Below are positions 1 through 64,000 of a DNA stretch of 64,000 bases, piece after piece. The translations under genes were made by a program, and so were the position numbers. Every line of letters starts with the position of its first letter. Position 1 is the first letter of the stretch. Origin of the DNA: a virus; IMG/VR virus record IMGVR_UViG_3300035670_000022, positions 91,914 to 155,913 of that record; one strand, given 5' to 3'. The notes under the pieces were generated by a model. That model was not told where the DNA came from, searched no databases, and saw nothing but the letters and a program-made list of their open reading frames with translations.

Positions 1-1
1 G

Positions 2-30
2 CCCCTATACAGGGGGTTCCTGTATAGGGG
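2..30. terminator. GC-rich stem-loop, likely terminator of the minus-strand kinase gene
   Basis: CCCCTATACAGG (2-13) / CCTGTATAGGGG (19-30), 12-bp perfect stem with 5-nt loop, 15 nt past the kinase stop; any U-tract would lie outside the window. Confidence 0.55.
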
Positions 31-45
31 GACGTGTTAGGTGGG

Positions 46-624
46 CTACATTAGTAGCTTCTTAGCTATAGCCCACTTCTGGGCAGATACCTGCCCTTCG
101 AATGAGCGCAGTAGGAGCGCCCAATCGTGTTTTACCCGCTTTTCCCACATGTTAGGTGGGAGGTGGTGCCCCTCCTCCGCAAAGGAGAGGTCTATCAGTC
201 GTGCCCCTTCGGGCCAGACCAATATGTTGTTCGCATGGCTATCGCCATGCGTCCAACCGTGGGCATGTAGCCCACTTAGGGCTGCACAGGCGTGCAGTAA
301 GAGCACGCCAAAGGTATACGGGGAGGTTCCCGTAGAGGTAGCAACCTCTAGCAAGGTGCGCCCCCGCACCTTCTCGAGCACCAGCCGTGTGCGGCTGGAG
401 TCTGGGTGCATCTTTGGGATGATGCTTCCCTGAAGAGGGTGGAGTACTCCATATATGAGATACTCCTCTTGGAGTTCATCCTCTGCCCAGCTATCCCCGG
501 GCTTAGCGTTTTTAACCACCCATCCCCGGGTGGTAGATTCGGTCACGAGACCGAATCGCCCCGACCCAATGAGGGGGGTAGTAGCGGTAGTAGCGGTAGT
601 AGCGGTAGTAGCGGTAGTAGTCAT
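46..624 (-). CDS. Minimal protein kinase-like enzyme (Ser/Thr kinase, Bud32/RIO/Kdo-like fold)
   Basis: Gly loop IGSGRFGLV, VVK lysine, catalytic loop HGDSHANNILV, DFG-like LIDLS. Start placed at ATG 624 (MTTTATT...); the ORF track extends to 648. Confidence 0.8.
   Translation of the reverse strand: MTTTATTATTATTATTPLIGSGRFGLVTESTTRGWVVKNAKPGDSWAEDELQEEYLIYGVLHPLQGSIIPKMHPDSSRTRLVLEKVRGRTLLEVATSTGTSPYTFGVLLLHACAALSGLHAHGWTHGDSHANNILVWPEGARLIDLSFAEEGHHLPPNMWEKRVKHDWALLLRSFEGQVSAQKWAIAKKLLM
577..620. repeat. 9-bp tandem repeat (GGTAGTAGC) x ~5 encoding Thr-Thr-Ala repeats at the kinase N-terminus
   Basis: Directly visible, in-frame unit. Confidence 0.95.
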
Positions 625-672
625 TTGATATGCACTGTCACAGGGCATGGATTAGCTCGGCTGTGATGGCAT

Positions 673-705
673 AAAAAAGGCCCCCTAGAAGGGGGCTATA
701 TTTTT
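673..705 (-). terminator. Rho-independent terminator (possibly bidirectional)
   Basis: AAAAAA-G-GCCCCC-TAGAA-GGGGGC-TATATTTTT immediately downstream of the minus-strand ORF ending at 704. Confidence 0.75.
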
Positions 706-1105
706 ATTCAGAATAGGGTTTGATACTTGGCTTACTCTGTTCTTCGTAATAGAGCTCAGCCATTGCCTCGGCGAGGCGCTTGTTATATGCGTCCTCGAGC
801 CAAGTAGACATCTCTACGTAGAGGTAGTAGATGTCAGAATCCTTCCGGATTCTGTCTTCAGAAGGAAAGGTTCCTTCAATGTAGCGATGAGCGAAATACG
901 CCATAGCTTCTTTGGTCCGAAGCGTGTTATAGTCGTCGGCGTTTAAGTCCACAAGGGACTTCTTGCCCCAGACTATATAGGCGAGGCCATGGTCACCGCC
1001 ATCATGGCGGTCATATCCGGTGCCTTTGTTGGCACCTATTTGTTGGGAGAAGTGTCCCAACATTTCGGACCAAACTAAACGGGCGATGGATTTGAAGTTA
1101 AACAT
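704..1105 (-). CDS. Hypothetical protein
   Basis: ORF 704..1141; likely start ATG 1105 (MFNFK), preceded by GGAG 6 nt upstream. Confidence 0.6.
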   Translation of the reverse strand: MFNFKSIARLVWSEMLGHFSQQIGANKGTGYDRHDGGDHGLAYIVWGKKSLVDLNADDYNTLRTKEAMAYFAHRYIEGTFPSEDRIRKDSDIYYLYVEMSTWLEDAYNKRLAEAMAELYYEEQSKPSIKPYSE

Positions 1106-1141
1106 TAGGAACTCCGGGGTGTGAAAGGTAATTAGCCCCAT

Positions 1142-1177
1142 AAAAGGGGGCCCCTACACTGATTAGGTGTAGGGGCC
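1142..1177 (-). terminator. GC-rich stem-loop with A-tract (minus-strand terminator-like)
   Basis: GGCCCCTACAC-TGATTAG-GTGTAGGGGCC (1149-1177), with AAAA on its left. Confidence 0.6.
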
Positions 1178-1310
1178 AAAGAGAAGATGAAGTCTTGCGG
1201 ATTTATTGCAAAAACGGGTTCTGCATATGGGCAAGACTGTTATATGACCCTCTTAAAAATCGCGGCATATTTTCATTTCCTATACGCCCATTAGTACAAA
1301 ATGTAGTAAT

Positions 1311-1450
1311 TGACCAACCAATCGACCAGTGACCAACCAATCGACCAGTGACCAACCAACCAATCGACCAGTGACCAACCAACCAACCAACCAATCGACC
1401 AACCAATCGACCAACCAATCGACCAGTAACCAACTTAGCCAATTAACCAA
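1311..1450. repeat. Non-coding tandem array of GACCAACCAATCGACCAGT-type units with variable numbers of CCAA tetramers
   Basis: About six ACCAATCGACCA cores separated by GTG/CCAA runs; strongly C/A-biased on the + strand; no unique spacers. Confidence 0.9.
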
Positions 1451-1467
1451 TACGTATACAGTCAAAC

Positions 1468-1498
1468 AAAAAGCTCTTTCTAGGCGCCTAGAAAGAGC
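1468..1498. promoter_or_regulatory. Perfect 26-bp palindrome next to the repeat array (minus-strand terminator or protein-binding site)
   Basis: GCTCTTTCTAGGC|GCCTAGAAAGAGC (1473-1498), preceded by AAAAA. Confidence 0.65.
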
Positions 1499-1546
1499 AG
1501 TAATCACCAAGCTATAATGACCGTGTAATTTATTCACCTTTGAAGT

Positions 1547-2338
1547 ATGACACAGTTGACTGTCCCGCAAACTTCTTTGTCTTATGAAGAGTTAAACGCT
1601 TTACTCCGCTTAGAGTTGAAAAAATCAGACAGTGGCTATCTATGTACGGTTAGGGGTCTAGCTCGATTATTAGGGCTTAGTGTTTCTACTATCGTAGATT
1701 CTAGGAAACAGCAGAATGGTATACCAAGGGGTGTGCTCCGCCGTTTGTTTGAGTGTTCGCCTAGCATTTTGCCAGAATCGCTACAACCTATATCAGGCTT
1801 TGATTACAGGAGTTCTGCGTTGTTAGGTAAGGCGAACACTCACACATATCTGTTACCTGAAGTTGTTGTTTCAGGTGTAATCAAGTTTTATGCGTATGAT
1901 GCGCGTAAGCCAATTCAGCGAGCTAAGCAACTTGATTATATGCTGAGCGCTATAGGTATAAGAGCGTTGTTTGATAGAGTTATGTCTTCTGAGTCGTCTT
2001 CTTTTGCTGTAGCGGCATTAGAGGTGACTTCTCCTGCTACTGAGGATACGCCGTGTGACAAGTTACTTTATCTCATACAGAAGCTAGAGTCTTTAAGATT
2101 TAGGCGAGAAGAGATTGTTTCCATATTTCGTACGAATGGAGTCGTTCAGCAGGAGTCTGGAGGTAATAGTTCCTATCGTGGTGTAGTGCCACATAAGAAG
2201 AAGTGGCGGGCGCAAATTAATGTTAATGGTGCTACTAGAGTCATTGGTGGCTATGATACCGAAGAAGAGGCAGCTAGGGCATATGATGCATATGCTAAGG
2301 TTTTGTACGGTTCTGCTGCAAAGTTGAATTTTTGTTGA
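1547..2338 (+). CDS. DNA-binding protein: N-terminal antirepressor/KilA-like region plus C-terminal AP2 domain
   Basis: C-terminal SSYRGV..KKKWRAQI.VNG....IG.YDTEEEAARAYD..A..LYG..AKLNF is the AP2/ERF signature. N-terminal TVRGLARLLG (HTH-like) and VIKFYAYDA...AIGIRA resemble cyanobacterial phage-type DNA-binding domains. No HNH motif seen. Confidence 0.85.
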   Translation: MTQLTVPQTSLSYEELNALLRLELKKSDSGYLCTVRGLARLLGLSVSTIVDSRKQQNGIPRGVLRRLFECSPSILPESLQPISGFDYRSSALLGKANTHTYLLPEVVVSGVIKFYAYDARKPIQRAKQLDYMLSAIGIRALFDRVMSSESSSFAVAALEVTSPATEDTPCDKLLYLIQKLESLRFRREEIVSIFRTNGVVQQESGGNSSYRGVVPHKKKWRAQINVNGATRVIGGYDTEEEAARAYDAYAKVLYGSAAKLNFC

Positions 2339-2361
2339 TATCTGTTTATTGATTGTTGGTT

Positions 2362-2397
2362 AGACTTTTACACATCTATGTGTAGAAGTCTTTTTTT
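2362..2397 (+). terminator. Rho-independent terminator
   Basis: AGACTTTTACACA-TCTA-TGTGTAGAAGTCT followed by a T-run, after the AP2 gene. Confidence 0.8.
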
Positions 2398-2411
2398 CTT
2401 TGTTTTGCGGC

Positions 2412-2458
2412 TGTACTCTTCTCTGTTTTTGTTCTGTGCCGTTGTAAGCTAGGTGTAG
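2412..2458 (+). promoter_or_regulatory. Candidate promoter region of the Dps operon
   Basis: TGTACTCTTCTCTGTTTT (identical at 24225-24242) and TGTAAGCTAGGTGTAG (near-identical at 19734-19750). Confidence 0.5.
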
Positions 2459-2479
2459 TATTCTTTCTTTTTTCCGACT

Positions 2480-2914
2480 ATGGACGAACAGTTATATAAG
2501 GGTTTATCGACTGTGCTTTGTTCTTTGCAGGTATATCGGATTAAGTTGTTAGGGTTTCACTGGAATTGTAGGGGGGACTCATTTTACGCCACGCATTTGT
2601 TAATGGAGAGGGCGTATGAAGCGGTGGATGGATTCATTGACCGTTTAGCGGAGTGTCTTCGTAAGTTTGGAGTAGTTCCTGCGGCGTTATCTGTGTATGC
2701 GTCATGTAGTGTTATCAAGGATGAGTTGAGTGTGCCGTCTATTCCTAGCATGTTAGTTATGGCTTCGGAGGATGGGGCAGTTTTATTTGAGTTAGCGCAG
2801 AGTATTATCAGTGTTGCTTCGCAGTCTAAACAGGAGGGTGTTGTTAACTTATTAGGAGACTTATGTGAGACGTTAGATACAGTGGTATATCTATTGAAGA
2901 GTGGGACGCTTTAG
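2480..2914 (+). CDS. dps: Dps / ferritin-like DNA protection protein
   Basis: FHWNCRGDSFYATHLLMERAYE...IDRLAE matches the Dps HWN..G..F...H...E..Y......D..AE ferroxidase signature; 144 aa. Confidence 0.85.
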   Translation: MDEQLYKGLSTVLCSLQVYRIKLLGFHWNCRGDSFYATHLLMERAYEAVDGFIDRLAECLRKFGVVPAALSVYASCSVIKDELSVPSIPSMLVMASEDGAVLFELAQSIISVASQSKQEGVVNLLGDLCETLDTVVYLLKSGTL

Positions 2915-2917
2915 GTT

Positions 2918-4063
2918 ATGGCGGAGTATGACTTTATAGATCCGAAGCACCCTAAGCTTGAGGATACGATGATCTGGGCGGAGATCTTGCCGTTTGATGT
3001 TATTCCGCAGATTGGTTATCTTAACGCCAAGTTTTATTCGGATCAGCAGTCTGCTGTTTATTACGATAGGAATAATGTTAATAGTTCTGTGGGGGGTGGG
3101 GTGTTGCGCACCCACAACAACTATTACATGACTTTAGCGGATTTACCGCTTAAGCTCCGAGCACGGGAGACGTTGGCGGATATGGAGATCTATATAGATA
3201 CACACACGTATGTTACAGGTACGCCGAGCATAACGAAATTTAGCACTGGTAAGGCTAGTCCTCCAATGGGGAACGGTTCGAGGTTAGAGCGATCTACATC
3301 TGTGCATGTATTTAAGGACATTCCGATACCCAAACCCAGCAATATGATTTGGGATGGCAGATTGCCATTTGCCATTAATACAGGAAGTATAGGAACGTCT
3401 TTAGCGTCTTCTATAGGTTCAGTGATTTTAGGGGGAGTTGGGGGTGCGTTAGGATCTGTTGCTGGGTCTTTATTTTCTGGGAGTATGGTGGAGGCTATTC
3501 GAAAGAAAGCGCGGGATGCGTTGGAGTCACCAAATCAAACGCCGTTTATCATATCTCACATAGGCGGGCTAGGGCATACAACTAAAGCGCCGGCTTTGAA
3601 CAGGAATTATGACGAGTATGACAGAATCATGCGGAAGTGGTTAGAAGAGACTTACAACGGCTCTGGGATTCCTGCGTTGCCAGGTTTAGGGAGTATTTTA
3701 CCAAGTGCTATTATGCAGATCCCTTTTTTAGACACTGATATTTTGTCTGGCACAGGATTTGTGGAGAAAGTGTTTTCCGGTGTTGCTGCAATTACGGACG
3801 GTCCGTATTTTACGGGGTGGAGTAATTTGAGTGTCTTTAAGGAGCTAGGCGAAGAGGTTCTTGACGGAGGATTAGATGCTATTACAAATCCTATTTATGA
3901 AGTATTAAAGACAGGGTTAGAGGATTATACGTATAATCTGATTTCAGAGGTAGTGCCTCCTGTTGTTGGCGACCAGATACAGAAAGTTATTTCTCCTGGT
4001 ATTGACACGGTGCTCGATTATGCACAAACCGGCACAGACATTATAGAGGGTCTATTTAAATGA
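2918..4063 (+). CDS. Hypothetical protein, probably virion/baseplate-associated
   Basis: 381-aa ORF with a Gly/Ser-rich hydrophobic segment; overlaps the PAAR-like gene start. Confidence 0.55.
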   Translation: MAEYDFIDPKHPKLEDTMIWAEILPFDVIPQIGYLNAKFYSDQQSAVYYDRNNVNSSVGGGVLRTHNNYYMTLADLPLKLRARETLADMEIYIDTHTYVTGTPSITKFSTGKASPPMGNGSRLERSTSVHVFKDIPIPKPSNMIWDGRLPFAINTGSIGTSLASSIGSVILGGVGGALGSVAGSLFSGSMVEAIRKKARDALESPNQTPFIISHIGGLGHTTKAPALNRNYDEYDRIMRKWLEETYNGSGIPALPGLGSILPSAIMQIPFLDTDILSGTGFVEKVFSGVAAITDGPYFTGWSNLSVFKELGEEVLDGGLDAITNPIYEVLKTGLEDYTYNLISEVVPPVVGDQIQKVISPGIDTVLDYAQTGTDIIEGLFK

Positions 4064-4533
4064 GTTTACCTGTTGCTCAATTACACGATCGAATTACTAA
4101 TTGGAGACATTCAAGTCTTAACGCGTCAGGCTACTCACTTCCCGGATCTTTTGGCAGTGCTATTGCTGGTAGTTTAGGGGGTTTAGGGGGTGTTGTCAGT
4201 GCTGCTTCTGGTTTATTAGGTTCTGTTGCTCCTATTGCTTCTAGTGCTTTAGGGGCAGCCGGTAGTTTATTAGGATCTGGGTCTTCTAATAAAGACAAGC
4301 CGATTACGGGTTTAGGCATTATTATCTCTTGTCAGGCTGCTAACTTTTTGGTTAATGGTCGTCCTGTTGCGACGGTAGGAGATATAGGAGTTTCTACAGG
4401 GCAAGTCTTTTTAGTTACAGGTAGTCATTCTTTCTTTGTTAACGGTAAACCGCTGCATCGGGTTTTGGATGCGAATAGTAGCGGGGGTATAACTTTAGGA
4501 CCTGGGGCTGCAAACTTTTTAGTAGGTAATTAG
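4060..4533 (+). CDS. PAAR-like spike tip protein with Gly/Ser/Ala-rich insert
   Basis: Repeats LPVAQLHD, FLVNGRPVATVGD, GSHSFFVNGKPLHRVLD and terminal GAANFLVG. Confidence 0.75.
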   Translation: MSLPVAQLHDRITNWRHSSLNASGYSLPGSFGSAIAGSLGGLGGVVSAASGLLGSVAPIASSALGAAGSLLGSGSSNKDKPITGLGIIISCQAANFLVNGRPVATVGDIGVSTGQVFLVTGSHSFFVNGKPLHRVLDANSSGGITLGPGAANFLVGN

Positions 4534-4536
4534 GAA

Positions 4537-4992
4537 ATGTCTTTTTTCAAAACTCTGTTCTTTCTATTTCGTATTTTGTCACGCATACGTTTCAATGAAA
4601 CAGCCTGTATAGTTCCTTTATCTGCTGAGATGACTCTAATATTTGACTCGAGTGGTTCTATTCGGTTAGATATGACAGGAGACTTGAGGGTCAATGCTAA
4701 TTGCTTTTATTTTAATTGTGAAGATAGGGAGGTAGATTCTTCTAATGGCGAAGAAACAACTACGAATCAGTCAAGAGGTACACTCGCAACTTTGTCAGGC
4801 GGCAGAGAAGAATCAAATGCCGGTCGAGACCTTCTTGGAGTATCTTATCGAGTTCCACGACTTGAAGCATCTGGACAGTTTTATCCGACAGATACGCAAC
4901 AAGCAAGCGAACTACGAGTTATCTCCAGCAATGATGTCGCAACTTACGATTCTCAACACGTTCCTCACCACCAGACTGCGCCTTTAAGCTAA
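4537..4992 (+). CDS. Hypothetical protein (N-terminal half beta-strand-rich, spike-like; C-terminal half overlaps the RHH gene)
   Basis: ATG 3 nt after the PAAR stop; GSIRLDMTGDLRVNANCFYFNC resembles a spike beta-strand end. Confidence 0.4.
   Translation: MSFFKTLFFLFRILSRIRFNETACIVPLSAEMTLIFDSSGSIRLDMTGDLRVNANCFYFNCEDREVDSSNGEETTTNQSRGTLATLSGGREESNAGRDLLGVSYRVPRLEASGQFYPTDTQQASELRVISSNDVATYDSQHVPHHQTAPLS
4745..4987 (+). CDS. Ribbon-helix-helix (CopG/Arc-like) DNA-binding protein
   Basis: MAKKQLRISQEVHSQLCQAAEKNQMPVETFLEYLI fits the RHH pattern; GGGAGG upstream. Confidence 0.65.
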   Translation: MAKKQLRISQEVHSQLCQAAEKNQMPVETFLEYLIEFHDLKHLDSFIRQIRNKQANYELSPAMMSQLTILNTFLTTRLRL

Positions 4993-6201
4993 ACTCATTT
5001 CGATGGTTAGCTTGTGCTGTGCAGGTTGTTTGTTTCGAGTGAGTTTTACTTGTCCTAATTTATGGCTTGAGTGGATAGACGGGTGTCTGGAACTTTCTTT
5101 AGCGGATATGCAGATCTTGTCTTCGTTTAGTCCCCAAACGTACTCTGTTCCGAATCCTTCTATCTTGTGAGTTATTAGTGGATGGTAGCAGCAACTTTTT
5201 AGCCCTTCGACTATTCCGTCTCGCCCGACGTCTAATACCATCTCTGCGATGTTGCCGTCTTCTATGTGTTTGTAAAAGATAAGCGTATCGCTTTTTGTTG
5301 TCTCAAGGTCGAAGATATCTTCCTCGTCGATGTGTATATACCCGTCAGCGTTGAGTGCTTCTAAGGCTGTGCTTATTCTACGGTTTTCCACAGTAGGGAA
5401 CGTTACTAAATTTGGAAGTAATTCTCTAGCAGCTACCCAGATATCCTCTGTTATCTTCAAATAGATTTCGTGGTTGCTTTGTGCCTGATACGTGTAGCTG
5501 TTTGGGTCATTGAAAATGTGTTGTGTTTTAGGGTTACTCTGTAACGACTTGGGTAAGATATATACCTCTGGGTTTTTTGTTGTTAAGGGTAATCTAAGAA
5601 TCGACTCTTTGTCTCTGATGACCTTTTTGTTGTTGATCTCTTTTGATAGGCTGATCAGGTACTCTGTATACTTTTGCGGGTTCGGTTTCTTATTGATGAT
5701 GACTTTTATTAGAACCGGACTCTTCTCTCCGACAAACTGTATATAGATAATGCTGCCATGAGGAGAGTTTTCTAAGAAGGTTACGTCTTGTTCGTTAAAC
5801 CCGAAGTAGTGACTTTTCACTCCGTTGATACGAATCGGACGGCAGATGTCTTTGTAAACCTCATGCATATCTACATCTAAGATGCTGTAATAGGTGTTTG
5901 GACGATATCCGAAGTATGCTAGGTCGTACAGCTCTCTATTAAAGTTTTCGATTGATCCGACGGAGCCTATCCCCCGGAGCACGTCAAAGTCATAATTATA
6001 ATCAGGGTTAAAAGAACCTGCGGTTATATTCTTGTCTAGAAGCAAGCTGCTAATAGTGTACGGTTTAAGAATAAAGACGGGACCGCCGAACATACACGTT
6101 TCGATAACGTCTCTTTCTCGAATGTATGACGCGACAATTTCTGTGCCTCCCATCTCCTGTAATACAAAATCGCACTTTGTCTGTAGTTGTGTTGGGATCA
6201 T
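4984..6201 (-). CDS. Hypothetical protein
   Basis: 405-aa ORF at the distal end of the minus-strand cluster. Confidence 0.6.
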   Translation of the reverse strand: MIPTQLQTKCDFVLQEMGGTEIVASYIRERDVIETCMFGGPVFILKPYTISSLLLDKNITAGSFNPDYNYDFDVLRGIGSVGSIENFNRELYDLAYFGYRPNTYYSILDVDMHEVYKDICRPIRINGVKSHYFGFNEQDVTFLENSPHGSIIYIQFVGEKSPVLIKVIINKKPNPQKYTEYLISLSKEINNKKVIRDKESILRLPLTTKNPEVYILPKSLQSNPKTQHIFNDPNSYTYQAQSNHEIYLKITEDIWVAARELLPNLVTFPTVENRRISTALEALNADGYIHIDEEDIFDLETTKSDTLIFYKHIEDGNIAEMVLDVGRDGIVEGLKSCCYHPLITHKIEGFGTEYVWGLNEDKICISAKESSRHPSIHSSHKLGQVKLTRNKQPAQHKLTIEMSLA

Positions 6202-6306
6202 GGCACACCCTTCTGGTTGAATGAACTTTGTCTTATTGTTAGGGCACTATTGGATCTGTAGGAGACGTAGGTAAAGCACCTCCGCTTTGAGGAAGAATAG
6301 AACCCG

Positions 6307-7179
6307 CTATCGATTTTTTGGTAGAGTAACTGGAGGCGGTAGGGAAGTAGGAGGTGTAGGTGGTTCTTCTTTTTTCCCAACTGGCGGTGCTGGTAGAGAT
6401 GGCGTTGTAGTCGGCTCTTCTTTTTTTCCTACTGGAGGTGCAGGAATGTTATCTACTCTATCTTGAACTGTAGTCGGGATATCTGTGCTTGGCGATTCTC
6501 CTCTTTTGGCTCCGTCAGATCTGAATTGAGTGCTGTCTACCGGCGGTTTTTGATGTGGGTACACTGTTGTTAAAACGTCAAGGGTGTAATAGGCTCTATC
6601 TGCTCGTACGGTATAAAATTTAAAGCCAACTACTACCCCTTCATAGGTATAACTTACGTCGGATGTTAAGGTCATTGTGATTGGTCTTCCCGATTGCACC
6701 ACTTTTCTATCGAAGAGTTTTGCTTTCATGAACGCGTTGTCTGTATCGTTGTAGGGTGGGTTAGCCATCCCGTCTAGCCTGTATACATGATTTAGAGAAG
6801 CGCGCTTAGCTAAGACAGCAATATTTTCGCTTCCGATAAATGCACCGACAAACTGGTGCATCGTGCTTTGAACACCAATTGTTTGAATAACAGGTGTAGA
6901 ACCGGGCACCAGGAAGTTTTTATACTTCATGTTTGTCATCGTTACGACCCCAGGCTTAACTTCAGGTACCCCGTTTTGGCCACGATTTGATGTCGCTTCT
7001 ATGGCCGGTAAGAGTGCAAAGTTGAAATAGTTATCTTTTTCTGTCTCGTTATCTATATATTTAATGACAAAGACGTTTTCCCTAGACTGGTTTAAAGTCT
7101 TGTCATCTAGCGGCGTCATCTGCTCCTTATTCAATATGGTCACTACTTGGCTGCGTCCCAAGTCTTCGAATATAGACAT
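6307..7179 (-). CDS. Putative tail-tube initiator (P2 gpU/Mu gp43-like) with Pro-rich C-terminal duplication
   Basis: PGSTPVIQTIG...FVGAF and YEGVVVGFKF...YYTLDV pattern; PAPPVGKKEEP occurs twice; lies downstream of the giant gene. Confidence 0.45.
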   Translation of the reverse strand: MSIFEDLGRSQVVTILNKEQMTPLDDKTLNQSRENVFVIKYIDNETEKDNYFNFALLPAIEATSNRGQNGVPEVKPGVVTMTNMKYKNFLVPGSTPVIQTIGVQSTMHQFVGAFIGSENIAVLAKRASLNHVYRLDGMANPPYNDTDNAFMKAKLFDRKVVQSGRPITMTLTSDVSYTYEGVVVGFKFYTVRADRAYYTLDVLTTVYPHQKPPVDSTQFRSDGAKRGESPSTDIPTTVQDRVDNIPAPPVGKKEEPTTTPSLPAPPVGKKEEPPTPPTSLPPPVTLPKNR

Positions 7180-7180
7180 C

Positions 7181-7717
7181 TTAAGCCTCGATGATTAGCT
7201 TGAAAGTTTGTTCAACGTCTTCTTGCACTTCTATAGGAGAGAAGTTCTCGTAATAGAGTGGAATCGCATTTATGTCTGATGGTAGATAAGAAGCGTAACA
7301 ACGACTCTTTATGCTTTCTATATCAACTACCGAGTGAATGATAAACACTCCTAACGAGCGAAATGCCGGTTCTGGTATCTGGTTGTGAGGCAGTTTTACT
7401 TCTAAGTAAAGTTTGCTTATTTGCTCTCGTCTTATATCAAGTATGGTCGGGTCATCCATCAAAAGAATATGTTTGCCGTCAATAACAACAGTGTCTTGGG
7501 TAGCACTTGACTTTTGAATTGCTGCTTTTCTGATCGGTATAGGAAAATAGATAAATATCTCGTTTAAGTTAAAGGTAAAAAGATCCGGCGCGGGGGGAAC
7601 TGCTTCTATGCTCCAGGGGCTGGTCTGTCCTAGTCCTAAGAGTAGCGGAAAGCAAGGGTCCAAAAATCTCTGGAGCCGTCTGTAATTAATTTCCTTAGGA
7701 TAGCCTTTGGTTGTCAT
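7181..7717 (-). CDS. Putative baseplate wedge/fibre-attachment protein
   Basis: LGLGQTSPW...PPAP...LNEIFIY, FRSLGVF and LYYENFSPI resemble myophage baseplate proteins; 1-nt overlap with the giant gene stop. Confidence 0.5.
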   Translation of the reverse strand: MTTKGYPKEINYRRLQRFLDPCFPLLLGLGQTSPWSIEAVPPAPDLFTFNLNEIFIYFPIPIRKAAIQKSSATQDTVVIDGKHILLMDDPTILDIRREQISKLYLEVKLPHNQIPEPAFRSLGVFIIHSVVDIESIKSRCYASYLPSDINAIPLYYENFSPIEVQEDVEQTFKLIIEA

Positions 7718-10700
7718 TAATCCTCGCCCTGCTCTATAGGTAGACTCTCTTCTTCTTCCAGCATACCTTCGGTAATCATGACGCGTTCAACTGCTGACAG
7801 GCTAGTATTATCGTCGTCGAACATAAAGTCACCTTCTGCTAGGATCGCCTCGAGAGATTCACCGGTATAGCCATCTGTGATGTCTATATCTTCTCCGTTG
7901 ATTGCTTCTGCAAGTGCTCTTCTTGATGCGGCAATGACATTATCTTTGACATTACTTACTGCCTGCACTGTCAGATCAAAAGCGGCGTCGTAGGTAAAGT
8001 CTGTTCCGGTAATTGGACGCTTGGTAACTACATTGGCTAGCGCCATACCTACAACCCCTCCCATTACTTCTAGTGCTCCCCTACCTAGGACACTGTCATC
8101 TCTTAGCAGTCTAGTGTTTTGCGCGAATTGGGATGAGGCATAGGCACCAGCTGTGTTCAATGCTTCAAACGCGACGGACTGAGCCAACCCGGCTGGTTTA
8201 CCTTCGGCACTAAACATGAACTCTCTAGCTCTAGCGACCCTTAACAGGTAGTTGGCTCTTCCTGTATTTCTCTCTGCGTCTTCCTGCTCTTTTTCTAAGT
8301 AGGAAGTTTGAGTCGGCTTTTCATCAACATCTGGTTCTATCGTTTGGGCTGTTCTAGCTGCAGTGCGGCGCTGCCGTTCAGTCCTTACTGTATCTCGTGT
8401 TAACGGCTCGTCAGGAGATATCGTGACTGGATTCTCTACTTGTCTGTTAGGGGGTCTTAAAGTTTCTGCTAACACTGTGCCGCTACCCTCGCCGCTTAAG
8501 ATTCTTTGAGTAACGCTTCCCTGTTGTTGACTTAAAGTTAAAGCGGATTCAATCATATTTCGAGCCAGCTCAGCTACTCGATCAGTTATAGGTACGTCGC
8601 CGCTCATGACACTAAAAAGAAGTGGAACGGCTAGTAGGGACAATGTGTTGCTACGCACCTGTTTCTGGTAAGCCTCTTCTTGAACCTTTGTTATATTCTG
8701 AGACTTCTTCTGCATATGCTGCGCTTTGATACTTTCTGCTACATTCTTCCCAATCTGCTCTTGAACGTCGTTCAGTGCTTGCGCTACTGGGTCGAAGTCT
8801 TCGTTAAGTCGGTTGACTGCCTCTTGCGGGTTGGACTGTACACTCTCTAGACGTTTTTGTCTTTCTTCCCTATATCGTTTGATTACATCAAGGGTCTCAG
8901 ATGCCTCTTCGTCTGAGGCGCCTTCCTGGATGCGCTGCCGCGCTTCAAGTTCTAGGTCATTTAAGGCAGCTAGTTCCTGTTGTATTTTGCTAGAACTGGC
9001 ACTGACCACACTTTTCTCTGCAATTATTTCTGCTACAGACTGTCTCTGAGTCGCTCCTGTTTCAACTTGTGTTGTTAAAATTTCTCCCAGAGTAACCAAA
9101 GACTGTCTTACTAACTCGTCTGCTCTTGATGTGTCCCCACCGGCTCTTTCTTGAGCCTGTTGTTGGATGAACTCCATTAAACCAGGCAGAGATGTACCGC
9201 CTCCAACTGCTAGTAAAGCACCTACTGCTTCTGCAGACCCACCTACGCTTTGAACTTCTGTCGCTAATCGGAAGATACTTTCGTTAAACGTCGTACCTTC
9301 TAGTTTGCCCCTAGAGATGTTGTATAAAATTGCTGTTTGAGCAATTTCATATTGTTGGGCTGTTCCCGGTGTCGCATATTGTCCGCTCTGTAGTCCTTGT
9401 ACCGCTCTATTTAAGGAGATTAGCTGGTCAAATAATCCAGCCTCTGTATCTGTCCCCACGTATATCTGAGCCTCGCGTTGAGTTTGATACTCAATCAGAG
9501 ATCTAAAGACCTCTTCGCCTAGTGTTGTGTTCGCATTACTGTCTGCTCTTGTTGCTGCGGCAGCAATAACGTCTCTTACTCGTTCTTGTTCTGCTCTCCA
9601 ACTTTGAGTCCTACTGTTTATGTCTGCTTCAACGTCTTTGGTAAGTTGACTAGCACCATCTGGCATTTGCTGCTCATATATTCCTCTTAGCGTCTCTTCA
9701 TAAGCAAGCGTTCTTGTTCGTAGATTTTCCTCTGAGTATCCGTCTTGTAGACGTTCAGCAAATTTCTGCAGCATTGGTTTGTAGTCTGCTGCTTCCAGCA
9801 CGGCGTTATAAATGAACTCGCTTCTGAATTTTGCCAGACTATCAGCCAGGGTGGTTTGAACAATAAACTCGTCAGTCGGAATCGGTCTATCTGGATCTTG
9901 CTCTATCATCTGTTCCTTTCTCTGTCTAAAGAAACCAGCAAAGGTGCTTTCTTTTAGCATCTCTGTCGCTGTTTTCTTGCCGCTCAGATACTCGTTGACC
10001 ATTTCTAGTGCTGCAAAGACTCGCAACTCTGAAGTGTCTAACTTGTTGTCGCTCACAACGACCTTTCCGTCTTCTTTAAATTCAAACCCGTAGTCTTGTG
10101 CTAAGACAGCCCCGGCTCTCGTACCTATGAAGCGTTCCATTACTTTAGACCGCTCTACTTCGTCTACGGTATTCATAATTGTGTCTAGTCCAACTAACGT
10201 CTTTCTTTCTCCTGATTGGGTCTCATAGGTATACTCAAATTCTGCAGCCTCCAAGGCAACAGACCCACCTTTCTTCGGTTTTAAGGCGGCGTCCCGCAGG
10301 AATTGTTGAACATCTAACAGTAAACCAAAAGTGGCATTAAGGCGCTTCTGTGTTTCTGCTTCGGCAATTTTATAGGGGACGGTTTGCTTGTCTTGATATT
10401 TTTGGAGCAGGTCATTAAAGATATCTAGCTGTGTTTGCGCCGCTGTTTGTTCTTTTGCTGTTTCTGCATTTTGCAGTCTTTGTCTTAGCACTAGCTGTTG
10501 TCGTTGCAGCGCTTCTACAAATGCTGTACCCATCTTGTCGTCTGTCCCATCGGCCGCCTCTTTCATTGCTCGCATAGAGGCTAGGTCTGACACTGCCATG
10601 CCTAATAGAGGCACCACTGTGTTGTATGTTTTACCAAGTAGTCCTGTACCTGTAGACCCAACGATGGCTTGGATGTTAGCAAAGGCGGAGGTGTTTAGTA

Positions 10701-13700
10701 AAGAACCAGCGACTTTGCTACTTACCTTACCTAAGTCTCCTAACGCTGCCAGTCTTTGACTCATTAAGGCGCTAAACTCAATTAACTTTTGGCTTTTCTC
10801 TTTGATTGATGCTTGGTTAAAAGACCGTAGCTCTGCGTCTGTTGAGTATTCGATAAAGTCTTTACCTACTTTATTGAGTGTCTCTGTATATGCCTGCTGC
10901 AGTTTATCATCGGCGGCACCTTCTCTAAACGTGATTCCTATATCTTGATTTAAAGTGATATCGCTGACTGTTGCTAAAGCTCGTCCCAAAGATGATTGGA
11001 CTTTATTTTGATTTCCATAGAAGTTAGCCTGCGTGTCTCTAGACTGTTTAATTAGAGACGGAATATCTTCATCAGTGATTGCGCCCACTCCGTAGGAAAG
11101 TCCTTCCATAAACTCAGCAGGTAACGCCATAAAGTCAGTAATGTAGTTACGGACTTTTTCGACACCTCTGTTTTCTACTTCTTGTCGGAGTTCAGCTAAG
11201 ACTTCTAACTTCTCTACATAGTCGTTGATTGTTTGTGTCAGTTTATTCAAAGATCGGGTTTGAGCGCCTACCGCAGACATTCTGATAATGCTGTGTGGCG
11301 CATCTTGGTTTTCTTCTGAGGCATAGAATTCTGCCTCTGCTTTTTTGACTTTGTCGAAGGCGTCAACAACTTCTCTTGTTGAGTCAGCCATTTTTGTAAA
11401 GGCTGCTTGGAAACTATCCCCGTCATAGTCCCCTAACTGGGTGAACTGGAATCCTAAGGACGAGATGAACATTCCAGTGTTTGATGTTGCTAGATCAGGA
11501 CTTTGTAAACTGCCGAACAGCTTGGCACGTTTAGCCATCTCTTCAGGAGATATCTGTTGATGAGCGTTCCCAAAAGTATGGAAGGTACCGCTAGGAGCCC
11601 CCTGTCTGTTAGCAGTTACCATGCTGCGGAATACCACCGATTCAAGTTGTTTATATCCGTCGTCTGTTGGCTCCCCTCCTATATCAGAGATCAGCGCTTC
11701 TTTTAGATCCTGCCCACGTACATAGCGACTTCTAGGCTCTTCTCTTGGTTTTGCTGCATTCTCACTTTCGACAGCTCCTGCTGCCTTTTTAGCGTTTGCT
11801 GCTTCTTCTGCTGCTTGAGCCGCCTGTTGCTCTTTTTGGAAAACAGGTTCTTTAACTCGTTCTAGTAAATCTTCATAGCTAAACGTTTTAGCATCTGGAC
11901 CCTGAATCACATCCGACAGGTTTTGCAGAATATTTGCGGTTAGCTGCGCATATTTAATGGTGCTCTGTACAATTCGGTTTTGGCTGTTTGGGTCAAGTAT
12001 CAAGTCGTTGACTAGTCGCTGACGATCTTCTCGAAGTCGGCTTATTTCTGCGGATGACTCTGGGTCTGTAGCTGCGCTCAACTCTGCTATGCGATTATCT
12101 ATTCTGACTGTTTCAGAAGACACTGCTTTTTGATGACTGTCTATTAAACGATCAACAATCGTGTCCATCAGCGTTCTAAGCCCAGAGCCGCTATTCTCTT
12201 TGAGAAGTGTATCTATTCTTGAGCCTAACGCTACCTCTGACTGACCGACTAAGAAACTGTTCATCGCAATAAACGAAGATCCTGTCAGACTTAGACGATC
12301 TGCCATAGTTTGTCTAAAGGTGTCTTTGTTTTTGGACAGATGTAATGTTTGCTCTTTTGCTATCTCAGCGCTATTAACTAAGGTGTTATACACGTCGAGC
12401 TGCTCAGCGGATAAGTTAACTTCACGTCTTTCCATAACAGCTTGAGCCATTTCTTCAAACAGACCCGTGTCGTTTGCTCTAGCTAAACTGTCCGCTAAAC
12501 CATATTGGGCTCTTAAAGCCTCATGGGTGTGTCCTGGAAATACTAAAGACATTCTCTCTAGAACGTCTAGTCCTAGCATCCAGCCTTCAATCTCAGTTTC
12601 AGGCATGATTTGCGCTTTGTATGTTCCTTCATCTGTTGGACTAGGCTGTATTTGCAGCACAGGAATCGTGACACTGTAGGTTTTGTCCACGGAGTCGATA
12701 ATGGAACGTGCTCTAGACTGTTCCTCTGTTGTGCCTAGTCCTGCTTCTAAGAACTGTCTGGCATACTCTCTTAACTTTTGCTTTCCTTGAATATATTCTT
12801 TACCTGGGTCTATATCCGCAGACTGCTTAAGTTTGGTATCGACTTCATTTTTAATTAGGTTATACAGAAGTCTCTCTTGGATCTCCGGCGCATCTTTAAT
12901 ATATGCAGATACTCGCTCTTCGATGCTCGTTAGATTGTTGATAAGAGTAGAGGTTTCGGAAAGTGTTTGAGACGCGGTTAGTCCTGTTTGTGTCTTGAGG
13001 ACTTCTTTGAATTTCTCTCTCAAAAGAAGCTGTACGAAAGCCGTACGCTTTGTATCTGCTGAGAGTCTTGTCAACTCTACTTCTGACAAGGAGCCCGTTC
13101 CGTCTCCTAACACTAGAGCCATCTCAGTAAATCCTAAACTGGCTAGCTCTAATTGATCTTCAACCGGTAGGGAGCGGATGGTTCCTTTTTGCTCTTTAAC
13201 AATTTTAGCTATATCCTCTTTTGTAGCGTTATCTGGAACGGCTATTTTTCTGGATTTAAGAATGGCGATCGCCCGCTTAGTTGTGTCAGGACTTAATTTG
13301 TCTGCCCAGTTTTCAATAGTTGCATCTGCTTCAGTAACCCCGGGGTCATTTTCAATGAGGGAGCTACTAAACATAGCTGCTTCCACCTCTTGTAGAGAAC
13401 TCAGCTGACTTAGGGCTCTGTCTGTTATACCGCTTAGTAAATCCTCTACTTGCCCACCGACTATAGTCTCGGAGTTTTTGAGACGACGTAAATAGTCTTT
13501 TGTAATAGCTCTGGCTCTTTCTGTTCGATCTAAGTTAGTTCTATCGCTAGAGACTCGTCTAGACCACTCCATTTGTTGAAGAGCAGATTCATATCCTTCT
13601 GCATCGCTGCGGATAAACTGAAAGAAAACTTCTTCTGCCGGAGCGATATCTTTAGCTCGGCTGCTTACATATCTAGGAAAGACGTTGTCTCTAGATCGAG

Positions 13701-16700
13701 CAGTAAAGTCTCCGTAAGACTGGCTAAAGGACAGGCTGAAGACGTTTGTCTCTACCTCTTGCTTGATTGCACGCCGCATTCTGTTACGTCTAGCTCTATC
13801 TCCGGCGGTTTGTGCATCGATTCCTGACTCAGATTCGTTTTCTAAGTCGGTGTAGTTTTTGTACCCCATTAAGATAGCGTTGGTTCTTCTGATGCTGTAC
13901 ATCTCGCTGACGTCTGATTGGTCTAGAGTTGTGCCTAGTCCTTCTTGCAGCATGCTGCCCAGAATAACCATGGTCTGTTGTAAAGACCTCGCTTTTTCTT
14001 TATCATCTCCGCTGTATGTATATAGCTGAAGCTGCTTATCAGTTAGAGCATTTGCGTAATGTCCTTCTAGAGCAGTGGTATCTTCCATACCTGTCGGCAC
14101 GGTGATTTTGTTGATGGTCATGTCAAAAGGCAGAGCCATTCTTAATCCGAACTGCCCCAGACCTCGCATCATTGTCAGAGTATTTTGCAGCTCGTTTTGT
14201 AGTGTTTCTAGCTCTGACGCTTCGGTATCTGTTCTAGAAGACTTGTCTTGCAGCTTCCAGATTCTTTCTATAGAAGGCATTTCTATCCCTAAAGCTAGGG
14301 TTTGCTGACGCACAGCTTTTCTGTATACGTTTGCCTCTTTGCCGTACTCTTGGTCTCTATAGAGTAAAAGACTCTCTGCGTCTAGTCCTCCATAATTCAT
14401 AAAGATCTCAGTCAAATTCTTTCTAATTCCAGGAGTATAGGCTTTACTCATAAACAGATCATTCTCAACGCCTGCGGCATTCATGAGCCCCTCTATCGAC
14501 TTATCCTTAAAGTCAATCGCCGTGTCGCTCATGTAGGCGATCGACTGCTTTTTCATTTCTTCTAGGCTTGATATCTTTCTTTCATGGACGGCTTTTTGCA
14601 TGGGATTTAACTGTCCTTTTTCGTTTTCTATGCCGAGTATGATTTTGTTAAAGACCGTGCTTATCTCTCTGTCGACTTTTCTAGCCACTTCTTCGTTCTT
14701 TAGATAGACCCCAAAGAAACCGTCTGTGTTGTACGCAATTTCTGTCACTGCTTTTCCTAACAAGCGGCGTTCCGGATTGATATCAGTTAATACGTCTTTT
14801 GCTGCATTTAGGAAGAAGGCCATTACGCTGGCTGATCGAGACTTGGTCTCGTCGTAGTAGTAACCTCCATCAGGCATCTGTTTCCCATACTGGTCTCTAG
14901 TCGTTTTAAAGAGATTTTCTGTTTTTTGTGCCAACTTAGCTCTGGCTGCATCACCTTCTTTTCCTGCTTTTAAAGCGGCGCCTATGGTATCTATAAGTGC
15001 TTGCTCTGGTGTCTTGCCACTTTCAACTTCTCCTTCATCTACAAGACTCATTATCCCTTCGTATACAGCTATAGTAGGCGCGAAGTCTCTTTGCAGTTTA
15101 TCGCTTTGGTTTTTCTGCGCCAGGTTTTTAGCTGATGCTGTTCCTTCTACTATCAGTTTTAGTGCTGATTGGGCTTGTCTTCTGTTGCTAATAGCGCCGC
15201 GCTCATAGGCCCCTTTAAGCAAAGCAGATATCTTATTCGTTTCTGTAGCACCACTTGTTGTGTCTCCTAGCATCATCAAGGATAATGCCTCTGCAATTTT
15301 GTATCCTGCTGTCTGTTGATCCGTATCTGTTATCATCTTCCAGGTGTTTGACTTTTCGCCTTCACGTAGAAAGCCTAATCCAGCCTTAAACACAAAGCCT
15401 TTCATCTGCCCCATAGTTATGGCTGCAAAAATCTCTTTGCCGGTAATCTCAGTTGGCAGATTTTCATAGCCGACTTCTGAGCCGTATACGGCTCCTATTT
15501 CAAGAAAGTAGTCTCTATTCGTTCCTTTAAACGGACCTTTAGCCTCTGCCGTCCGCTGGCCTGTTTTGAGATCCGCAATATTTACCATCTCTAAGTTATA
15601 GGTCACCATGTTTGACCTTAAATCCTGCTCACTAGACGTTGGCGTCTTATACAGGTAACTGATGGCATTCATCTCTCTTCCGCTATAAGCCGGGGCTTTA
15701 ACCCTAAAGGGTTGGATTCTAGACTTCTCTCCTAGACTTGTATAAGTATTAATACCATCTATGTAAAAGGCGTTCTCGCCGTCATTCAGGCTGCCTATTT
15801 TTTTAAGCCATCCATCTGTAGATGACTTCATTTGATAAACGCCTTTCTTGAGAACGAAGCCTCCTTCTCTAAAATCTACAGCTTCTGCAAAGGAAACGGA
15901 TTTATGCCCCTCTTGACTAAGTCGACGCATCTCTTTAAGCGCCTTCTTGATATCTGCCGATTTGAGATTCTCCATTGAGAAGTCTTTATCGATGCTGTAT
16001 TGCATCTCACCTATATCACTCGTGAGTTTTATGAAAGTCAGCACCTTATTTTCTAGTTGTCTATTTGTCTCGCTAAGGTGAGGCGCGTCTTGTAGTTTTA
16101 CGTCTCTAGCTACAAAGATAGTTCCCACTTGTAATTTTTCCCGTATGAGCGCATTAAACTGCGCCGGGGTCATATTCATCTCTTTAGTAGATAAAGCTGT
16201 TTGAGACCGGTAGGTTTTTAAATAGGCATTTTCATTCGAGTTTGCATACTCGGTGTTGAGATAGCTGTAATCAGACATCTCGTTGATGCCCATATTGACC
16301 ATTACAAGTTTGGGAGCCTCTATGAAACCCTGAGTCACTTCATCTGTATCTATGGCGATACTACGGGCATACTTGACTATGTCCGCGTCTGGATTCTCCA
16401 TTTGGTATTTTTTCAACAGCTCAAATTGAGCCGAAGGCAGACCGAAGGGTATTACCCCTCCTACAAGATCCGAGCCTTCTATATCTATACCCGCCTTAGC
16501 CGCTTCTTGGGTCTTCTGCATAAATCCACTTTCATCTTCAGCCCCAAAAGAGCGTAAGAAAGAGGCAAAGTCTAGGTTTGCAGGTAGAAACGGTCTGACT
16601 GACTTTAAGTTTTTAAGTCGTTGTATGTTTTGCTCAGTTTTGTCATAGGGGGTGTAAAGCATAACTGCCTTTTGTTTAACCCGATCCCAAGAGCCTTCTT

Positions 16701-24201: not shown

Positions 24202-24278
24202 ATATTTAAAGTTTTACTTTTCTTTGTACTCTTCTCTGTTTTAGTTGACGCACTTAATTGAATTAAAAAGAAGGGCTA

Positions 24279-25418
24279 ATGAGCGACCTTGACTTTTACA
24301 AGATGTTTAATCAGCAGACCATCTCTGCTTACGGAGATATTGCAGGGGATTACCCTACAGCTCCGATTCCAGATAGCCATACTTCACAGACAAATACTAC
24401 CGCGCCTGCAGCACCGAGTGGTATCATTTCGCCACAACTAAACACAACCCCTGCGCCTATTGCTTCTCCGCAACAGCAGCAGCCTCATACTCAGACTTAC
24501 TCTTATGCTGTTCCTATGGGGGCTGCTCCTCCTGGGTATCGAGCTTCTATGTCTTGCTATACCTGTGAGTATTTTGAGCATTTTGCTCCTTCGCCTCATT
24601 GCTCCAAGTTTGATTTTCCCTGTCACTCTACTTATGTGTGTGACGGGTATGAGTCGCTTAATGATGAAGACGAGTTAGAAATGCACTCTGGGGTAGGAAC
24701 CGATTTACATTTAGAAGTTGCAGAGTTAACCCAAGAAGAGATTGAGATTTTAGCTCAGGGTTGGACAGATGGAGGTAACGTTACTGCTTCCACTCGTAAG
24801 AAGAAAGCAGTTTTATCTGAAGGGCGTTTCCCTATCTTTGACGAAAAGTCTGCCAAGTCAGCAATTAAGCTGCGTGGACGAGCCAAAACACCTAAAGAGC
24901 GCAAGAAGATTTTACGCGCCGCTGCTACTTATGCACCAGAAGATGCGAAGCGGGCTATGGAAGAGGATAAACAGAGTCTTTCTATTTCTCATGCTTTTGC
25001 AGATGGAAGAGTCCCAACTAATCAGGCTCTTTTTGCTCTAGCCTATAATTCTGCTGATGTCACTGAAGGAGATACTGAGTCTATTCACGGAGTCTATTCT
25101 GAGTTGTATCAGAACTTGTATGGAACCAAAGAAGGACTTTATACTCAACCTCAGACTGCTACTGAGCGGCTATCTACCCCTGAGGTTAAACCTGAAGTTG
25201 AAGTCTCTGACAACCAACAGAACTTATCTGAGTTTGAGGCAGCGGTGTCTGTTGCTAGTTATAGCGGCGTTCAGCAGAGCCTAGAGACAGATCCTCTTTA
25301 TCAAATTGCTGAGAACAGAATTTTGCTCAAGGCAAGACAGGAGGGGCGGGAAGTCGGGGCGAGTGAGATCTCTACCGAGTACGCTCGGTTAAAGTCTATT
25401 CGTCAATCTACTAACTAA
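24279..25418 (+). CDS. Head-module protein with a 4-Cys motif and a basic RFPI domain
   Basis: CYTC..C..C..C cluster; RFPIFDEKSAKSAIKLRGR; directly upstream of the protease. Confidence 0.55.
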   Translation: MSDLDFYKMFNQQTISAYGDIAGDYPTAPIPDSHTSQTNTTAPAAPSGIISPQLNTTPAPIASPQQQQPHTQTYSYAVPMGAAPPGYRASMSCYTCEYFEHFAPSPHCSKFDFPCHSTYVCDGYESLNDEDELEMHSGVGTDLHLEVAELTQEEIEILAQGWTDGGNVTASTRKKKAVLSEGRFPIFDEKSAKSAIKLRGRAKTPKERKKILRAAATYAPEDAKRAMEEDKQSLSISHAFADGRVPTNQALFALAYNSADVTEGDTESIHGVYSELYQNLYGTKEGLYTQPQTATERLSTPEVKPEVEVSDNQQNLSEFEAAVSVASYSGVQQSLETDPLYQIAENRILLKARQEGREVGASEISTEYARLKSIRQSTN

Positions 25419-25431
25419 TAAGGAGTTGATA

Positions 25432-26478
25432 ATGGAACTCGTTACGATTCAAGATGAAACGCAGCAGTGGGACCTTCGAGAGACCGAAGATTCTGCTGGT
25501 CGGTATCTTAAAGTCCCTATTGCTATCAAAGGCAAATGGCAACATTCATTATATGGAGAGGTTGCTTTTACAGATCAGGATTTTGACGAGGTGATCAATA
25601 ACTGGTCTAGTGCTAAAGCTGGGTTTGACCCCCCTCTTTTTTTAGGACACCCTACTAACGATACTGGCTCAATGGAAGGCACTCCCGCTGCGGGCTGGCC
25701 TGACAAGATCTTTCGAGAGGACGATGTTCTCTACGGTCTTTTCTCCGCGACAGACGAGTCTTTATACGACGATGTTAAAAGCAAAAAGTTTAAATATGCC
25801 AGTGCAGAAATCGTTCGTGACGCCAAAGATAAAGAAACTGGTGAAAGAATTGGTACTCTGTTAGTAGGGACTGCTCTTACGAATCGACCATTTATTCCCC
25901 TGAAGGATCATACGGTAGAGGTAGTAGAGCAGAAGTTTAGCGAGTTTACTACTCCTACTGTATTCACTTTTAGTCTAATTAACTCTACAGAGAGCGATCC
26001 GATGCCTGAAACTTTATCTACTCCTTTAACGGAGCAAGTAGTTGCTCCAGCAGAGCCTGCGGTTGTTCCTAAAGAACAATATGATGCTCTAGTTACTGAA
26101 TTTAGCAACCTTGCTAAAGAGTTCTCCACCATGAAGCAGCAGTTTTCTGATTTGCTGGCTAAGGAGAAGGAACGTGATGTTGAACTTAAACTCTCCAAAC
26201 TAGAGTCTTTGGCTCTTCCTGCTTCTACAAAAGAGAGTTTTAGCGAAATGATTCGTTCTGGCACTCTATCCCAAGAAGCCGAAGACAAGCTGTTTTCTGA
26301 CTATCAACTCTTGTCTGAAAACTACAAAGAAGTCTTCTCTGCCCAGCAGGGTGCTCAAGAAGACAAAGAGACAAAAGGCTTAGTTATGCCAGAGTTTTAC
26401 TCTCAGGTTATGGCTCAGCATAAGGAGATGTTTAGTAACTCCAATTTTGCTCGCACGATGCCTAAGGTTTTGGGCTAG
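25432..26478 (+). CDS. Prohead protease / scaffold (Mu gpI-like)
   Basis: LGHP, YASAE, LVGTALTNRPFI; C-terminal coiled coil; AGGAG 6 nt before ATG 25432. Confidence 0.8.
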   Translation: MELVTIQDETQQWDLRETEDSAGRYLKVPIAIKGKWQHSLYGEVAFTDQDFDEVINNWSSAKAGFDPPLFLGHPTNDTGSMEGTPAAGWPDKIFREDDVLYGLFSATDESLYDDVKSKKFKYASAEIVRDAKDKETGERIGTLLVGTALTNRPFIPLKDHTVEVVEQKFSEFTTPTVFTFSLINSTESDPMPETLSTPLTEQVVAPAEPAVVPKEQYDALVTEFSNLAKEFSTMKQQFSDLLAKEKERDVELKLSKLESLALPASTKESFSEMIRSGTLSQEAEDKLFSDYQLLSENYKEVFSAQQGAQEDKETKGLVMPEFYSQVMAQHKEMFSNSNFARTMPKVLG

Positions 26479-26521
26479 GTCATACTAATTCACAATTTTT
26501 TACTGACGAGGTCTAGTTGTA

Positions 26522-27856
26522 ATGCCCCCTGTAGATTTAGAGTTTCAGGCAAATGTAACGCCGTATGAGTATATCGGTGACGATCCTACTTTTGGTTCGT
26601 TGCAATTAACGATGTTGGCTCGCTCTTTTGAGCTCACCGAGTTATCTGATTTGGACTTTCTGTTTCCGTCCAAAATGAGTCCCGAACGCTCTCTTGTTAT
26701 TGAGCAGCGTGTAGAAGGTCACGGTATCATGCCTCCTGTGGCTGCCGGTATCCCTAACGGTCAGTTTGTCGAACCTGATCGTATGCGTCGGTTTACGGTT
26801 GTTCCGCAGCCCTTCCGCGAAGATGACACTATTGACCGTTTAACTGCAAACCAGTTACGTCGTCCTGGTACCATCAACGAACAACTTCCTTTACAGGAGA
26901 TGATGGCTAGTCGCGTACAAAAACTGGTTAACCGCCATGCCCGCACACGTAAGCTATTTCAATCAAAAATGCTTCAAGGCGGTTGGCGATATTATGATCC
27001 CCGCACCCGGGTGTCTATTGATGTCAGCTCTAACATTCCTCAACACAACTTATTCTCCTACAAAGGCTGGGTTGATACTGTAACTGCTGGCAGTACCGTC
27101 GATGTTATGGGTCGCTCCTATCAAGCCTTAGAGGCTATGGCTCCCGATAAGCCTCGCCCTGAAGGCTCTTTCTTTATCTCTTCTGATGGTTATTTGGGTG
27201 TGCCTTGGACGTATCCGCAGGCAGATATCGTTCGTTGTGTTAAGCAGATCTCTACCTACTTACACTTAACGAACAAGAATAAGCCCACCCACATCATCAT
27301 GAACAGTCAACTTATGGCTGTTATCAGTTCTATCAACGAACTGTTTAAGTCCTTCCAAGGGCTACCTGGGATGCTTGTTAACAACTATCCGACTAGCACG
27401 GTTGCAGGCAACACTGCTGTTGGTGCGTCCAATGTCGGTGCCGGTCCTTTACCGATTAGTTTCGGTCCTGGTGGCGAAATCACGGCTATCGGTGGTCTTC
27501 AGGTTGTTCTTTTAGACGGTATCTGGCGTAATCCAGCTAACGATAATCAGCTCGAAGTGTTCTGGCCTTCTCACAAAGTGGCTATCGTTTCTGCTCAGTC
27601 TATGAGTGATCCTAGTGCCAAGTTGGGTTACACCTACCATTGCTCTGGTGAGTCTTGGGATGGTAAACCCGGTTTGTGGGTCGAAACTGATATGGGTCTA
27701 CGTCTTCCTTCTCAGGGGATTCACGTTAGCGCCGGCGACTGCTTTATCCCCTTTCCCGTGTATCCTCACTGGATTTCTTTACTGGACGTCTGCGATCCTT
27801 CTGCCCTCTATACTTCTCTGCCCATGCTTCCCGATCTTGCCTACGGTACGTTCTAA
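26522..27856 (+). CDS. Major capsid protein
   Basis: Follows the protease/scaffold; lambda-E-like features (LFP, GIMPPV..G, FREDD); FGSLQLTMLARSF recalled as similar to Ma-LMM01-type MCP. Confidence 0.85.
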   Translation: MPPVDLEFQANVTPYEYIGDDPTFGSLQLTMLARSFELTELSDLDFLFPSKMSPERSLVIEQRVEGHGIMPPVAAGIPNGQFVEPDRMRRFTVVPQPFREDDTIDRLTANQLRRPGTINEQLPLQEMMASRVQKLVNRHARTRKLFQSKMLQGGWRYYDPRTRVSIDVSSNIPQHNLFSYKGWVDTVTAGSTVDVMGRSYQALEAMAPDKPRPEGSFFISSDGYLGVPWTYPQADIVRCVKQISTYLHLTNKNKPTHIIMNSQLMAVISSINELFKSFQGLPGMLVNNYPTSTVAGNTAVGASNVGAGPLPISFGPGGEITAIGGLQVVLLDGIWRNPANDNQLEVFWPSHKVAIVSAQSMSDPSAKLGYTYHCSGESWDGKPGLWVETDMGLRLPSQGIHVSAGDCFIPFPVYPHWISLLDVCDPSALYTSLPMLPDLAYGTF

Positions 27857-27901
27857 AAGTGCGGCTACGCTCGTTTATCTTCGCTATAGGACTCAAAATA
27901 C

Positions 27902-28936
27902 ATGGTTTCCGCTTTATCACAGGTACAAACTGGATTGCGCTCTTACAACGGCGCACCTGGTTTTCGGTTCATCAAAGATATCTTTCCTGGCTACCGCCAG
28001 GGTGGTATCTCTTACTACCCTTTCTCTTCTATTAAGAGTGGGTTCACTCCTAGCTGGAGTCTTGCTGCTGCTGACCCTCTTGCAGCCGCAGCAGACGTTA
28101 CGGTAGCGATCGCCCCCGGTTCTGCTTTGCTAGACGGACAGAATGCTAACCTTGCTTCTTCTCTTAATGTCACTTTTACCCCCGAAGACTTGGTAACTGG
28201 AGATAACTACTTTCGTATCTTCTTAAACCCTACTCGGACTCTTCAGCCGGTGGTTTCTAACGGTGGTGTATACACTCCCCCTACCACTCGTTTAAATGGT
28301 GATCCCATTGAAGATGGTGATTTGTATGCTGAAGCTGTAGACTTCCCCCGGGAGTTAGAAGCCTTTGCTTTTTACAAGCGCATTCAAGGAGCGTGGACTC
28401 CTTTTGATCCTACCTTTAGTGCTCCTGCTATGCCGGTTCAGTCCGGACAAAAACGGACTTTTGGTGGTGAGTGTCACTCTAAAGTTGCTTTAGGAAATAT
28501 CAGCATTAACGCTGTTGAGATTCCTATCTATATTGCTGCTGGTTATCCTTCTTTTGGTTATCGTCCTGCACGTGCCAAACTGCGGGAGCCCGCCAGTTTA
28601 GAGTTGGTTACTGCTAAACTCCACTATCATGTTTTACCCATGGCCTTGAGCGTCACGTTTACCAACGGCTCTGCCACCGCCGAAGTTTCTTATGAACATC
28701 GCAGTGACTTTGCGGACGTGATTAACTCCATCGTAGACTTAGCGACTCTTGAGGTCGACGGTCTGGCCTTCACCGCTTACAACGCAGCCACGGGTGCTAT
28801 CACTCTGTCTGCTGCGTATGCTGGGACCTCTGGAACCAATCAAGTTCTTTTGACTCCTGCTACTCCTGGTGAAGACTTTATCCTTTCGGTTAACCGTAGC
28901 GAGCTGTCTGCTTCTACCAACTTGACCAACCCGTAG
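27902..28936 (+). CDS. Second head protein / capsid decoration protein
   Basis: Follows the MCP, beta-rich, followed by a terminator. Confidence 0.55.
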   Translation: MVSALSQVQTGLRSYNGAPGFRFIKDIFPGYRQGGISYYPFSSIKSGFTPSWSLAAADPLAAAADVTVAIAPGSALLDGQNANLASSLNVTFTPEDLVTGDNYFRIFLNPTRTLQPVVSNGGVYTPPTTRLNGDPIEDGDLYAEAVDFPRELEAFAFYKRIQGAWTPFDPTFSAPAMPVQSGQKRTFGGECHSKVALGNISINAVEIPIYIAAGYPSFGYRPARAKLREPASLELVTAKLHYHVLPMALSVTFTNGSATAEVSYEHRSDFADVINSIVDLATLEVDGLAFTAYNAATGAITLSAAYAGTSGTNQVLLTPATPGEDFILSVNRSELSASTNLTNP

Positions 28937-28949
28937 TCTCCTATTTGCG

Positions 28950-28998
28950 CTGCTTTGGGGTGAAGGGTTCTCTCTTTACCCTAGAGCAGTTTCTTTTG
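28950..28998 (+). terminator. Rho-independent terminator after the head genes
   Basis: CTGCTTTGGGGTGAAGGG / CTCTTTACCCTAGAGCAG stem with G-U pairs, followed by TTTCTTTT. Confidence 0.65.
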
Positions 28999-29109
28999 AT
29001 ATCTAAGGGAGACAAACCCGAATAACAGATAAGTTTTAAGTGTTCAAGAACACTCGGAAAGTTCTTCTCCGAAGGATGTCAGTTTAAGTAATTTACCAAC
29101 GATACCGAA

Positions 29110-29646
29110 ATGGCTAACTTCTACTACGTTACAGCTGTTGCTCCAGCCTCTGTCACTGTGTCTGGGCGGCGGTTTAATCTAGCTTCTGGAGATACTCGCG
29201 GACCCTTCTCCGAGATAGAAATTAATCAAATTATGGCTGGACCGGATCGCAGTCGTCTTGTCAGCACAAAGACGGTTACCAGCGACGATCAGGCTCCTCC
29301 CACTGTTAAGACTACGCCTGTTAATGGCATGGGTATTGTTGTTGACTCTGACGAAACGGAAGTCGCCACTGCTATTCCAGCTGAAGGTAAGAGCTACGAA
29401 GAATCTCAATCTGCTCCCAGTATCGATACGCCTGAAAAGACTAATTACAGCACCACGTTTAGTGTTGAAGAACCTATTGCCCCTCCTGCACAACCGGAAG
29501 TAGTGGCAGAGATTCCAAATCAAGAAGACGCATTAATCACTACTCAGGCATTACCTCTTGATCCTGAAGTGCTTGACCCTACCGAAGATATTAAATCTAA
29601 GACGAGAACTACTCGCACTCGCCGCGCTAGAACTAGTGAAAAATAA
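29110..29646 (+). CDS. Hypothetical protein (small N-terminal domain, acidic/Pro linker, basic tail)
   Basis: 178-aa ORF; stop overlaps the next start. Confidence 0.6.
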   Translation: MANFYYVTAVAPASVTVSGRRFNLASGDTRGPFSEIEINQIMAGPDRSRLVSTKTVTSDDQAPPTVKTTPVNGMGIVVDSDETEVATAIPAEGKSYEESQSAPSIDTPEKTNYSTTFSVEEPIAPPAQPEVVAEIPNQEDALITTQALPLDPEVLDPTEDIKSKTRTTRTRRARTSEK

Positions 29647-31355
29647 TGTCTACGACATTTAACTTCTCTGACCGCTTTAGTTATCCTGCTGACAACGGGG
29701 TCACTTCTGATATCGACTTTAATACTGCGCAGACTTTAGTCGATGCCGATTTAGAAGCGGTATCTCCAGAGTTGGCAGAAATGGGAGTAATGGTGCGTCG
29801 CTATTCTGTGCTGCTGCAGCGTACCTCTCTCAAAGATATATTTAACATTATTGTTCAAGACTCCGATCCTAGGATTGCTCTGGTATTGGCGGCTGCTAAG
29901 TCTAAGGTTGACAACACACCTTTATTCGGTGGCTTAGACGCGGTTAAAGAGTTAATGTATGCAGATCCCGATCGGCCGGGGTTAACTCTCTTTACAAATA
30001 GGAATCTTTTTTCTGATGGCATCCGACGGGTCTCAGCGGCCTTAACTGCTTCTCGACTAATTGGACAACTGGCTCAGGTTAAAGAGCAGGCTGCCCATGC
30101 AGACATTATAGAGAAACAAGCGATTGAAGATTTAGATCGGATTGTTCTTACTTGGGAGACCAGCCGACTTTCCCAGCTGAGCGATACAGAAAAAGAAGAG
30201 TTACCTCCTACTGCTTTCTATTTTGAGCCTGGGACTTGGGAACTTCCACCAGAGAAAGAGTTATACGTTGAGTGGCAGTCACCTTCTATTCAGCGCGATT
30301 GGACGCTTGTTGGCGTCTACTCAAATACCTTTGAGACTTGGCAAGTAGTATCTGCCATTGTTGATGATATTAATGCCAAGACTGTTTTTAGCACTGATAG
30401 TCCTCTTCTTGCTACAGCAGAACTGTCTGGAGACTATGTTGCTTCAACAGCTATTCCAAATCCTTCTCTATATCACTTAATCAACTTTTACCCACGTCGT
30501 CCTATCCCTGGGGTGGTTGCCTACTCGATTAATCTTAAAATCGAGATTCGACTGAAAGAGGGGCAAACAGATACTTCTTCTGATACTTTTCCCGTAAATC
30601 GCACTCCGTTTATATGGGGTCGTCGAGCAGCAGCTCTCAATCGATATAACTGCAACGGGTCTATTATTGTTATTCGCAACAATAAACTTAGTGGAAGCTC
30701 TAACCGGAGTGAGCAGGAAGATTATGAACCTTTCGTCTTGTACTTTAAGAATGGCGTTGACTACTCTGGCGTAGATGTGCCCCCACCCCAAGATGGAAAG
30801 TTGGTCTTCCGTGTGGAACCTTGGCAGCCTAATTTATCTCCTATTGATCCTGACACTGGAGAGCATATTGAAACCATTGAGGTCGATATACCTAGGCTAA
30901 TAGCAGAGGATCCGGACGAGCAGGTGGATCTTGATAACTCTAGGTTTTCCCAAGTGGCGTTAGCGATGTTGAATGCTTTAGCCTCGTTAAACCTGGATAC
31001 ACGGGTCACCGGCGCCTTAATTCGTAATGATCCCTATAGCGCGTCTGATGCTGCGGCTGCTATGGAGTTGGTTCCGTGGTCAAAGCAGCGGGTTATTATT
31101 GCAGTCGTTTTAGACGTCTTAGAAGTACCTCCGGATATCTTGCTTGCCACAGGCGACAGAATGAGAGTTTTGACTCTGTACAGTAATAAACCTAGGAGTA
31201 TTCTCGTGAAGAATCCACAAAGTGATCAGGCTAACGGTGTTGTTGATGCTGTTATGAAAAAAGAGCAGACTCATGTTATCAAGAGACGCCGCCCCAATTT
31301 ATGGACGAGCATCCTAGATGAAGCAACGGTAGCAGAACAGCGCGGTTGGTCCTAA
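29646..31355 (+). CDS. Putative head-tail adaptor (gp36-like N-terminus) with extra domains
   Basis: Position between head and tail genes; IRRVSAALTASRL...AIEDLDRI pattern. Confidence 0.4.
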   Translation: MSTTFNFSDRFSYPADNGVTSDIDFNTAQTLVDADLEAVSPELAEMGVMVRRYSVLLQRTSLKDIFNIIVQDSDPRIALVLAAAKSKVDNTPLFGGLDAVKELMYADPDRPGLTLFTNRNLFSDGIRRVSAALTASRLIGQLAQVKEQAAHADIIEKQAIEDLDRIVLTWETSRLSQLSDTEKEELPPTAFYFEPGTWELPPEKELYVEWQSPSIQRDWTLVGVYSNTFETWQVVSAIVDDINAKTVFSTDSPLLATAELSGDYVASTAIPNPSLYHLINFYPRRPIPGVVAYSINLKIEIRLKEGQTDTSSDTFPVNRTPFIWGRRAAALNRYNCNGSIIVIRNNKLSGSSNRSEQEDYEPFVLYFKNGVDYSGVDVPPPQDGKLVFRVEPWQPNLSPIDPDTGEHIETIEVDIPRLIAEDPDEQVDLDNSRFSQVALAMLNALASLNLDTRVTGALIRNDPYSASDAAAAMELVPWSKQRVIIAVVLDVLEVPPDILLATGDRMRVLTLYSNKPRSILVKNPQSDQANGVVDAVMKKEQTHVIKRRRPNLWTSILDEATVAEQRGWS

Positions 31356-32197
31356 TTTCTGAACCGTTCAGAATCTATTCTGGAGAGCGTATGCCTAAGT
31401 TAAGACCGACGATCAACTGGCTGCGTAAAGCACTGCTGGTTTCGATCATGACTCACCCATCTGTTAGAGAGCCGGACATTCTGTATCCCGGCACAGATGA
31501 GGTCGTCTCTCTAGACAGAGGACGGCTGTTTGGCGGCGTTGAGCTAATTGAGCCAGGACTAACTGTTTCTGTTCACCCTTATCACTCTTCTTTTAACGTT
31601 CTCTCTGGTAAGCCTACATCTTTGGGAAGCGATATGACGGCTGTGTATGACGATCTAAGGATACACAGAGAGACAATATCGGAAGGACTTGAGCAAGAGA
31701 GAGGATACTCAGCTAAGATTCGTCTGATGGTGCAGCTCTTTTATCGAGATCCTGGGCTTAACGTCCCTATCTCTTTAACTGCTGACGTGATGGAGGCCCG
31801 CAGCACTCGACCTCGTCAGTGGCATGGTGTTGATGTGCGGTTTTATGATGACCCAGCTGTACAGTCTCATTTCCCTGATCTTCAGGAAATGCCAGAGTCT
31901 TTTACGTTTGAGGTACAGACCTTACCCGGAGAGGAAGTTTTAACGTTGTGGTTAGACCTACTTAAAGATGTTATTCGAGACGTAAAAGTTCTCTACCCGT
32001 TTAGTCAATATCGCTTTCCTACTATTATTGCTTCTGACTATCCTACGACAACATGGTTGGCTAATAGCGGTAATCTTATATTCCACACTGCATATCATAT
32101 TGTTGAATTTGAAGTTGCTGAGCCTCCACGAGTATATGATCCAGACATCCCTGCAGTGCAGCGTTTATACATCGTAGACAATCTTCAACCGATGTAG
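31346..32197 (+). CDS. Putative neck / tail completion protein
   Basis: Immediately upstream of the sheath; true start possibly ATG 31391. Confidence 0.4.
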   Translation: MVLISEPFRIYSGERMPKLRPTINWLRKALLVSIMTHPSVREPDILYPGTDEVVSLDRGRLFGGVELIEPGLTVSVHPYHSSFNVLSGKPTSLGSDMTAVYDDLRIHRETISEGLEQERGYSAKIRLMVQLFYRDPGLNVPISLTADVMEARSTRPRQWHGVDVRFYDDPAVQSHFPDLQEMPESFTFEVQTLPGEEVLTLWLDLLKDVIRDVKVLYPFSQYRFPTIIASDYPTTTWLANSGNLIFHTAYHIVEFEVAEPPRVYDPDIPAVQRLYIVDNLQPM

Positions 32198-32307
32198 GAC
32201 TGTGTATGCTGGAGGTAGAGGGCAGGTATATCTATAGAGAAATGAGATTAACCTTGCCATCACCTAAATTGAGTTGAAACTACATATACTCTTTTTGAGG
32301 TTTAGAG

Positions 32308-35220
32308 ATGGTTAATTTCTACCCTTCTGTGTCTTTTAGCACGAAGGTCATCGCGCCTCAACCACGTGCTTTACCTTGGCGCAGCACTATCGGCGTGGTT
32401 GGTGAGTTTTCCCGAGGACCTGTGGGTGCTCGTCGTATTAATGCTGATGATATTCGTACTGTCTACGGCTACGATGCTAGTTCCGGCGCTGTTGCTGCTA
32501 TCCAAGCAATGACCATGGGTGCTGGTGAGTTTGTTATTAGTCGCGCTGTTGCTGGTAATACTCCGGCACGGACTTCGATCTTGTTAGGTTCTAAGAATCC
32601 TACTAACGTTCCTGGTGCTGTCGGCTTAAAGTTGTCTTCGCCTGTCGACTTAAATCCCATCACTGATAATGAGAATTACACCATTGGCTTGACCCTTGAT
32701 GTTAACTATGTTGGTGAACCGTTAGTAAGTCGTACTCTGTATGAAACGGTTTCGACTAAAGCGACTCGCATCAATCATACTAACTTTGTCAACGAACAGG
32801 CTAATCTGTACATTTTTGCCACCAACTTTAAACAAGGTGGCACTACGGTTCGACAACAGGATGCGGCTCATTCTTTGACCCTCAACGTGTCTGCGGGCGC
32901 GGTTGGAGATCACCAGATTATCACTATTCCAGTAACAGATAGTGTCACTAATGAGATTGACGAAGAAGCGCCGAATATTAAACCTGGCTATATCTTTGAG
33001 CGGGCTGAAGATGTCGGCAACTCTCTAAGTCTTGTTCGGCTTCTTATTCTTTCTACTCCCTACAAAGTCAATGACAATGAGTGGGGTGTGTTGGTTGAGA
33101 ACCTTACTGAGACTCTTAGTGAAGACGCAGTTCTTGACTTTAAGATTAAAGACCCTCCGGAAAGTTACTACATTTTTGGGTATAATCTCCAAACCACTAG
33201 CGGTCGCGGACTTGTCCCTGAAACTGTTGGTGCTTACTACTTCTTAAAACCCAACGAAATCTACGATGACGGTTACAACGAGAACACTGTTCACTCCTAC
33301 TTTGCTGTTAAAGCAATGAGTTCTGGAGTTGACATTCCGTTTAAGTATGATGTTTCTTTGCTTAGCACTATTTCTGCTAAGACTGCTCTGTTGCGTGAAG
33401 ATTTTGGTAGTACTGCTGACGAAGGCATCCATATGGTTTTTGGTGAACCCATCAGTGATGGATCTCCTGGTCATATCCGAGTGGCACTTAAAGGGGCCTT
33501 TGTTATTCCTTTTGCTGTTGGTAGTGCCACAGCGGGTAGCACCAGTGCCAGCAGCTCTCTGGCTTTTAAAGTCGGCACAAGTTTTGCTGACTGTCTTAAA
33601 GAGTTACGGACGGCAATCTACTCTGAGATTGTTCTTAGTTCCTTAATCTCGGAAGCTGAAGTCACCTCTTCTGTTTATCCTTACTCTTTAACCCTAGAGA
33701 CGGCAGTAGAGGGATCCTCTGCTAATCGCATTCAGTATCGTGTTGTTCGGCACTTTGCTGGGGTAGAGGGTAGTGTAGAAGACGCATTCGTGCGTATTGA
33801 AGCCACCACTTTTGACACAACTGAGTTTAATACCTATAAGAACTTTAAGGGTGCGTACAGTGGACCTGTCGGCGGCTATCGTGAGTTTTATAGCTTAGAT
33901 GGAACGCCTATCATTCGTGTAACGGCGGTTAGCCCTGGGGTTCAAAACCTGCGGGTTAGTCTTCAAACGAGTCCGATGTCCTCTGACGAGAATCCTTTGA
34001 TGATTCTAAATGTGTCTGCCACTCAAGATGGCAACGTGCTTTTAGAATCAGGTCAAATCCGCATGGATGCTATTGACGCAACAAGTGGTCTATTCATCAA
34101 TACTGGGTTGACCGCTGTCAATGTCTTCTTCATGCCTTTGATTGAGCCTGCCGGTGGTACTATCAACCCCTCTCTTTACTCTTTCTTACCTTTACGTACA
34201 GCTCCTCCGTTAGGCGCTATCTCGTCTGACTTAAATACTGGTGCTACTGCTGTTTCTTCTGCCGGCACTTCCGTTCTTCAGAATCTACCTCTAATTGAGG
34301 CTCGGGACTCTGTTGCTTCTGATGAAGAGTCGCTACTAGAAATCCGCAAGCATGCCTATTTACAGGCTGTTAAGGCACTGGCAAGTGAAGACATTGCGTT
34401 CTTAATCATCGCTGGTTTACCTTACGGTAACTCCGTCTATAAGGAAGTGTTTGATGAAGCCTTTGATCAGGCTAAACGGGCAACTACTGAAGTTGGACTG
34501 CGTCAGGTATTTGTTGAGGCTCCCTACAATATGTCGCCCCGACAAGCTAACTTCTTGAGTGCTTCTGTCCGTAGTGAGTTGGTCACGATTGTAAACGGGC
34601 ATATCACTATGGGTTTAGGCAACGGAACCTATGCCTCTCGGGTCGGATTAACGGGTTACTACGCTGGTATTCTTTCCAGTCGTCCTCCCCATATTGCTCC
34701 CCATGCTAATTATGGTGGTCAATACTTGCGTGAGGTTCTTAACTCTACTGCTAAGTCGGATCCGGATAGCAAAAACTTCTACTCTTTGGGTCGCGTCGAG
34801 TCTTTGCACTTTGATCGGGGTCTTAATCGCTGGAAGTTTCTTAACGGGTTGACTACTTCTAATGATCCGACTCAACGCTACGTGTCTGTTGTTCGTTTAC
34901 GACTACAGATCATGAGTGATCTTCAAAACTATCTACAGTGGGTTCTCTCCCAGCCAAACACGAGAGCACTCCAAAGAAAAGTAGAAACAGCAGCGGCTAC
35001 CTATATGGATACTCGTCTGCAAGAAGGCTGGCTTTTACGGTTGGGACCCGTTGTTTGTAACGAGACCAACAACTCAGAACGTGATATGGCCCAAGGCAAA
35101 CTCTTCCTTGAGATTAGTTATGTACCTATTGTTCCCGCAGACTTTATCTTCGTGAACATCACCGAGGACTACACTCTTCTCGACAACTTAGAGTTCAACA
35201 CCTTACCCGCCCGTTCTTAG
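32308..35220 (+). CDS. Tail sheath protein (970 aa)
   Basis: N-terminal IGVVGEFSRGP; C-terminal RYVSVVRL...QPNT...VCNETNN...YVPIVPADFI sheath signature; GAGG RBS. Confidence 0.9.
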   Translation: MVNFYPSVSFSTKVIAPQPRALPWRSTIGVVGEFSRGPVGARRINADDIRTVYGYDASSGAVAAIQAMTMGAGEFVISRAVAGNTPARTSILLGSKNPTNVPGAVGLKLSSPVDLNPITDNENYTIGLTLDVNYVGEPLVSRTLYETVSTKATRINHTNFVNEQANLYIFATNFKQGGTTVRQQDAAHSLTLNVSAGAVGDHQIITIPVTDSVTNEIDEEAPNIKPGYIFERAEDVGNSLSLVRLLILSTPYKVNDNEWGVLVENLTETLSEDAVLDFKIKDPPESYYIFGYNLQTTSGRGLVPETVGAYYFLKPNEIYDDGYNENTVHSYFAVKAMSSGVDIPFKYDVSLLSTISAKTALLREDFGSTADEGIHMVFGEPISDGSPGHIRVALKGAFVIPFAVGSATAGSTSASSSLAFKVGTSFADCLKELRTAIYSEIVLSSLISEAEVTSSVYPYSLTLETAVEGSSANRIQYRVVRHFAGVEGSVEDAFVRIEATTFDTTEFNTYKNFKGAYSGPVGGYREFYSLDGTPIIRVTAVSPGVQNLRVSLQTSPMSSDENPLMILNVSATQDGNVLLESGQIRMDAIDATSGLFINTGLTAVNVFFMPLIEPAGGTINPSLYSFLPLRTAPPLGAISSDLNTGATAVSSAGTSVLQNLPLIEARDSVASDEESLLEIRKHAYLQAVKALASEDIAFLIIAGLPYGNSVYKEVFDEAFDQAKRATTEVGLRQVFVEAPYNMSPRQANFLSASVRSELVTIVNGHITMGLGNGTYASRVGLTGYYAGILSSRPPHIAPHANYGGQYLREVLNSTAKSDPDSKNFYSLGRVESLHFDRGLNRWKFLNGLTTSNDPTQRYVSVVRLRLQIMSDLQNYLQWVLSQPNTRALQRKVETAAATYMDTRLQEGWLLRLGPVVCNETNNSERDMAQGKLFLEISYVPIVPADFIFVNITEDYTLLDNLEFNTLPARS

Positions 35221-35229
35221 GTTGAAAGC

Positions 35230-35249
35230 AAGGGTGCCGCAGCACCCTT
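35230..35249. promoter_or_regulatory. Intergenic stem-loop between sheath and tube
   Basis: AAGGGTGC-CGCA-GCACCCTT, no U-tract. Confidence 0.45.
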
Positions 35250-35277
35250 AGCATCTATATTACTTTGGTGATCTCTT

Positions 35278-36078
35278 ATGGCTATTGCATCTAATTTGAC
35301 AGGTAACTCTGTTAATAACGGACGTCGTACTCCGTTTCAGGGTTTTGATGTATCTATCTATGTACAAGACCAAGCCACTGGCACTTTAATTCCGTTTGGC
35401 GAATTTACCGGGTTTCAACACGTTGTTCGTAACGCGTCTGAACCCTATCTTCCTTTGGGCAACCGCACCATGAACATTCTTGATGGGGAGTTTCAGATTG
35501 GTTGGGTTGCTGAGCAAGGCAAGATTAATCTGGAAGCTATGCGCCACGTTTTTGGTTTTTCTGTTATTGGTCCTGTGGTTCGCTTAGGGCGCTCGCCTCG
35601 GTTCCAGATCGTTGTTGAGTATAACGCTCCTGACTTAGAAGAAAAGCCTAACCAGAACAACCAGTTCTTGTATAACGATCTTTATGCTAACTCTTTGAAT
35701 CCGACTCGTAACACTTATGGAGATGATGAAACGGAACCTACTGCAGAACAACTTACGAGTGTGCTAGAGTTAACTACTCAGGTATCCAATCGTGTAACGG
35801 CTGGTCGATACGTTTTTGGTTACTGCAAGATTGATGCGTTTACCACCGGTATTATGGCTGGACGGACGGCGGTTGCAGACCGAATTGAAGGGTTAGCCGA
35901 GACTTGGTATTGGCGTCCGTTTACTGGCGGTGAGACCCCTGTTTCCAAGAAAATTGTTTTGGATAATGAGGCGAACCAAAAATCTTACTTTAAAGGTTCG
36001 GCGGGATTCACGCCGCTTCAAATTCCGGCTTGGGCATACGAGTCTTCAGGGACAGTTTATAAAGCTTCTGGCACATAA
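35278..36078 (+). CDS. Tail tube protein
   Basis: Directly follows the sheath; EPYLPLG...ILDGEFQI and YVFGYCKID pattern. Confidence 0.75.
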   Translation: MAIASNLTGNSVNNGRRTPFQGFDVSIYVQDQATGTLIPFGEFTGFQHVVRNASEPYLPLGNRTMNILDGEFQIGWVAEQGKINLEAMRHVFGFSVIGPVVRLGRSPRFQIVVEYNAPDLEEKPNQNNQFLYNDLYANSLNPTRNTYGDDETEPTAEQLTSVLELTTQVSNRVTAGRYVFGYCKIDAFTTGIMAGRTAVADRIEGLAETWYWRPFTGGETPVSKKIVLDNEANQKSYFKGSAGFTPLQIPAWAYESSGTVYKASGT

Positions 36079-36106
36079 TTCTGTTCTTTCTATTAATTGA
36101 CTTTAA

Positions 36107-36138
36107 AGAAGCGGGTGGTTACGTAACCACCCGCTTCT
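36107..36138. promoter_or_regulatory. Perfect 32-bp palindrome after the tube gene
   Basis: AGAAGCGGGTGGTTAC|GTAACCACCCGCTTCT, followed by GCTAAGCT. Confidence 0.6.
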
Positions 36139-36169
36139 GCTAAGCTGTCGGAAGATAGCTAGCGACATT

Positions 36170-39055
36170 GTGCATATGGATCTCGCCTACTCAACCATTA
36201 AAGACGGTCAGTACGATATTGGAGCAAGATGTCATCAGCAGAGGCAAGGCGCTGTACCTGTGTGGGTAGTTACAGATACTCACGGTAATATTCTTATCAA
36301 TAATCAAGCCAGTCGAGAAAATGGACACACTTGGGTTGTGTCCAAAGGACGTATCACGGTTACTCGTTTTTGGTCTGCCTCTACAGCTATGATTGTTTGC
36401 TGCGTGGAGCATCTTAATCCTGATGCGACTAAAGGCATCTACACCCCTTTTCCAGAACTATCTCGAGATGCCACTCGTATCTTAGCAGGCGGAACTACGT
36501 ACGGTAAGATTGACTATCCCCTAGATAAAAATGATGAGATTTGCATCTGGTGTGGATATATAGAGATGCTGCGTCCCGTTACTATTAACGATTTAAAAGC
36601 AGGAAACTTACTTCGCACATTTGTTGGCGTAGTCGACACTATTGTTGGTTCTGGTGGAGCTAACCAGGGTTCAACTCTTATCATTCAGTGTCGAGATAGA
36701 ATGAAGTACTTAATGGATTCTCTCTCTACTTATAACTCTACTGACTCGTCTCCGTTAGGACTTCGAAATGAGGCGCCTGAAGGCGACCAGACCGGATTAG
36801 ACACGGCTTCTAAAGAGGGTAAGAAAATAAGTCGAGTCGAAGTTTTACTTGAGATAGCGCGACGCTCTATTGGACACTTACAAAATGCCTATTCTATAAG
36901 CGTTAAAAGTCTAGGCGTAAGCGGTAATCCCTGTGACAGCGTTTGTGGTTTAAGAATTTCTGAGGGGTATACCCGTGATTTTATCTCTGATGTCGAGTCA
37001 GATGATGATATCTATGCAGTATATGACGCTCCATTAGGAACCCGCGATTATTTTGGTGTAGAGCCTACTAGTTTTACTGACCCTCCACCTAAAACATCGT
37101 ATTTACCGTCAGGAGCCAATGTCGGTTGGGTAGATGATTCTCGTTTAAATGTACGAGAGCAGATCGACAAATATTATAAATTAAGCAAAATGTATAATCT
37201 GCCCTCTACCCAGAATATTTTTAATAACATTGGTAACTCGTTGAATGAAACGCCAGAAACTGTTCAACGAATGAGAGAGACGTTTCTTAAAGAATATGAA
37301 GAGGCATATGGGAAGCCTTTTGAAGAGCCTGTAGAGCAGCAGACAGATCGAGAGGCTAATGCCCGCCGCATGTTAGATGAAGTAGATAGTTCGTTGAATA
37401 CTAAGCAGCTATTCTCTAAGTATTACGGCTTGTGGTCGACTGTGCTTTTCCTAGATAGACAGATGATTCCTGCTGATGTTATTGGTAATCCTCAAAAGAT
37501 GAAAGAGTTTTTCTTGCGACGATATAAACAGGATAAAGGCGTGGAGTATGCTACGACGATACCTGAGTTTCAAGAGGGACTAGATAAAATAGATCAAGCT
37601 AAGGAAAGTGCAACCACGCCGTTTATTGGGGGCACTACTGTCACTCCTTCTGGACTTACAGATGTGGAACTAGCCATTCGAGCGCGACATCCTGCCATGA
37701 ATATTATTACGGGTCGATACCCGTTTGATATTGGAGCAACTGGTAATAATTTTGCAGGCATGTCAGCGCAAGTGACTGACCGAATCGCGCTTGAATATAT
37801 TAAGTTTTTAGCCATGCAAGAGCCTTGGCCTACAGAATTCTTCTGTGATCACCGCTCTGGGGAGTATTGGTACGCGCCGCGTGGTTTAGATATTACTGGT
37901 TTAGAAGATCCTAAACGGTTTTATCGGACTTATTTTATGCGGCATGCGTCAGAAGAGGCACTTGCTTATCTTCGACAAGAGTATGCACACCCATGTCAGG
38001 CTCTTCTTCTTTTTCGGGAAGAGTCTTCTAGCATTAACTGGCGTAGCAACATTATTGTTACCAACACACCAAGTAATAATTCTGCTGAGGGTGTTGCCGT
38101 TCATCTTAAAACTGTACCGCCATTCCTAAAGGGAAGGGCTTTTGCTTGCACTTACTATACTGTGAATGACGAGACTATCTCGGATAACGACTCAACGGCT
38201 CTCTTTGCTACAGCTTTAGCCTTTGCTCGTCTTTACGGGAAAGAGTTAAAGGCTGCTTCTATGCACATTGTTGGAGATCCTTCTCTTTGTCCTGGGGAGT
38301 GTGTTCAGGTGCTGGGGTCTAGTTTGTATGGTGGCGGCTATTTACCCGCTTTACAGGACAAAACCAAAACACAATGGCGATGGGATCGTGATGCAATCAC
38401 TGATTACTACGGTGACTACAAAGACATACATAAAGAGCTGCTCCAAGATCTGCGCACATCTTCTGATTCTGGGCAGCCATTGTCTGAAGAGCAGATGGAT
38501 AAGGTTCTAAGAGAGTCTTTTGCTGCAGGGTCTTCTAGTAGTAATGATGAGTCTTCTATGACTCCTAATGAGATTATTGCAAAGTACTCTGACTTAGCGC
38601 AGAAGGAAGGTATCAGTATCCCCTCTCTAGCTGGGGCATCTGACGCAGAGAAAGCTACGTCTCTTAAAGAAGAGTACCTTAAGGCATATCAGCAAAAGTA
38701 CAACAAGTTGCCGGACGACCAGAATGCTCAAACTTCTTCTACCAATCCTGCTACTGATTCTTCTACCAATCCTGCTACCGATTCTTCTACCAATCCTGAA
38801 AAGACTAACACTCTTCGCGCTTTACAGAAACAAGCGAAGGATACTGCTCCAGTGTTGACTTCGACACTTACTCAAGCGGAATTAATGTGTCCAGCTACTT
38901 TTGTGGGTAATACTGGTAGTAGTAATGTAGACTCACCCATTGATATTCAAGAAGACCCAAAAACCATTTGGCGTGTTGAAGCTATTATTCACAAATTCAA
39001 CGATAGCGCCGGAGATGGGTATAAAACTGAAGTTGCTCTTTTAGCTCCTTGGTAA
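36170..39055 (+). CDS. Baseplate hub protein (gp27/gp44-like) with large insertions
   Basis: FVGVVDTI...IQCRDRMKYL, IVGDPSLCPGECVQV, WRVEAIIHKF...GYKTEV. Confidence 0.7.
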   Translation: MHMDLAYSTIKDGQYDIGARCHQQRQGAVPVWVVTDTHGNILINNQASRENGHTWVVSKGRITVTRFWSASTAMIVCCVEHLNPDATKGIYTPFPELSRDATRILAGGTTYGKIDYPLDKNDEICIWCGYIEMLRPVTINDLKAGNLLRTFVGVVDTIVGSGGANQGSTLIIQCRDRMKYLMDSLSTYNSTDSSPLGLRNEAPEGDQTGLDTASKEGKKISRVEVLLEIARRSIGHLQNAYSISVKSLGVSGNPCDSVCGLRISEGYTRDFISDVESDDDIYAVYDAPLGTRDYFGVEPTSFTDPPPKTSYLPSGANVGWVDDSRLNVREQIDKYYKLSKMYNLPSTQNIFNNIGNSLNETPETVQRMRETFLKEYEEAYGKPFEEPVEQQTDREANARRMLDEVDSSLNTKQLFSKYYGLWSTVLFLDRQMIPADVIGNPQKMKEFFLRRYKQDKGVEYATTIPEFQEGLDKIDQAKESATTPFIGGTTVTPSGLTDVELAIRARHPAMNIITGRYPFDIGATGNNFAGMSAQVTDRIALEYIKFLAMQEPWPTEFFCDHRSGEYWYAPRGLDITGLEDPKRFYRTYFMRHASEEALAYLRQEYAHPCQALLLFREESSSINWRSNIIVTNTPSNNSAEGVAVHLKTVPPFLKGRAFACTYYTVNDETISDNDSTALFATALAFARLYGKELKAASMHIVGDPSLCPGECVQVLGSSLYGGGYLPALQDKTKTQWRWDRDAITDYYGDYKDIHKELLQDLRTSSDSGQPLSEEQMDKVLRESFAAGSSSSNDESSMTPNEIIAKYSDLAQKEGISIPSLAGASDAEKATSLKEEYLKAYQQKYNKLPDDQNAQTSSTNPATDSSTNPATDSSTNPEKTNTLRALQKQAKDTAPVLTSTLTQAELMCPATFVGNTGSSNVDSPIDIQEDPKTIWRVEAIIHKFNDSAGDGYKTEVALLAPW
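38735..38798. repeat. 24-bp tandem repeat (x2.7) encoding SSTNPATD
   Basis: TCTTCTACCAATCCTGCTACYGAT units. Confidence 0.9.
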
Positions 39056-39059
39056 ACTG

Positions 39060-39560
39060 ATGATTACAAGTGACACTTCTTCTAGCATTGGACGCAGTGG
39101 CGTTCGTCCAGCTCCGCATTCTACTTTTGCTTACAACACTAATCAAATAGCTACTGCTAGAGATGGGGTTGTAGTGAAGACCGGTGCTGGAGAAAATTTT
39201 GAAGCTTCTGTTTATGTTTACGTTTTTAGAACCAAAGAGGTTCTAAGAGTTACCGCAGCTCAGGCTTCTTCTGCCTCTAACAATGGTGTGGGTTCCTGGG
39301 AACCTTATTATCCTGGAGATTACGTTACTATCTCGTATTTATATGGTGACTCTAATAAGGCCTATATCTCGGGTCGGAATTATAGAGTACATGGATTAAG
39401 CGAGGAGATGCTATCAGAAGACGACGATATTCCGTTACCTCAGCCAGATACTTTATCACCGACTGGAGTGCCTATTAATCCTATTCCTACAACGGTGATT
39501 GGCGTGCCGCCTTTGTACAGCGGTTTTGTTTCTATGAAGACTTGGGGTACGATTCTGTGA
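39060..39560 (+). CDS. Baseplate spike N-terminal OB-fold module (gpV/gp5-like)
   Basis: GVVV...V.V...PYYPGDYVTISYLYGDSNKAYISG; follows the hub. Confidence 0.7.
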   Translation: MITSDTSSSIGRSGVRPAPHSTFAYNTNQIATARDGVVVKTGAGENFEASVYVYVFRTKEVLRVTAAQASSASNNGVGSWEPYYPGDYVTISYLYGDSNKAYISGRNYRVHGLSEEMLSEDDDIPLPQPDTLSPTGVPINPIPTTVIGVPPLYSGFVSMKTWGTIL

Positions 39561-40807
39561 GAGAACAGCGCGTCGGTGCTTTTGAATATTATGACCCGAC
39601 AGGCCGTTACGTTAAGCATGTGCCGAGTCATGTGCAGAATTATATTTCGTCTGGGTCACAAATGGTGACAGCTCCGTTGATCGATACGCGATCTCGGATT
39701 ATTGCTGATTACCTTACTTTTACAGCCTTTAGCGATTTTATTGCCAATGATATAGATACGCTTAAGCCAAAGAAGTTTGACTTTCACCGGATTTATAACC
39801 CGTTAGAGCCAGTAGACCTTGTTTATAAGAATATAACGACGACTCTTAGGCTTGAGTATTTGGAGCAGCTTGAGCAGACGCTAACCGCGGACAAAACAAA
39901 AGAAGAAGTCATTAAGCGAAATTATGACACGTTCGAACAAACTGCTGTCTTTGACTTTGACGGATTTTTGTCTGGGCTGATTGATATAGGGGTGGACTTT
40001 GTTTTAGGACAGGTAAACAAGTTACTTCCTCCTGGTTACCAATTGTCTGTAGATGTAGACTCTTCTGGTTTTAATGGCTTTAGCATAGGAGGGATTGGCT
40101 ACAACGCAAAAGAGAATACTCTGACTTATGACGGGCGGTTGTTCAATGCTTTGTTATCTGGGGGACTTGATTTATTAAACGACCTCCTTCCTGACTTTTT
40201 AGCAGCTGAGTTAGGGCTAAATCAAATTCGTATTGGAAGTATAACTATTGATTTTGACGACATGGAGGAAGGCGTAGAGATTGAAATTTTAGGGCAGGTT
40301 AAGCTAGTCAAAGTATTAAACGAGATTCGCGCCATTATTGGAGGCAAAGAGATAGCTATTGCTAGCACTTTGGCTACGATCGCCGGCGCCGCCGCCAGTG
40401 GTTTTATCAACAAGGGGCTGTCTAGTCTTAACAGAAGTCTTCCAGATGGGCTTAAGGTTGGCGTTAATTTTAAGCCAGGATCGTTTATTCCTTCTGTGTC
40501 TATGGGTCCTGTTACTTTAGATTTACAGACTGGCTCTTTGTCATTGAATATGCCCATGGTGACTTCCATTATCGACGGCGCGTTAAATCGCTACGTCTTT
40601 AGCAAGTTGCCTGGACCTCTAGGAGCCATAGCTAGACTTGCTTGGCGCTCTCTAGATTTGAATGCATTATTCTCACAAATAATTGACGATACGCCTCCTT
40701 CTCCGGAGCAGAATATTACTATTAATCCTGGAGGCGAGTCTGCACTACCTCGGTTAGTTAGCTCTCCGCCTATTGTAGGTAATCTACCTATGGGAGGATA
40801 CGCATGA
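39542..40807 (+). CDS. Hypothetical baseplate-associated protein with internal repeats (start uncertain)
   Basis: TTG start overlapping the spike gene; four G.D/N...N..LP repeats. Confidence 0.55.
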   Translation: MGYDSVREQRVGAFEYYDPTGRYVKHVPSHVQNYISSGSQMVTAPLIDTRSRIIADYLTFTAFSDFIANDIDTLKPKKFDFHRIYNPLEPVDLVYKNITTTLRLEYLEQLEQTLTADKTKEEVIKRNYDTFEQTAVFDFDGFLSGLIDIGVDFVLGQVNKLLPPGYQLSVDVDSSGFNGFSIGGIGYNAKENTLTYDGRLFNALLSGGLDLLNDLLPDFLAAELGLNQIRIGSITIDFDDMEEGVEIEILGQVKLVKVLNEIRAIIGGKEIAIASTLATIAGAAASGFINKGLSSLNRSLPDGLKVGVNFKPGSFIPSVSMGPVTLDLQTGSLSLNMPMVTSIIDGALNRYVFSKLPGPLGAIARLAWRSLDLNALFSQIIDDTPPSPEQNITINPGGESALPRLVSSPPIVGNLPMGGYA

Positions 40808-41427
40808 CGACGCCTAGAGTTGTTTTATCTAATAGTCGACTAGATTTACGACAAGACCGCAGCCTAGCTCTAAAGAGCCTTTTAATTGAGCTGGGTTATT
40901 CTTCCGCTGAAGACTTGGTAAACGAGATTAACAATGTGGTCTTAAATAACAGTTTTTTTGGATATTTGCGTCTACCTATTTATCTAAGACACCCGACCCT
41001 CTCTGTTTGTTGTCATCTTTTCTGCTACTTATACGACTTTATCCCCAGACAGGCGCTGATTCAATCTGCAATAACTTCCGCGCCTGGCTTCTCCTCTGGT
41101 ATATCTGGTATTTTAGATCAACTTATTACGACCGACTTTAGTAATTATCCAGACCTTCTAGAGACTCTGGAAGTCTCTTCTTTAGATGTTTTTAGTATTC
41201 TTCAAGAGCCTGTTGCTTTTACGAATTGGATAACAGCTAATTGGGCTGAGTTCGAGTCTTTTGCGAGTGCCATTCGGGATAAGAACACGTCTAAGCTGGT
41301 CTTAAGCGTTCTGCAGCTTGATCCCTATCTTAAATTAAGGGTTACCGATAACCTAGATAAAGAGATCACCTACTGGTCAGATATTACCTTCAAGCAGCAA
41401 GTCTTCGGGAGTGATTACCACGCGTGA
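40804..41427 (+). CDS. Hypothetical protein
   Basis: 207-aa ORF with 4-nt overlaps on both sides. Confidence 0.55.
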   Translation: MTTPRVVLSNSRLDLRQDRSLALKSLLIELGYSSAEDLVNEINNVVLNNSFFGYLRLPIYLRHPTLSVCCHLFCYLYDFIPRQALIQSAITSAPGFSSGISGILDQLITTDFSNYPDLLETLEVSSLDVFSILQEPVAFTNWITANWAEFESFASAIRDKNTSKLVLSVLQLDPYLKLRVTDNLDKEITYWSDITFKQQVFGSDYHA

Positions 41428-43199
41428 TTAATTCTGTTTCTACTATTCATTTACCTTACCCCTCTGATGGACTGCGACAGGGGTTGAGCAATAGTGCTGC
41501 ATCCACGGCTCGGGATCAGTCTTTGGCTATGCTGCGGGGACAGACTAATCTGCTTAGAGTTGCTAACGATTTTTATGAATCGTATGCTCAGGCAAGAGAT
41601 AAGACAGTAATGCATTATCGTGACTATCTTATTGCTGAGGCCGCGTTGGCAGCTATGCGGTCTACTCTTTATACTTCTTTTGACTCTACTGAGTTAAATA
41701 CCAGAGCAGAGCGAGTATACGGCGATCGCACCTTTGACTCTTTATGGCCGTTGGTCGCTAGAGAGACCCTTTCGGATAACTCGGTGCTGTATAGCGGACC
41801 ACCGGGTAGTCCGGCCTTTTACTTTTTAAACGCAGACATTTCTGACGATCCGTTTACTTCTTTAGACCGTTTAGTCGAACTGGTTTGGAATCTTCACGGC
41901 TCTAGTCCAGCGGAAAACCCTAGTGATAGGCTTATAGGACTTCAGGGTTATTTAGGTGATCTAGATGGCATGTCTCGTAAACTTATTAGTGCTGTCGATT
42001 CTGCTTATACCCAGAGAGACGACTCTTTAGCCCAGAGAAATCTGCGTCAGCATTTTATAACGCCTAATGACTTTGAGGGTGTAGCGACGTCTTTACTTTA
42101 CGGTAGCTGGGATGATAAGCAGATGGCTCTAGCTGCTGCTTTATTAAACGATAGAGATCGACAGGATTTAGCCACTACTATGCGCTACTCAGACAGCATA
42201 GGTAAGGGGGCTGGATATAACTTACTTTTGCAGAACCTTGTAGTTGAGGGTTATCTCGAAGCAGCTAGACTTCTAAACGAAGACGCTTCTGTTGCTCAGC
42301 AGTCGTTGCCCCGCTTTTTAGAGACGGATTCAGGGGCAGCGGATCTTAAACTTCAGGTCTCTTCTGCTTTAGATATGATATCTACTGCTTATGCGCTGCA
42401 GGATATGTCTTCCTTGTTTTCAGATACTATCGTGGCGTTTTCCAGGGCCCGCAATGCTGCCTTGAGTTGGTTAGGTAGCGCAGGCGTGGAAGAACTTCCG
42501 CAAAGTAATTCTATGGATCTCAGACCGGTGGCTCGTTCTCTATTTGGTGAAGAGGATCAATTATTTTCACCGCTGTCTATTTACGACTCTGTGTTGGCAG
42601 ATGGCACACCCTACGCACAAGTGCAGGGACGAATGGCTAATGGACTAGACACGTTTCTGCAATTTCCCGAATCTTATAGAAGAGATACGTTGCCAGAAGA
42701 ATCCGGACTTACTCTTGCTCGTATAGTCAGCGAAGAAGATTTAGCTAATGACTCCCAAAGTACTGATTTCTCTAACATTGAGGCCTATGTATATCATTTA
42801 GGAGATGAAACTCAACTTACGTTTGATCAGTATTCTGCTTTGGATGCCTCTAGCAACGTTGCTCTTGTTCAGAGTGGGATGCCGGCCGTGGACCTAAGTT
42901 ATTTCATCAATAACTTACTAGATGCACAAACACTTAACTATGAAGTTTTAAACACACTTCAGAATGCTCCTAGACCTCGAGGACTATTAGGTTATGAAGA
43001 GATGATACGAGGTATGGTATCTCATCTGTTTAGGGATGCTCCGTCAGATGAAGCAATAAATAGTGTGAAGGTAGACGGCTCTAGAGAGGAACACACCTCC
43101 CGTGTAGCAGGGCTTTTGTCTCAGCTAAAGGCTGTTCATCTTAACAGTGAGATTCCTACCCTATCTGAATGGGCCACCTTTATTGAGGACGTTATTTAA
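41424..43199 (+). CDS. Hypothetical helical virion protein
   Basis: 591-aa ORF in the baseplate cluster. Confidence 0.55.
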   Translation: MINSVSTIHLPYPSDGLRQGLSNSAASTARDQSLAMLRGQTNLLRVANDFYESYAQARDKTVMHYRDYLIAEAALAAMRSTLYTSFDSTELNTRAERVYGDRTFDSLWPLVARETLSDNSVLYSGPPGSPAFYFLNADISDDPFTSLDRLVELVWNLHGSSPAENPSDRLIGLQGYLGDLDGMSRKLISAVDSAYTQRDDSLAQRNLRQHFITPNDFEGVATSLLYGSWDDKQMALAAALLNDRDRQDLATTMRYSDSIGKGAGYNLLLQNLVVEGYLEAARLLNEDASVAQQSLPRFLETDSGAADLKLQVSSALDMISTAYALQDMSSLFSDTIVAFSRARNAALSWLGSAGVEELPQSNSMDLRPVARSLFGEEDQLFSPLSIYDSVLADGTPYAQVQGRMANGLDTFLQFPESYRRDTLPEESGLTLARIVSEEDLANDSQSTDFSNIEAYVYHLGDETQLTFDQYSALDASSNVALVQSGMPAVDLSYFINNLLDAQTLNYEVLNTLQNAPRPRGLLGYEEMIRGMVSHLFRDAPSDEAINSVKVDGSREEHTSRVAGLLSQLKAVHLNSEIPTLSEWATFIEDVI

Positions 43200-43213
43200 C
43201 GCGTATTTATCCT

Positions 43214-44833
43214 ATGGAAGAAGAAACATTTGACTTTTCTGACCCAGTATTTGCCCCCGCGAATATACTCGATACTACTACAGAGCCGGAGGAGATTCCC
43301 GATAGTGCTGATGTTGTTCAAGGCATGCTCGAGCACGGAGAGGTGTATGGCTCTGATGTTTTAGACTATTATGACGCCAGTGACTCTGATGTGAGTCGAA
43401 ATGTCTTGGATGCTACTACGCCTGTTAATGATTATGTCGATTCTCAAAAGGCTGCTTACAGCACGTTAATTTCATCAGAGACGACACTCTTAGATAATCA
43501 TGGCTCTGGTAATAAAGTAAATCGAACCACGGCTAGGGAGAATAACGAGGCTAAGTCGTTTCGTTATACATCTGGTACTGTCTTTGATGTCTACTCGCCG
43601 TCTATAACTTTTAACTCTACCAACAGTGTTTTTCAAACGAAGACGACGAATACTCAAACCTTTCACAATCAGTTTAGTTCTGTCCATAACTGGATTCGTG
43701 CTCAAAACGCTAACGTTTTAGAGACATCTAATAATTATCGTTACGCGACAAACCGCGATTTTTTAGCGACTACCAATCACTTTCACGAAAGTTCATGGAA
43801 CCACAGCTATTCTGATTCTCACCGTCTTCAGGTGGGGCAGGAGATGTATAAGAACGTTTCAGATAACTCTGTTGTCAATAAAGATACCTATGGCAATTTA
43901 TACACTGGTGTTTGGGAAAACGCTATTTTGAATACCAAGAGAGGCGTCATGAGTGCCTCTGCTGCTACGGGGATTGTTGTTAATAGTGAGTCTGCAATTT
44001 CAATGCGCGCAAAGGAGGGTGTCTCAATTCGCAGTGATCACGCTTTAGATATGCGTGCTTATGATGAGATGACTATAGGATCTTCTGGATCTTTGAAGAT
44101 GTCGTCTTCTTCTACGATGGTGCTTAATAGCGGCGCTTTTATGCACGTACAGTCTCCTATGGTTTACGTCGGCACTGGTGGAGCGATTCGTCCTTCTGTG
44201 TCTTTGGACGCTAAAGCTGAGGAGTATGGCGCATTTTCAGAGTCGTATTTAGATCCATCTTTTGAGATTACTACTTTGGGAGCTGTTGCTGGTTTAGTTG
44301 CGGGTGGCGGGGTCAAAACTCCTGTTATGTCTCTTGCTTCTTCTGCCCCTCGATCACTTATTCCCACTCATGTTGAAGATAAGGTATGGAGTCGTGCTGG
44401 TATTGATTCTCAATTTAAACCAGCATTAGGGTCAATGTTGAGAGATACAACCTCTTTTCTTTCTGCTACGGGTGCCTTTAAAAACTATGAGCAGTTGAGC
44501 TCTAAATTGCCTGTGCTTAAGGAGGCTTTAACGGGCGTAGCTCGTAAAGCAGTTTTGTACCTAACACGATTTCTAGCCTTTTTAGAGGATCCTGTGAATA
44601 ACTTCTTGTATAGAAAGTACCCAGTTATCAAGAACATTCAAGGCTATCGTAGCAGTGGCACTCCCAGTTCTGTGCCAATGCTGTCTACAGCCTTTACGAC
44701 AGAGATTGGCTCTCCTACTCTTCCTTTACAATATGAACAACAGACTGAAGGCACTGAGTCTGAAGGCACTGGGTCTGAAGGCACTGAGTCTGAAGGCACT
44801 GAGTCTGAAGGCACTGGGGCCCAAGATGTATAA
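43214..44833 (+). CDS. Spike beta-helix-like protein (gp5/VgrG C-terminal type)
   Basis: 8-residue periodic strands MSASAATG/IVVNSESA/ISMRAKEG/VSIRSDHA/LDMRAYDE/MTIGSSGS/LKMSSSST/MVLNSGAF/MHVQSPMVYVG. Confidence 0.6.
   Translation: MEEETFDFSDPVFAPANILDTTTEPEEIPDSADVVQGMLEHGEVYGSDVLDYYDASDSDVSRNVLDATTPVNDYVDSQKAAYSTLISSETTLLDNHGSGNKVNRTTARENNEAKSFRYTSGTVFDVYSPSITFNSTNSVFQTKTTNTQTFHNQFSSVHNWIRAQNANVLETSNNYRYATNRDFLATTNHFHESSWNHSYSDSHRLQVGQEMYKNVSDNSVVNKDTYGNLYTGVWENAILNTKRGVMSASAATGIVVNSESAISMRAKEGVSIRSDHALDMRAYDEMTIGSSGSLKMSSSSTMVLNSGAFMHVQSPMVYVGTGGAIRPSVSLDAKAEEYGAFSESYLDPSFEITTLGAVAGLVAGGGVKTPVMSLASSAPRSLIPTHVEDKVWSRAGIDSQFKPALGSMLRDTTSFLSATGAFKNYEQLSSKLPVLKEALTGVARKAVLYLTRFLAFLEDPVNNFLYRKYPVIKNIQGYRSSGTPSSVPMLSTAFTTEIGSPTLPLQYEQQTEGTESEGTGSEGTESEGTESEGTGAQDV
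44745..44819. repeat. 15-bp tandem repeat x5 encoding EGT(E/G)S
   Basis: CTGAAGGCACTG(A/G)G(T/G) units. Confidence 0.95.
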
Positions 44834-44867
44834 CACCAAGATGTAGATTCTTCAGTTGGAGTAAAGC

Positions 44868-45461
44868 ATGATCATACCTGTAAGTCAGCAGTCGGTAACT
44901 AAGTCTTCTATTCCTGCTTACGCTGTGGTTCAGCGATATGCTCGATACGCAGTCGTTTCGCCAGATACCAACACGTCTTTTCTTGTGGGAGAGCGAGTAT
45001 ATGCAGACGACAAGCAGTATGGGGTTGTTACTTCAATTACGTCTACAGAGGTAACAATTAAGTTTAAGGAACTTTGTGAAGCGGAGTTTATCTATAAAGA
45101 CACTTCGCTGCTTTATCAGGAGCCTATACCATACAAGGTCTTTGGTGACGTAGCTAACGTCGGGTCTATGAAAGTATTTTGCAAAGGCACTAAGACAAAG
45201 CAGCCAGGTCTTGTTGGTTGGGATTTGTACTTTAACAAGACGCTTTTGATCCAAGGTTGTGATATACAGCTCAAGGATGTTTGTTATGTGAGCGAGAGTG
45301 GCGCTTGGTCTTCTGGACTTTATACCGTTCGGGTGACTTCTTACTTAGACCCGTTGCAGCCTTTAAGACGGGGCGTTAGAAATATTGTTTTGACTAACTC
45401 TGCTTCCTATTTTGAAGCAGGCGGGCGGTCAGATAAACTTGGACCTTTATATCTAAGCTGA
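44868..45461 (+). CDS. Hypothetical baseplate-region protein
   Basis: 197-aa ORF, GGAG RBS. Confidence 0.55.
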   Translation: MIIPVSQQSVTKSSIPAYAVVQRYARYAVVSPDTNTSFLVGERVYADDKQYGVVTSITSTEVTIKFKELCEAEFIYKDTSLLYQEPIPYKVFGDVANVGSMKVFCKGTKTKQPGLVGWDLYFNKTLLIQGCDIQLKDVCYVSESGAWSSGLYTVRVTSYLDPLQPLRRGVRNIVLTNSASYFEAGGRSDKLGPLYLS

Positions 45462-45463
45462 TT

Positions 45464-45910
45464 ATGTTTTCTTTTTACGACAAGATAGGTACTGACTTTA
45501 TTCTCACGGAAGACGGAGATCTTTCCTTAGACGTGGAGGGGCAGATTGTTCTTACCCACGGCACGGAGACGATCTCGAATGCCTTGGTTCGCAGATTGGC
45601 AACAGATTATTCTGGTTACGCCAGATATTTGTGGTTAGGTGGAGAATTTCTAGAGTTGAATCTGACGTACGGCAGCGATCTTAACGTCTTATTATCTTCT
45701 CCCGCTAGCGACGTCATGCAACAAGACGTTCAAAACACCATAGACAGAGCGGCTAAACTGGAAAATAGAGTCTTAATTGACCGAGTTGAACTTGAGTCCA
45801 CGCCATACAGTAATCAGGTTGCTGCTCGATTAGTCTATCGAGTCAGACCAGAATTTTTGGGAGTCAGTTCAGACGGTTTTCAAGAGGTTCTGCTTCCCCT
45901 TACTGTGTAG
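45464..45910 (+). CDS. Baseplate wedge / sheath initiator (gp25/gp46-like)
   Basis: DGDL...RRLAT...YGSDL...ENRV pattern; precedes baseplate J. Confidence 0.75.
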   Translation: MFSFYDKIGTDFILTEDGDLSLDVEGQIVLTHGTETISNALVRRLATDYSGYARYLWLGGEFLELNLTYGSDLNVLLSSPASDVMQQDVQNTIDRAAKLENRVLIDRVELESTPYSNQVAARLVYRVRPEFLGVSSDGFQEVLLPLTV

Positions 45911-45916
45911 ACCCGA

Positions 45917-46993
45917 ATGGTAGAAACTCGAACCACCGATGAACTTCAACAAGAGTATCTTGAGGCCCTCTCCCGTTCTGGAAGCGGTCTTGTTATAGAT
46001 CGAGTTGAAGGATCTTTAGCTTATACGCTCAGCCGCGCTTCTGCTGCTCTAGCGGCTAGACAAGACTTTCAGCTTCAAGAGGTGGAAGATAACTTCAGTC
46101 TGCTAAAGGCGGCAGGAACCAGTCTAGATCAATTAGGCTCTCCTTATTTACCTCGTATCAGACAAACTAAGGCGAGCGGTTGGGCACTCGCTAGGGTTAA
46201 TGCGACGGTGTCTTCTGTTATTCCCGCTAAAACTCTCTTAATAGATATGATGACGGGTAATCAGTATGAAACGGCTGCAGAAGTCACAGCTTTACCCTTC
46301 GTGGAAGTCCCTGTAGCTATATCTGCTTTAGACTATGGAGCTTCCTCTAATATTGCTGCTGGTTCTGCCTTGTACGCCCCCAACATGCTTGACTCGACAT
46401 TTATCGTTGGATATCGAAGGTACAACGGAGACTATCAGGGAGACATCATCAACGGCTTAGACTCTGAGACGGATGTCGATTATAGAGAAAGACTTCTTAA
46501 CTATTTTTCTAGTCCTCCTAGCGGCACAACATCTCATCTACGGGCTGTCTTGTTAGAAAACCCTTTGGTGAGTAACGTCTTTATTCGAACTCCGACACCT
46601 GGGTTTGTTGAGGTGTGGGTCAATCCGGTGTCGGAGTTATCTGAGAGTGCCATTAACAGTATCTATACTTATCTAGAACCTTATCTGGTGACAGGCACGG
46701 TTTTAGTTCTTAATCAAACGAAGCGAGTCATTGTCGACTTGTCCTTTACTGTTACACCTTATCAGGCGTCTCGTTCTGACTTAACTGCTCTTTCGAATCA
46801 GATTCGCTCATTTGTAATCGAACATTTTGCAGGCCTCTCCTTGGAGCAACCTATCGGATTGTCTTCACTCCGTAATAAGCTGCGCCCATTAGCACGTTAC
46901 GTCCGGATCTTGACCCCTAAACAAGAGTACACACCTCTGACTGGGGAGCTTGTCTATCCCGGAAAGATAGAGGTCAGCTACCCAATTAACTAG
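45917..46993 (+). CDS. Baseplate J-like protein
   Basis: AAGTSLDQLG, GASSNIAAG, NGLDSETDVDYRERL, SGT, PGFVEVWV. Confidence 0.9.
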   Translation: MVETRTTDELQQEYLEALSRSGSGLVIDRVEGSLAYTLSRASAALAARQDFQLQEVEDNFSLLKAAGTSLDQLGSPYLPRIRQTKASGWALARVNATVSSVIPAKTLLIDMMTGNQYETAAEVTALPFVEVPVAISALDYGASSNIAAGSALYAPNMLDSTFIVGYRRYNGDYQGDIINGLDSETDVDYRERLLNYFSSPPSGTTSHLRAVLLENPLVSNVFIRTPTPGFVEVWVNPVSELSESAINSIYTYLEPYLVTGTVLVLNQTKRVIVDLSFTVTPYQASRSDLTALSNQIRSFVIEHFAGLSLEQPIGLSSLRNKLRPLARYVRILTPKQEYTPLTGELVYPGKIEVSYPIN

Positions 46994-47000
46994 ATTAACT

Positions 47001-49646
47001 ATGTTGCCTGAGTCTACCCAACCACTTTTTAGCCACACGAGTTTAACACCTGATGGGTATTCTTCTGAGGCAACTGTCTTAGTTGACCCTCACAGTCTGT
47101 TTAATAGTGAATTTTCTAGACCAGTTTCCTTTGTCGTTCCGACCAATGCTACGGCTGTGCAGTTGGATCAGCGGAGTTTTTATGCTCCGATCAGTGCATC
47201 TTCAAGGGTCGCTTGCTGGTCTAAAGCGAGTGTCCAGGCTCGTATTCCTATTGTTTTATCCAGAGTAATTAGTACCTGTAACGGGCATAATTATCAGTAT
47301 CGTTACTTAGAGTATTACGAGACTTCAGACACCCCTGTTTATCTAGACGTTAATCGAGAGACAGAGGAGACTGATATCTGCGTCACTAACTCACATAAAG
47401 CGGTTACGGAGATATACTTTAAACTTCCTTTTACTACAGAGACTCGGCTGAGCGACGAGCGCATCTATCTTACGGTTAGAAACACTATTGATACCAAGTC
47501 GGCTGCTTCTGTTTATTTTGACCCTTTGCCCATTGAGTTAGATGACGAGCCGTATACACCGGGAGAGGGAAACTTTGAGAGTTATGATTTGAATTCGAAC
47601 TTAGGCATACTTGATTGGTCTACTTTGCAACAGAGCATTCGATATTCTGAGGCTGTGGTTGCTGGATCTAAAGACGGATGGTTACCTTCTTTTGTTCTTG
47701 GGCAGAGTATGGTTTACTCTGGTCCGTTTAGCGTTGCTTTAGGGCTGCAGGCTGCTATAGGTTGGAAGGATGTTCCTAACATTATTCTTATACTCAGGGA
47801 GCTGGTAAAACAGATTGTTGACTCTGGTTGGGTGCAGCTTGATGAGTCAGGCTCTTTAGCTCTTAGCGATTTATTACCTTCAGAGTTTGGCTTTCCTGTA
47901 CTCTTCTCTGTTTTTTCTATAGGCTTGTCAGAGGGGCCCAAAGAAGTCAGCAGCAATGCACTGCTTGGCATCTCTGTCTGTAAAGCCTTAGAGTTTCTGC
48001 AAGATCACTCTGTTTATGAAACTTACTCTTTAGGGGGTCTCTATTACGACTTCAAAGATATTTTGAGAGTTATGTTGAGAGGACTATGCCGCTTCTGTGC
48101 AGAAGCGGTTACTCCAGCTGGAGACGTAGTGTCGTTTAAAGCGGAACTAGGAACCTACACTTACAGCTCTCCCTCTTATGCAGCTACTTTTCTGGTAGAC
48201 ATCTTTTTGTCTAATGCGCTGCGCTTTGTATACACTCCTGAGATCGAGTGGCGTTTGGCTAGATTGCATGCCGCGACTCGAGATTTACCAGCAGAAATTG
48301 ACGATCCGCTTTTCTATAGATACGTAGGTAGTCCTCGAGATTTTAGAGACTCTTTTGAGCATCCTATTTGGATTAGGGAAGCAGACCTGGGACTTTCTCA
48401 GCACAGTTATCTCTACTTTAGAAAGTTAGATGCTTACGCCAGATCACTCTGGGCTGTTTATTATCAAGAGTATCGAGTGTTTACGGCATCTTGTCTTGCT
48501 TACGAGCGGTCTAGAACAGAACTTTTAGTGTCTGTAGAAGACCAGCTAGATCTCAGTGATTATCTATTTTTTAATCTCTATCTATACTTCACTCGTATAA
48601 ATCCTTTTACTATTCAGCCGATTGATGCGTTATATCAAAGCATAGGTGTAGATTCTTATTCGGCAGCAGAGAATGAGGTGTTACCAACCTGGACATCTAC
48701 TCTTCACGCCTTTCCTGCTGACAGAGATTGGGTTAGGGACACTGCACCTGCCAACGCATCTAAGGTATACGTGGCTCTTCTGAATCAAGTCTCCTCTTTT
48801 ATCTTGCCTGAGTTTGGATTTAAGCCTGACAGCTCCTATGCTTTAGCAAAAGAGTCTTACGCTCTAGGCGAATTAAGAAAGATGATGCCTTTCGGCACTC
48901 ACTGGTTTACTAACGAGAAGGTCAATAACGTATCGAGCAACATTGGCTCAATGCTATACGCAGAATCGGCGATGACCTTTAATCGTGCTTTGATGCAATT
49001 ACGCCTACAGGAGTCTCGAGTACCTGTTTATGCGGTGGGAGATTATCTAAAACAGTGGTTTAATGCCTCACTACGCATTGAGCCTGGCATACACAGTGAT
49101 GGTTATTTGCAGCGTTGTCTGGCTGCTTATATTTCTGTTAGCAATGCTAAGGACAAAGAAGTCGTATCTACATTGGCAAAAGAGGTCTTCAATTTACCGG
49201 TAACAGTTAGTTCTGCTTCTCCTCCTCCTTTCTTTGTGTATAAGTTACCTCTTACAGATAATGAGACATCTGCTTCTTTTGAAGAGACGCCAGTGGAGTA
49301 TCGCGGTTATCTCAGCTACCACGAGTATCAATCTTGCATGTACAAGCGGTTCAAGGGTGAATGGGTAGCAAGATGTGTTCCTGGATTTCCAGTTAAGGCA
49401 GTCCCTCCGGATTATTGTCCGGTCTCTGTATCTACTTATCGGAATCTTACGTCTACTCAGCAGCGACATATGGTTGCTGTAAGAGATGGCGGCATCTACG
49501 TCTTGCCTATTTTGCAATACTTTTTTAGCCTTCGAATTAATCTTTCAACATCTTCTCCTAAGTCGATGTATCGAGTCATTAAAGCTGCGTTGCCTGTAGG
49601 CGTTAAATTATTTATAGACACAGAGTTCACATCTGTAGGAGATTAA
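47001..49646 (+). CDS. Large baseplate wedge protein (C-terminal Mu gp48/P2 gpI-like region)
   Basis: LRKMMPFGTHWF...AVGDYLKQWF...SDGYLQR and terminal KAALPVGV; follows baseplate J; long N-terminal extension. Confidence 0.6.
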   Translation: MLPESTQPLFSHTSLTPDGYSSEATVLVDPHSLFNSEFSRPVSFVVPTNATAVQLDQRSFYAPISASSRVACWSKASVQARIPIVLSRVISTCNGHNYQYRYLEYYETSDTPVYLDVNRETEETDICVTNSHKAVTEIYFKLPFTTETRLSDERIYLTVRNTIDTKSAASVYFDPLPIELDDEPYTPGEGNFESYDLNSNLGILDWSTLQQSIRYSEAVVAGSKDGWLPSFVLGQSMVYSGPFSVALGLQAAIGWKDVPNIILILRELVKQIVDSGWVQLDESGSLALSDLLPSEFGFPVLFSVFSIGLSEGPKEVSSNALLGISVCKALEFLQDHSVYETYSLGGLYYDFKDILRVMLRGLCRFCAEAVTPAGDVVSFKAELGTYTYSSPSYAATFLVDIFLSNALRFVYTPEIEWRLARLHAATRDLPAEIDDPLFYRYVGSPRDFRDSFEHPIWIREADLGLSQHSYLYFRKLDAYARSLWAVYYQEYRVFTASCLAYERSRTELLVSVEDQLDLSDYLFFNLYLYFTRINPFTIQPIDALYQSIGVDSYSAAENEVLPTWTSTLHAFPADRDWVRDTAPANASKVYVALLNQVSSFILPEFGFKPDSSYALAKESYALGELRKMMPFGTHWFTNEKVNNVSSNIGSMLYAESAMTFNRALMQLRLQESRVPVYAVGDYLKQWFNASLRIEPGIHSDGYLQRCLAAYISVSNAKDKEVVSTLAKEVFNLPVTVSSASPPPFFVYKLPLTDNETSASFEETPVEYRGYLSYHEYQSCMYKRFKGEWVARCVPGFPVKAVPPDYCPVSVSTYRNLTSTQQRHMVAVRDGGIYVLPILQYFFSLRINLSTSSPKSMYRVIKAALPVGVKLFIDTEFTSVGD

Positions 49647-49647
49647 A

Positions 49648-50517
49648 TTGAGCAATCTTAATCCGGTTACGCCCCAGGCTAGTGTCTCTTTAGATATTTA
49701 TGACAGAATATCTGACGACACATCTTCTGCTTTTTTGAAGTACAACGTACACCAACACAACTCCGTTGTCCTACCTTCCTTTACGGCTTATGACATAGAG
49801 ATCGGTGACTCTATCTATCTATACAATAATCAAGGCATTGATGTTTTCCCATTGGATCAACCTGCTGAAGTCGTTAATATTACCGAGCAGCAAATATTGT
49901 TATCTCAACCTAATCAGCTAGAGGCTGTAGATAACGCTGTCCTCTATTATCGTGCACCTTTAGGAGACTTAAACTCAAAGAGTATGGCGGGGGTGTCTAT
50001 TGATTACCTGTCTGACCGTCTCTACTTTAGTTCGACGGCTTCTTACTATGATTTTAATCAGCAGGCTCGTGTGGGGCGTTCAGGTTTTATTGATCAACTA
50101 CAAGCGGCTGCTTTTCAAAATGACATTATCAGCAGTAACTTGACGATTGCAGAATCGGGTCCTAAAGTGCTCCTGCCGTTTGTTGGACAGCAGGCGTGGC
50201 TGATAGGTGTCTCCATATATACTTACGACTTTGTCGGCACTGTTGCCTTTGTTGGTTACTTTCCAGAAGACCCTAATCATGCTCAAGGAGACTTCTCTAC
50301 TTGGAAGCCACTCACTCCTCTTTTAGGATTAGCTAGTTTTACTAGATACTATCAAACTTGTTTAGAGACGATTCTTTCCGACGATGCTACTTATCTATCT
50401 GCGTCAGTACCCCAAAGACCCTTGAAGCCGTTGGATATGCTTGGCGTAAGGATCTTATCTGTAGCCACTCCGGGAGATATACAGATTGCTCTGCACTTTA
50501 AGAAGGTATTGAACTAA
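49648..50517 (+). CDS. Hypothetical virion protein
   Basis: 289-aa beta-rich ORF, TTG start 1 nt after the previous stop. Confidence 0.5.
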   Translation: MSNLNPVTPQASVSLDIYDRISDDTSSAFLKYNVHQHNSVVLPSFTAYDIEIGDSIYLYNNQGIDVFPLDQPAEVVNITEQQILLSQPNQLEAVDNAVLYYRAPLGDLNSKSMAGVSIDYLSDRLYFSSTASYYDFNQQARVGRSGFIDQLQAAAFQNDIISSNLTIAESGPKVLLPFVGQQAWLIGVSIYTYDFVGTVAFVGYFPEDPNHAQGDFSTWKPLTPLLGLASFTRYYQTCLETILSDDATYLSASVPQRPLKPLDMLGVRILSVATPGDIQIALHFKKVLN

Positions 50518-52760
50518 TGGGAATTAGAGACGCGAAGAATGAAGATTTTGACCCTTCTTTATACTTTCAAAGTCTAGCTACTAAATTAGAGACAGCTTTT
50601 GCTGCCGACGTTGTTTACAGCGATATCTTGGATTGGTTTGACAACGGAGGTGTCGACAAGAAGGCCTTGGGCGCAGAACTTAATCCACGGCAGCGAGTCA
50701 TTCTCAAGACCTTCTATGGAGTAGAGTTAACTGATGAAGAGACGTCTATCTTAGAGTTCTGGAAGGCTGAGGATAGAACAACCTATGACTTTGACTTTGG
50801 ACCGACTAAGCGGACCAACCTTGTTTTAGAGTGTGGTCGCCGGGGGTCTAAAACCTTTATTGGTTCTCTAATTATTAATTACGAGTTTGAAAAGTTGTGT
50901 CGTCTAGAGTCTCCACAGCGGCACTATAACGTAGCCAGCAGCACGCTGATCAGTATGATCTGTGTTGCTCCTTCTGCAGAGCAAGTCTCTAAGACCATTT
51001 ACGGGCAAGCTCGAGCCATGATGGACAATGTCTTCTTTTTAAGAAAGTTGATTGACGCTGGCAAGATTCAAGTCTTAGAGAAGATGATTCGGTATGACGA
51101 TAAGTTGCTCTATATATATTCAGGTAACTCTAAGAGTGAGACACAGGTGGGGGGCTCACCTATTTTGATTGTGCTAGATGAAGGTGCTTTATTTGAAGAC
51201 AAAGACGGAAGGAGTAATGCACTCACTCTTTGGGACAACCTAGGGGCCGGGGGGATCACTTTTAAAGATGACGCCAAACGCATTATCATCTCTTCTGCTT
51301 GGGAAGAAGGAGATGCCTTACAGGTTCTTTATCAGGCTTCGATTGGCTCTCAAAACTGGATTGCATATCGTTTGATGTCTTGGCAACTTAACCCAGAGTA
51401 TGCTGCCAGAGATAACCCGATTATCGCTTCTATGTACAACTCTAATCGTAAGATGGCAGAGTTGCTGTTTGAGGGTATTCGCTCTTCTAATGCCAATGCG
51501 TTTTTAGATGCTCTTGAAGTGAAGCGGTCGTTTAGACTCATGTCTAATGCATTCATAAGAGAGATCTCTGGTGAAGCGGATTCTTTAATTAAGCTACACG
51601 TAATGCAGATTGAGCCGTATAAAGGCTATACAGTTATGCACCTTGACCCTGCTGTCTCTAAGGATGCTTATGCTTTAGCCTACGGACATCTAGAGTTAAT
51701 GGACGGACAAAGCTGTGTTTGTATCGATGGTATTGCTGCGTGGATTCCTAGTCCAGGTAAAAACGTCTCTATTGTTAACGTGCAGCACGTTGTCTATCAA
51801 ATACACTCCCAGCGTCCTTTAAGTCTTATCTCTTCTGACCCTAAAGAGTCTAGTGAAACCCTTCAACGCTTCAAGGCAAACGGTATTCCTGTAGAGGTTA
51901 TTAACTTTACGAATCAGAAGCAAGTGGCTATGTACGATGCCGTGCGGAAATTATTACATGAAGATAGACTGATTCTGCCCAAGAATTCTCCTTGGACGGA
52001 ACGACTTAAAGACGAGCTAATACGTCTGCGGTTTATTGACAACAAGAAGATAGATCACCCACCTAACGGCTGTTTTACGGCGGAGACCCGTATACCTCTT
52101 TTAGACGGCACTACTGCTCGTATCGCTGAGCTAGAAGGTAGAGAAGTTTGGGTAGTTAGTTGTAGACCGGATGGTCTTGCCGTCCCAGGTAGAGCCCGCG
52201 GACGAAAGACGAAAGAGGTTGTTGATCTACTAGAAGTAGAGCTAGATAACAAAGCCGTCATTCGCTGCACGCCAGAGCATCTTTTTATGACTCACTGTGG
52301 GAACTACAGTGAAGCGCAACATTTAATCCCAGAAGTGACTCTTTTGATGCCTTTTCCTTCTGACTTCTCTATTAACAGTAAGCAAGAAAAAGTCAGAGTA
52401 CGGACTATTAGTCAAATTAAGTTAGAGTCTCCAGTTCCGGTTTATGACTTGGAGGTGGATGAGTGGGATAACTTTGCTTTAAGTGCCGGGATCTTTGTGC
52501 ATAACAGCAAAGACTTAGCGGACTGTATTGCCGGGGTTGTCTGGAACCTGATGGGTAAAGAGTTAATGATGGAGAAGATGCCTGTACAGATCTATAGTGT
52601 CCCTAAAAAAGTTAGGTCTTCTTTAGGCTATGCAGATCGACGATTGCAAGAAGATAACTTTCAAGAGGATAGACACTCCTTCTCCAGAGACCTACGGGCT
52701 ACACGCAGCCGGTGGGGACAACAACGGGGTTCGATATTTGCCGATGACGGCTTGAATTAA
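50517..52760 (+). CDS. terL: Terminase large subunit containing a mini-intein
   Basis: Walker A GRRGSKT, Walker B IVLDE, coupling motif ISS, nuclease HLDPA and DHP..G/SKDLAD. Confidence 0.9.
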   Translation: MGIRDAKNEDFDPSLYFQSLATKLETAFAADVVYSDILDWFDNGGVDKKALGAELNPRQRVILKTFYGVELTDEETSILEFWKAEDRTTYDFDFGPTKRTNLVLECGRRGSKTFIGSLIINYEFEKLCRLESPQRHYNVASSTLISMICVAPSAEQVSKTIYGQARAMMDNVFFLRKLIDAGKIQVLEKMIRYDDKLLYIYSGNSKSETQVGGSPILIVLDEGALFEDKDGRSNALTLWDNLGAGGITFKDDAKRIIISSAWEEGDALQVLYQASIGSQNWIAYRLMSWQLNPEYAARDNPIIASMYNSNRKMAELLFEGIRSSNANAFLDALEVKRSFRLMSNAFIREISGEADSLIKLHVMQIEPYKGYTVMHLDPAVSKDAYALAYGHLELMDGQSCVCIDGIAAWIPSPGKNVSIVNVQHVVYQIHSQRPLSLISSDPKESSETLQRFKANGIPVEVINFTNQKQVAMYDAVRKLLHEDRLILPKNSPWTERLKDELIRLRFIDNKKIDHPPNGCFTAETRIPLLDGTTARIAELEGREVWVVSCRPDGLAVPGRARGRKTKEVVDLLEVELDNKAVIRCTPEHLFMTHCGNYSEAQHLIPEVTLLMPFPSDFSINSKQEKVRVRTISQIKLESPVPVYDLEVDEWDNFALSAGIFVHNSKDLADCIAGVVWNLMGKELMMEKMPVQIYSVPKKVRSSLGYADRRLQEDNFQEDRHSFSRDLRATRSRWGQQRGSIFADDGLN
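52071..52505 (+). mobile_element. Mini-intein (145 aa, no homing endonuclease)
   Basis: Starts CFTAETRI, block B TPEH, block F VYDLEV, ends FVHN followed by Ser +1. Confidence 0.92.
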
Positions 52761-52791
52761 GCTGGGTTTAATACGACCATATAGGTTTGGT

Positions 52792-53424
52792 ATGGGTTAT
52801 TACTTTAGTCCCAACTACGGCGGGTATCCTTATCCTGTACAGGCGCTAGTCCAAGATTTTACGCCTGTTGTGATTGATTTTAAAGCAGCGATGCTTGATA
52901 TCGAGGATAATCCAGTCTTTCATCACAGTTCTGGTCGTAAGAAGCCTAAGTATACGATGCGTATCAGCCCGCCTCGTTCTGTTAGGCGAGGCGTTAAGCA
53001 GTATCTTTGCGACTCTATTGTTTTTCCTATTCCAGAAGACGGCGTCGTTCGGTTTAAGCTACCCCCGTCGATGTTATATCTACCTCGCGGACGCTATATA
53101 GTTGAGTTCTTTCGATCCGGCTCTCAAATCCCCTTTGATACTCAGCGCTGGTTGGTTCCTGCTATTCCTAAGCGGCAGTCCTATACGTTTACCTATGATG
53201 AGTCTGACCCAGACCCAACGCTTCCTTTATACGTTTGGAGTATTGATTCTGTCTCTCCGGCAGCAGAGTTTGTTGCAAACTACAACACCTTAATTTGGCT
53301 AGCTGAAACTCGTCCTGCTTTCGGCACTTCTATTACAGCTACGTATACCCCTGCCGTAACCCTAGATCAGTTAATTGAATACAAATCCTCAGAGTTTGAG
53401 GGTGTTACCCGCGTTCGACCCTAA
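52792..53424 (+). CDS. Hypothetical protein
   Basis: 210-aa ORF whose TAA overlaps the ATG of the next giant gene. Confidence 0.6.
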   Translation: MGYYFSPNYGGYPYPVQALVQDFTPVVIDFKAAMLDIEDNPVFHHSSGRKKPKYTMRISPPRSVRRGVKQYLCDSIVFPIPEDGVVRFKLPPSMLYLPRGRYIVEFFRSGSQIPFDTQRWLVPAIPKRQSYTFTYDESDPDPTLPLYVWSIDSVSPAAEFVANYNTLIWLAETRPAFGTSITATYTPAVTLDQLIEYKSSEFEGVTRVRP

Positions 53425-56400
53425 TGGCCTTTGAAAGAGACTACACCCGTAACTTATCAGAAGGCGGCAGCGTACGGGTAGGCCGCAGTAATTATGAAGC
53501 GACTAAGCGCTTCACAGAAACTCTTCGCCCAGGTAGTTTGAGCGCTGCCGAATATTGGTTACCCTCTGATTATGAAGAGCATAGAGGGCGGTCTGAGTAT
53601 GAACTGTACGAAAAAGTCGGCGGGCGTTTAACGTTTAATACTGCAGCGAATCACGAATGGCGGGAGCAATATAAACGGGCCATGGAGAGTGAGAGACTGG
53701 AGTCTCAACCTTACTTAGCAGAAGAGTCTGGGCAGGTTTCTATGCTTCATACTAAGCTGCTTGTAGGGGTAGATAACAGAACCGGCGAAAAGGTGGTTCG
53801 TTTAGACACAGCGGAAAAGTCTAGGTCACAGAATTACGCAGCGGATAGAAAAGACTTATTTATAGAGACATCACACCAAGGTGTGGTTCGAGAAGCCGAA
53901 GAGGTTTTGTCTCAAATTCACAGTGGGCAGACTACACAATACAAAGGCAAATATGTTCGGACAGGGCTGCATATCTTAGAAGGGGTCAATGAGGATGCTA
54001 AGTCTGCTAAGGGAGCCTTTGTTGTTAGTGCTGATATTAATCCTAGACAGACATTTATAGGAGATGAATCCGCCAGGAACGCTGACTTAGTCGGGGAGCT
54101 GATGGATACTATCGTTAAACGCTCTGACAGTGATAAAGACTTTACGGCAGCAGTAGTGTCTACCTCTGGAACGTTTAGTAAGAATAAAGCCTTAACTGGA
54201 TTACTTGCTCGTAAGGGTATACCGGTTTCAACCAGCGCGAGTAGTAGTTTGCACCAAAACCTATTCTTATTTGAGGATGTAGACGAAGAGGGCACAGACG
54301 TTGTTTGGTTAACGACCAAACGTTTAACAGGAAGCTCTCCTGAAGAAGTTGCTTTGAGAATAACATCTAAAGAAGACGCGGAGTTGTTCAATTATATGAA
54401 GAACAACTTCTTTAAGGAAACGCAACCCAGTATTAACCTAAATGTCTATGACATTGGAGCATTTTCTGGTTTATACAGTCCTAAATTTAGCTCTGACGAT
54501 ACTCGTAGACAAGGTGCTGTTTTCCTACCTACTCGTCTACACGATAGCTACTTTTCTAAATATAAAGGCGCTCCGGCGCCGACTCCTTACCAAGATTACT
54601 ATTACTCTCTAACAGGTAACGTACCTAAAGGCGCTTCTCGTTTTTGGCTTCGGGAAATGGATAAACAACTCTCTCCTAGTGTAGGAGAGCTACGCGGGTT
54701 GGGAATCTTAGTTAACCGCTACATAGACGATGGACTTTTTGAAGAAGGGCAAGGACCAATAAGTACTGCGTTTAGAGGATTCGGTCGGATTTTAGATACC
54801 CTAACTGGACACTACGCGATGAAGCAGATTTATGATGCTCAACGCGGTAAGACATTAAAAGACGATGTCCGAGGACTGCATAAACAACAATACGCAGGGG
54901 ATCCAGAAAGAGGCTTCTTTGAAAATCTAGCCTCCACCACTAGTCAGATGATTACAGAGACAGCTAGTGCTTTGGTCTTTTACTTTGGAGTTAGCCACTC
55001 TATCTCTATGGCTAAATCCTCGTTGGAGACTACAGGGCTAATGGGTATTTTGGAATATGCCAACGAGACAGGAGGGCAGACATTTGACAAGGATATACGT
55101 GGACAACTCTATCAACTTCTCTTCTCTCAAGACCACGTTCAGCTATTCACAGACGTGCGCAATTTTAGCCCAACAGGAAGTTTTGCTGAAGATATTACTC
55201 AGTTCATGCGTGAGATTCACGATTATGCTGATCCAGGCTCATCTGCGTCTGCTATCCCTACGCGTCAAGGAGTATCTGATCTCAATCTTCAAATGGGAGA
55301 ACGATTAAAGCAGCATCTTCAGGCTAACCCCAGCGTAAGTACCTCTCAGGCCATGCTTGACCTATTTGGATACGATGAAGCTGCAGGGACTTTGACATTT
55401 GACAAACGTCTTATCAATGAACACTTTGGTGTACGCGGGTCTCTTCGGTTTCTGTCTAGCTTTAGACAGATGGATCAGTCCAACATCATGAATGCGGTTC
55501 TGCCTATTCTTCAGCATATGGTTGTTGTAGGTAGTGATCCAGCTGAACAAAGTCGTTATTTACGTTCTATTGACGAACTTGTTACCCTATCGGGGCAAGT
55601 ACCTACTTTGCAGTTTAAGGACAATGGTGTGCTGTCTGACACCACTTTTGTGCATTATGGCAAAGAGCGAATGATTAACATTGCTCGGGCGCTGGACAAG
55701 ATAGCCGAGTTTGTTCCCCGTAACCCCTTACAGCATCTTCCCGGCATCCGGGCTATGACTGGTCTAAAAGAGCTGCGCGTCAAAGATGAAAACGGCAACA
55801 TTTTGGATGACTACTCGCTTAAAGGTCTAATGAATCCTGGCTTCGAAGGCTTGATTAGAAAAAGCGACTCGGTGGTGCGTTCTGTTCAAAATATGTATAG
55901 TCGAGGTGGTTATAAAACATATAAAGATATACGACAACTCTTTGCGCTTGAAACAGAGATTGGACGCCGCGAGAAGTTATTGACACAGCAGTTGTTGGCA
56001 GACCCTCATGACTTCAAGTCTATAGGCACCCATGTTAATCAGCTTGACGACTTGGTTCAGGAGCAGAAGGGTATTAGAGCGATGTATCGCACAGGTTTGC
56101 TTGACGCGTTACCTGGTAATACTGCCACTGATCATATACGAGGTTCCCTAGGTGTTCTTGCTTCCGTCTTTTTATTCGACAAGTTTTTAGGGTCTACTGT
56201 CATGGACAACCAGGGTATTGATCTGGTTTCCCAACTTGTTTATGGATTAGGTATCAATAAAGACTCTCAGTATGTCAGCGACGATAAAGCGACTCAGGAC
56301 TGGATGAGAGCTACTCCTATCTCTCAGATTGAGTATACGGGGACTATGCCTTATTGGGTCAAGTATCCAACCATAATTACGTCTGCGTATGCTGGCGGCC

Positions 56401-59400
56401 ACCTTTTTTATGACGTGGTTGGACAGTCTATGCCTGGCTTCAAATCGGATGAGGCAAGGAACAACGTTGTGTCTTTCTTGCGGAATGCCAGCACTTCTAC
56501 AGATGTTAATAATCCGAACCGCTTTAGTGGTTCTATAATCGTTCCCCCTTCGTCGCGTAATATCACTCCGAACACGTCTGTAACGGCGTTAGCAACAGTT
56601 GATGATGCGGCTAAGCAGGCCCATAGTATTTTTGACAAAGCACTTAATTACGTTTCTAAACCCAGATCTTCTGTCCGCTTTAGTTGGTTTGGTGCTTCTG
56701 TCGGGGCTGTAGCAGGACTGTTTGCTATGCAAACCACCTTTAATGCTGTTGCTGCTGCTGCTAATTTATTTTCTCACCATCAATCTGGGTTAAAAGCAGA
56801 CGATAACGTGGTGGCTAGCACAGTCATCACCCGTGGTATTCGAAATTATATAGAGAAGCAGCGGATCGTTAATGGTGTTACTCAGGCACGAGAGGCGGGC
56901 GATAATGGCGGTCTTAAGCAGGCGATCGACAAGTTTATGGCGTCAAAGGGAGACCAAACTCCGTCAGAGGGTAATCTCAACATTGATGAGATTTTAGCAA
57001 CTGTCTCTCAGCGAGACATTGCCCGTCTGTCTACGGTGAGTTACATTGCTGAAAGTCTTCTGCGCTCTAAGGATCAAGGTGGGAAGAAGGTCACTACATT
57101 TGCACATCAAATCCCTAACCCTATTTTTCAGCTAGCCTTTGTCTCGAAGGTAGACGAACGGGGTAATACTTACTCTTTTGGCGCTGGTTTTCAGTTCTTA
57201 CCAATTCTAGGTACTGGTTCTATTCCGCCTTTCCCCCTGGCTTTGAAACTAAGACCCACTCAAAGCAACAGAGAAAAGTACGCAGAATACGCTCTATACA
57301 TGGGAGCTAAGAACGCCAATAACGATGTTACTAAGCAGTATTACCAAGAGAAACTAATTAATGATTTTCGGGCTAGAGCGTTTTCTACGCAGATGGCTGG
57401 CGGGTTATTTACGTTTGAGAGAGACTCGCAGTTTCTACAGGCTTTAACCTTTGCTGGGACGTCGACGGTCTTAGGCGATATGTATAATCGCATGAGACAG
57501 GGGCGTGCGAAGGTAGATCCCAAGACGCTGCGAGGAGATGCTAGAAATCTGTATAAGCTACGCGTTATGGCGGAGTCAACGGCTCAAACTGTAGAGCAAG
57601 TTGTCCGGTTATCTCAAGCTCCGATGATGTCGATGCCAAACATCATGTTAAAAGAGTTGGCTCGATTTACCGGCACAGATGATATGTTACGCGCAGCCGG
57701 ACCCTATGCCCGTAAAGCAGCTCCATTACTACTGCCCTTGTTGTTTGCCCATGCTGCTACTTCCCAGGGCGGGACTTATGATTCTTTAGGTAGTGGTTAT
57801 GAAGCAGCAGCTTTAGCAGAGGGGAGAGGAGAAGCGGAAGGTGGTTGGAAACAATCCCAGTGGTATCGCATTGGAACCACGTTAGGACTGACTGGTTATT
57901 ATGGCTTTGCCATGCAGAGTGGAGATGTATTCTCTAATGTCAGCAGCTACTATGATGCTAAACCAGATGGGTTGCTAGGTGGGGGTCTTGGAAAGACGAA
58001 GCAGCGGCTTTACAGTATTTATCAAGATACTGCTATCTCTCGTTTTCAGTCCTTCTTGGGTCAGCAAAAGACAGGAGGTGTAAACGACGCACTTATAGAG
58101 TTAGTGAATAATCTAAGTGTCGCTGATGTTGCTCAACAGAGTGCTAGTAAGTCGGCGGGGCAGACGAGCACTTCTAAGATGAGAGAGTGGTTAGGTATGT
58201 TGTCCAAGCCAATAGATAAGGTTTCGGACGATGAGCTACGAAGTTTTGTTCTTAAAGCACGAGCAGGGGCTACTACAGGAACTACATCTGGAGCGGTTAG
58301 TGTCGCCGACGATTACTTACAAGAGTTGCGGTCTTCTCTTAAAGCAACCCAGAATTTAGCTGAACCGTCTGTTTTTCTAACTTCTCCTCTCCGCTTCAGG
58401 ATGATAGGAAGACAGTTTGTTAAGACTACGGCTGCTTTAGGAGTGGCAGGAATTACGCTAGCTGCTTTTACTAATTTCTTAGATGAGAACCGGGGCGACA
58501 ACTCTTTCTTAAAAGGACTAGCCTTTGGCGCACTTAAACTCGTTAGTGGCGCTTCTTCTATGGACGAAGAGAATGACGAGACTCTTCAGGCGTATAGACG
58601 AGCTTTGGATATTAAGCCATTTACACGAGGTGTAGATAGCTCTAATTATCTTTCTAGAGTTACTAGCTTCTTAAGTGGCGGGCTGTTTTCTCTAACAGAC
58701 TTCTTGGGTTTAACGGCTACTTATAAAGATAACCCGGGTGCCTTTATTAACATATTCGGTCCGGTGGGGGCGTCTCAGGGCTCAAATGGCTGGCGCTCCT
58801 ATGTGCAGGCCCAAGGTTTAGCCTACGACTTCTCTGGTTCTCAATACACTATGAATCAGAATATGATGTCGGCCGACTTTGCCAAATCAGTGGCAGCGGT
58901 TCTACAGGTTAATTCTCAGGACCCGATACAGTCTTATCGAGCCTTCCGGGGAGCAACACCTCGCAAGTCTGCTATGAGAGTTAAAGGCTCTACGTCTAGA
59001 GCTGAGCAACAGGCCTTAGCGGGAACTAGCGCTGAGTTAGCCCGGGCAGCGGAGGTTCAAGCCTATCGTGCCAAAGGACTTACTTGGCAACGTGGGCGAG
59101 AGTTGGCCCTCGACATGTTTGAAGATGCGATGTACTCAGGACGACTAGAAAGCCGCCTGGGTAGTGTTTCTGTAAATACTAAATATAAAGAGTGGACTCC
59201 CTTTGATATCAATGCCGTTTTTGTGCATATGGCTAGTCCTCTAAATTTAGAGAAGGGACGCTCTTTTACTGACCGACTGACTAAAAATATTAAGTTGGTG
59301 GGAAGTTATCTCTCTGGTGGCTATATCAAAGGAGAGCATGAAGACCCAACCGGTCTTATGTATAACTATCGTCGCCAGTCGGCGGTAGCCAATCCGCTGC

Positions 59401-62400
59401 AAAGCATCTACGGTGATATGTTTGCTACGGCAGCAGATGTTTTCGACTCTAAAGAGCAGAGCGGTTACCGTCAGGTCACAAGTCTCACGGGTATTGCACT
59501 TTTTGCGCAGGCAACACTATTGCTGGGAGCCTCCGCCGCTTCTTTGAGTTTCGGATTAGGTACTGCTATGGCAGCCCTTGCTGCCTTTAATGAGGGCGGT
59601 GTCATCGGTGAACGCCTAGACACGATTGAAGATAGAGCGGATTCTATTCGGCGGCGGACTATGCAGTTTGTTAAGTTGGATGATGGCACAGGTAGAGTTG
59701 TTTACGCTAATCGAGCTAGTACTAAAACAGGTGCTTACATCACAAATATCCCCAATAACATCTCTAACGTTCAAGTACAGGACTATAACCGAGCTCTAGA
59801 CTCTATCAACAAGGAGTTGGCAGGTCTTGTTAGCAGCAACAAGACGTCTTCTGGGACTATGTCTCGGTCTATTAACCATCACATATCTCTTCAAGGAGTA
59901 GACAGCACCGATAGAGCTAAAAATATTGCGGGGGACTTAAGAGCGCAGATCAAGTCGGCCTACACAAGACAGCTACCTAGCGGGCAGACTTTATTAGATG
60001 CTTTTGGTGTAGACGAGGCTACCTTCGACACGTTTTTAGATAGTCGTCTTCAGTCATTTGAAGTGTCACTGTTAAGTCAGTTAAATGAGTTTGAAGGAGA
60101 CCTTACCCCCCGGCGGGCTTTAGGCTTTGTAGAGCAAGCAGCTGGCGTAATCCTTGATGTACAAGAAGGACTTAATAGCATTATCGGAGCACCGGATTTA
60201 TCGATAAACCCCCCGGCGCAGAGAAAGATTGCTTCTAAACCTAGTTGGAGTCGTCTGCGGCGAGAAGAGAGAATCTCTACTCGTATCTTCGCCAAAGACT
60301 TAAGTAGAAGACAAGGTGAAGGTGTATTTGCTGCTAGAGAAGTTGGGCAGATGGTTGAAGACTCTGGCTGGCTAGGCACAATACGCGGGGCAGCTATGGG
60401 GGCGTTAAAACTAGGTGGTAAAGCACTAGAGTTATCTCAGGTGTGGTACTCCCCCTTTGCGGCTCTCACCGCTTCTTCGGTGGGAGACCCTATGGATCGC
60501 CGTCGAGCCTCCTACGCATCTGCTGGATTGTTGATGGACAGCGCCTTGGCATTGGGGGCCTTTGGTGTCTTTGGTTCTTTATCTGTACCTTTAGTAGCAG
60601 GAACCGCCGCTGTAGGGTTGGGGGCATATTTAATTGACGATACTTTCTTCAAAGGCGCCGGATTTAAGGCGATCGCCTCTGGATTTAAGAATTTAAACAA
60701 ACCGTATAAACGGGTTGAGAGGGCATTAGGTGAGTCTATCTACAACATAACGGACACTCCTGGGATCAAACAGGGACTCCAACTGTTGGGCATGCCCTTC
60801 CGTCAGCTTGATCCGTTCTTTACGTCTATACACAACAAAGCTGCTGGGACGCCTTGGGCAATGCTAACCTCTTTGTTTGTGCCTCACACAACTGAGAGTT
60901 GGATAGAGAAGAACGCGTTTGATAATGCCAATCGTCGTAGAACAGCGTTTGGAGATGAAACCTTTGAGCGAAGCAACTACGAGATCAGCGAGTACTGGAG
61001 ACAAAAGAATGTTCGCCGACGTCTTCGGGCAATGGATCCATTTGAGACCATAGACAGCGAGTTGGTTCACCCCTTCTTAGTCGGAAGACTTTCTTCTGAT
61101 ATTGACAGGATGACTTATGATCGCTTCTTTGATACCAAAGGATATGCAGAACGAGTTCTTGCACCGTTTGGTCCCAAGCCATATATGTCATCCTTATTAC
61201 AGCTGGCTGCCAAGCGCAGAAATCAGCTAGGGGACTATTACATCCATGCAGACTATGCCCGCCGCCGGCAAATGAGAAGTGACTTTGAAGTGCTGCCCAT
61301 GTTGACAATGGGCGCTACCACTCTTCCTAGAGCTAACTACTCTTTTACCGGTTCTTGGACAGGACATACCCATCCTTCCTTTGGGGCTACTATACGTTCG
61401 CTAAACACTCTCTTTGATGCGTATGAAAACACGACGAATCGATTCTGGGCTTTCTTTAAAGACTTAGGTGACTTTGCTGCAGACTCTGTCTCTAAGCTGC
61501 CAGGCATTAATCGACTTTCTTCTAGATTTCAATCCACCAGTCCTGCTCTGCGGAGTGGCTTAAAACAAGTAGGTATAGCTGGGGCTATTACCGGTATTGG
61601 GTTATTGGCTCGTAAGTTACTCGATAAAGATAAACGTAGAGAACCAGACGCGCTAGATGCCTTCATAGTTGCTGCCCCTGCCGTTGCTGTCCCCACGGTG
61701 ACAGCGGCGAAGTCCAGCTATGATGCGTTGGACGACGCGACTAAACTCAAGATTACCAATCGATACAATCAGGTAGCGGAAAGAGTCTCCAAGTATACAA
61801 AGCCTGTGGCTAAGTATGGAGTAATGACTGCTCTTAGTTATTTTCTAACAAAGCCAGCAGTTAACTATCTCTGGTCTGCTTTTGGTTTAGACAAGGATAA
61901 AGAGACTCAAGAGGCTACAGCTCCGTTTAAAACAGCGGCGGAGGTTGTTGCTACAGGTAGCGGCACTTTAATTCAGCATCATTTACTCAAGGCTAGAGAG
62001 TTTCACTCTGGAGCCAACCAAGTAACTAACGTGCCTTTTGCTTACCGTCTTCCCCGTATCGCAGGACGCTCTGCAGTAGGAGGTATGTGGGGAGCCTTAA
62101 AAGGCTACGCCGCATTCTCTGTAGTTGCTGCTGGGGCAGATATTGTAGCCTCCGCCTTTGGTGTTGACACAGACTCAGAAGCGTATCAGCGTAAGCGTAA
62201 AGGAGCTAGCGACCTGTTTGTCTCCACGTTTGCCACTATAGACTTTCTGCAATTCGGAGCCAGAATTAACCTGACTAATCAGTTTACGGGTAACGCCGTA
62301 AACCTACCCACCTCTCTTCGCAAGTTTACTCAGGATCTACTTTATCCGCTAAGAACGGCTACTAACTTTATAGGTAATGCTCTAGAGTTCGTCGGTAACT

Positions 62401-64000
62401 TAGAAGAATCTTCTATCCTCTCTAGCCTCCCCGGCGGACCAACTACTCCTCGTCCTGGTCCTTCTACAGCTGCCGGCGTTTGGAGAGATAGATTCACAGC
62501 CACTCTGGATGAAATTAGAGATGTTGGCTTTAAGGACTTCTTCAAATATCACTACGGTGGGCAGATTAAGCGAGCAAAAGACTATATAGCTCCTAGAATT
62601 AAGCCTATTCAAACTGCATTATCTAAGGTGACTGACAAGGCTAAGAAGGTTGTTACTGCAGATAATGTCACATTCCTTCTGAACTCAGCCTTTGTTTATC
62701 AGGGATATCAACAGTTAACGAGTCTTGACCCTGCTAGAAATACAGATTTGGAATATGAGACGGCTACTAAGTCTGTCGTTAATCAAAATATAGCGTTGGG
62801 GGTTTCTGCAGTTCTATCTCGCTACGGGTTTGGGAAAGTTCTTGGGGCTACTACTGCGCTGCAAAACTCTGTAGGTGATGGCATCGGCGACTTTTTGACT
62901 GACTATATTACAGGGGGCGATCGAGAAGAAAACAGACAACGGACACGCATGGTAGCCGGTGGAATGTTGGCGATCGGAGGCGGGCTTACTCTACTACAGG
63001 GTTTAGACACAGGAACCGACTTCTTCTCTAGACATGTTGGTCCTAGACTTGCAACCAGAACGAACTGGAAACCTCGTGCCCAGTTTGGTATCAAACTACC
63101 TCCACCAGTTACTTGGACTGGAGAGGGTGCTCGGTTTAACAACTATGGACATGTCGCTTCTAACGTCTTAACTGCTATCGGTAGCATCGGGCATACCGGA
63201 GCTGTTCTTAGTAGAAGCGGGGAAGTAGATAGTGTCATGTCTGGTCAGCGTGCCATTGAACAAGCTCAAAGGGATCAATTCATACAGACCGGTTCTGCTT
63301 TGATGATGATTCCTAGTCCCGCCGGTTTAATAATAGGTGCTGGATACACAGCAATGGGAGTCTTTGGCTTAGATACTAATTTCTCTGCTAGAGCCAATAT
63401 AACCAGACGGTTATCTAGAATGAACCGTCTAACGACATCGAATATGAAGGGTGTCTTAGACGCTGGGGCTAGAGGTCATGCAGTTGGGAAAACAGCTGGT
63501 ATCGTCGGCGGACTTATTGCAGCCAGCCGATATGTAGCTTCTAGCCCAGCGCCTGTTCTAGCCAAAATTGGATTCATTGCTACCTCTGCGTTACTGGCAG
63601 GAGCCATTGGGGGTAACACTGGAGAGTCTCTTGGTTGGGAAGCCTACTTGGGAGAAAAAGGAGATCAAGAAGGTACAGGATGGATGCCTTTAGTTAAAGG
63701 CATATTAGAGCTAGGAGCTGGAGCGCTGCTACAAAAACTTGCTTGGGATGCGACTCGACGCAGAGGTACTCCTCCAGTTACTCCACCTCGCCCTACCTAT
63801 CCGGCACTTCCCGGTTCAGGTCCCTTTCCAATGCTGCCTCCTGCTGGTGGCACAGGTCCAGGAGCGGGGCCTGCACCTTATGCTCCGGGTCCTACACCTA
63901 CCCCTGGTCCTACACCTACCCCCGGACCCACACCATCTGCTCCCCCTAGTCCTTCAAGTACACCTAGACAAGGTCCTTGGACACGGTTTTGGAATTGGGC
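53424..64000 (+). CDS. Second giant protein (>=3525 aa, truncated by the window end): degenerate PLD-like N-terminus and many Gly/Ala-rich hydrophobic helices; tape-measure / ejection-type protein
   Basis: ATG at 53424 (TAATG overlap). The frame reads MAFERDYTRNL... and is still open at 64000 (...PRQGPWTRFWNW). No track ORF ends in this frame, which implies no stop. Motifs LHTKLLVGVD (53745-53774) and LHQNLFLFED (54249-54278). Confidence 0.8.
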   Translation, partial: MAFERDYTRNLSEGGSVRVGRSNYEATKRFTETLRPGSLSAAEYWLPSDYEEHRGRSEYELYEKVGGRLTFNTAANHEWREQYKRAMESERLESQPYLAEESGQVSMLHTKLLVGVDNRTGEKVVRLDTAEKSRSQNYAADRKDLFIETSHQGVVREAEEVLSQIHSGQTTQYKGKYVRTGLHILEGVNEDAKSAKGAFVVSADINPRQTFIGDESARNADLVGELMDTIVKRSDSDKDFTAAVVSTSGTFSKNKALTGLLARKGIPVSTSASSSLHQNLFLFEDVDEEGTDVVWLTTKRLTGSSPEEVALRITSKEDAELFNYMKNNFFKETQPSINLNVYDIGAFSGLYSPKFSSDDTRRQGAVFLPTRLHDSYFSKYKGAPAPTPYQDYYYSLTGNVPKGASRFWLREMDKQLSPSVGELRGLGILVNRYIDDGLFEEGQGPISTAFRGFGRILDTLTGHYAMKQIYDAQRGKTLKDDVRGLHKQQYAGDPERGFFENLASTTSQMITETASALVFYFGVSHSISMAKSSLETTGLMGILEYANETGGQTFDKDIRGQLYQLLFSQDHVQLFTDVRNFSPTGSFAEDITQFMREIHDYADPGSSASAIPTRQGVSDLNLQMGERLKQHLQANPSVSTSQAMLDLFGYDEAAGTLTFDKRLINEHFGVRGSLRFLSSFRQMDQSNIMNAVLPILQHMVVVGSDPAEQSRYLRSIDELVTLSGQVPTLQFKDNGVLSDTTFVHYGKERMINIARALDKIAEFVPRNPLQHLPGIRAMTGLKELRVKDENGNILDDYSLKGLMNPGFEGLIRKSDSVVRSVQNMYSRGGYKTYKDIRQLFALETEIGRREKLLTQQLLADPHDFKSIGTHVNQLDDLVQEQKGIRAMYRTGLLDALPGNTATDHIRGSLGVLASVFLFDKFLGSTVMDNQGIDLVSQLVYGLGINKDSQYVSDDKATQDWMRATPISQIEYTGTMPYWVKYPTIITSAYAGGHLFYDVVGQSMPGFKSDEARNNVVSFLRNASTSTDVNNPNRFSGSIIVPPSSRNITPNTSVTALATVDDAAKQAHSIFDKALNYVSKPRSSVRFSWFGASVGAVAGLFAMQTTFNAVAAAANLFSHHQSGLKADDNVVASTVITRGIRNYIEKQRIVNGVTQAREAGDNGGLKQAIDKFMASKGDQTPSEGNLNIDEILATVSQRDIARLSTVSYIAESLLRSKDQGGKKVTTFAHQIPNPIFQLAFVSKVDERGNTYSFGAGFQFLPILGTGSIPPFPLALKLRPTQSNREKYAEYALYMGAKNANNDVTKQYYQEKLINDFRARAFSTQMAGGLFTFERDSQFLQALTFAGTSTVLGDMYNRMRQGRAKVDPKTLRGDARNLYKLRVMAESTAQTVEQVVRLSQAPMMSMPNIMLKELARFTGTDDMLRAAGPYARKAAPLLLPLLFAHAATSQGGTYDSLGSGYEAAALAEGRGEAEGGWKQSQWYRIGTTLGLTGYYGFAMQSGDVFSNVSSYYDAKPDGLLGGGLGKTKQRLYSIYQDTAISRFQSFLGQQKTGGVNDALIELVNNLSVADVAQQSASKSAGQTSTSKMREWLGMLSKPIDKVSDDELRSFVLKARAGATTGTTSGAVSVADDYLQELRSSLKATQNLAEPSVFLTSPLRFRMIGRQFVKTTAALGVAGITLAAFTNFLDENRGDNSFLKGLAFGALKLVSGASSMDEENDETLQAYRRALDIKPFTRGVDSSNYLSRVTSFLSGGLFSLTDFLGLTATYKDNPGAFINIFGPVGASQGSNGWRSYVQAQGLAYDFSGSQYTMNQNMMSADFAKSVAAVLQVNSQDPIQSYRAFRGATPRKSAMRVKGSTSRAEQQALAGTSAELARAAEVQAYRAKGLTWQRGRELALDMFEDAMYSGRLESRLGSVSVNTKYKEWTPFDINAVFVHMASPLNLEKGRSFTDRLTKNIKLVGSYLSGGYIKGEHEDPTGLMYNYRRQSAVANPLQSIYGDMFATAADVFDSKEQSGYRQVTSLTGIALFAQATLLLGASAASLSFGLGTAMAALAAFNEGGVIGERLDTIEDRADSIRRRTMQFVKLDDGTGRVVYANRASTKTGAYITNIPNNISNVQVQDYNRALDSINKELAGLVSSNKTSSGTMSRSINHHISLQGVDSTDRAKNIAGDLRAQIKSAYTRQLPSGQTLLDAFGVDEATFDTFLDSRLQSFEVSLLSQLNEFEGDLTPRRALGFVEQAAGVILDVQEGLNSIIGAPDLSINPPAQRKIASKPSWSRLRREERISTRIFAKDLSRRQGEGVFAAREVGQMVEDSGWLGTIRGAAMGALKLGGKALELSQVWYSPFAALTASSVGDPMDRRRASYASAGLLMDSALALGAFGVFGSLSVPLVAGTAAVGLGAYLIDDTFFKGAGFKAIASGFKNLNKPYKRVERALGESIYNITDTPGIKQGLQLLGMPFRQLDPFFTSIHNKAAGTPWAMLTSLFVPHTTESWIEKNAFDNANRRRTAFGDETFERSNYEISEYWRQKNVRRRLRAMDPFETIDSELVHPFLVGRLSSDIDRMTYDRFFDTKGYAERVLAPFGPKPYMSSLLQLAAKRRNQLGDYYIHADYARRRQMRSDFEVLPMLTMGATTLPRANYSFTGSWTGHTHPSFGATIRSLNTLFDAYENTTNRFWAFFKDLGDFAADSVSKLPGINRLSSRFQSTSPALRSGLKQVGIAGAITGIGLLARKLLDKDKRREPDALDAFIVAAPAVAVPTVTAAKSSYDALDDATKLKITNRYNQVAERVSKYTKPVAKYGVMTALSYFLTKPAVNYLWSAFGLDKDKETQEATAPFKTAAEVVATGSGTLIQHHLLKAREFHSGANQVTNVPFAYRLPRIAGRSAVGGMWGALKGYAAFSVVAAGADIVASAFGVDTDSEAYQRKRKGASDLFVSTFATIDFLQFGARINLTNQFTGNAVNLPTSLRKFTQDLLYPLRTATNFIGNALEFVGNLEESSILSSLPGGPTTPRPGPSTAAGVWRDRFTATLDEIRDVGFKDFFKYHYGGQIKRAKDYIAPRIKPIQTALSKVTDKAKKVVTADNVTFLLNSAFVYQGYQQLTSLDPARNTDLEYETATKSVVNQNIALGVSAVLSRYGFGKVLGATTALQNSVGDGIGDFLTDYITGGDREENRQRTRMVAGGMLAIGGGLTLLQGLDTGTDFFSRHVGPRLATRTNWKPRAQFGIKLPPPVTWTGEGARFNNYGHVASNVLTAIGSIGHTGAVLSRSGEVDSVMSGQRAIEQAQRDQFIQTGSALMMIPSPAGLIIGAGYTAMGVFGLDTNFSARANITRRLSRMNRLTTSNMKGVLDAGARGHAVGKTAGIVGGLIAASRYVASSPAPVLAKIGFIATSALLAGAIGGNTGESLGWEAYLGEKGDQEGTGWMPLVKGILELGAGALLQKLAWDATRRRGTPPVTPPRPTYPALPGSGPFPMLPPAGGTGPGAGPAPYAPGPTPTPGPTPTPGPTPSAPPSPSSTPRQGPWTRFWNW

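Follow-up and report, generated by a model that had tools for sequence, protein, structure and literature searches.

A giant protein of a Microcystis-phage-like myovirus with the catalytic signature of single-chain two-barrel RNA polymerases

Two-barrel RNA polymerases have a catalytic signature that is found, collinear and invariant, throughout a large family of giant phage proteins, one of which is encoded in the window studied here (the whole stretch of 64,000 nucleotides analyzed, from virus record IMGVR_UViG_3300035670_000022). It is a single ORF of 3989 aa (protein P0001; 7717–19686, minus strand, GTG start codon), in which residue i corresponds to nucleotide 19686-3(i-1). From the sequence, we consider it probable (about two chances in three) that residues 1120–3140, approximately, form a single-chain two-barrel nucleotide polymerase that has diverged very far; it would most likely be a DNA-dependent RNA polymerase akin to YonO, QDE-1 and the crAss-like gp66. 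The protein would thus probably represent a new family of such polymerases, with a PLD-like domain joined at the N-terminus. A first-pass annotation had already pointed to a polymerase here, and all the motifs that it listed were found where it had placed them (Table 1).

Table 1. Features of the giant protein and of the neighboring genes, in window coordinates
Feature	Residues (aa)	Position (nt)	Strand	Conservation or basis
First HKD-like motif, H284-x-K286 ... G-S-Q305-N306		18763–18837	-	N-terminal PLD-like domain
Second HKD-like motif, H524-S-K526 ... S545-x-N547		18046–18117	-	Invariant in alignment A1
LVMVNMGINEMSDYSYL	1127–1143	16258–16308	-	
Candidate barrel-B acidic motif, G1133...S-D1139...N1144		16255–16290	-	Compare E. 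coli beta N-F-E-D-S
KLQVGTIFVAR	1184–1194	16105–16137	-	
K-K-G-V-Y	1280–1284	15835–15849	-	G1282 96%, Y1284 82% (63 sequences)
LKTGQRTAEAKG	1373–1384	15535–15570	-	
Candidate barrel-B basic pair, G-x-R1378-x4-K1383-G-P		15532–15561	-	R1378 98%, K1383 100%
Q1427-x-K1429-G-F-x-F..G1436		15379–15408	-	K1429 100%; aligns to YonO invariant S-Q314-F-K316
Candidate first strands of barrel A, R2458...G2469-S-S-F-I-A-M-N-S-F...G2488-x-R		12217–12315	-	
RLSLTGSSFIAMNSFLVGQSEVALG	2464–2488	12223–12297	-	
Variable, mostly helical insertion within candidate barrel A	about 2500–2685	11632–12189	-	Low conservation
NRQGAP	2693–2698	11593–11610	-	
Conserved Arg(-Pro) of barrel A, N-R2694-Q-G-A-P2698-S-G		11587–11610	-	R2694 100%
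GDYDGD	2752–2757	11416–11433	-	
Candidate Mg-binding triad, L-G-D2753-Y-D2755-G-D2757-S-F-Q-A-A		11401–11436	-	G-D-x-D-G-D 100% (76 sequences)
LLGKTYN	3016–3022		-	
Candidate bridge-helix region, Q-A-x-x-G3010..G3013....L-L-G3018-K-T-Y3021-N3022-T..P		10609–10671	-	G3018/Y3021/N3022 97–98%
RDAALKPKKG	3131–3140		-	
Candidate trigger-loop base, Q-Q3128-F-L-R3131-D3132-A-A-L-K3136-P-K3138		10273–10308	-	97–98%
Two conserved hydrophobic stretches, C-terminal part	about 3683–3700, 3873–3900	7987–8640	-	Sequence
Co-directional downstream genes: d1 7181–7717, d2 6307–7179, d3 4984–6201		4984–7717	-	Synteny L002–L014
Divergent neighbors: u1 19835–20605, u2 20521–21060, portal 21070–22533		19835–22533	+	

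Searching 1.84 billion representatives with a profile yielded 103 relatives (about 100 clusters), nearly all of them phage proteins of 3000–5400 aa. Every full-length relative keeps D-x-D-G-D, the conservation of which had been set beforehand as a test of the polymerase idea, and the idea survives it. Over the 1011 positions of aa 2290–3300, counted in an alignment of 76 sequences, only G2469, R2694, G2752, D2753, D2755, G2756 and D2757 are 100% conserved, followed by G3018, Y3021, N3022, Q3128, R3131, D3132 and K3136 at 97–98%. Closer to the N-terminus (aa 1001–1717, 63 sequences) R1023, D1139, K1383 and K1429 reach 100% conservation, and R1378 reaches 98%. Two-barrel polymerases share eight residues: one Asp and two basic residues in barrel B, and the Arg, the Pro and the DxDxD triad in barrel A (PMC2919709). 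The conserved residues of the giant protein family appear to match this published universal set. All the proteins returned by a profile search with aa 2290–3300 carry the family's own motifs; none came from the gp66 family.

Candidate barrel A (aa about 2460–2770) would be split by a helical insertion of ca. 190 aa, and would supply R2694 and the Mg-binding D2753-x-D2755-G-D2757. The best hhalign match of its first block (aa 2440–2500) was gp66 1210–1252 at about 5 sd, with G2469-x-S-F-I in register with G1235-x-S-F-I of gp66 from phage phi14:2. Against N-G-G-S-F-I-Q-L-S-N-F of gp66 (1233–1243) the block scored 21.1, compared to 11.8 ± 1.8 for column shuffles (0/25 as high). Besides the invariant G2469, S2477 is 88% conserved among the 76 sequences, and the second AlphaFold model has short strands at aa 2473–2477 and 2484–2487. 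E. coli beta' carries G-R-S-V-I at 351. The insertion, helical by low-confidence prediction, is between about 0 and 900 aa long, depending on the homologue. In NRQGAP, which had been likened to NRQP/NRAP, the Arg is invariant; the Pro is not at the expected +2 but at +4 (in the 76 sequences, +4 in 64, +3 in 23 and +2 in 12). The Arg-Pro counterparts are N-R425-A-P in beta', R492-S-P in YonO and R1322-I-P in gp66, and the distance from the Arg to the first Asp of the triad is 59 aa here, 35 in beta', 43 in YonO and 39 in gp66. The block containing both (aa 2685–2790) had its best match at YonO 489–556 with the triads aligned (0/30 shuffles as high), D2753–D2757 falling on YonO D535/D537/D539 and gp66 D1361/1363/1365.

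Downstream, G3018-K-T-Y-N may be the bridge-helix element and R3131-D-A-A-L-K-P-K the trigger-loop element. Both had been read as QDE-1/YonO-type motifs, and what holds of this is their conservation, not the alignment of the single blocks: aa 2985–3035 and 3110–3150 did not match their expected counterparts in hhalign. The concatenated alignment pairs G3018/N3022 with YonO G593/N597, the bridge-helix block alone being not significant. For the candidate trigger-loop base, compared with YonO D625-F-A-K628 and gp66 D1612-N-A-K1615, the alignments leave the counterpart unfixed; the R3131-D-A-A-L-K segment is also kept in gp080 of Microcystis phage Ma-LMM01.

Candidate barrel B (aa about 1130–1440) would supply D1139, the basic pair R1378/K1383 and K1429. 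G1133 and N1144, which flank the invariant D1139, are each 98% conserved (63 sequences). D1139 as the counterpart of Rpb2 D837 or QDE-1 D709 is not established, and hhalign did not match the block 1105–1200 to its expected counterpart. The proposal that KLQVGTIFVAR is equivalent to GDILVGK of beta found no support, the segment being weakly conserved (G1188 80%). On the other hand, K-G-V-Y is identical to the invariant K-G-V-Y 1012–1015 of the gp66 family, with which it is paired in the concatenated profile alignment. The R1378/K1383 block was placed by hhalign on YonO R266/K271/G272 (score 17.1 versus 12.6 ± 1.3 for shuffles, 0/30 as high). As a single block, aa 1365–1445 had its best match at YonO 262–327, and block-wise profile comparison put Q1427/K1429 in register with YonO Q314/K316. 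Q-x-K follows the K-G motif after 46 aa, compared with 45 aa in YonO.

The concatenated core is collinear with both YonO and gp66, at scores not clearly above shuffles (3/20 each); whole-region hhalign against YonO gave a probability of about 0.1%, also not clearly above shuffles (3/20). As a calibration, gp66 and YonO, both proven members, reach a probability of just 7.6% in the same set-up. Pfam, PHROG and PDB sequence searches with the giant protein found no polymerase, a silence that weighs little because the YonO profile likewise matched no solved polymerase; Pfam RdRP reaches YonO only under cut-off. A PF00940 search had no match in the phage, and none in control genomes either, so that it is uninformative. 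The pLDDT was 51.5 in one AlphaFold run and 63.1 in the other, and below 50–70 over the barrel-A motifs; Foldseek and VIA-align recovered only helical hairpins from the models. Of the original two-barrel claim, therefore, the signature, its order and its invariance throughout the family stand; the pair of double-psi beta-barrels was not recognized in the models, whose barrel region is of low confidence. Such searches, the lack of significance over the whole region, the half of the tested blocks that miss their expected counterparts and a protein predicted as mostly helical would fit a giant protein that is not a polymerase but a structural, ejection or polyvalent cargo component, G-D-x-D-G-D being a metal loop (e.g., for Ca2+) or belonging to some unrelated enzyme, and the remaining likenesses being coincidental. 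We consider this quite unlikely. Chance fails to explain why the few invariants are the Asp triad, an Arg ca. 59 aa upstream and R-x4-K-G ca. 1370 aa upstream, in canonical order, or why three independent blocks lie in exact register on YonO/gp66 catalytic motifs, and the proven members are just as invisible to the same searches.

Outside the putative polymerase module, the N-terminal domain is assigned as PLD-like because homologues match PLD families: the aligned region of P0004 matches PF13091 PLDc_2 (32.8 bits) and PF09565 (32.2 bits), both above cut-off, and H284, K286, Q305 and N306 are invariant (alignment A1). The ca. 700 C-terminal residues are helical with hydrophobic stretches, which may serve in membrane insertion or in the tail lumen; S3683, P3688, F3691, E3873, M3881 and R3890 are conserved in the same alignment.

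The phage was taken for a myovirus, which its sheath, baseplate wedge, portal and capsid genes support. It is distantly related to Ma-LMM01, whose gp080 (3562 aa, annotated as a hypothetical protein) is a true homologue: the two are only about 22% identical, across the module's C-terminal half. The Ma-LMM01 protein retains L-G-D-F-D-G-D-T-F, L-G-K-T-Y-N-T and L-R-D-A-I-K-P-K, and its gene likewise lies beside portal, protease and capsid genes. The Ma-LMM01 literature found by search assigns it no function. The order portal-u2-u1/giant-d1-d2-d3 is kept in more than 10 related phages, with the portal (PHROG 113), protease and capsid genes on one side of the giant gene and a baseplate-like gene on the other (d1; PF25691, baseplate wedge 3 tail fibre network component, 31.4 bits; PHROG 1394, virion structural protein). 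Because of this position the protein is likely packaged in the virion.

It might be carried in the tail, as a polymerase in tape-measure position similar to gp96 of Thermus phage P23-45 (10.1101/2022.12.01.518664), and not as a head-internal ejection protein. The baseplate-wedge-like gene that follows and the helical C-terminal part agree with this, and Pfam and PHROG recognized no tape-measure gene in the rest of the tail module. The pair u1/u2 agrees as well: it adjoins the giant gene in all relatives, overlaps in the -1 frame and, in the manner of tail chaperones, is co-directional and just upstream in L006, L009, L010 and L014. However, in both the window and L002 the pair has the opposite orientation, and it matches no chaperone family; the sheath and tube genes are 12 kb away, with a 961-aa ORF behind them as a possible tape measure, and the nearest neighbors on the other side are head genes (portal, protease, capsid). 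Tape measures span about 0.15 nm per residue; 3989 aa would imply a tail of ca. 600 nm, well over those reported for this phage group. We regard the tail location as unlikely.

Among known systems, YonO (SPbeta prophage of Bacillus, a DNA-dependent RNA polymerase of 839 aa) also has both barrels on one chain, and shares the D-x-D-G-D triad with a bulky residue or Asn in second place, R-x4-K-G followed after 45–46 aa by [S/G]-Q-x-K, and an Arg and then a Pro about 40–60 aa ahead of the triad. The giant protein differs in being about five times longer, in the ca. 1000 aa between barrel regions and the Pro at +4 (both of which we have counted against the polymerase reading), in the ca. 190-aa insertion within barrel A and the PLD-like domain, and in a whole-length profile match that is not significant; its gene is in a structural block, while yonO is outside the tail/virion block of its record. 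The virion RNA polymerase gp66 (2180 aa, PDB 6VR4) of Cellulophaga phage phi14:2 is also of giant size, encoded among virion genes and mostly of no known fold, and shares the local motifs G-x-S-F-I-x-[LM]-[SN]-x-F, K-G-V-Y and the Asp triad. Unlike the giant protein it has D-F-D-I-D, R-x-P and a connector of ca. 140 aa (also about 140 in QDE-1), it comes from a crAss-like Bacteroidota phage rather than a myovirus, and family-level homology is not detectable by profile search. NADAR, 2OG-Fe(II) oxygenase and PIF1 helicase domains, fused in gp66 homologues, are here on a second giant protein. P23-45 gp96, likened by description, joins its polymerase module to a long helical virion protein, its gene adjoins tail or baseplate genes and its phage has a second means of transcribing later genes, as proposed here; its polymerase is N-terminal instead of central behind a PLD-like domain, and the phage is a siphovirus with an 800-nm tail. 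Coliphage N4 gp50 (3500 aa) resembles the giant protein in size and expected biology (packaged, injected, transcribing early genes), while it is described as a T7-like single-subunit enzyme, with a fold unrelated to two-barrel polymerases.

Alternatively, the two-barrel polymerase might not be an early transcriptase but a non-virion enzyme, making primers or small RNAs, RNA-dependent, or acting in counter-defence with the PLD-like nuclease domain. The D-bulky-D-G-D triad resembles that of YonO (D-N-D-G-D), and the same form occurs in eukaryotic RNA-dependent enzymes such as QDE-1. PMC9508822 credits QDE-1 with both DNA-dependent and RNA-dependent activities. The sigma-70 factor encoded by the phage is complete, so that the phage is not independent of the host polymerase and has no obvious need of its own, which also counts against the preferred reading. 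Ma-LMM01 early genes have sigma-70-like promoters; a family A DNA polymerase gene means that replication is already covered. Against this, the linkage to head and baseplate genes is kept in all relatives, and the experimentally studied giant phage polymerases in the literature consulted (N4, crAss phi14:2, P23-45) are all virion early transcriptases, which makes this role for the enzyme quite improbable in our view.

In the preferred reading, a virion-borne early RNA polymerase, for which we infer fold, activity, template, product and packaging, the giant protein would probably be made late and incorporated in the virion, since its gene is fixed between head-morphogenesis and baseplate-like genes. 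Delivered with the DNA, the polymerase module, with its PLD-like domain (two HKD motifs) and hydrophobic C-terminal part, would transcribe the first phage genes, and later transcription would pass to the host polymerase bearing the phage sigma factor. The group had been described as not generally credited with its own RNA polymerase, and papers on Ma-LMM01 do name only the host sigma-70 polymerase (PMC5780444). The ordered, conserved catalytic residues in ca. 100 relatives suggest that these phages probably do have one; if so, Microcystis-phage-like myoviruses would carry a polymerase of their own that has so far gone unrecognized.

The last 64 kb of this 155,913-bp IMG/VR virus record, whose completeness is estimated at 88%, contain an open reading frame of 3989 codons starting with GTG (coordinates of this and other features are in the table). 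All eight polymerase-like motifs that the first-pass annotation had located in its product were recovered in place, residue i starting at nucleotide 19686-3(i-1). Searches of the whole giant protein against Pfam and PHROGs gave only noise and no recognised family, without matches to the Pfam RdRP (PF05183) or RNA_pol_Rpb1_2 (PF00623) families, while a profile of residues 2290-3300 retrieved only coiled-coil noise from PDB sequences and blastn against phages found no match. Three other identities were discarded: an N4/T7-type polymerase (no match to PF00940, a profile that is silent on its control too), a canonical beta' subunit and a replicative two-barrel DNA polymerase (the phage encodes a family A DNA polymerase).

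Genes for the portal, prohead protease, major capsid protein, tail sheath, baseplate wedge and large terminase are among the neighbours, and the presence of tail sheath, baseplate wedge and other virion genes identifies the phage as a myovirus, as had been proposed. Deposited phages include just two relatives, Ma-LMM01 and MaMV, both of Microcystis. In Ma-LMM01 the match lies in gp080, a protein of 3562 aa annotated as "hypothetical protein" beside the portal, protease and capsid genes; the pairwise alignment starts at the Asp motif and retains L-G-D-F-D-G-D-T-F, L-G-K-T-Y-N-T and L-R-D-A-I-K-P-K. Ten homologues, 3734-5389 aa long and all with L-G-D-[YN]-D-G-D-S-F-Q, came from a word-indexed search. 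When the profile of residues 2290-3300 was run against 1.84 billion representatives, it returned 103 proteins, almost all of 3000-5400 aa, and scans of IMG/VR and metagenomes provided some 40 loci, their contigs reaching 250 kb. The bacterial and archaeal contig scan (185,579 prokaryote genomes) contained no relative of the giant protein.

Two-barrel RNA polymerases share eight universal residues (Ruprich-Robert and Thuriaux, PMC2919709): an Asp (Rpb2 D837; QDE-1 D709) and two basic residues (Rpb2 K979/K987; QDE-1 R738/K743, the latter five apart) in barrel B, and in barrel A an Arg with Pro at +2 (Rpb1 R446/P448; QDE-1 R962/P964) ahead of the Mg-binding D-x-D-x-D triad (Rpb1 D479/481/483; QDE-1 D1007/1009/1011). 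The candidate residues are found along the giant protein in the order D1139, R1378-x4-K1383-G, R2694 then Pro, and D2753-x-D-G-D. In the 76-sequence alignment the only invariant positions of a 1011-aa region are G2469, R2694, G2752, D2753, D2755, G2756 and D2757. The expected conservation of the triad was thus borne out (76/76 aligned homologues, with D-x-D-G-D in all full-length members); the Gly before it is replaced by N or L in two family members. The triad demanded of the superfamily is present and aligns to those of YonO (SPbeta) and gp66 (crAss-like phage phi14:2). So is, at the sequence level, the basic pair, with R1378 conserved at 98% and K1383 at 100%, at the five-residue spacing also seen in QDE-1 and YonO. 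Over aa 1001-1717 (63 sequences) R1023, D1139, K1383 and K1429 are invariant.

For the remaining universal residues there are candidates. R2694 precedes the triad by 59 aa, compared with 35-43 in the known enzymes, and hhalign did not place it on YonO R492 or gp66 R1322. The Pro that follows it is at +4 in the giant protein and mostly so in its family (+4 in 64/76, +3 in 23/76, +2 in 12/76), whereas known two-barrel enzymes have it at +2. D1139, fully conserved, belongs to an S-D..Y.N motif resembling N-F-E-D-S of beta, and its block gave no hhalign alignment to a known counterpart. Downstream of the triad, G3018-K-T-Y-N3022 and R3131-D-A-A-L-K3136 are candidates for the bridge helix and trigger loop, with G3018, Y3021, N3022, Q3128, R3131, D3132 and K3136 all conserved at 97-98% in the 76 sequences. 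The proposal that KLQVGTIFVAR corresponds to G-D-I-L-V-G-K of beta had to be abandoned, as this stretch is weakly conserved and does not align. Among the most conserved blocks of the family is also K-T-E-Q-x-I-Q-R1023-L-K-N1026-L-K-S-V-R1031-P (R1023 100%, N1026 and R1031 98%), for which no counterpart was recognised in known polymerases.

For the comparison with known enzymes we built family alignments of YonO and gp66 and used hhalign with column-shuffled controls. Whole regions compared with YonO were not significant. Three conserved blocks did match, each in exact register with canonical sites and with a score above every shuffle (table), and the distance between K-G and Q-x-K is 46 aa in the giant protein and 45 in YonO. 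For blocks 1105-1200, 2985-3035 and 3110-3150 the expected counterparts were not found by hhalign, and the candidate bridge-helix and trigger-loop blocks taken singly were not significant. A concatenated core gave long collinear alignments that paired K-G-V-Y with K-G-V-Y of gp66 and G3018/N3022 with YonO G593/N597, without reaching significance against either enzyme (scores above only 17/20 shuffles). The calibrations put these values in perspective: gp66 against YonO scored only 7.6% probability, and a YonO profile found no polymerase among PDB sequences. Faint sequence signals are thus the norm within this superfamily. Likewise, PF05183 matches the B. subtilis control (YonO) only under its cut-off, so that the lack of a match in the giant protein does not bear on superfamily membership.

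Features and coordinates. Residue numbers refer to the giant protein unless another protein is named; G000:C1 is the whole record, L061 and L063 are loci within it; reference motifs were read from the actual sequences.
Feature	Location	Strand	Detail
Giant protein gene	window 7717-19686	-
Conserved block	aa 1016-1032; window 16594-16641	-
Candidate barrel B block	aa 1365-1445		on YonO 262-327; R1378/K1383 on R266/K271; score reached by 0/30 shuffles
Candidate barrel A block	aa 2440-2500		on gp66 1210-1252; T-G-S-S-F-I-A-M-N-S-F vs N-G-G-S-F-I-Q-L-S-N-F
Candidate barrel A block	aa 2685-2790		on YonO 489-556
Alpha/beta domain	aa 2290-2455; window 12324-12819	-
E. coli beta motifs			N-F-E-D-S; R1069-H-G-N-K-G
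E. coli beta' motifs			G351-R-S-V-I; N-R425-A-P; N-A-D460-F-D-G-D
YonO motifs			R266-x4-K271-G; S-Q314-F-K316; R492-S-P; D535-N-D-G-D
gp66 motifs			K1012-G-V-Y; G1235-G-S-F-I; R1322-I-P; D1361-F-D-I-D
u1	window 19835-20605	+
u2	window 20521-21060	+
Third giant ORF	window 53424-64000	+	3' open
Direct repeats of about GACCAACCAATCGACCA	window about 1312-1417; G000:C1:93225-93330		six to seven copies
TACTCTTCTCTGTT copies in window	2415-2428, 24228-24241, 47900-47913
TACTCTTCTCTGTT, 16 other copies	G000:C1 612, 2226, 7914, 7954, 9249, 25071, 27346, 37657, 39925, 68718, 69843, 72740, 73211, 74302, 75348, 86097
Ribonucleotide reductase large subunit gene	G000:C1:13723-16143	-	split by intein
2296-aa protein	G000:C1:38382-45272	+
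Sigma-70-family factor	G000:C1:47153-48154; L061:9153-10154	+	outside window
4182-aa protein	G000:C1:75453-88001; L063:53-12601	-	outside window

AlphaFold was run twice on aa 2290-3300 only, with 15 and 41 alignment rows, reaching mean pLDDT values of 51.5 (unusable) and 63.1, with the motif regions below 50-70. The fold that marks the superfamily is a pair of double-psi beta-barrels turned towards each other. Of such barrels the 41-row model has only four short strands in plausible positions (aa 2473-2477, 2484-2487, 2710-2712 and 2738-2742), at low confidence and with the triad loop below 50; it also has helices near aa 3060-3090. Foldseek of this model against PDB returned nothing at E <= 0.001, and VIA-align (wide) gave only helical-hairpin matches over aa 2753-2845 (model residues 464-555) and no polymerase. 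The sole high-confidence fold in these models (pLDDT 80-95) is a small alpha/beta domain at aa 2290-2455, a long beta-hairpin plus helices immediately ahead of candidate barrel A. Taking the evidence together, we estimate at roughly 65% the probability that the giant protein contains a two-barrel polymerase core, probably carried in the virion. The single-chain two-barrel RNA polymerase put forward in the first-pass annotation is supported in part: the catalytic signature is strong, and fold, activity and packaging are putative.

The build of the protein differs from that of the known enzymes. Near the N-terminus, two HKD-like motifs (H284/K286...Q305/N306 and H524/K526...S545/N547) are invariant in the homologue alignment, corresponding to the two H-x-K-(x)n-D...G-S-x-N motifs that define the PLD superfamily. 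This region of the giant protein itself has no Pfam match, and one homologue (P0004) exceeds the cut-offs of PLDc_2 (32.8 bits) and the RE_NgoFVII PLD domain (32.2 bits), with another (P0007) slightly under the Pfam PLD cut-off at 26.8 bits. The motifs and the homologues over threshold therefore indicate, from sequence, a PLD-type phosphodiesterase or nuclease domain ahead of the polymerase module, with predicted activity. The two barrel regions are separated by about 1000 aa with conserved patches of their own (e.g., G1866-M...T-x-L-E-G-H-Y), compared with about 140 aa in gp66 and QDE-1. Candidate barrel A is interrupted by a variable helical insertion, and conserved hydrophobic stretches are found in the C-terminal ~700 aa.

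In more than ten related phages the genes follow the order capsid-protease-portal-u2-u1, giant gene, d1-d2-d3, and the d1 product falls in a family of baseplate-wedge components and in a PHROG for structural proteins of the virion. This fixed slot in the morphogenesis block, as with gp66, points to a virion protein; the gp66 gene sits among virion genes confirmed by proteomics, and the link of the giant protein to the virion is read from its gene position between the portal, protease and capsid genes and the baseplate-like genes. Known packaged phage RNA polymerases (N4 gp50, phi14:2 gp66 and P23-45 gp96) are marked by presence in the particle and by rifampicin-resistant early transcription. 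It may travel in the head or in the tail lumen. A tail tape-measure gene follows a frameshifted chaperone pair, precedes the baseplate genes and has a length proportional to the tail. Such a slot, in the P23-45 style, is favoured by the overlapping u1/u2 pair that adjoins the giant gene and by the baseplate-like d1 downstream, but u1 and u2 are on the opposite strand in the window and the length of the protein is implausible for it. The Pfam and PHROG scans of the protein gave no tape-measure family match. Genes u1 and u2 share 85 nt, u2 being read in the -1 frame, and are a possible frameshift pair; they always border the giant gene, co-directional in four relatives' loci (L006, L009, L010 and L014) but inverted both in L002 and in the window.

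Among the phage's own genes is one for a complete sigma-70-family factor, which has regions 1.2, 2, 3 and 4 (Sigma70_r2 78.6-81.7 bits). In the transcriptome of Ma-LMM01, sigma-70-like promoters predicted in silico precede all gene classes (PMC5780444), which is mild evidence against the need for a phage polymerase. In the most economical scheme, the injected giant-protein polymerase would transcribe the first genes, and host core with phage sigma would follow. Exact matches to the motif (T/G)TACTCTTCTCTGTT(T) occur 19 times in the genome, 18 of them on the + strand and nearly all intergenic; in reverse-complement orientation they precede the start codons of non-structural genes that run leftward by 24-100 nt. 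The motif may be a promoter or regulatory site specific to this phage, whose reader could be either phage sigma with host core or the giant protein, sigma being an equally good choice. Loci fetched from relatives contained no copy.

The genome has further large proteins. The second giant, of 4182 aa, contains NADAR, 2OG-Fe(II) oxygenase, DUF4326 and PIF1-like helicase domains. In crAss-like phages NADAR, 2OG oxygenase and PIF1-type helicase are found fused to gp66 homologues, while here they are on this separate protein, and the shared domains hint that it may also be injected cargo. Directly after the large terminase gene comes a third giant ORF, which spans at least 3525 aa and has no Pfam match. 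The 2296-aa protein, with many immunoglobulin-like and PKD repeats, probably decorates the capsid or fibres or serves in adhesion. The intein in the ribonucleotide reductase gene has a LAGLIDADG-like domain, and the direct repeats in the window are intergenic.

Single-chain two-barrel phage polymerases are already known (YonO, gp66, and P23-45 gp64 and gp96), and the giant protein would add to them a new variant, deeply divergent and distinct in build and host range. In full-text searches, no paper gave gp080 or its relatives a polymerase or other function, in agreement with the earlier remark that this group is not generally credited with its own RNA polymerase. A broader proposal, to which we give somewhat less than an even chance, is that Ma-LMM01-type Microcystis phages and a wide range of aquatic myoviruses related to them (about 100 protein clusters) deliver into the host a protein of 3000-5400 aa in which a PLD-type nuclease is fused to a new deep-branching single-chain two-barrel RNA polymerase. 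If so, N4, crAss and P23-45 would be joined by a fourth, independent kind of giant virion polymerase, the first known from cyanophages with contractile tails, and the "host sigma-70 only" account of Ma-LMM01 transcription would be incomplete. The protein is also a test case for finding such enzymes where Pfam, PDB profile searches and AlphaFold give no signal, and, if the signature is real, D2753, D2755, D2757, R2694, R1378 and K1383 are defined targets for mutation. For bloom-forming Microcystis, Ma-LMM01 and its relatives serve as the model phages, and their transcription has so far been ascribed to the host polymerase alone. A real signature would mean that a whole group of aquatic myoviruses has its own polymerase, and that the single-chain two-barrel enzymes, which bear on how the polymerases of cells and of RNA interference arose, gain a deep new branch of unusual build, with its PLD fusion, split barrel and connector of 1000 aa.
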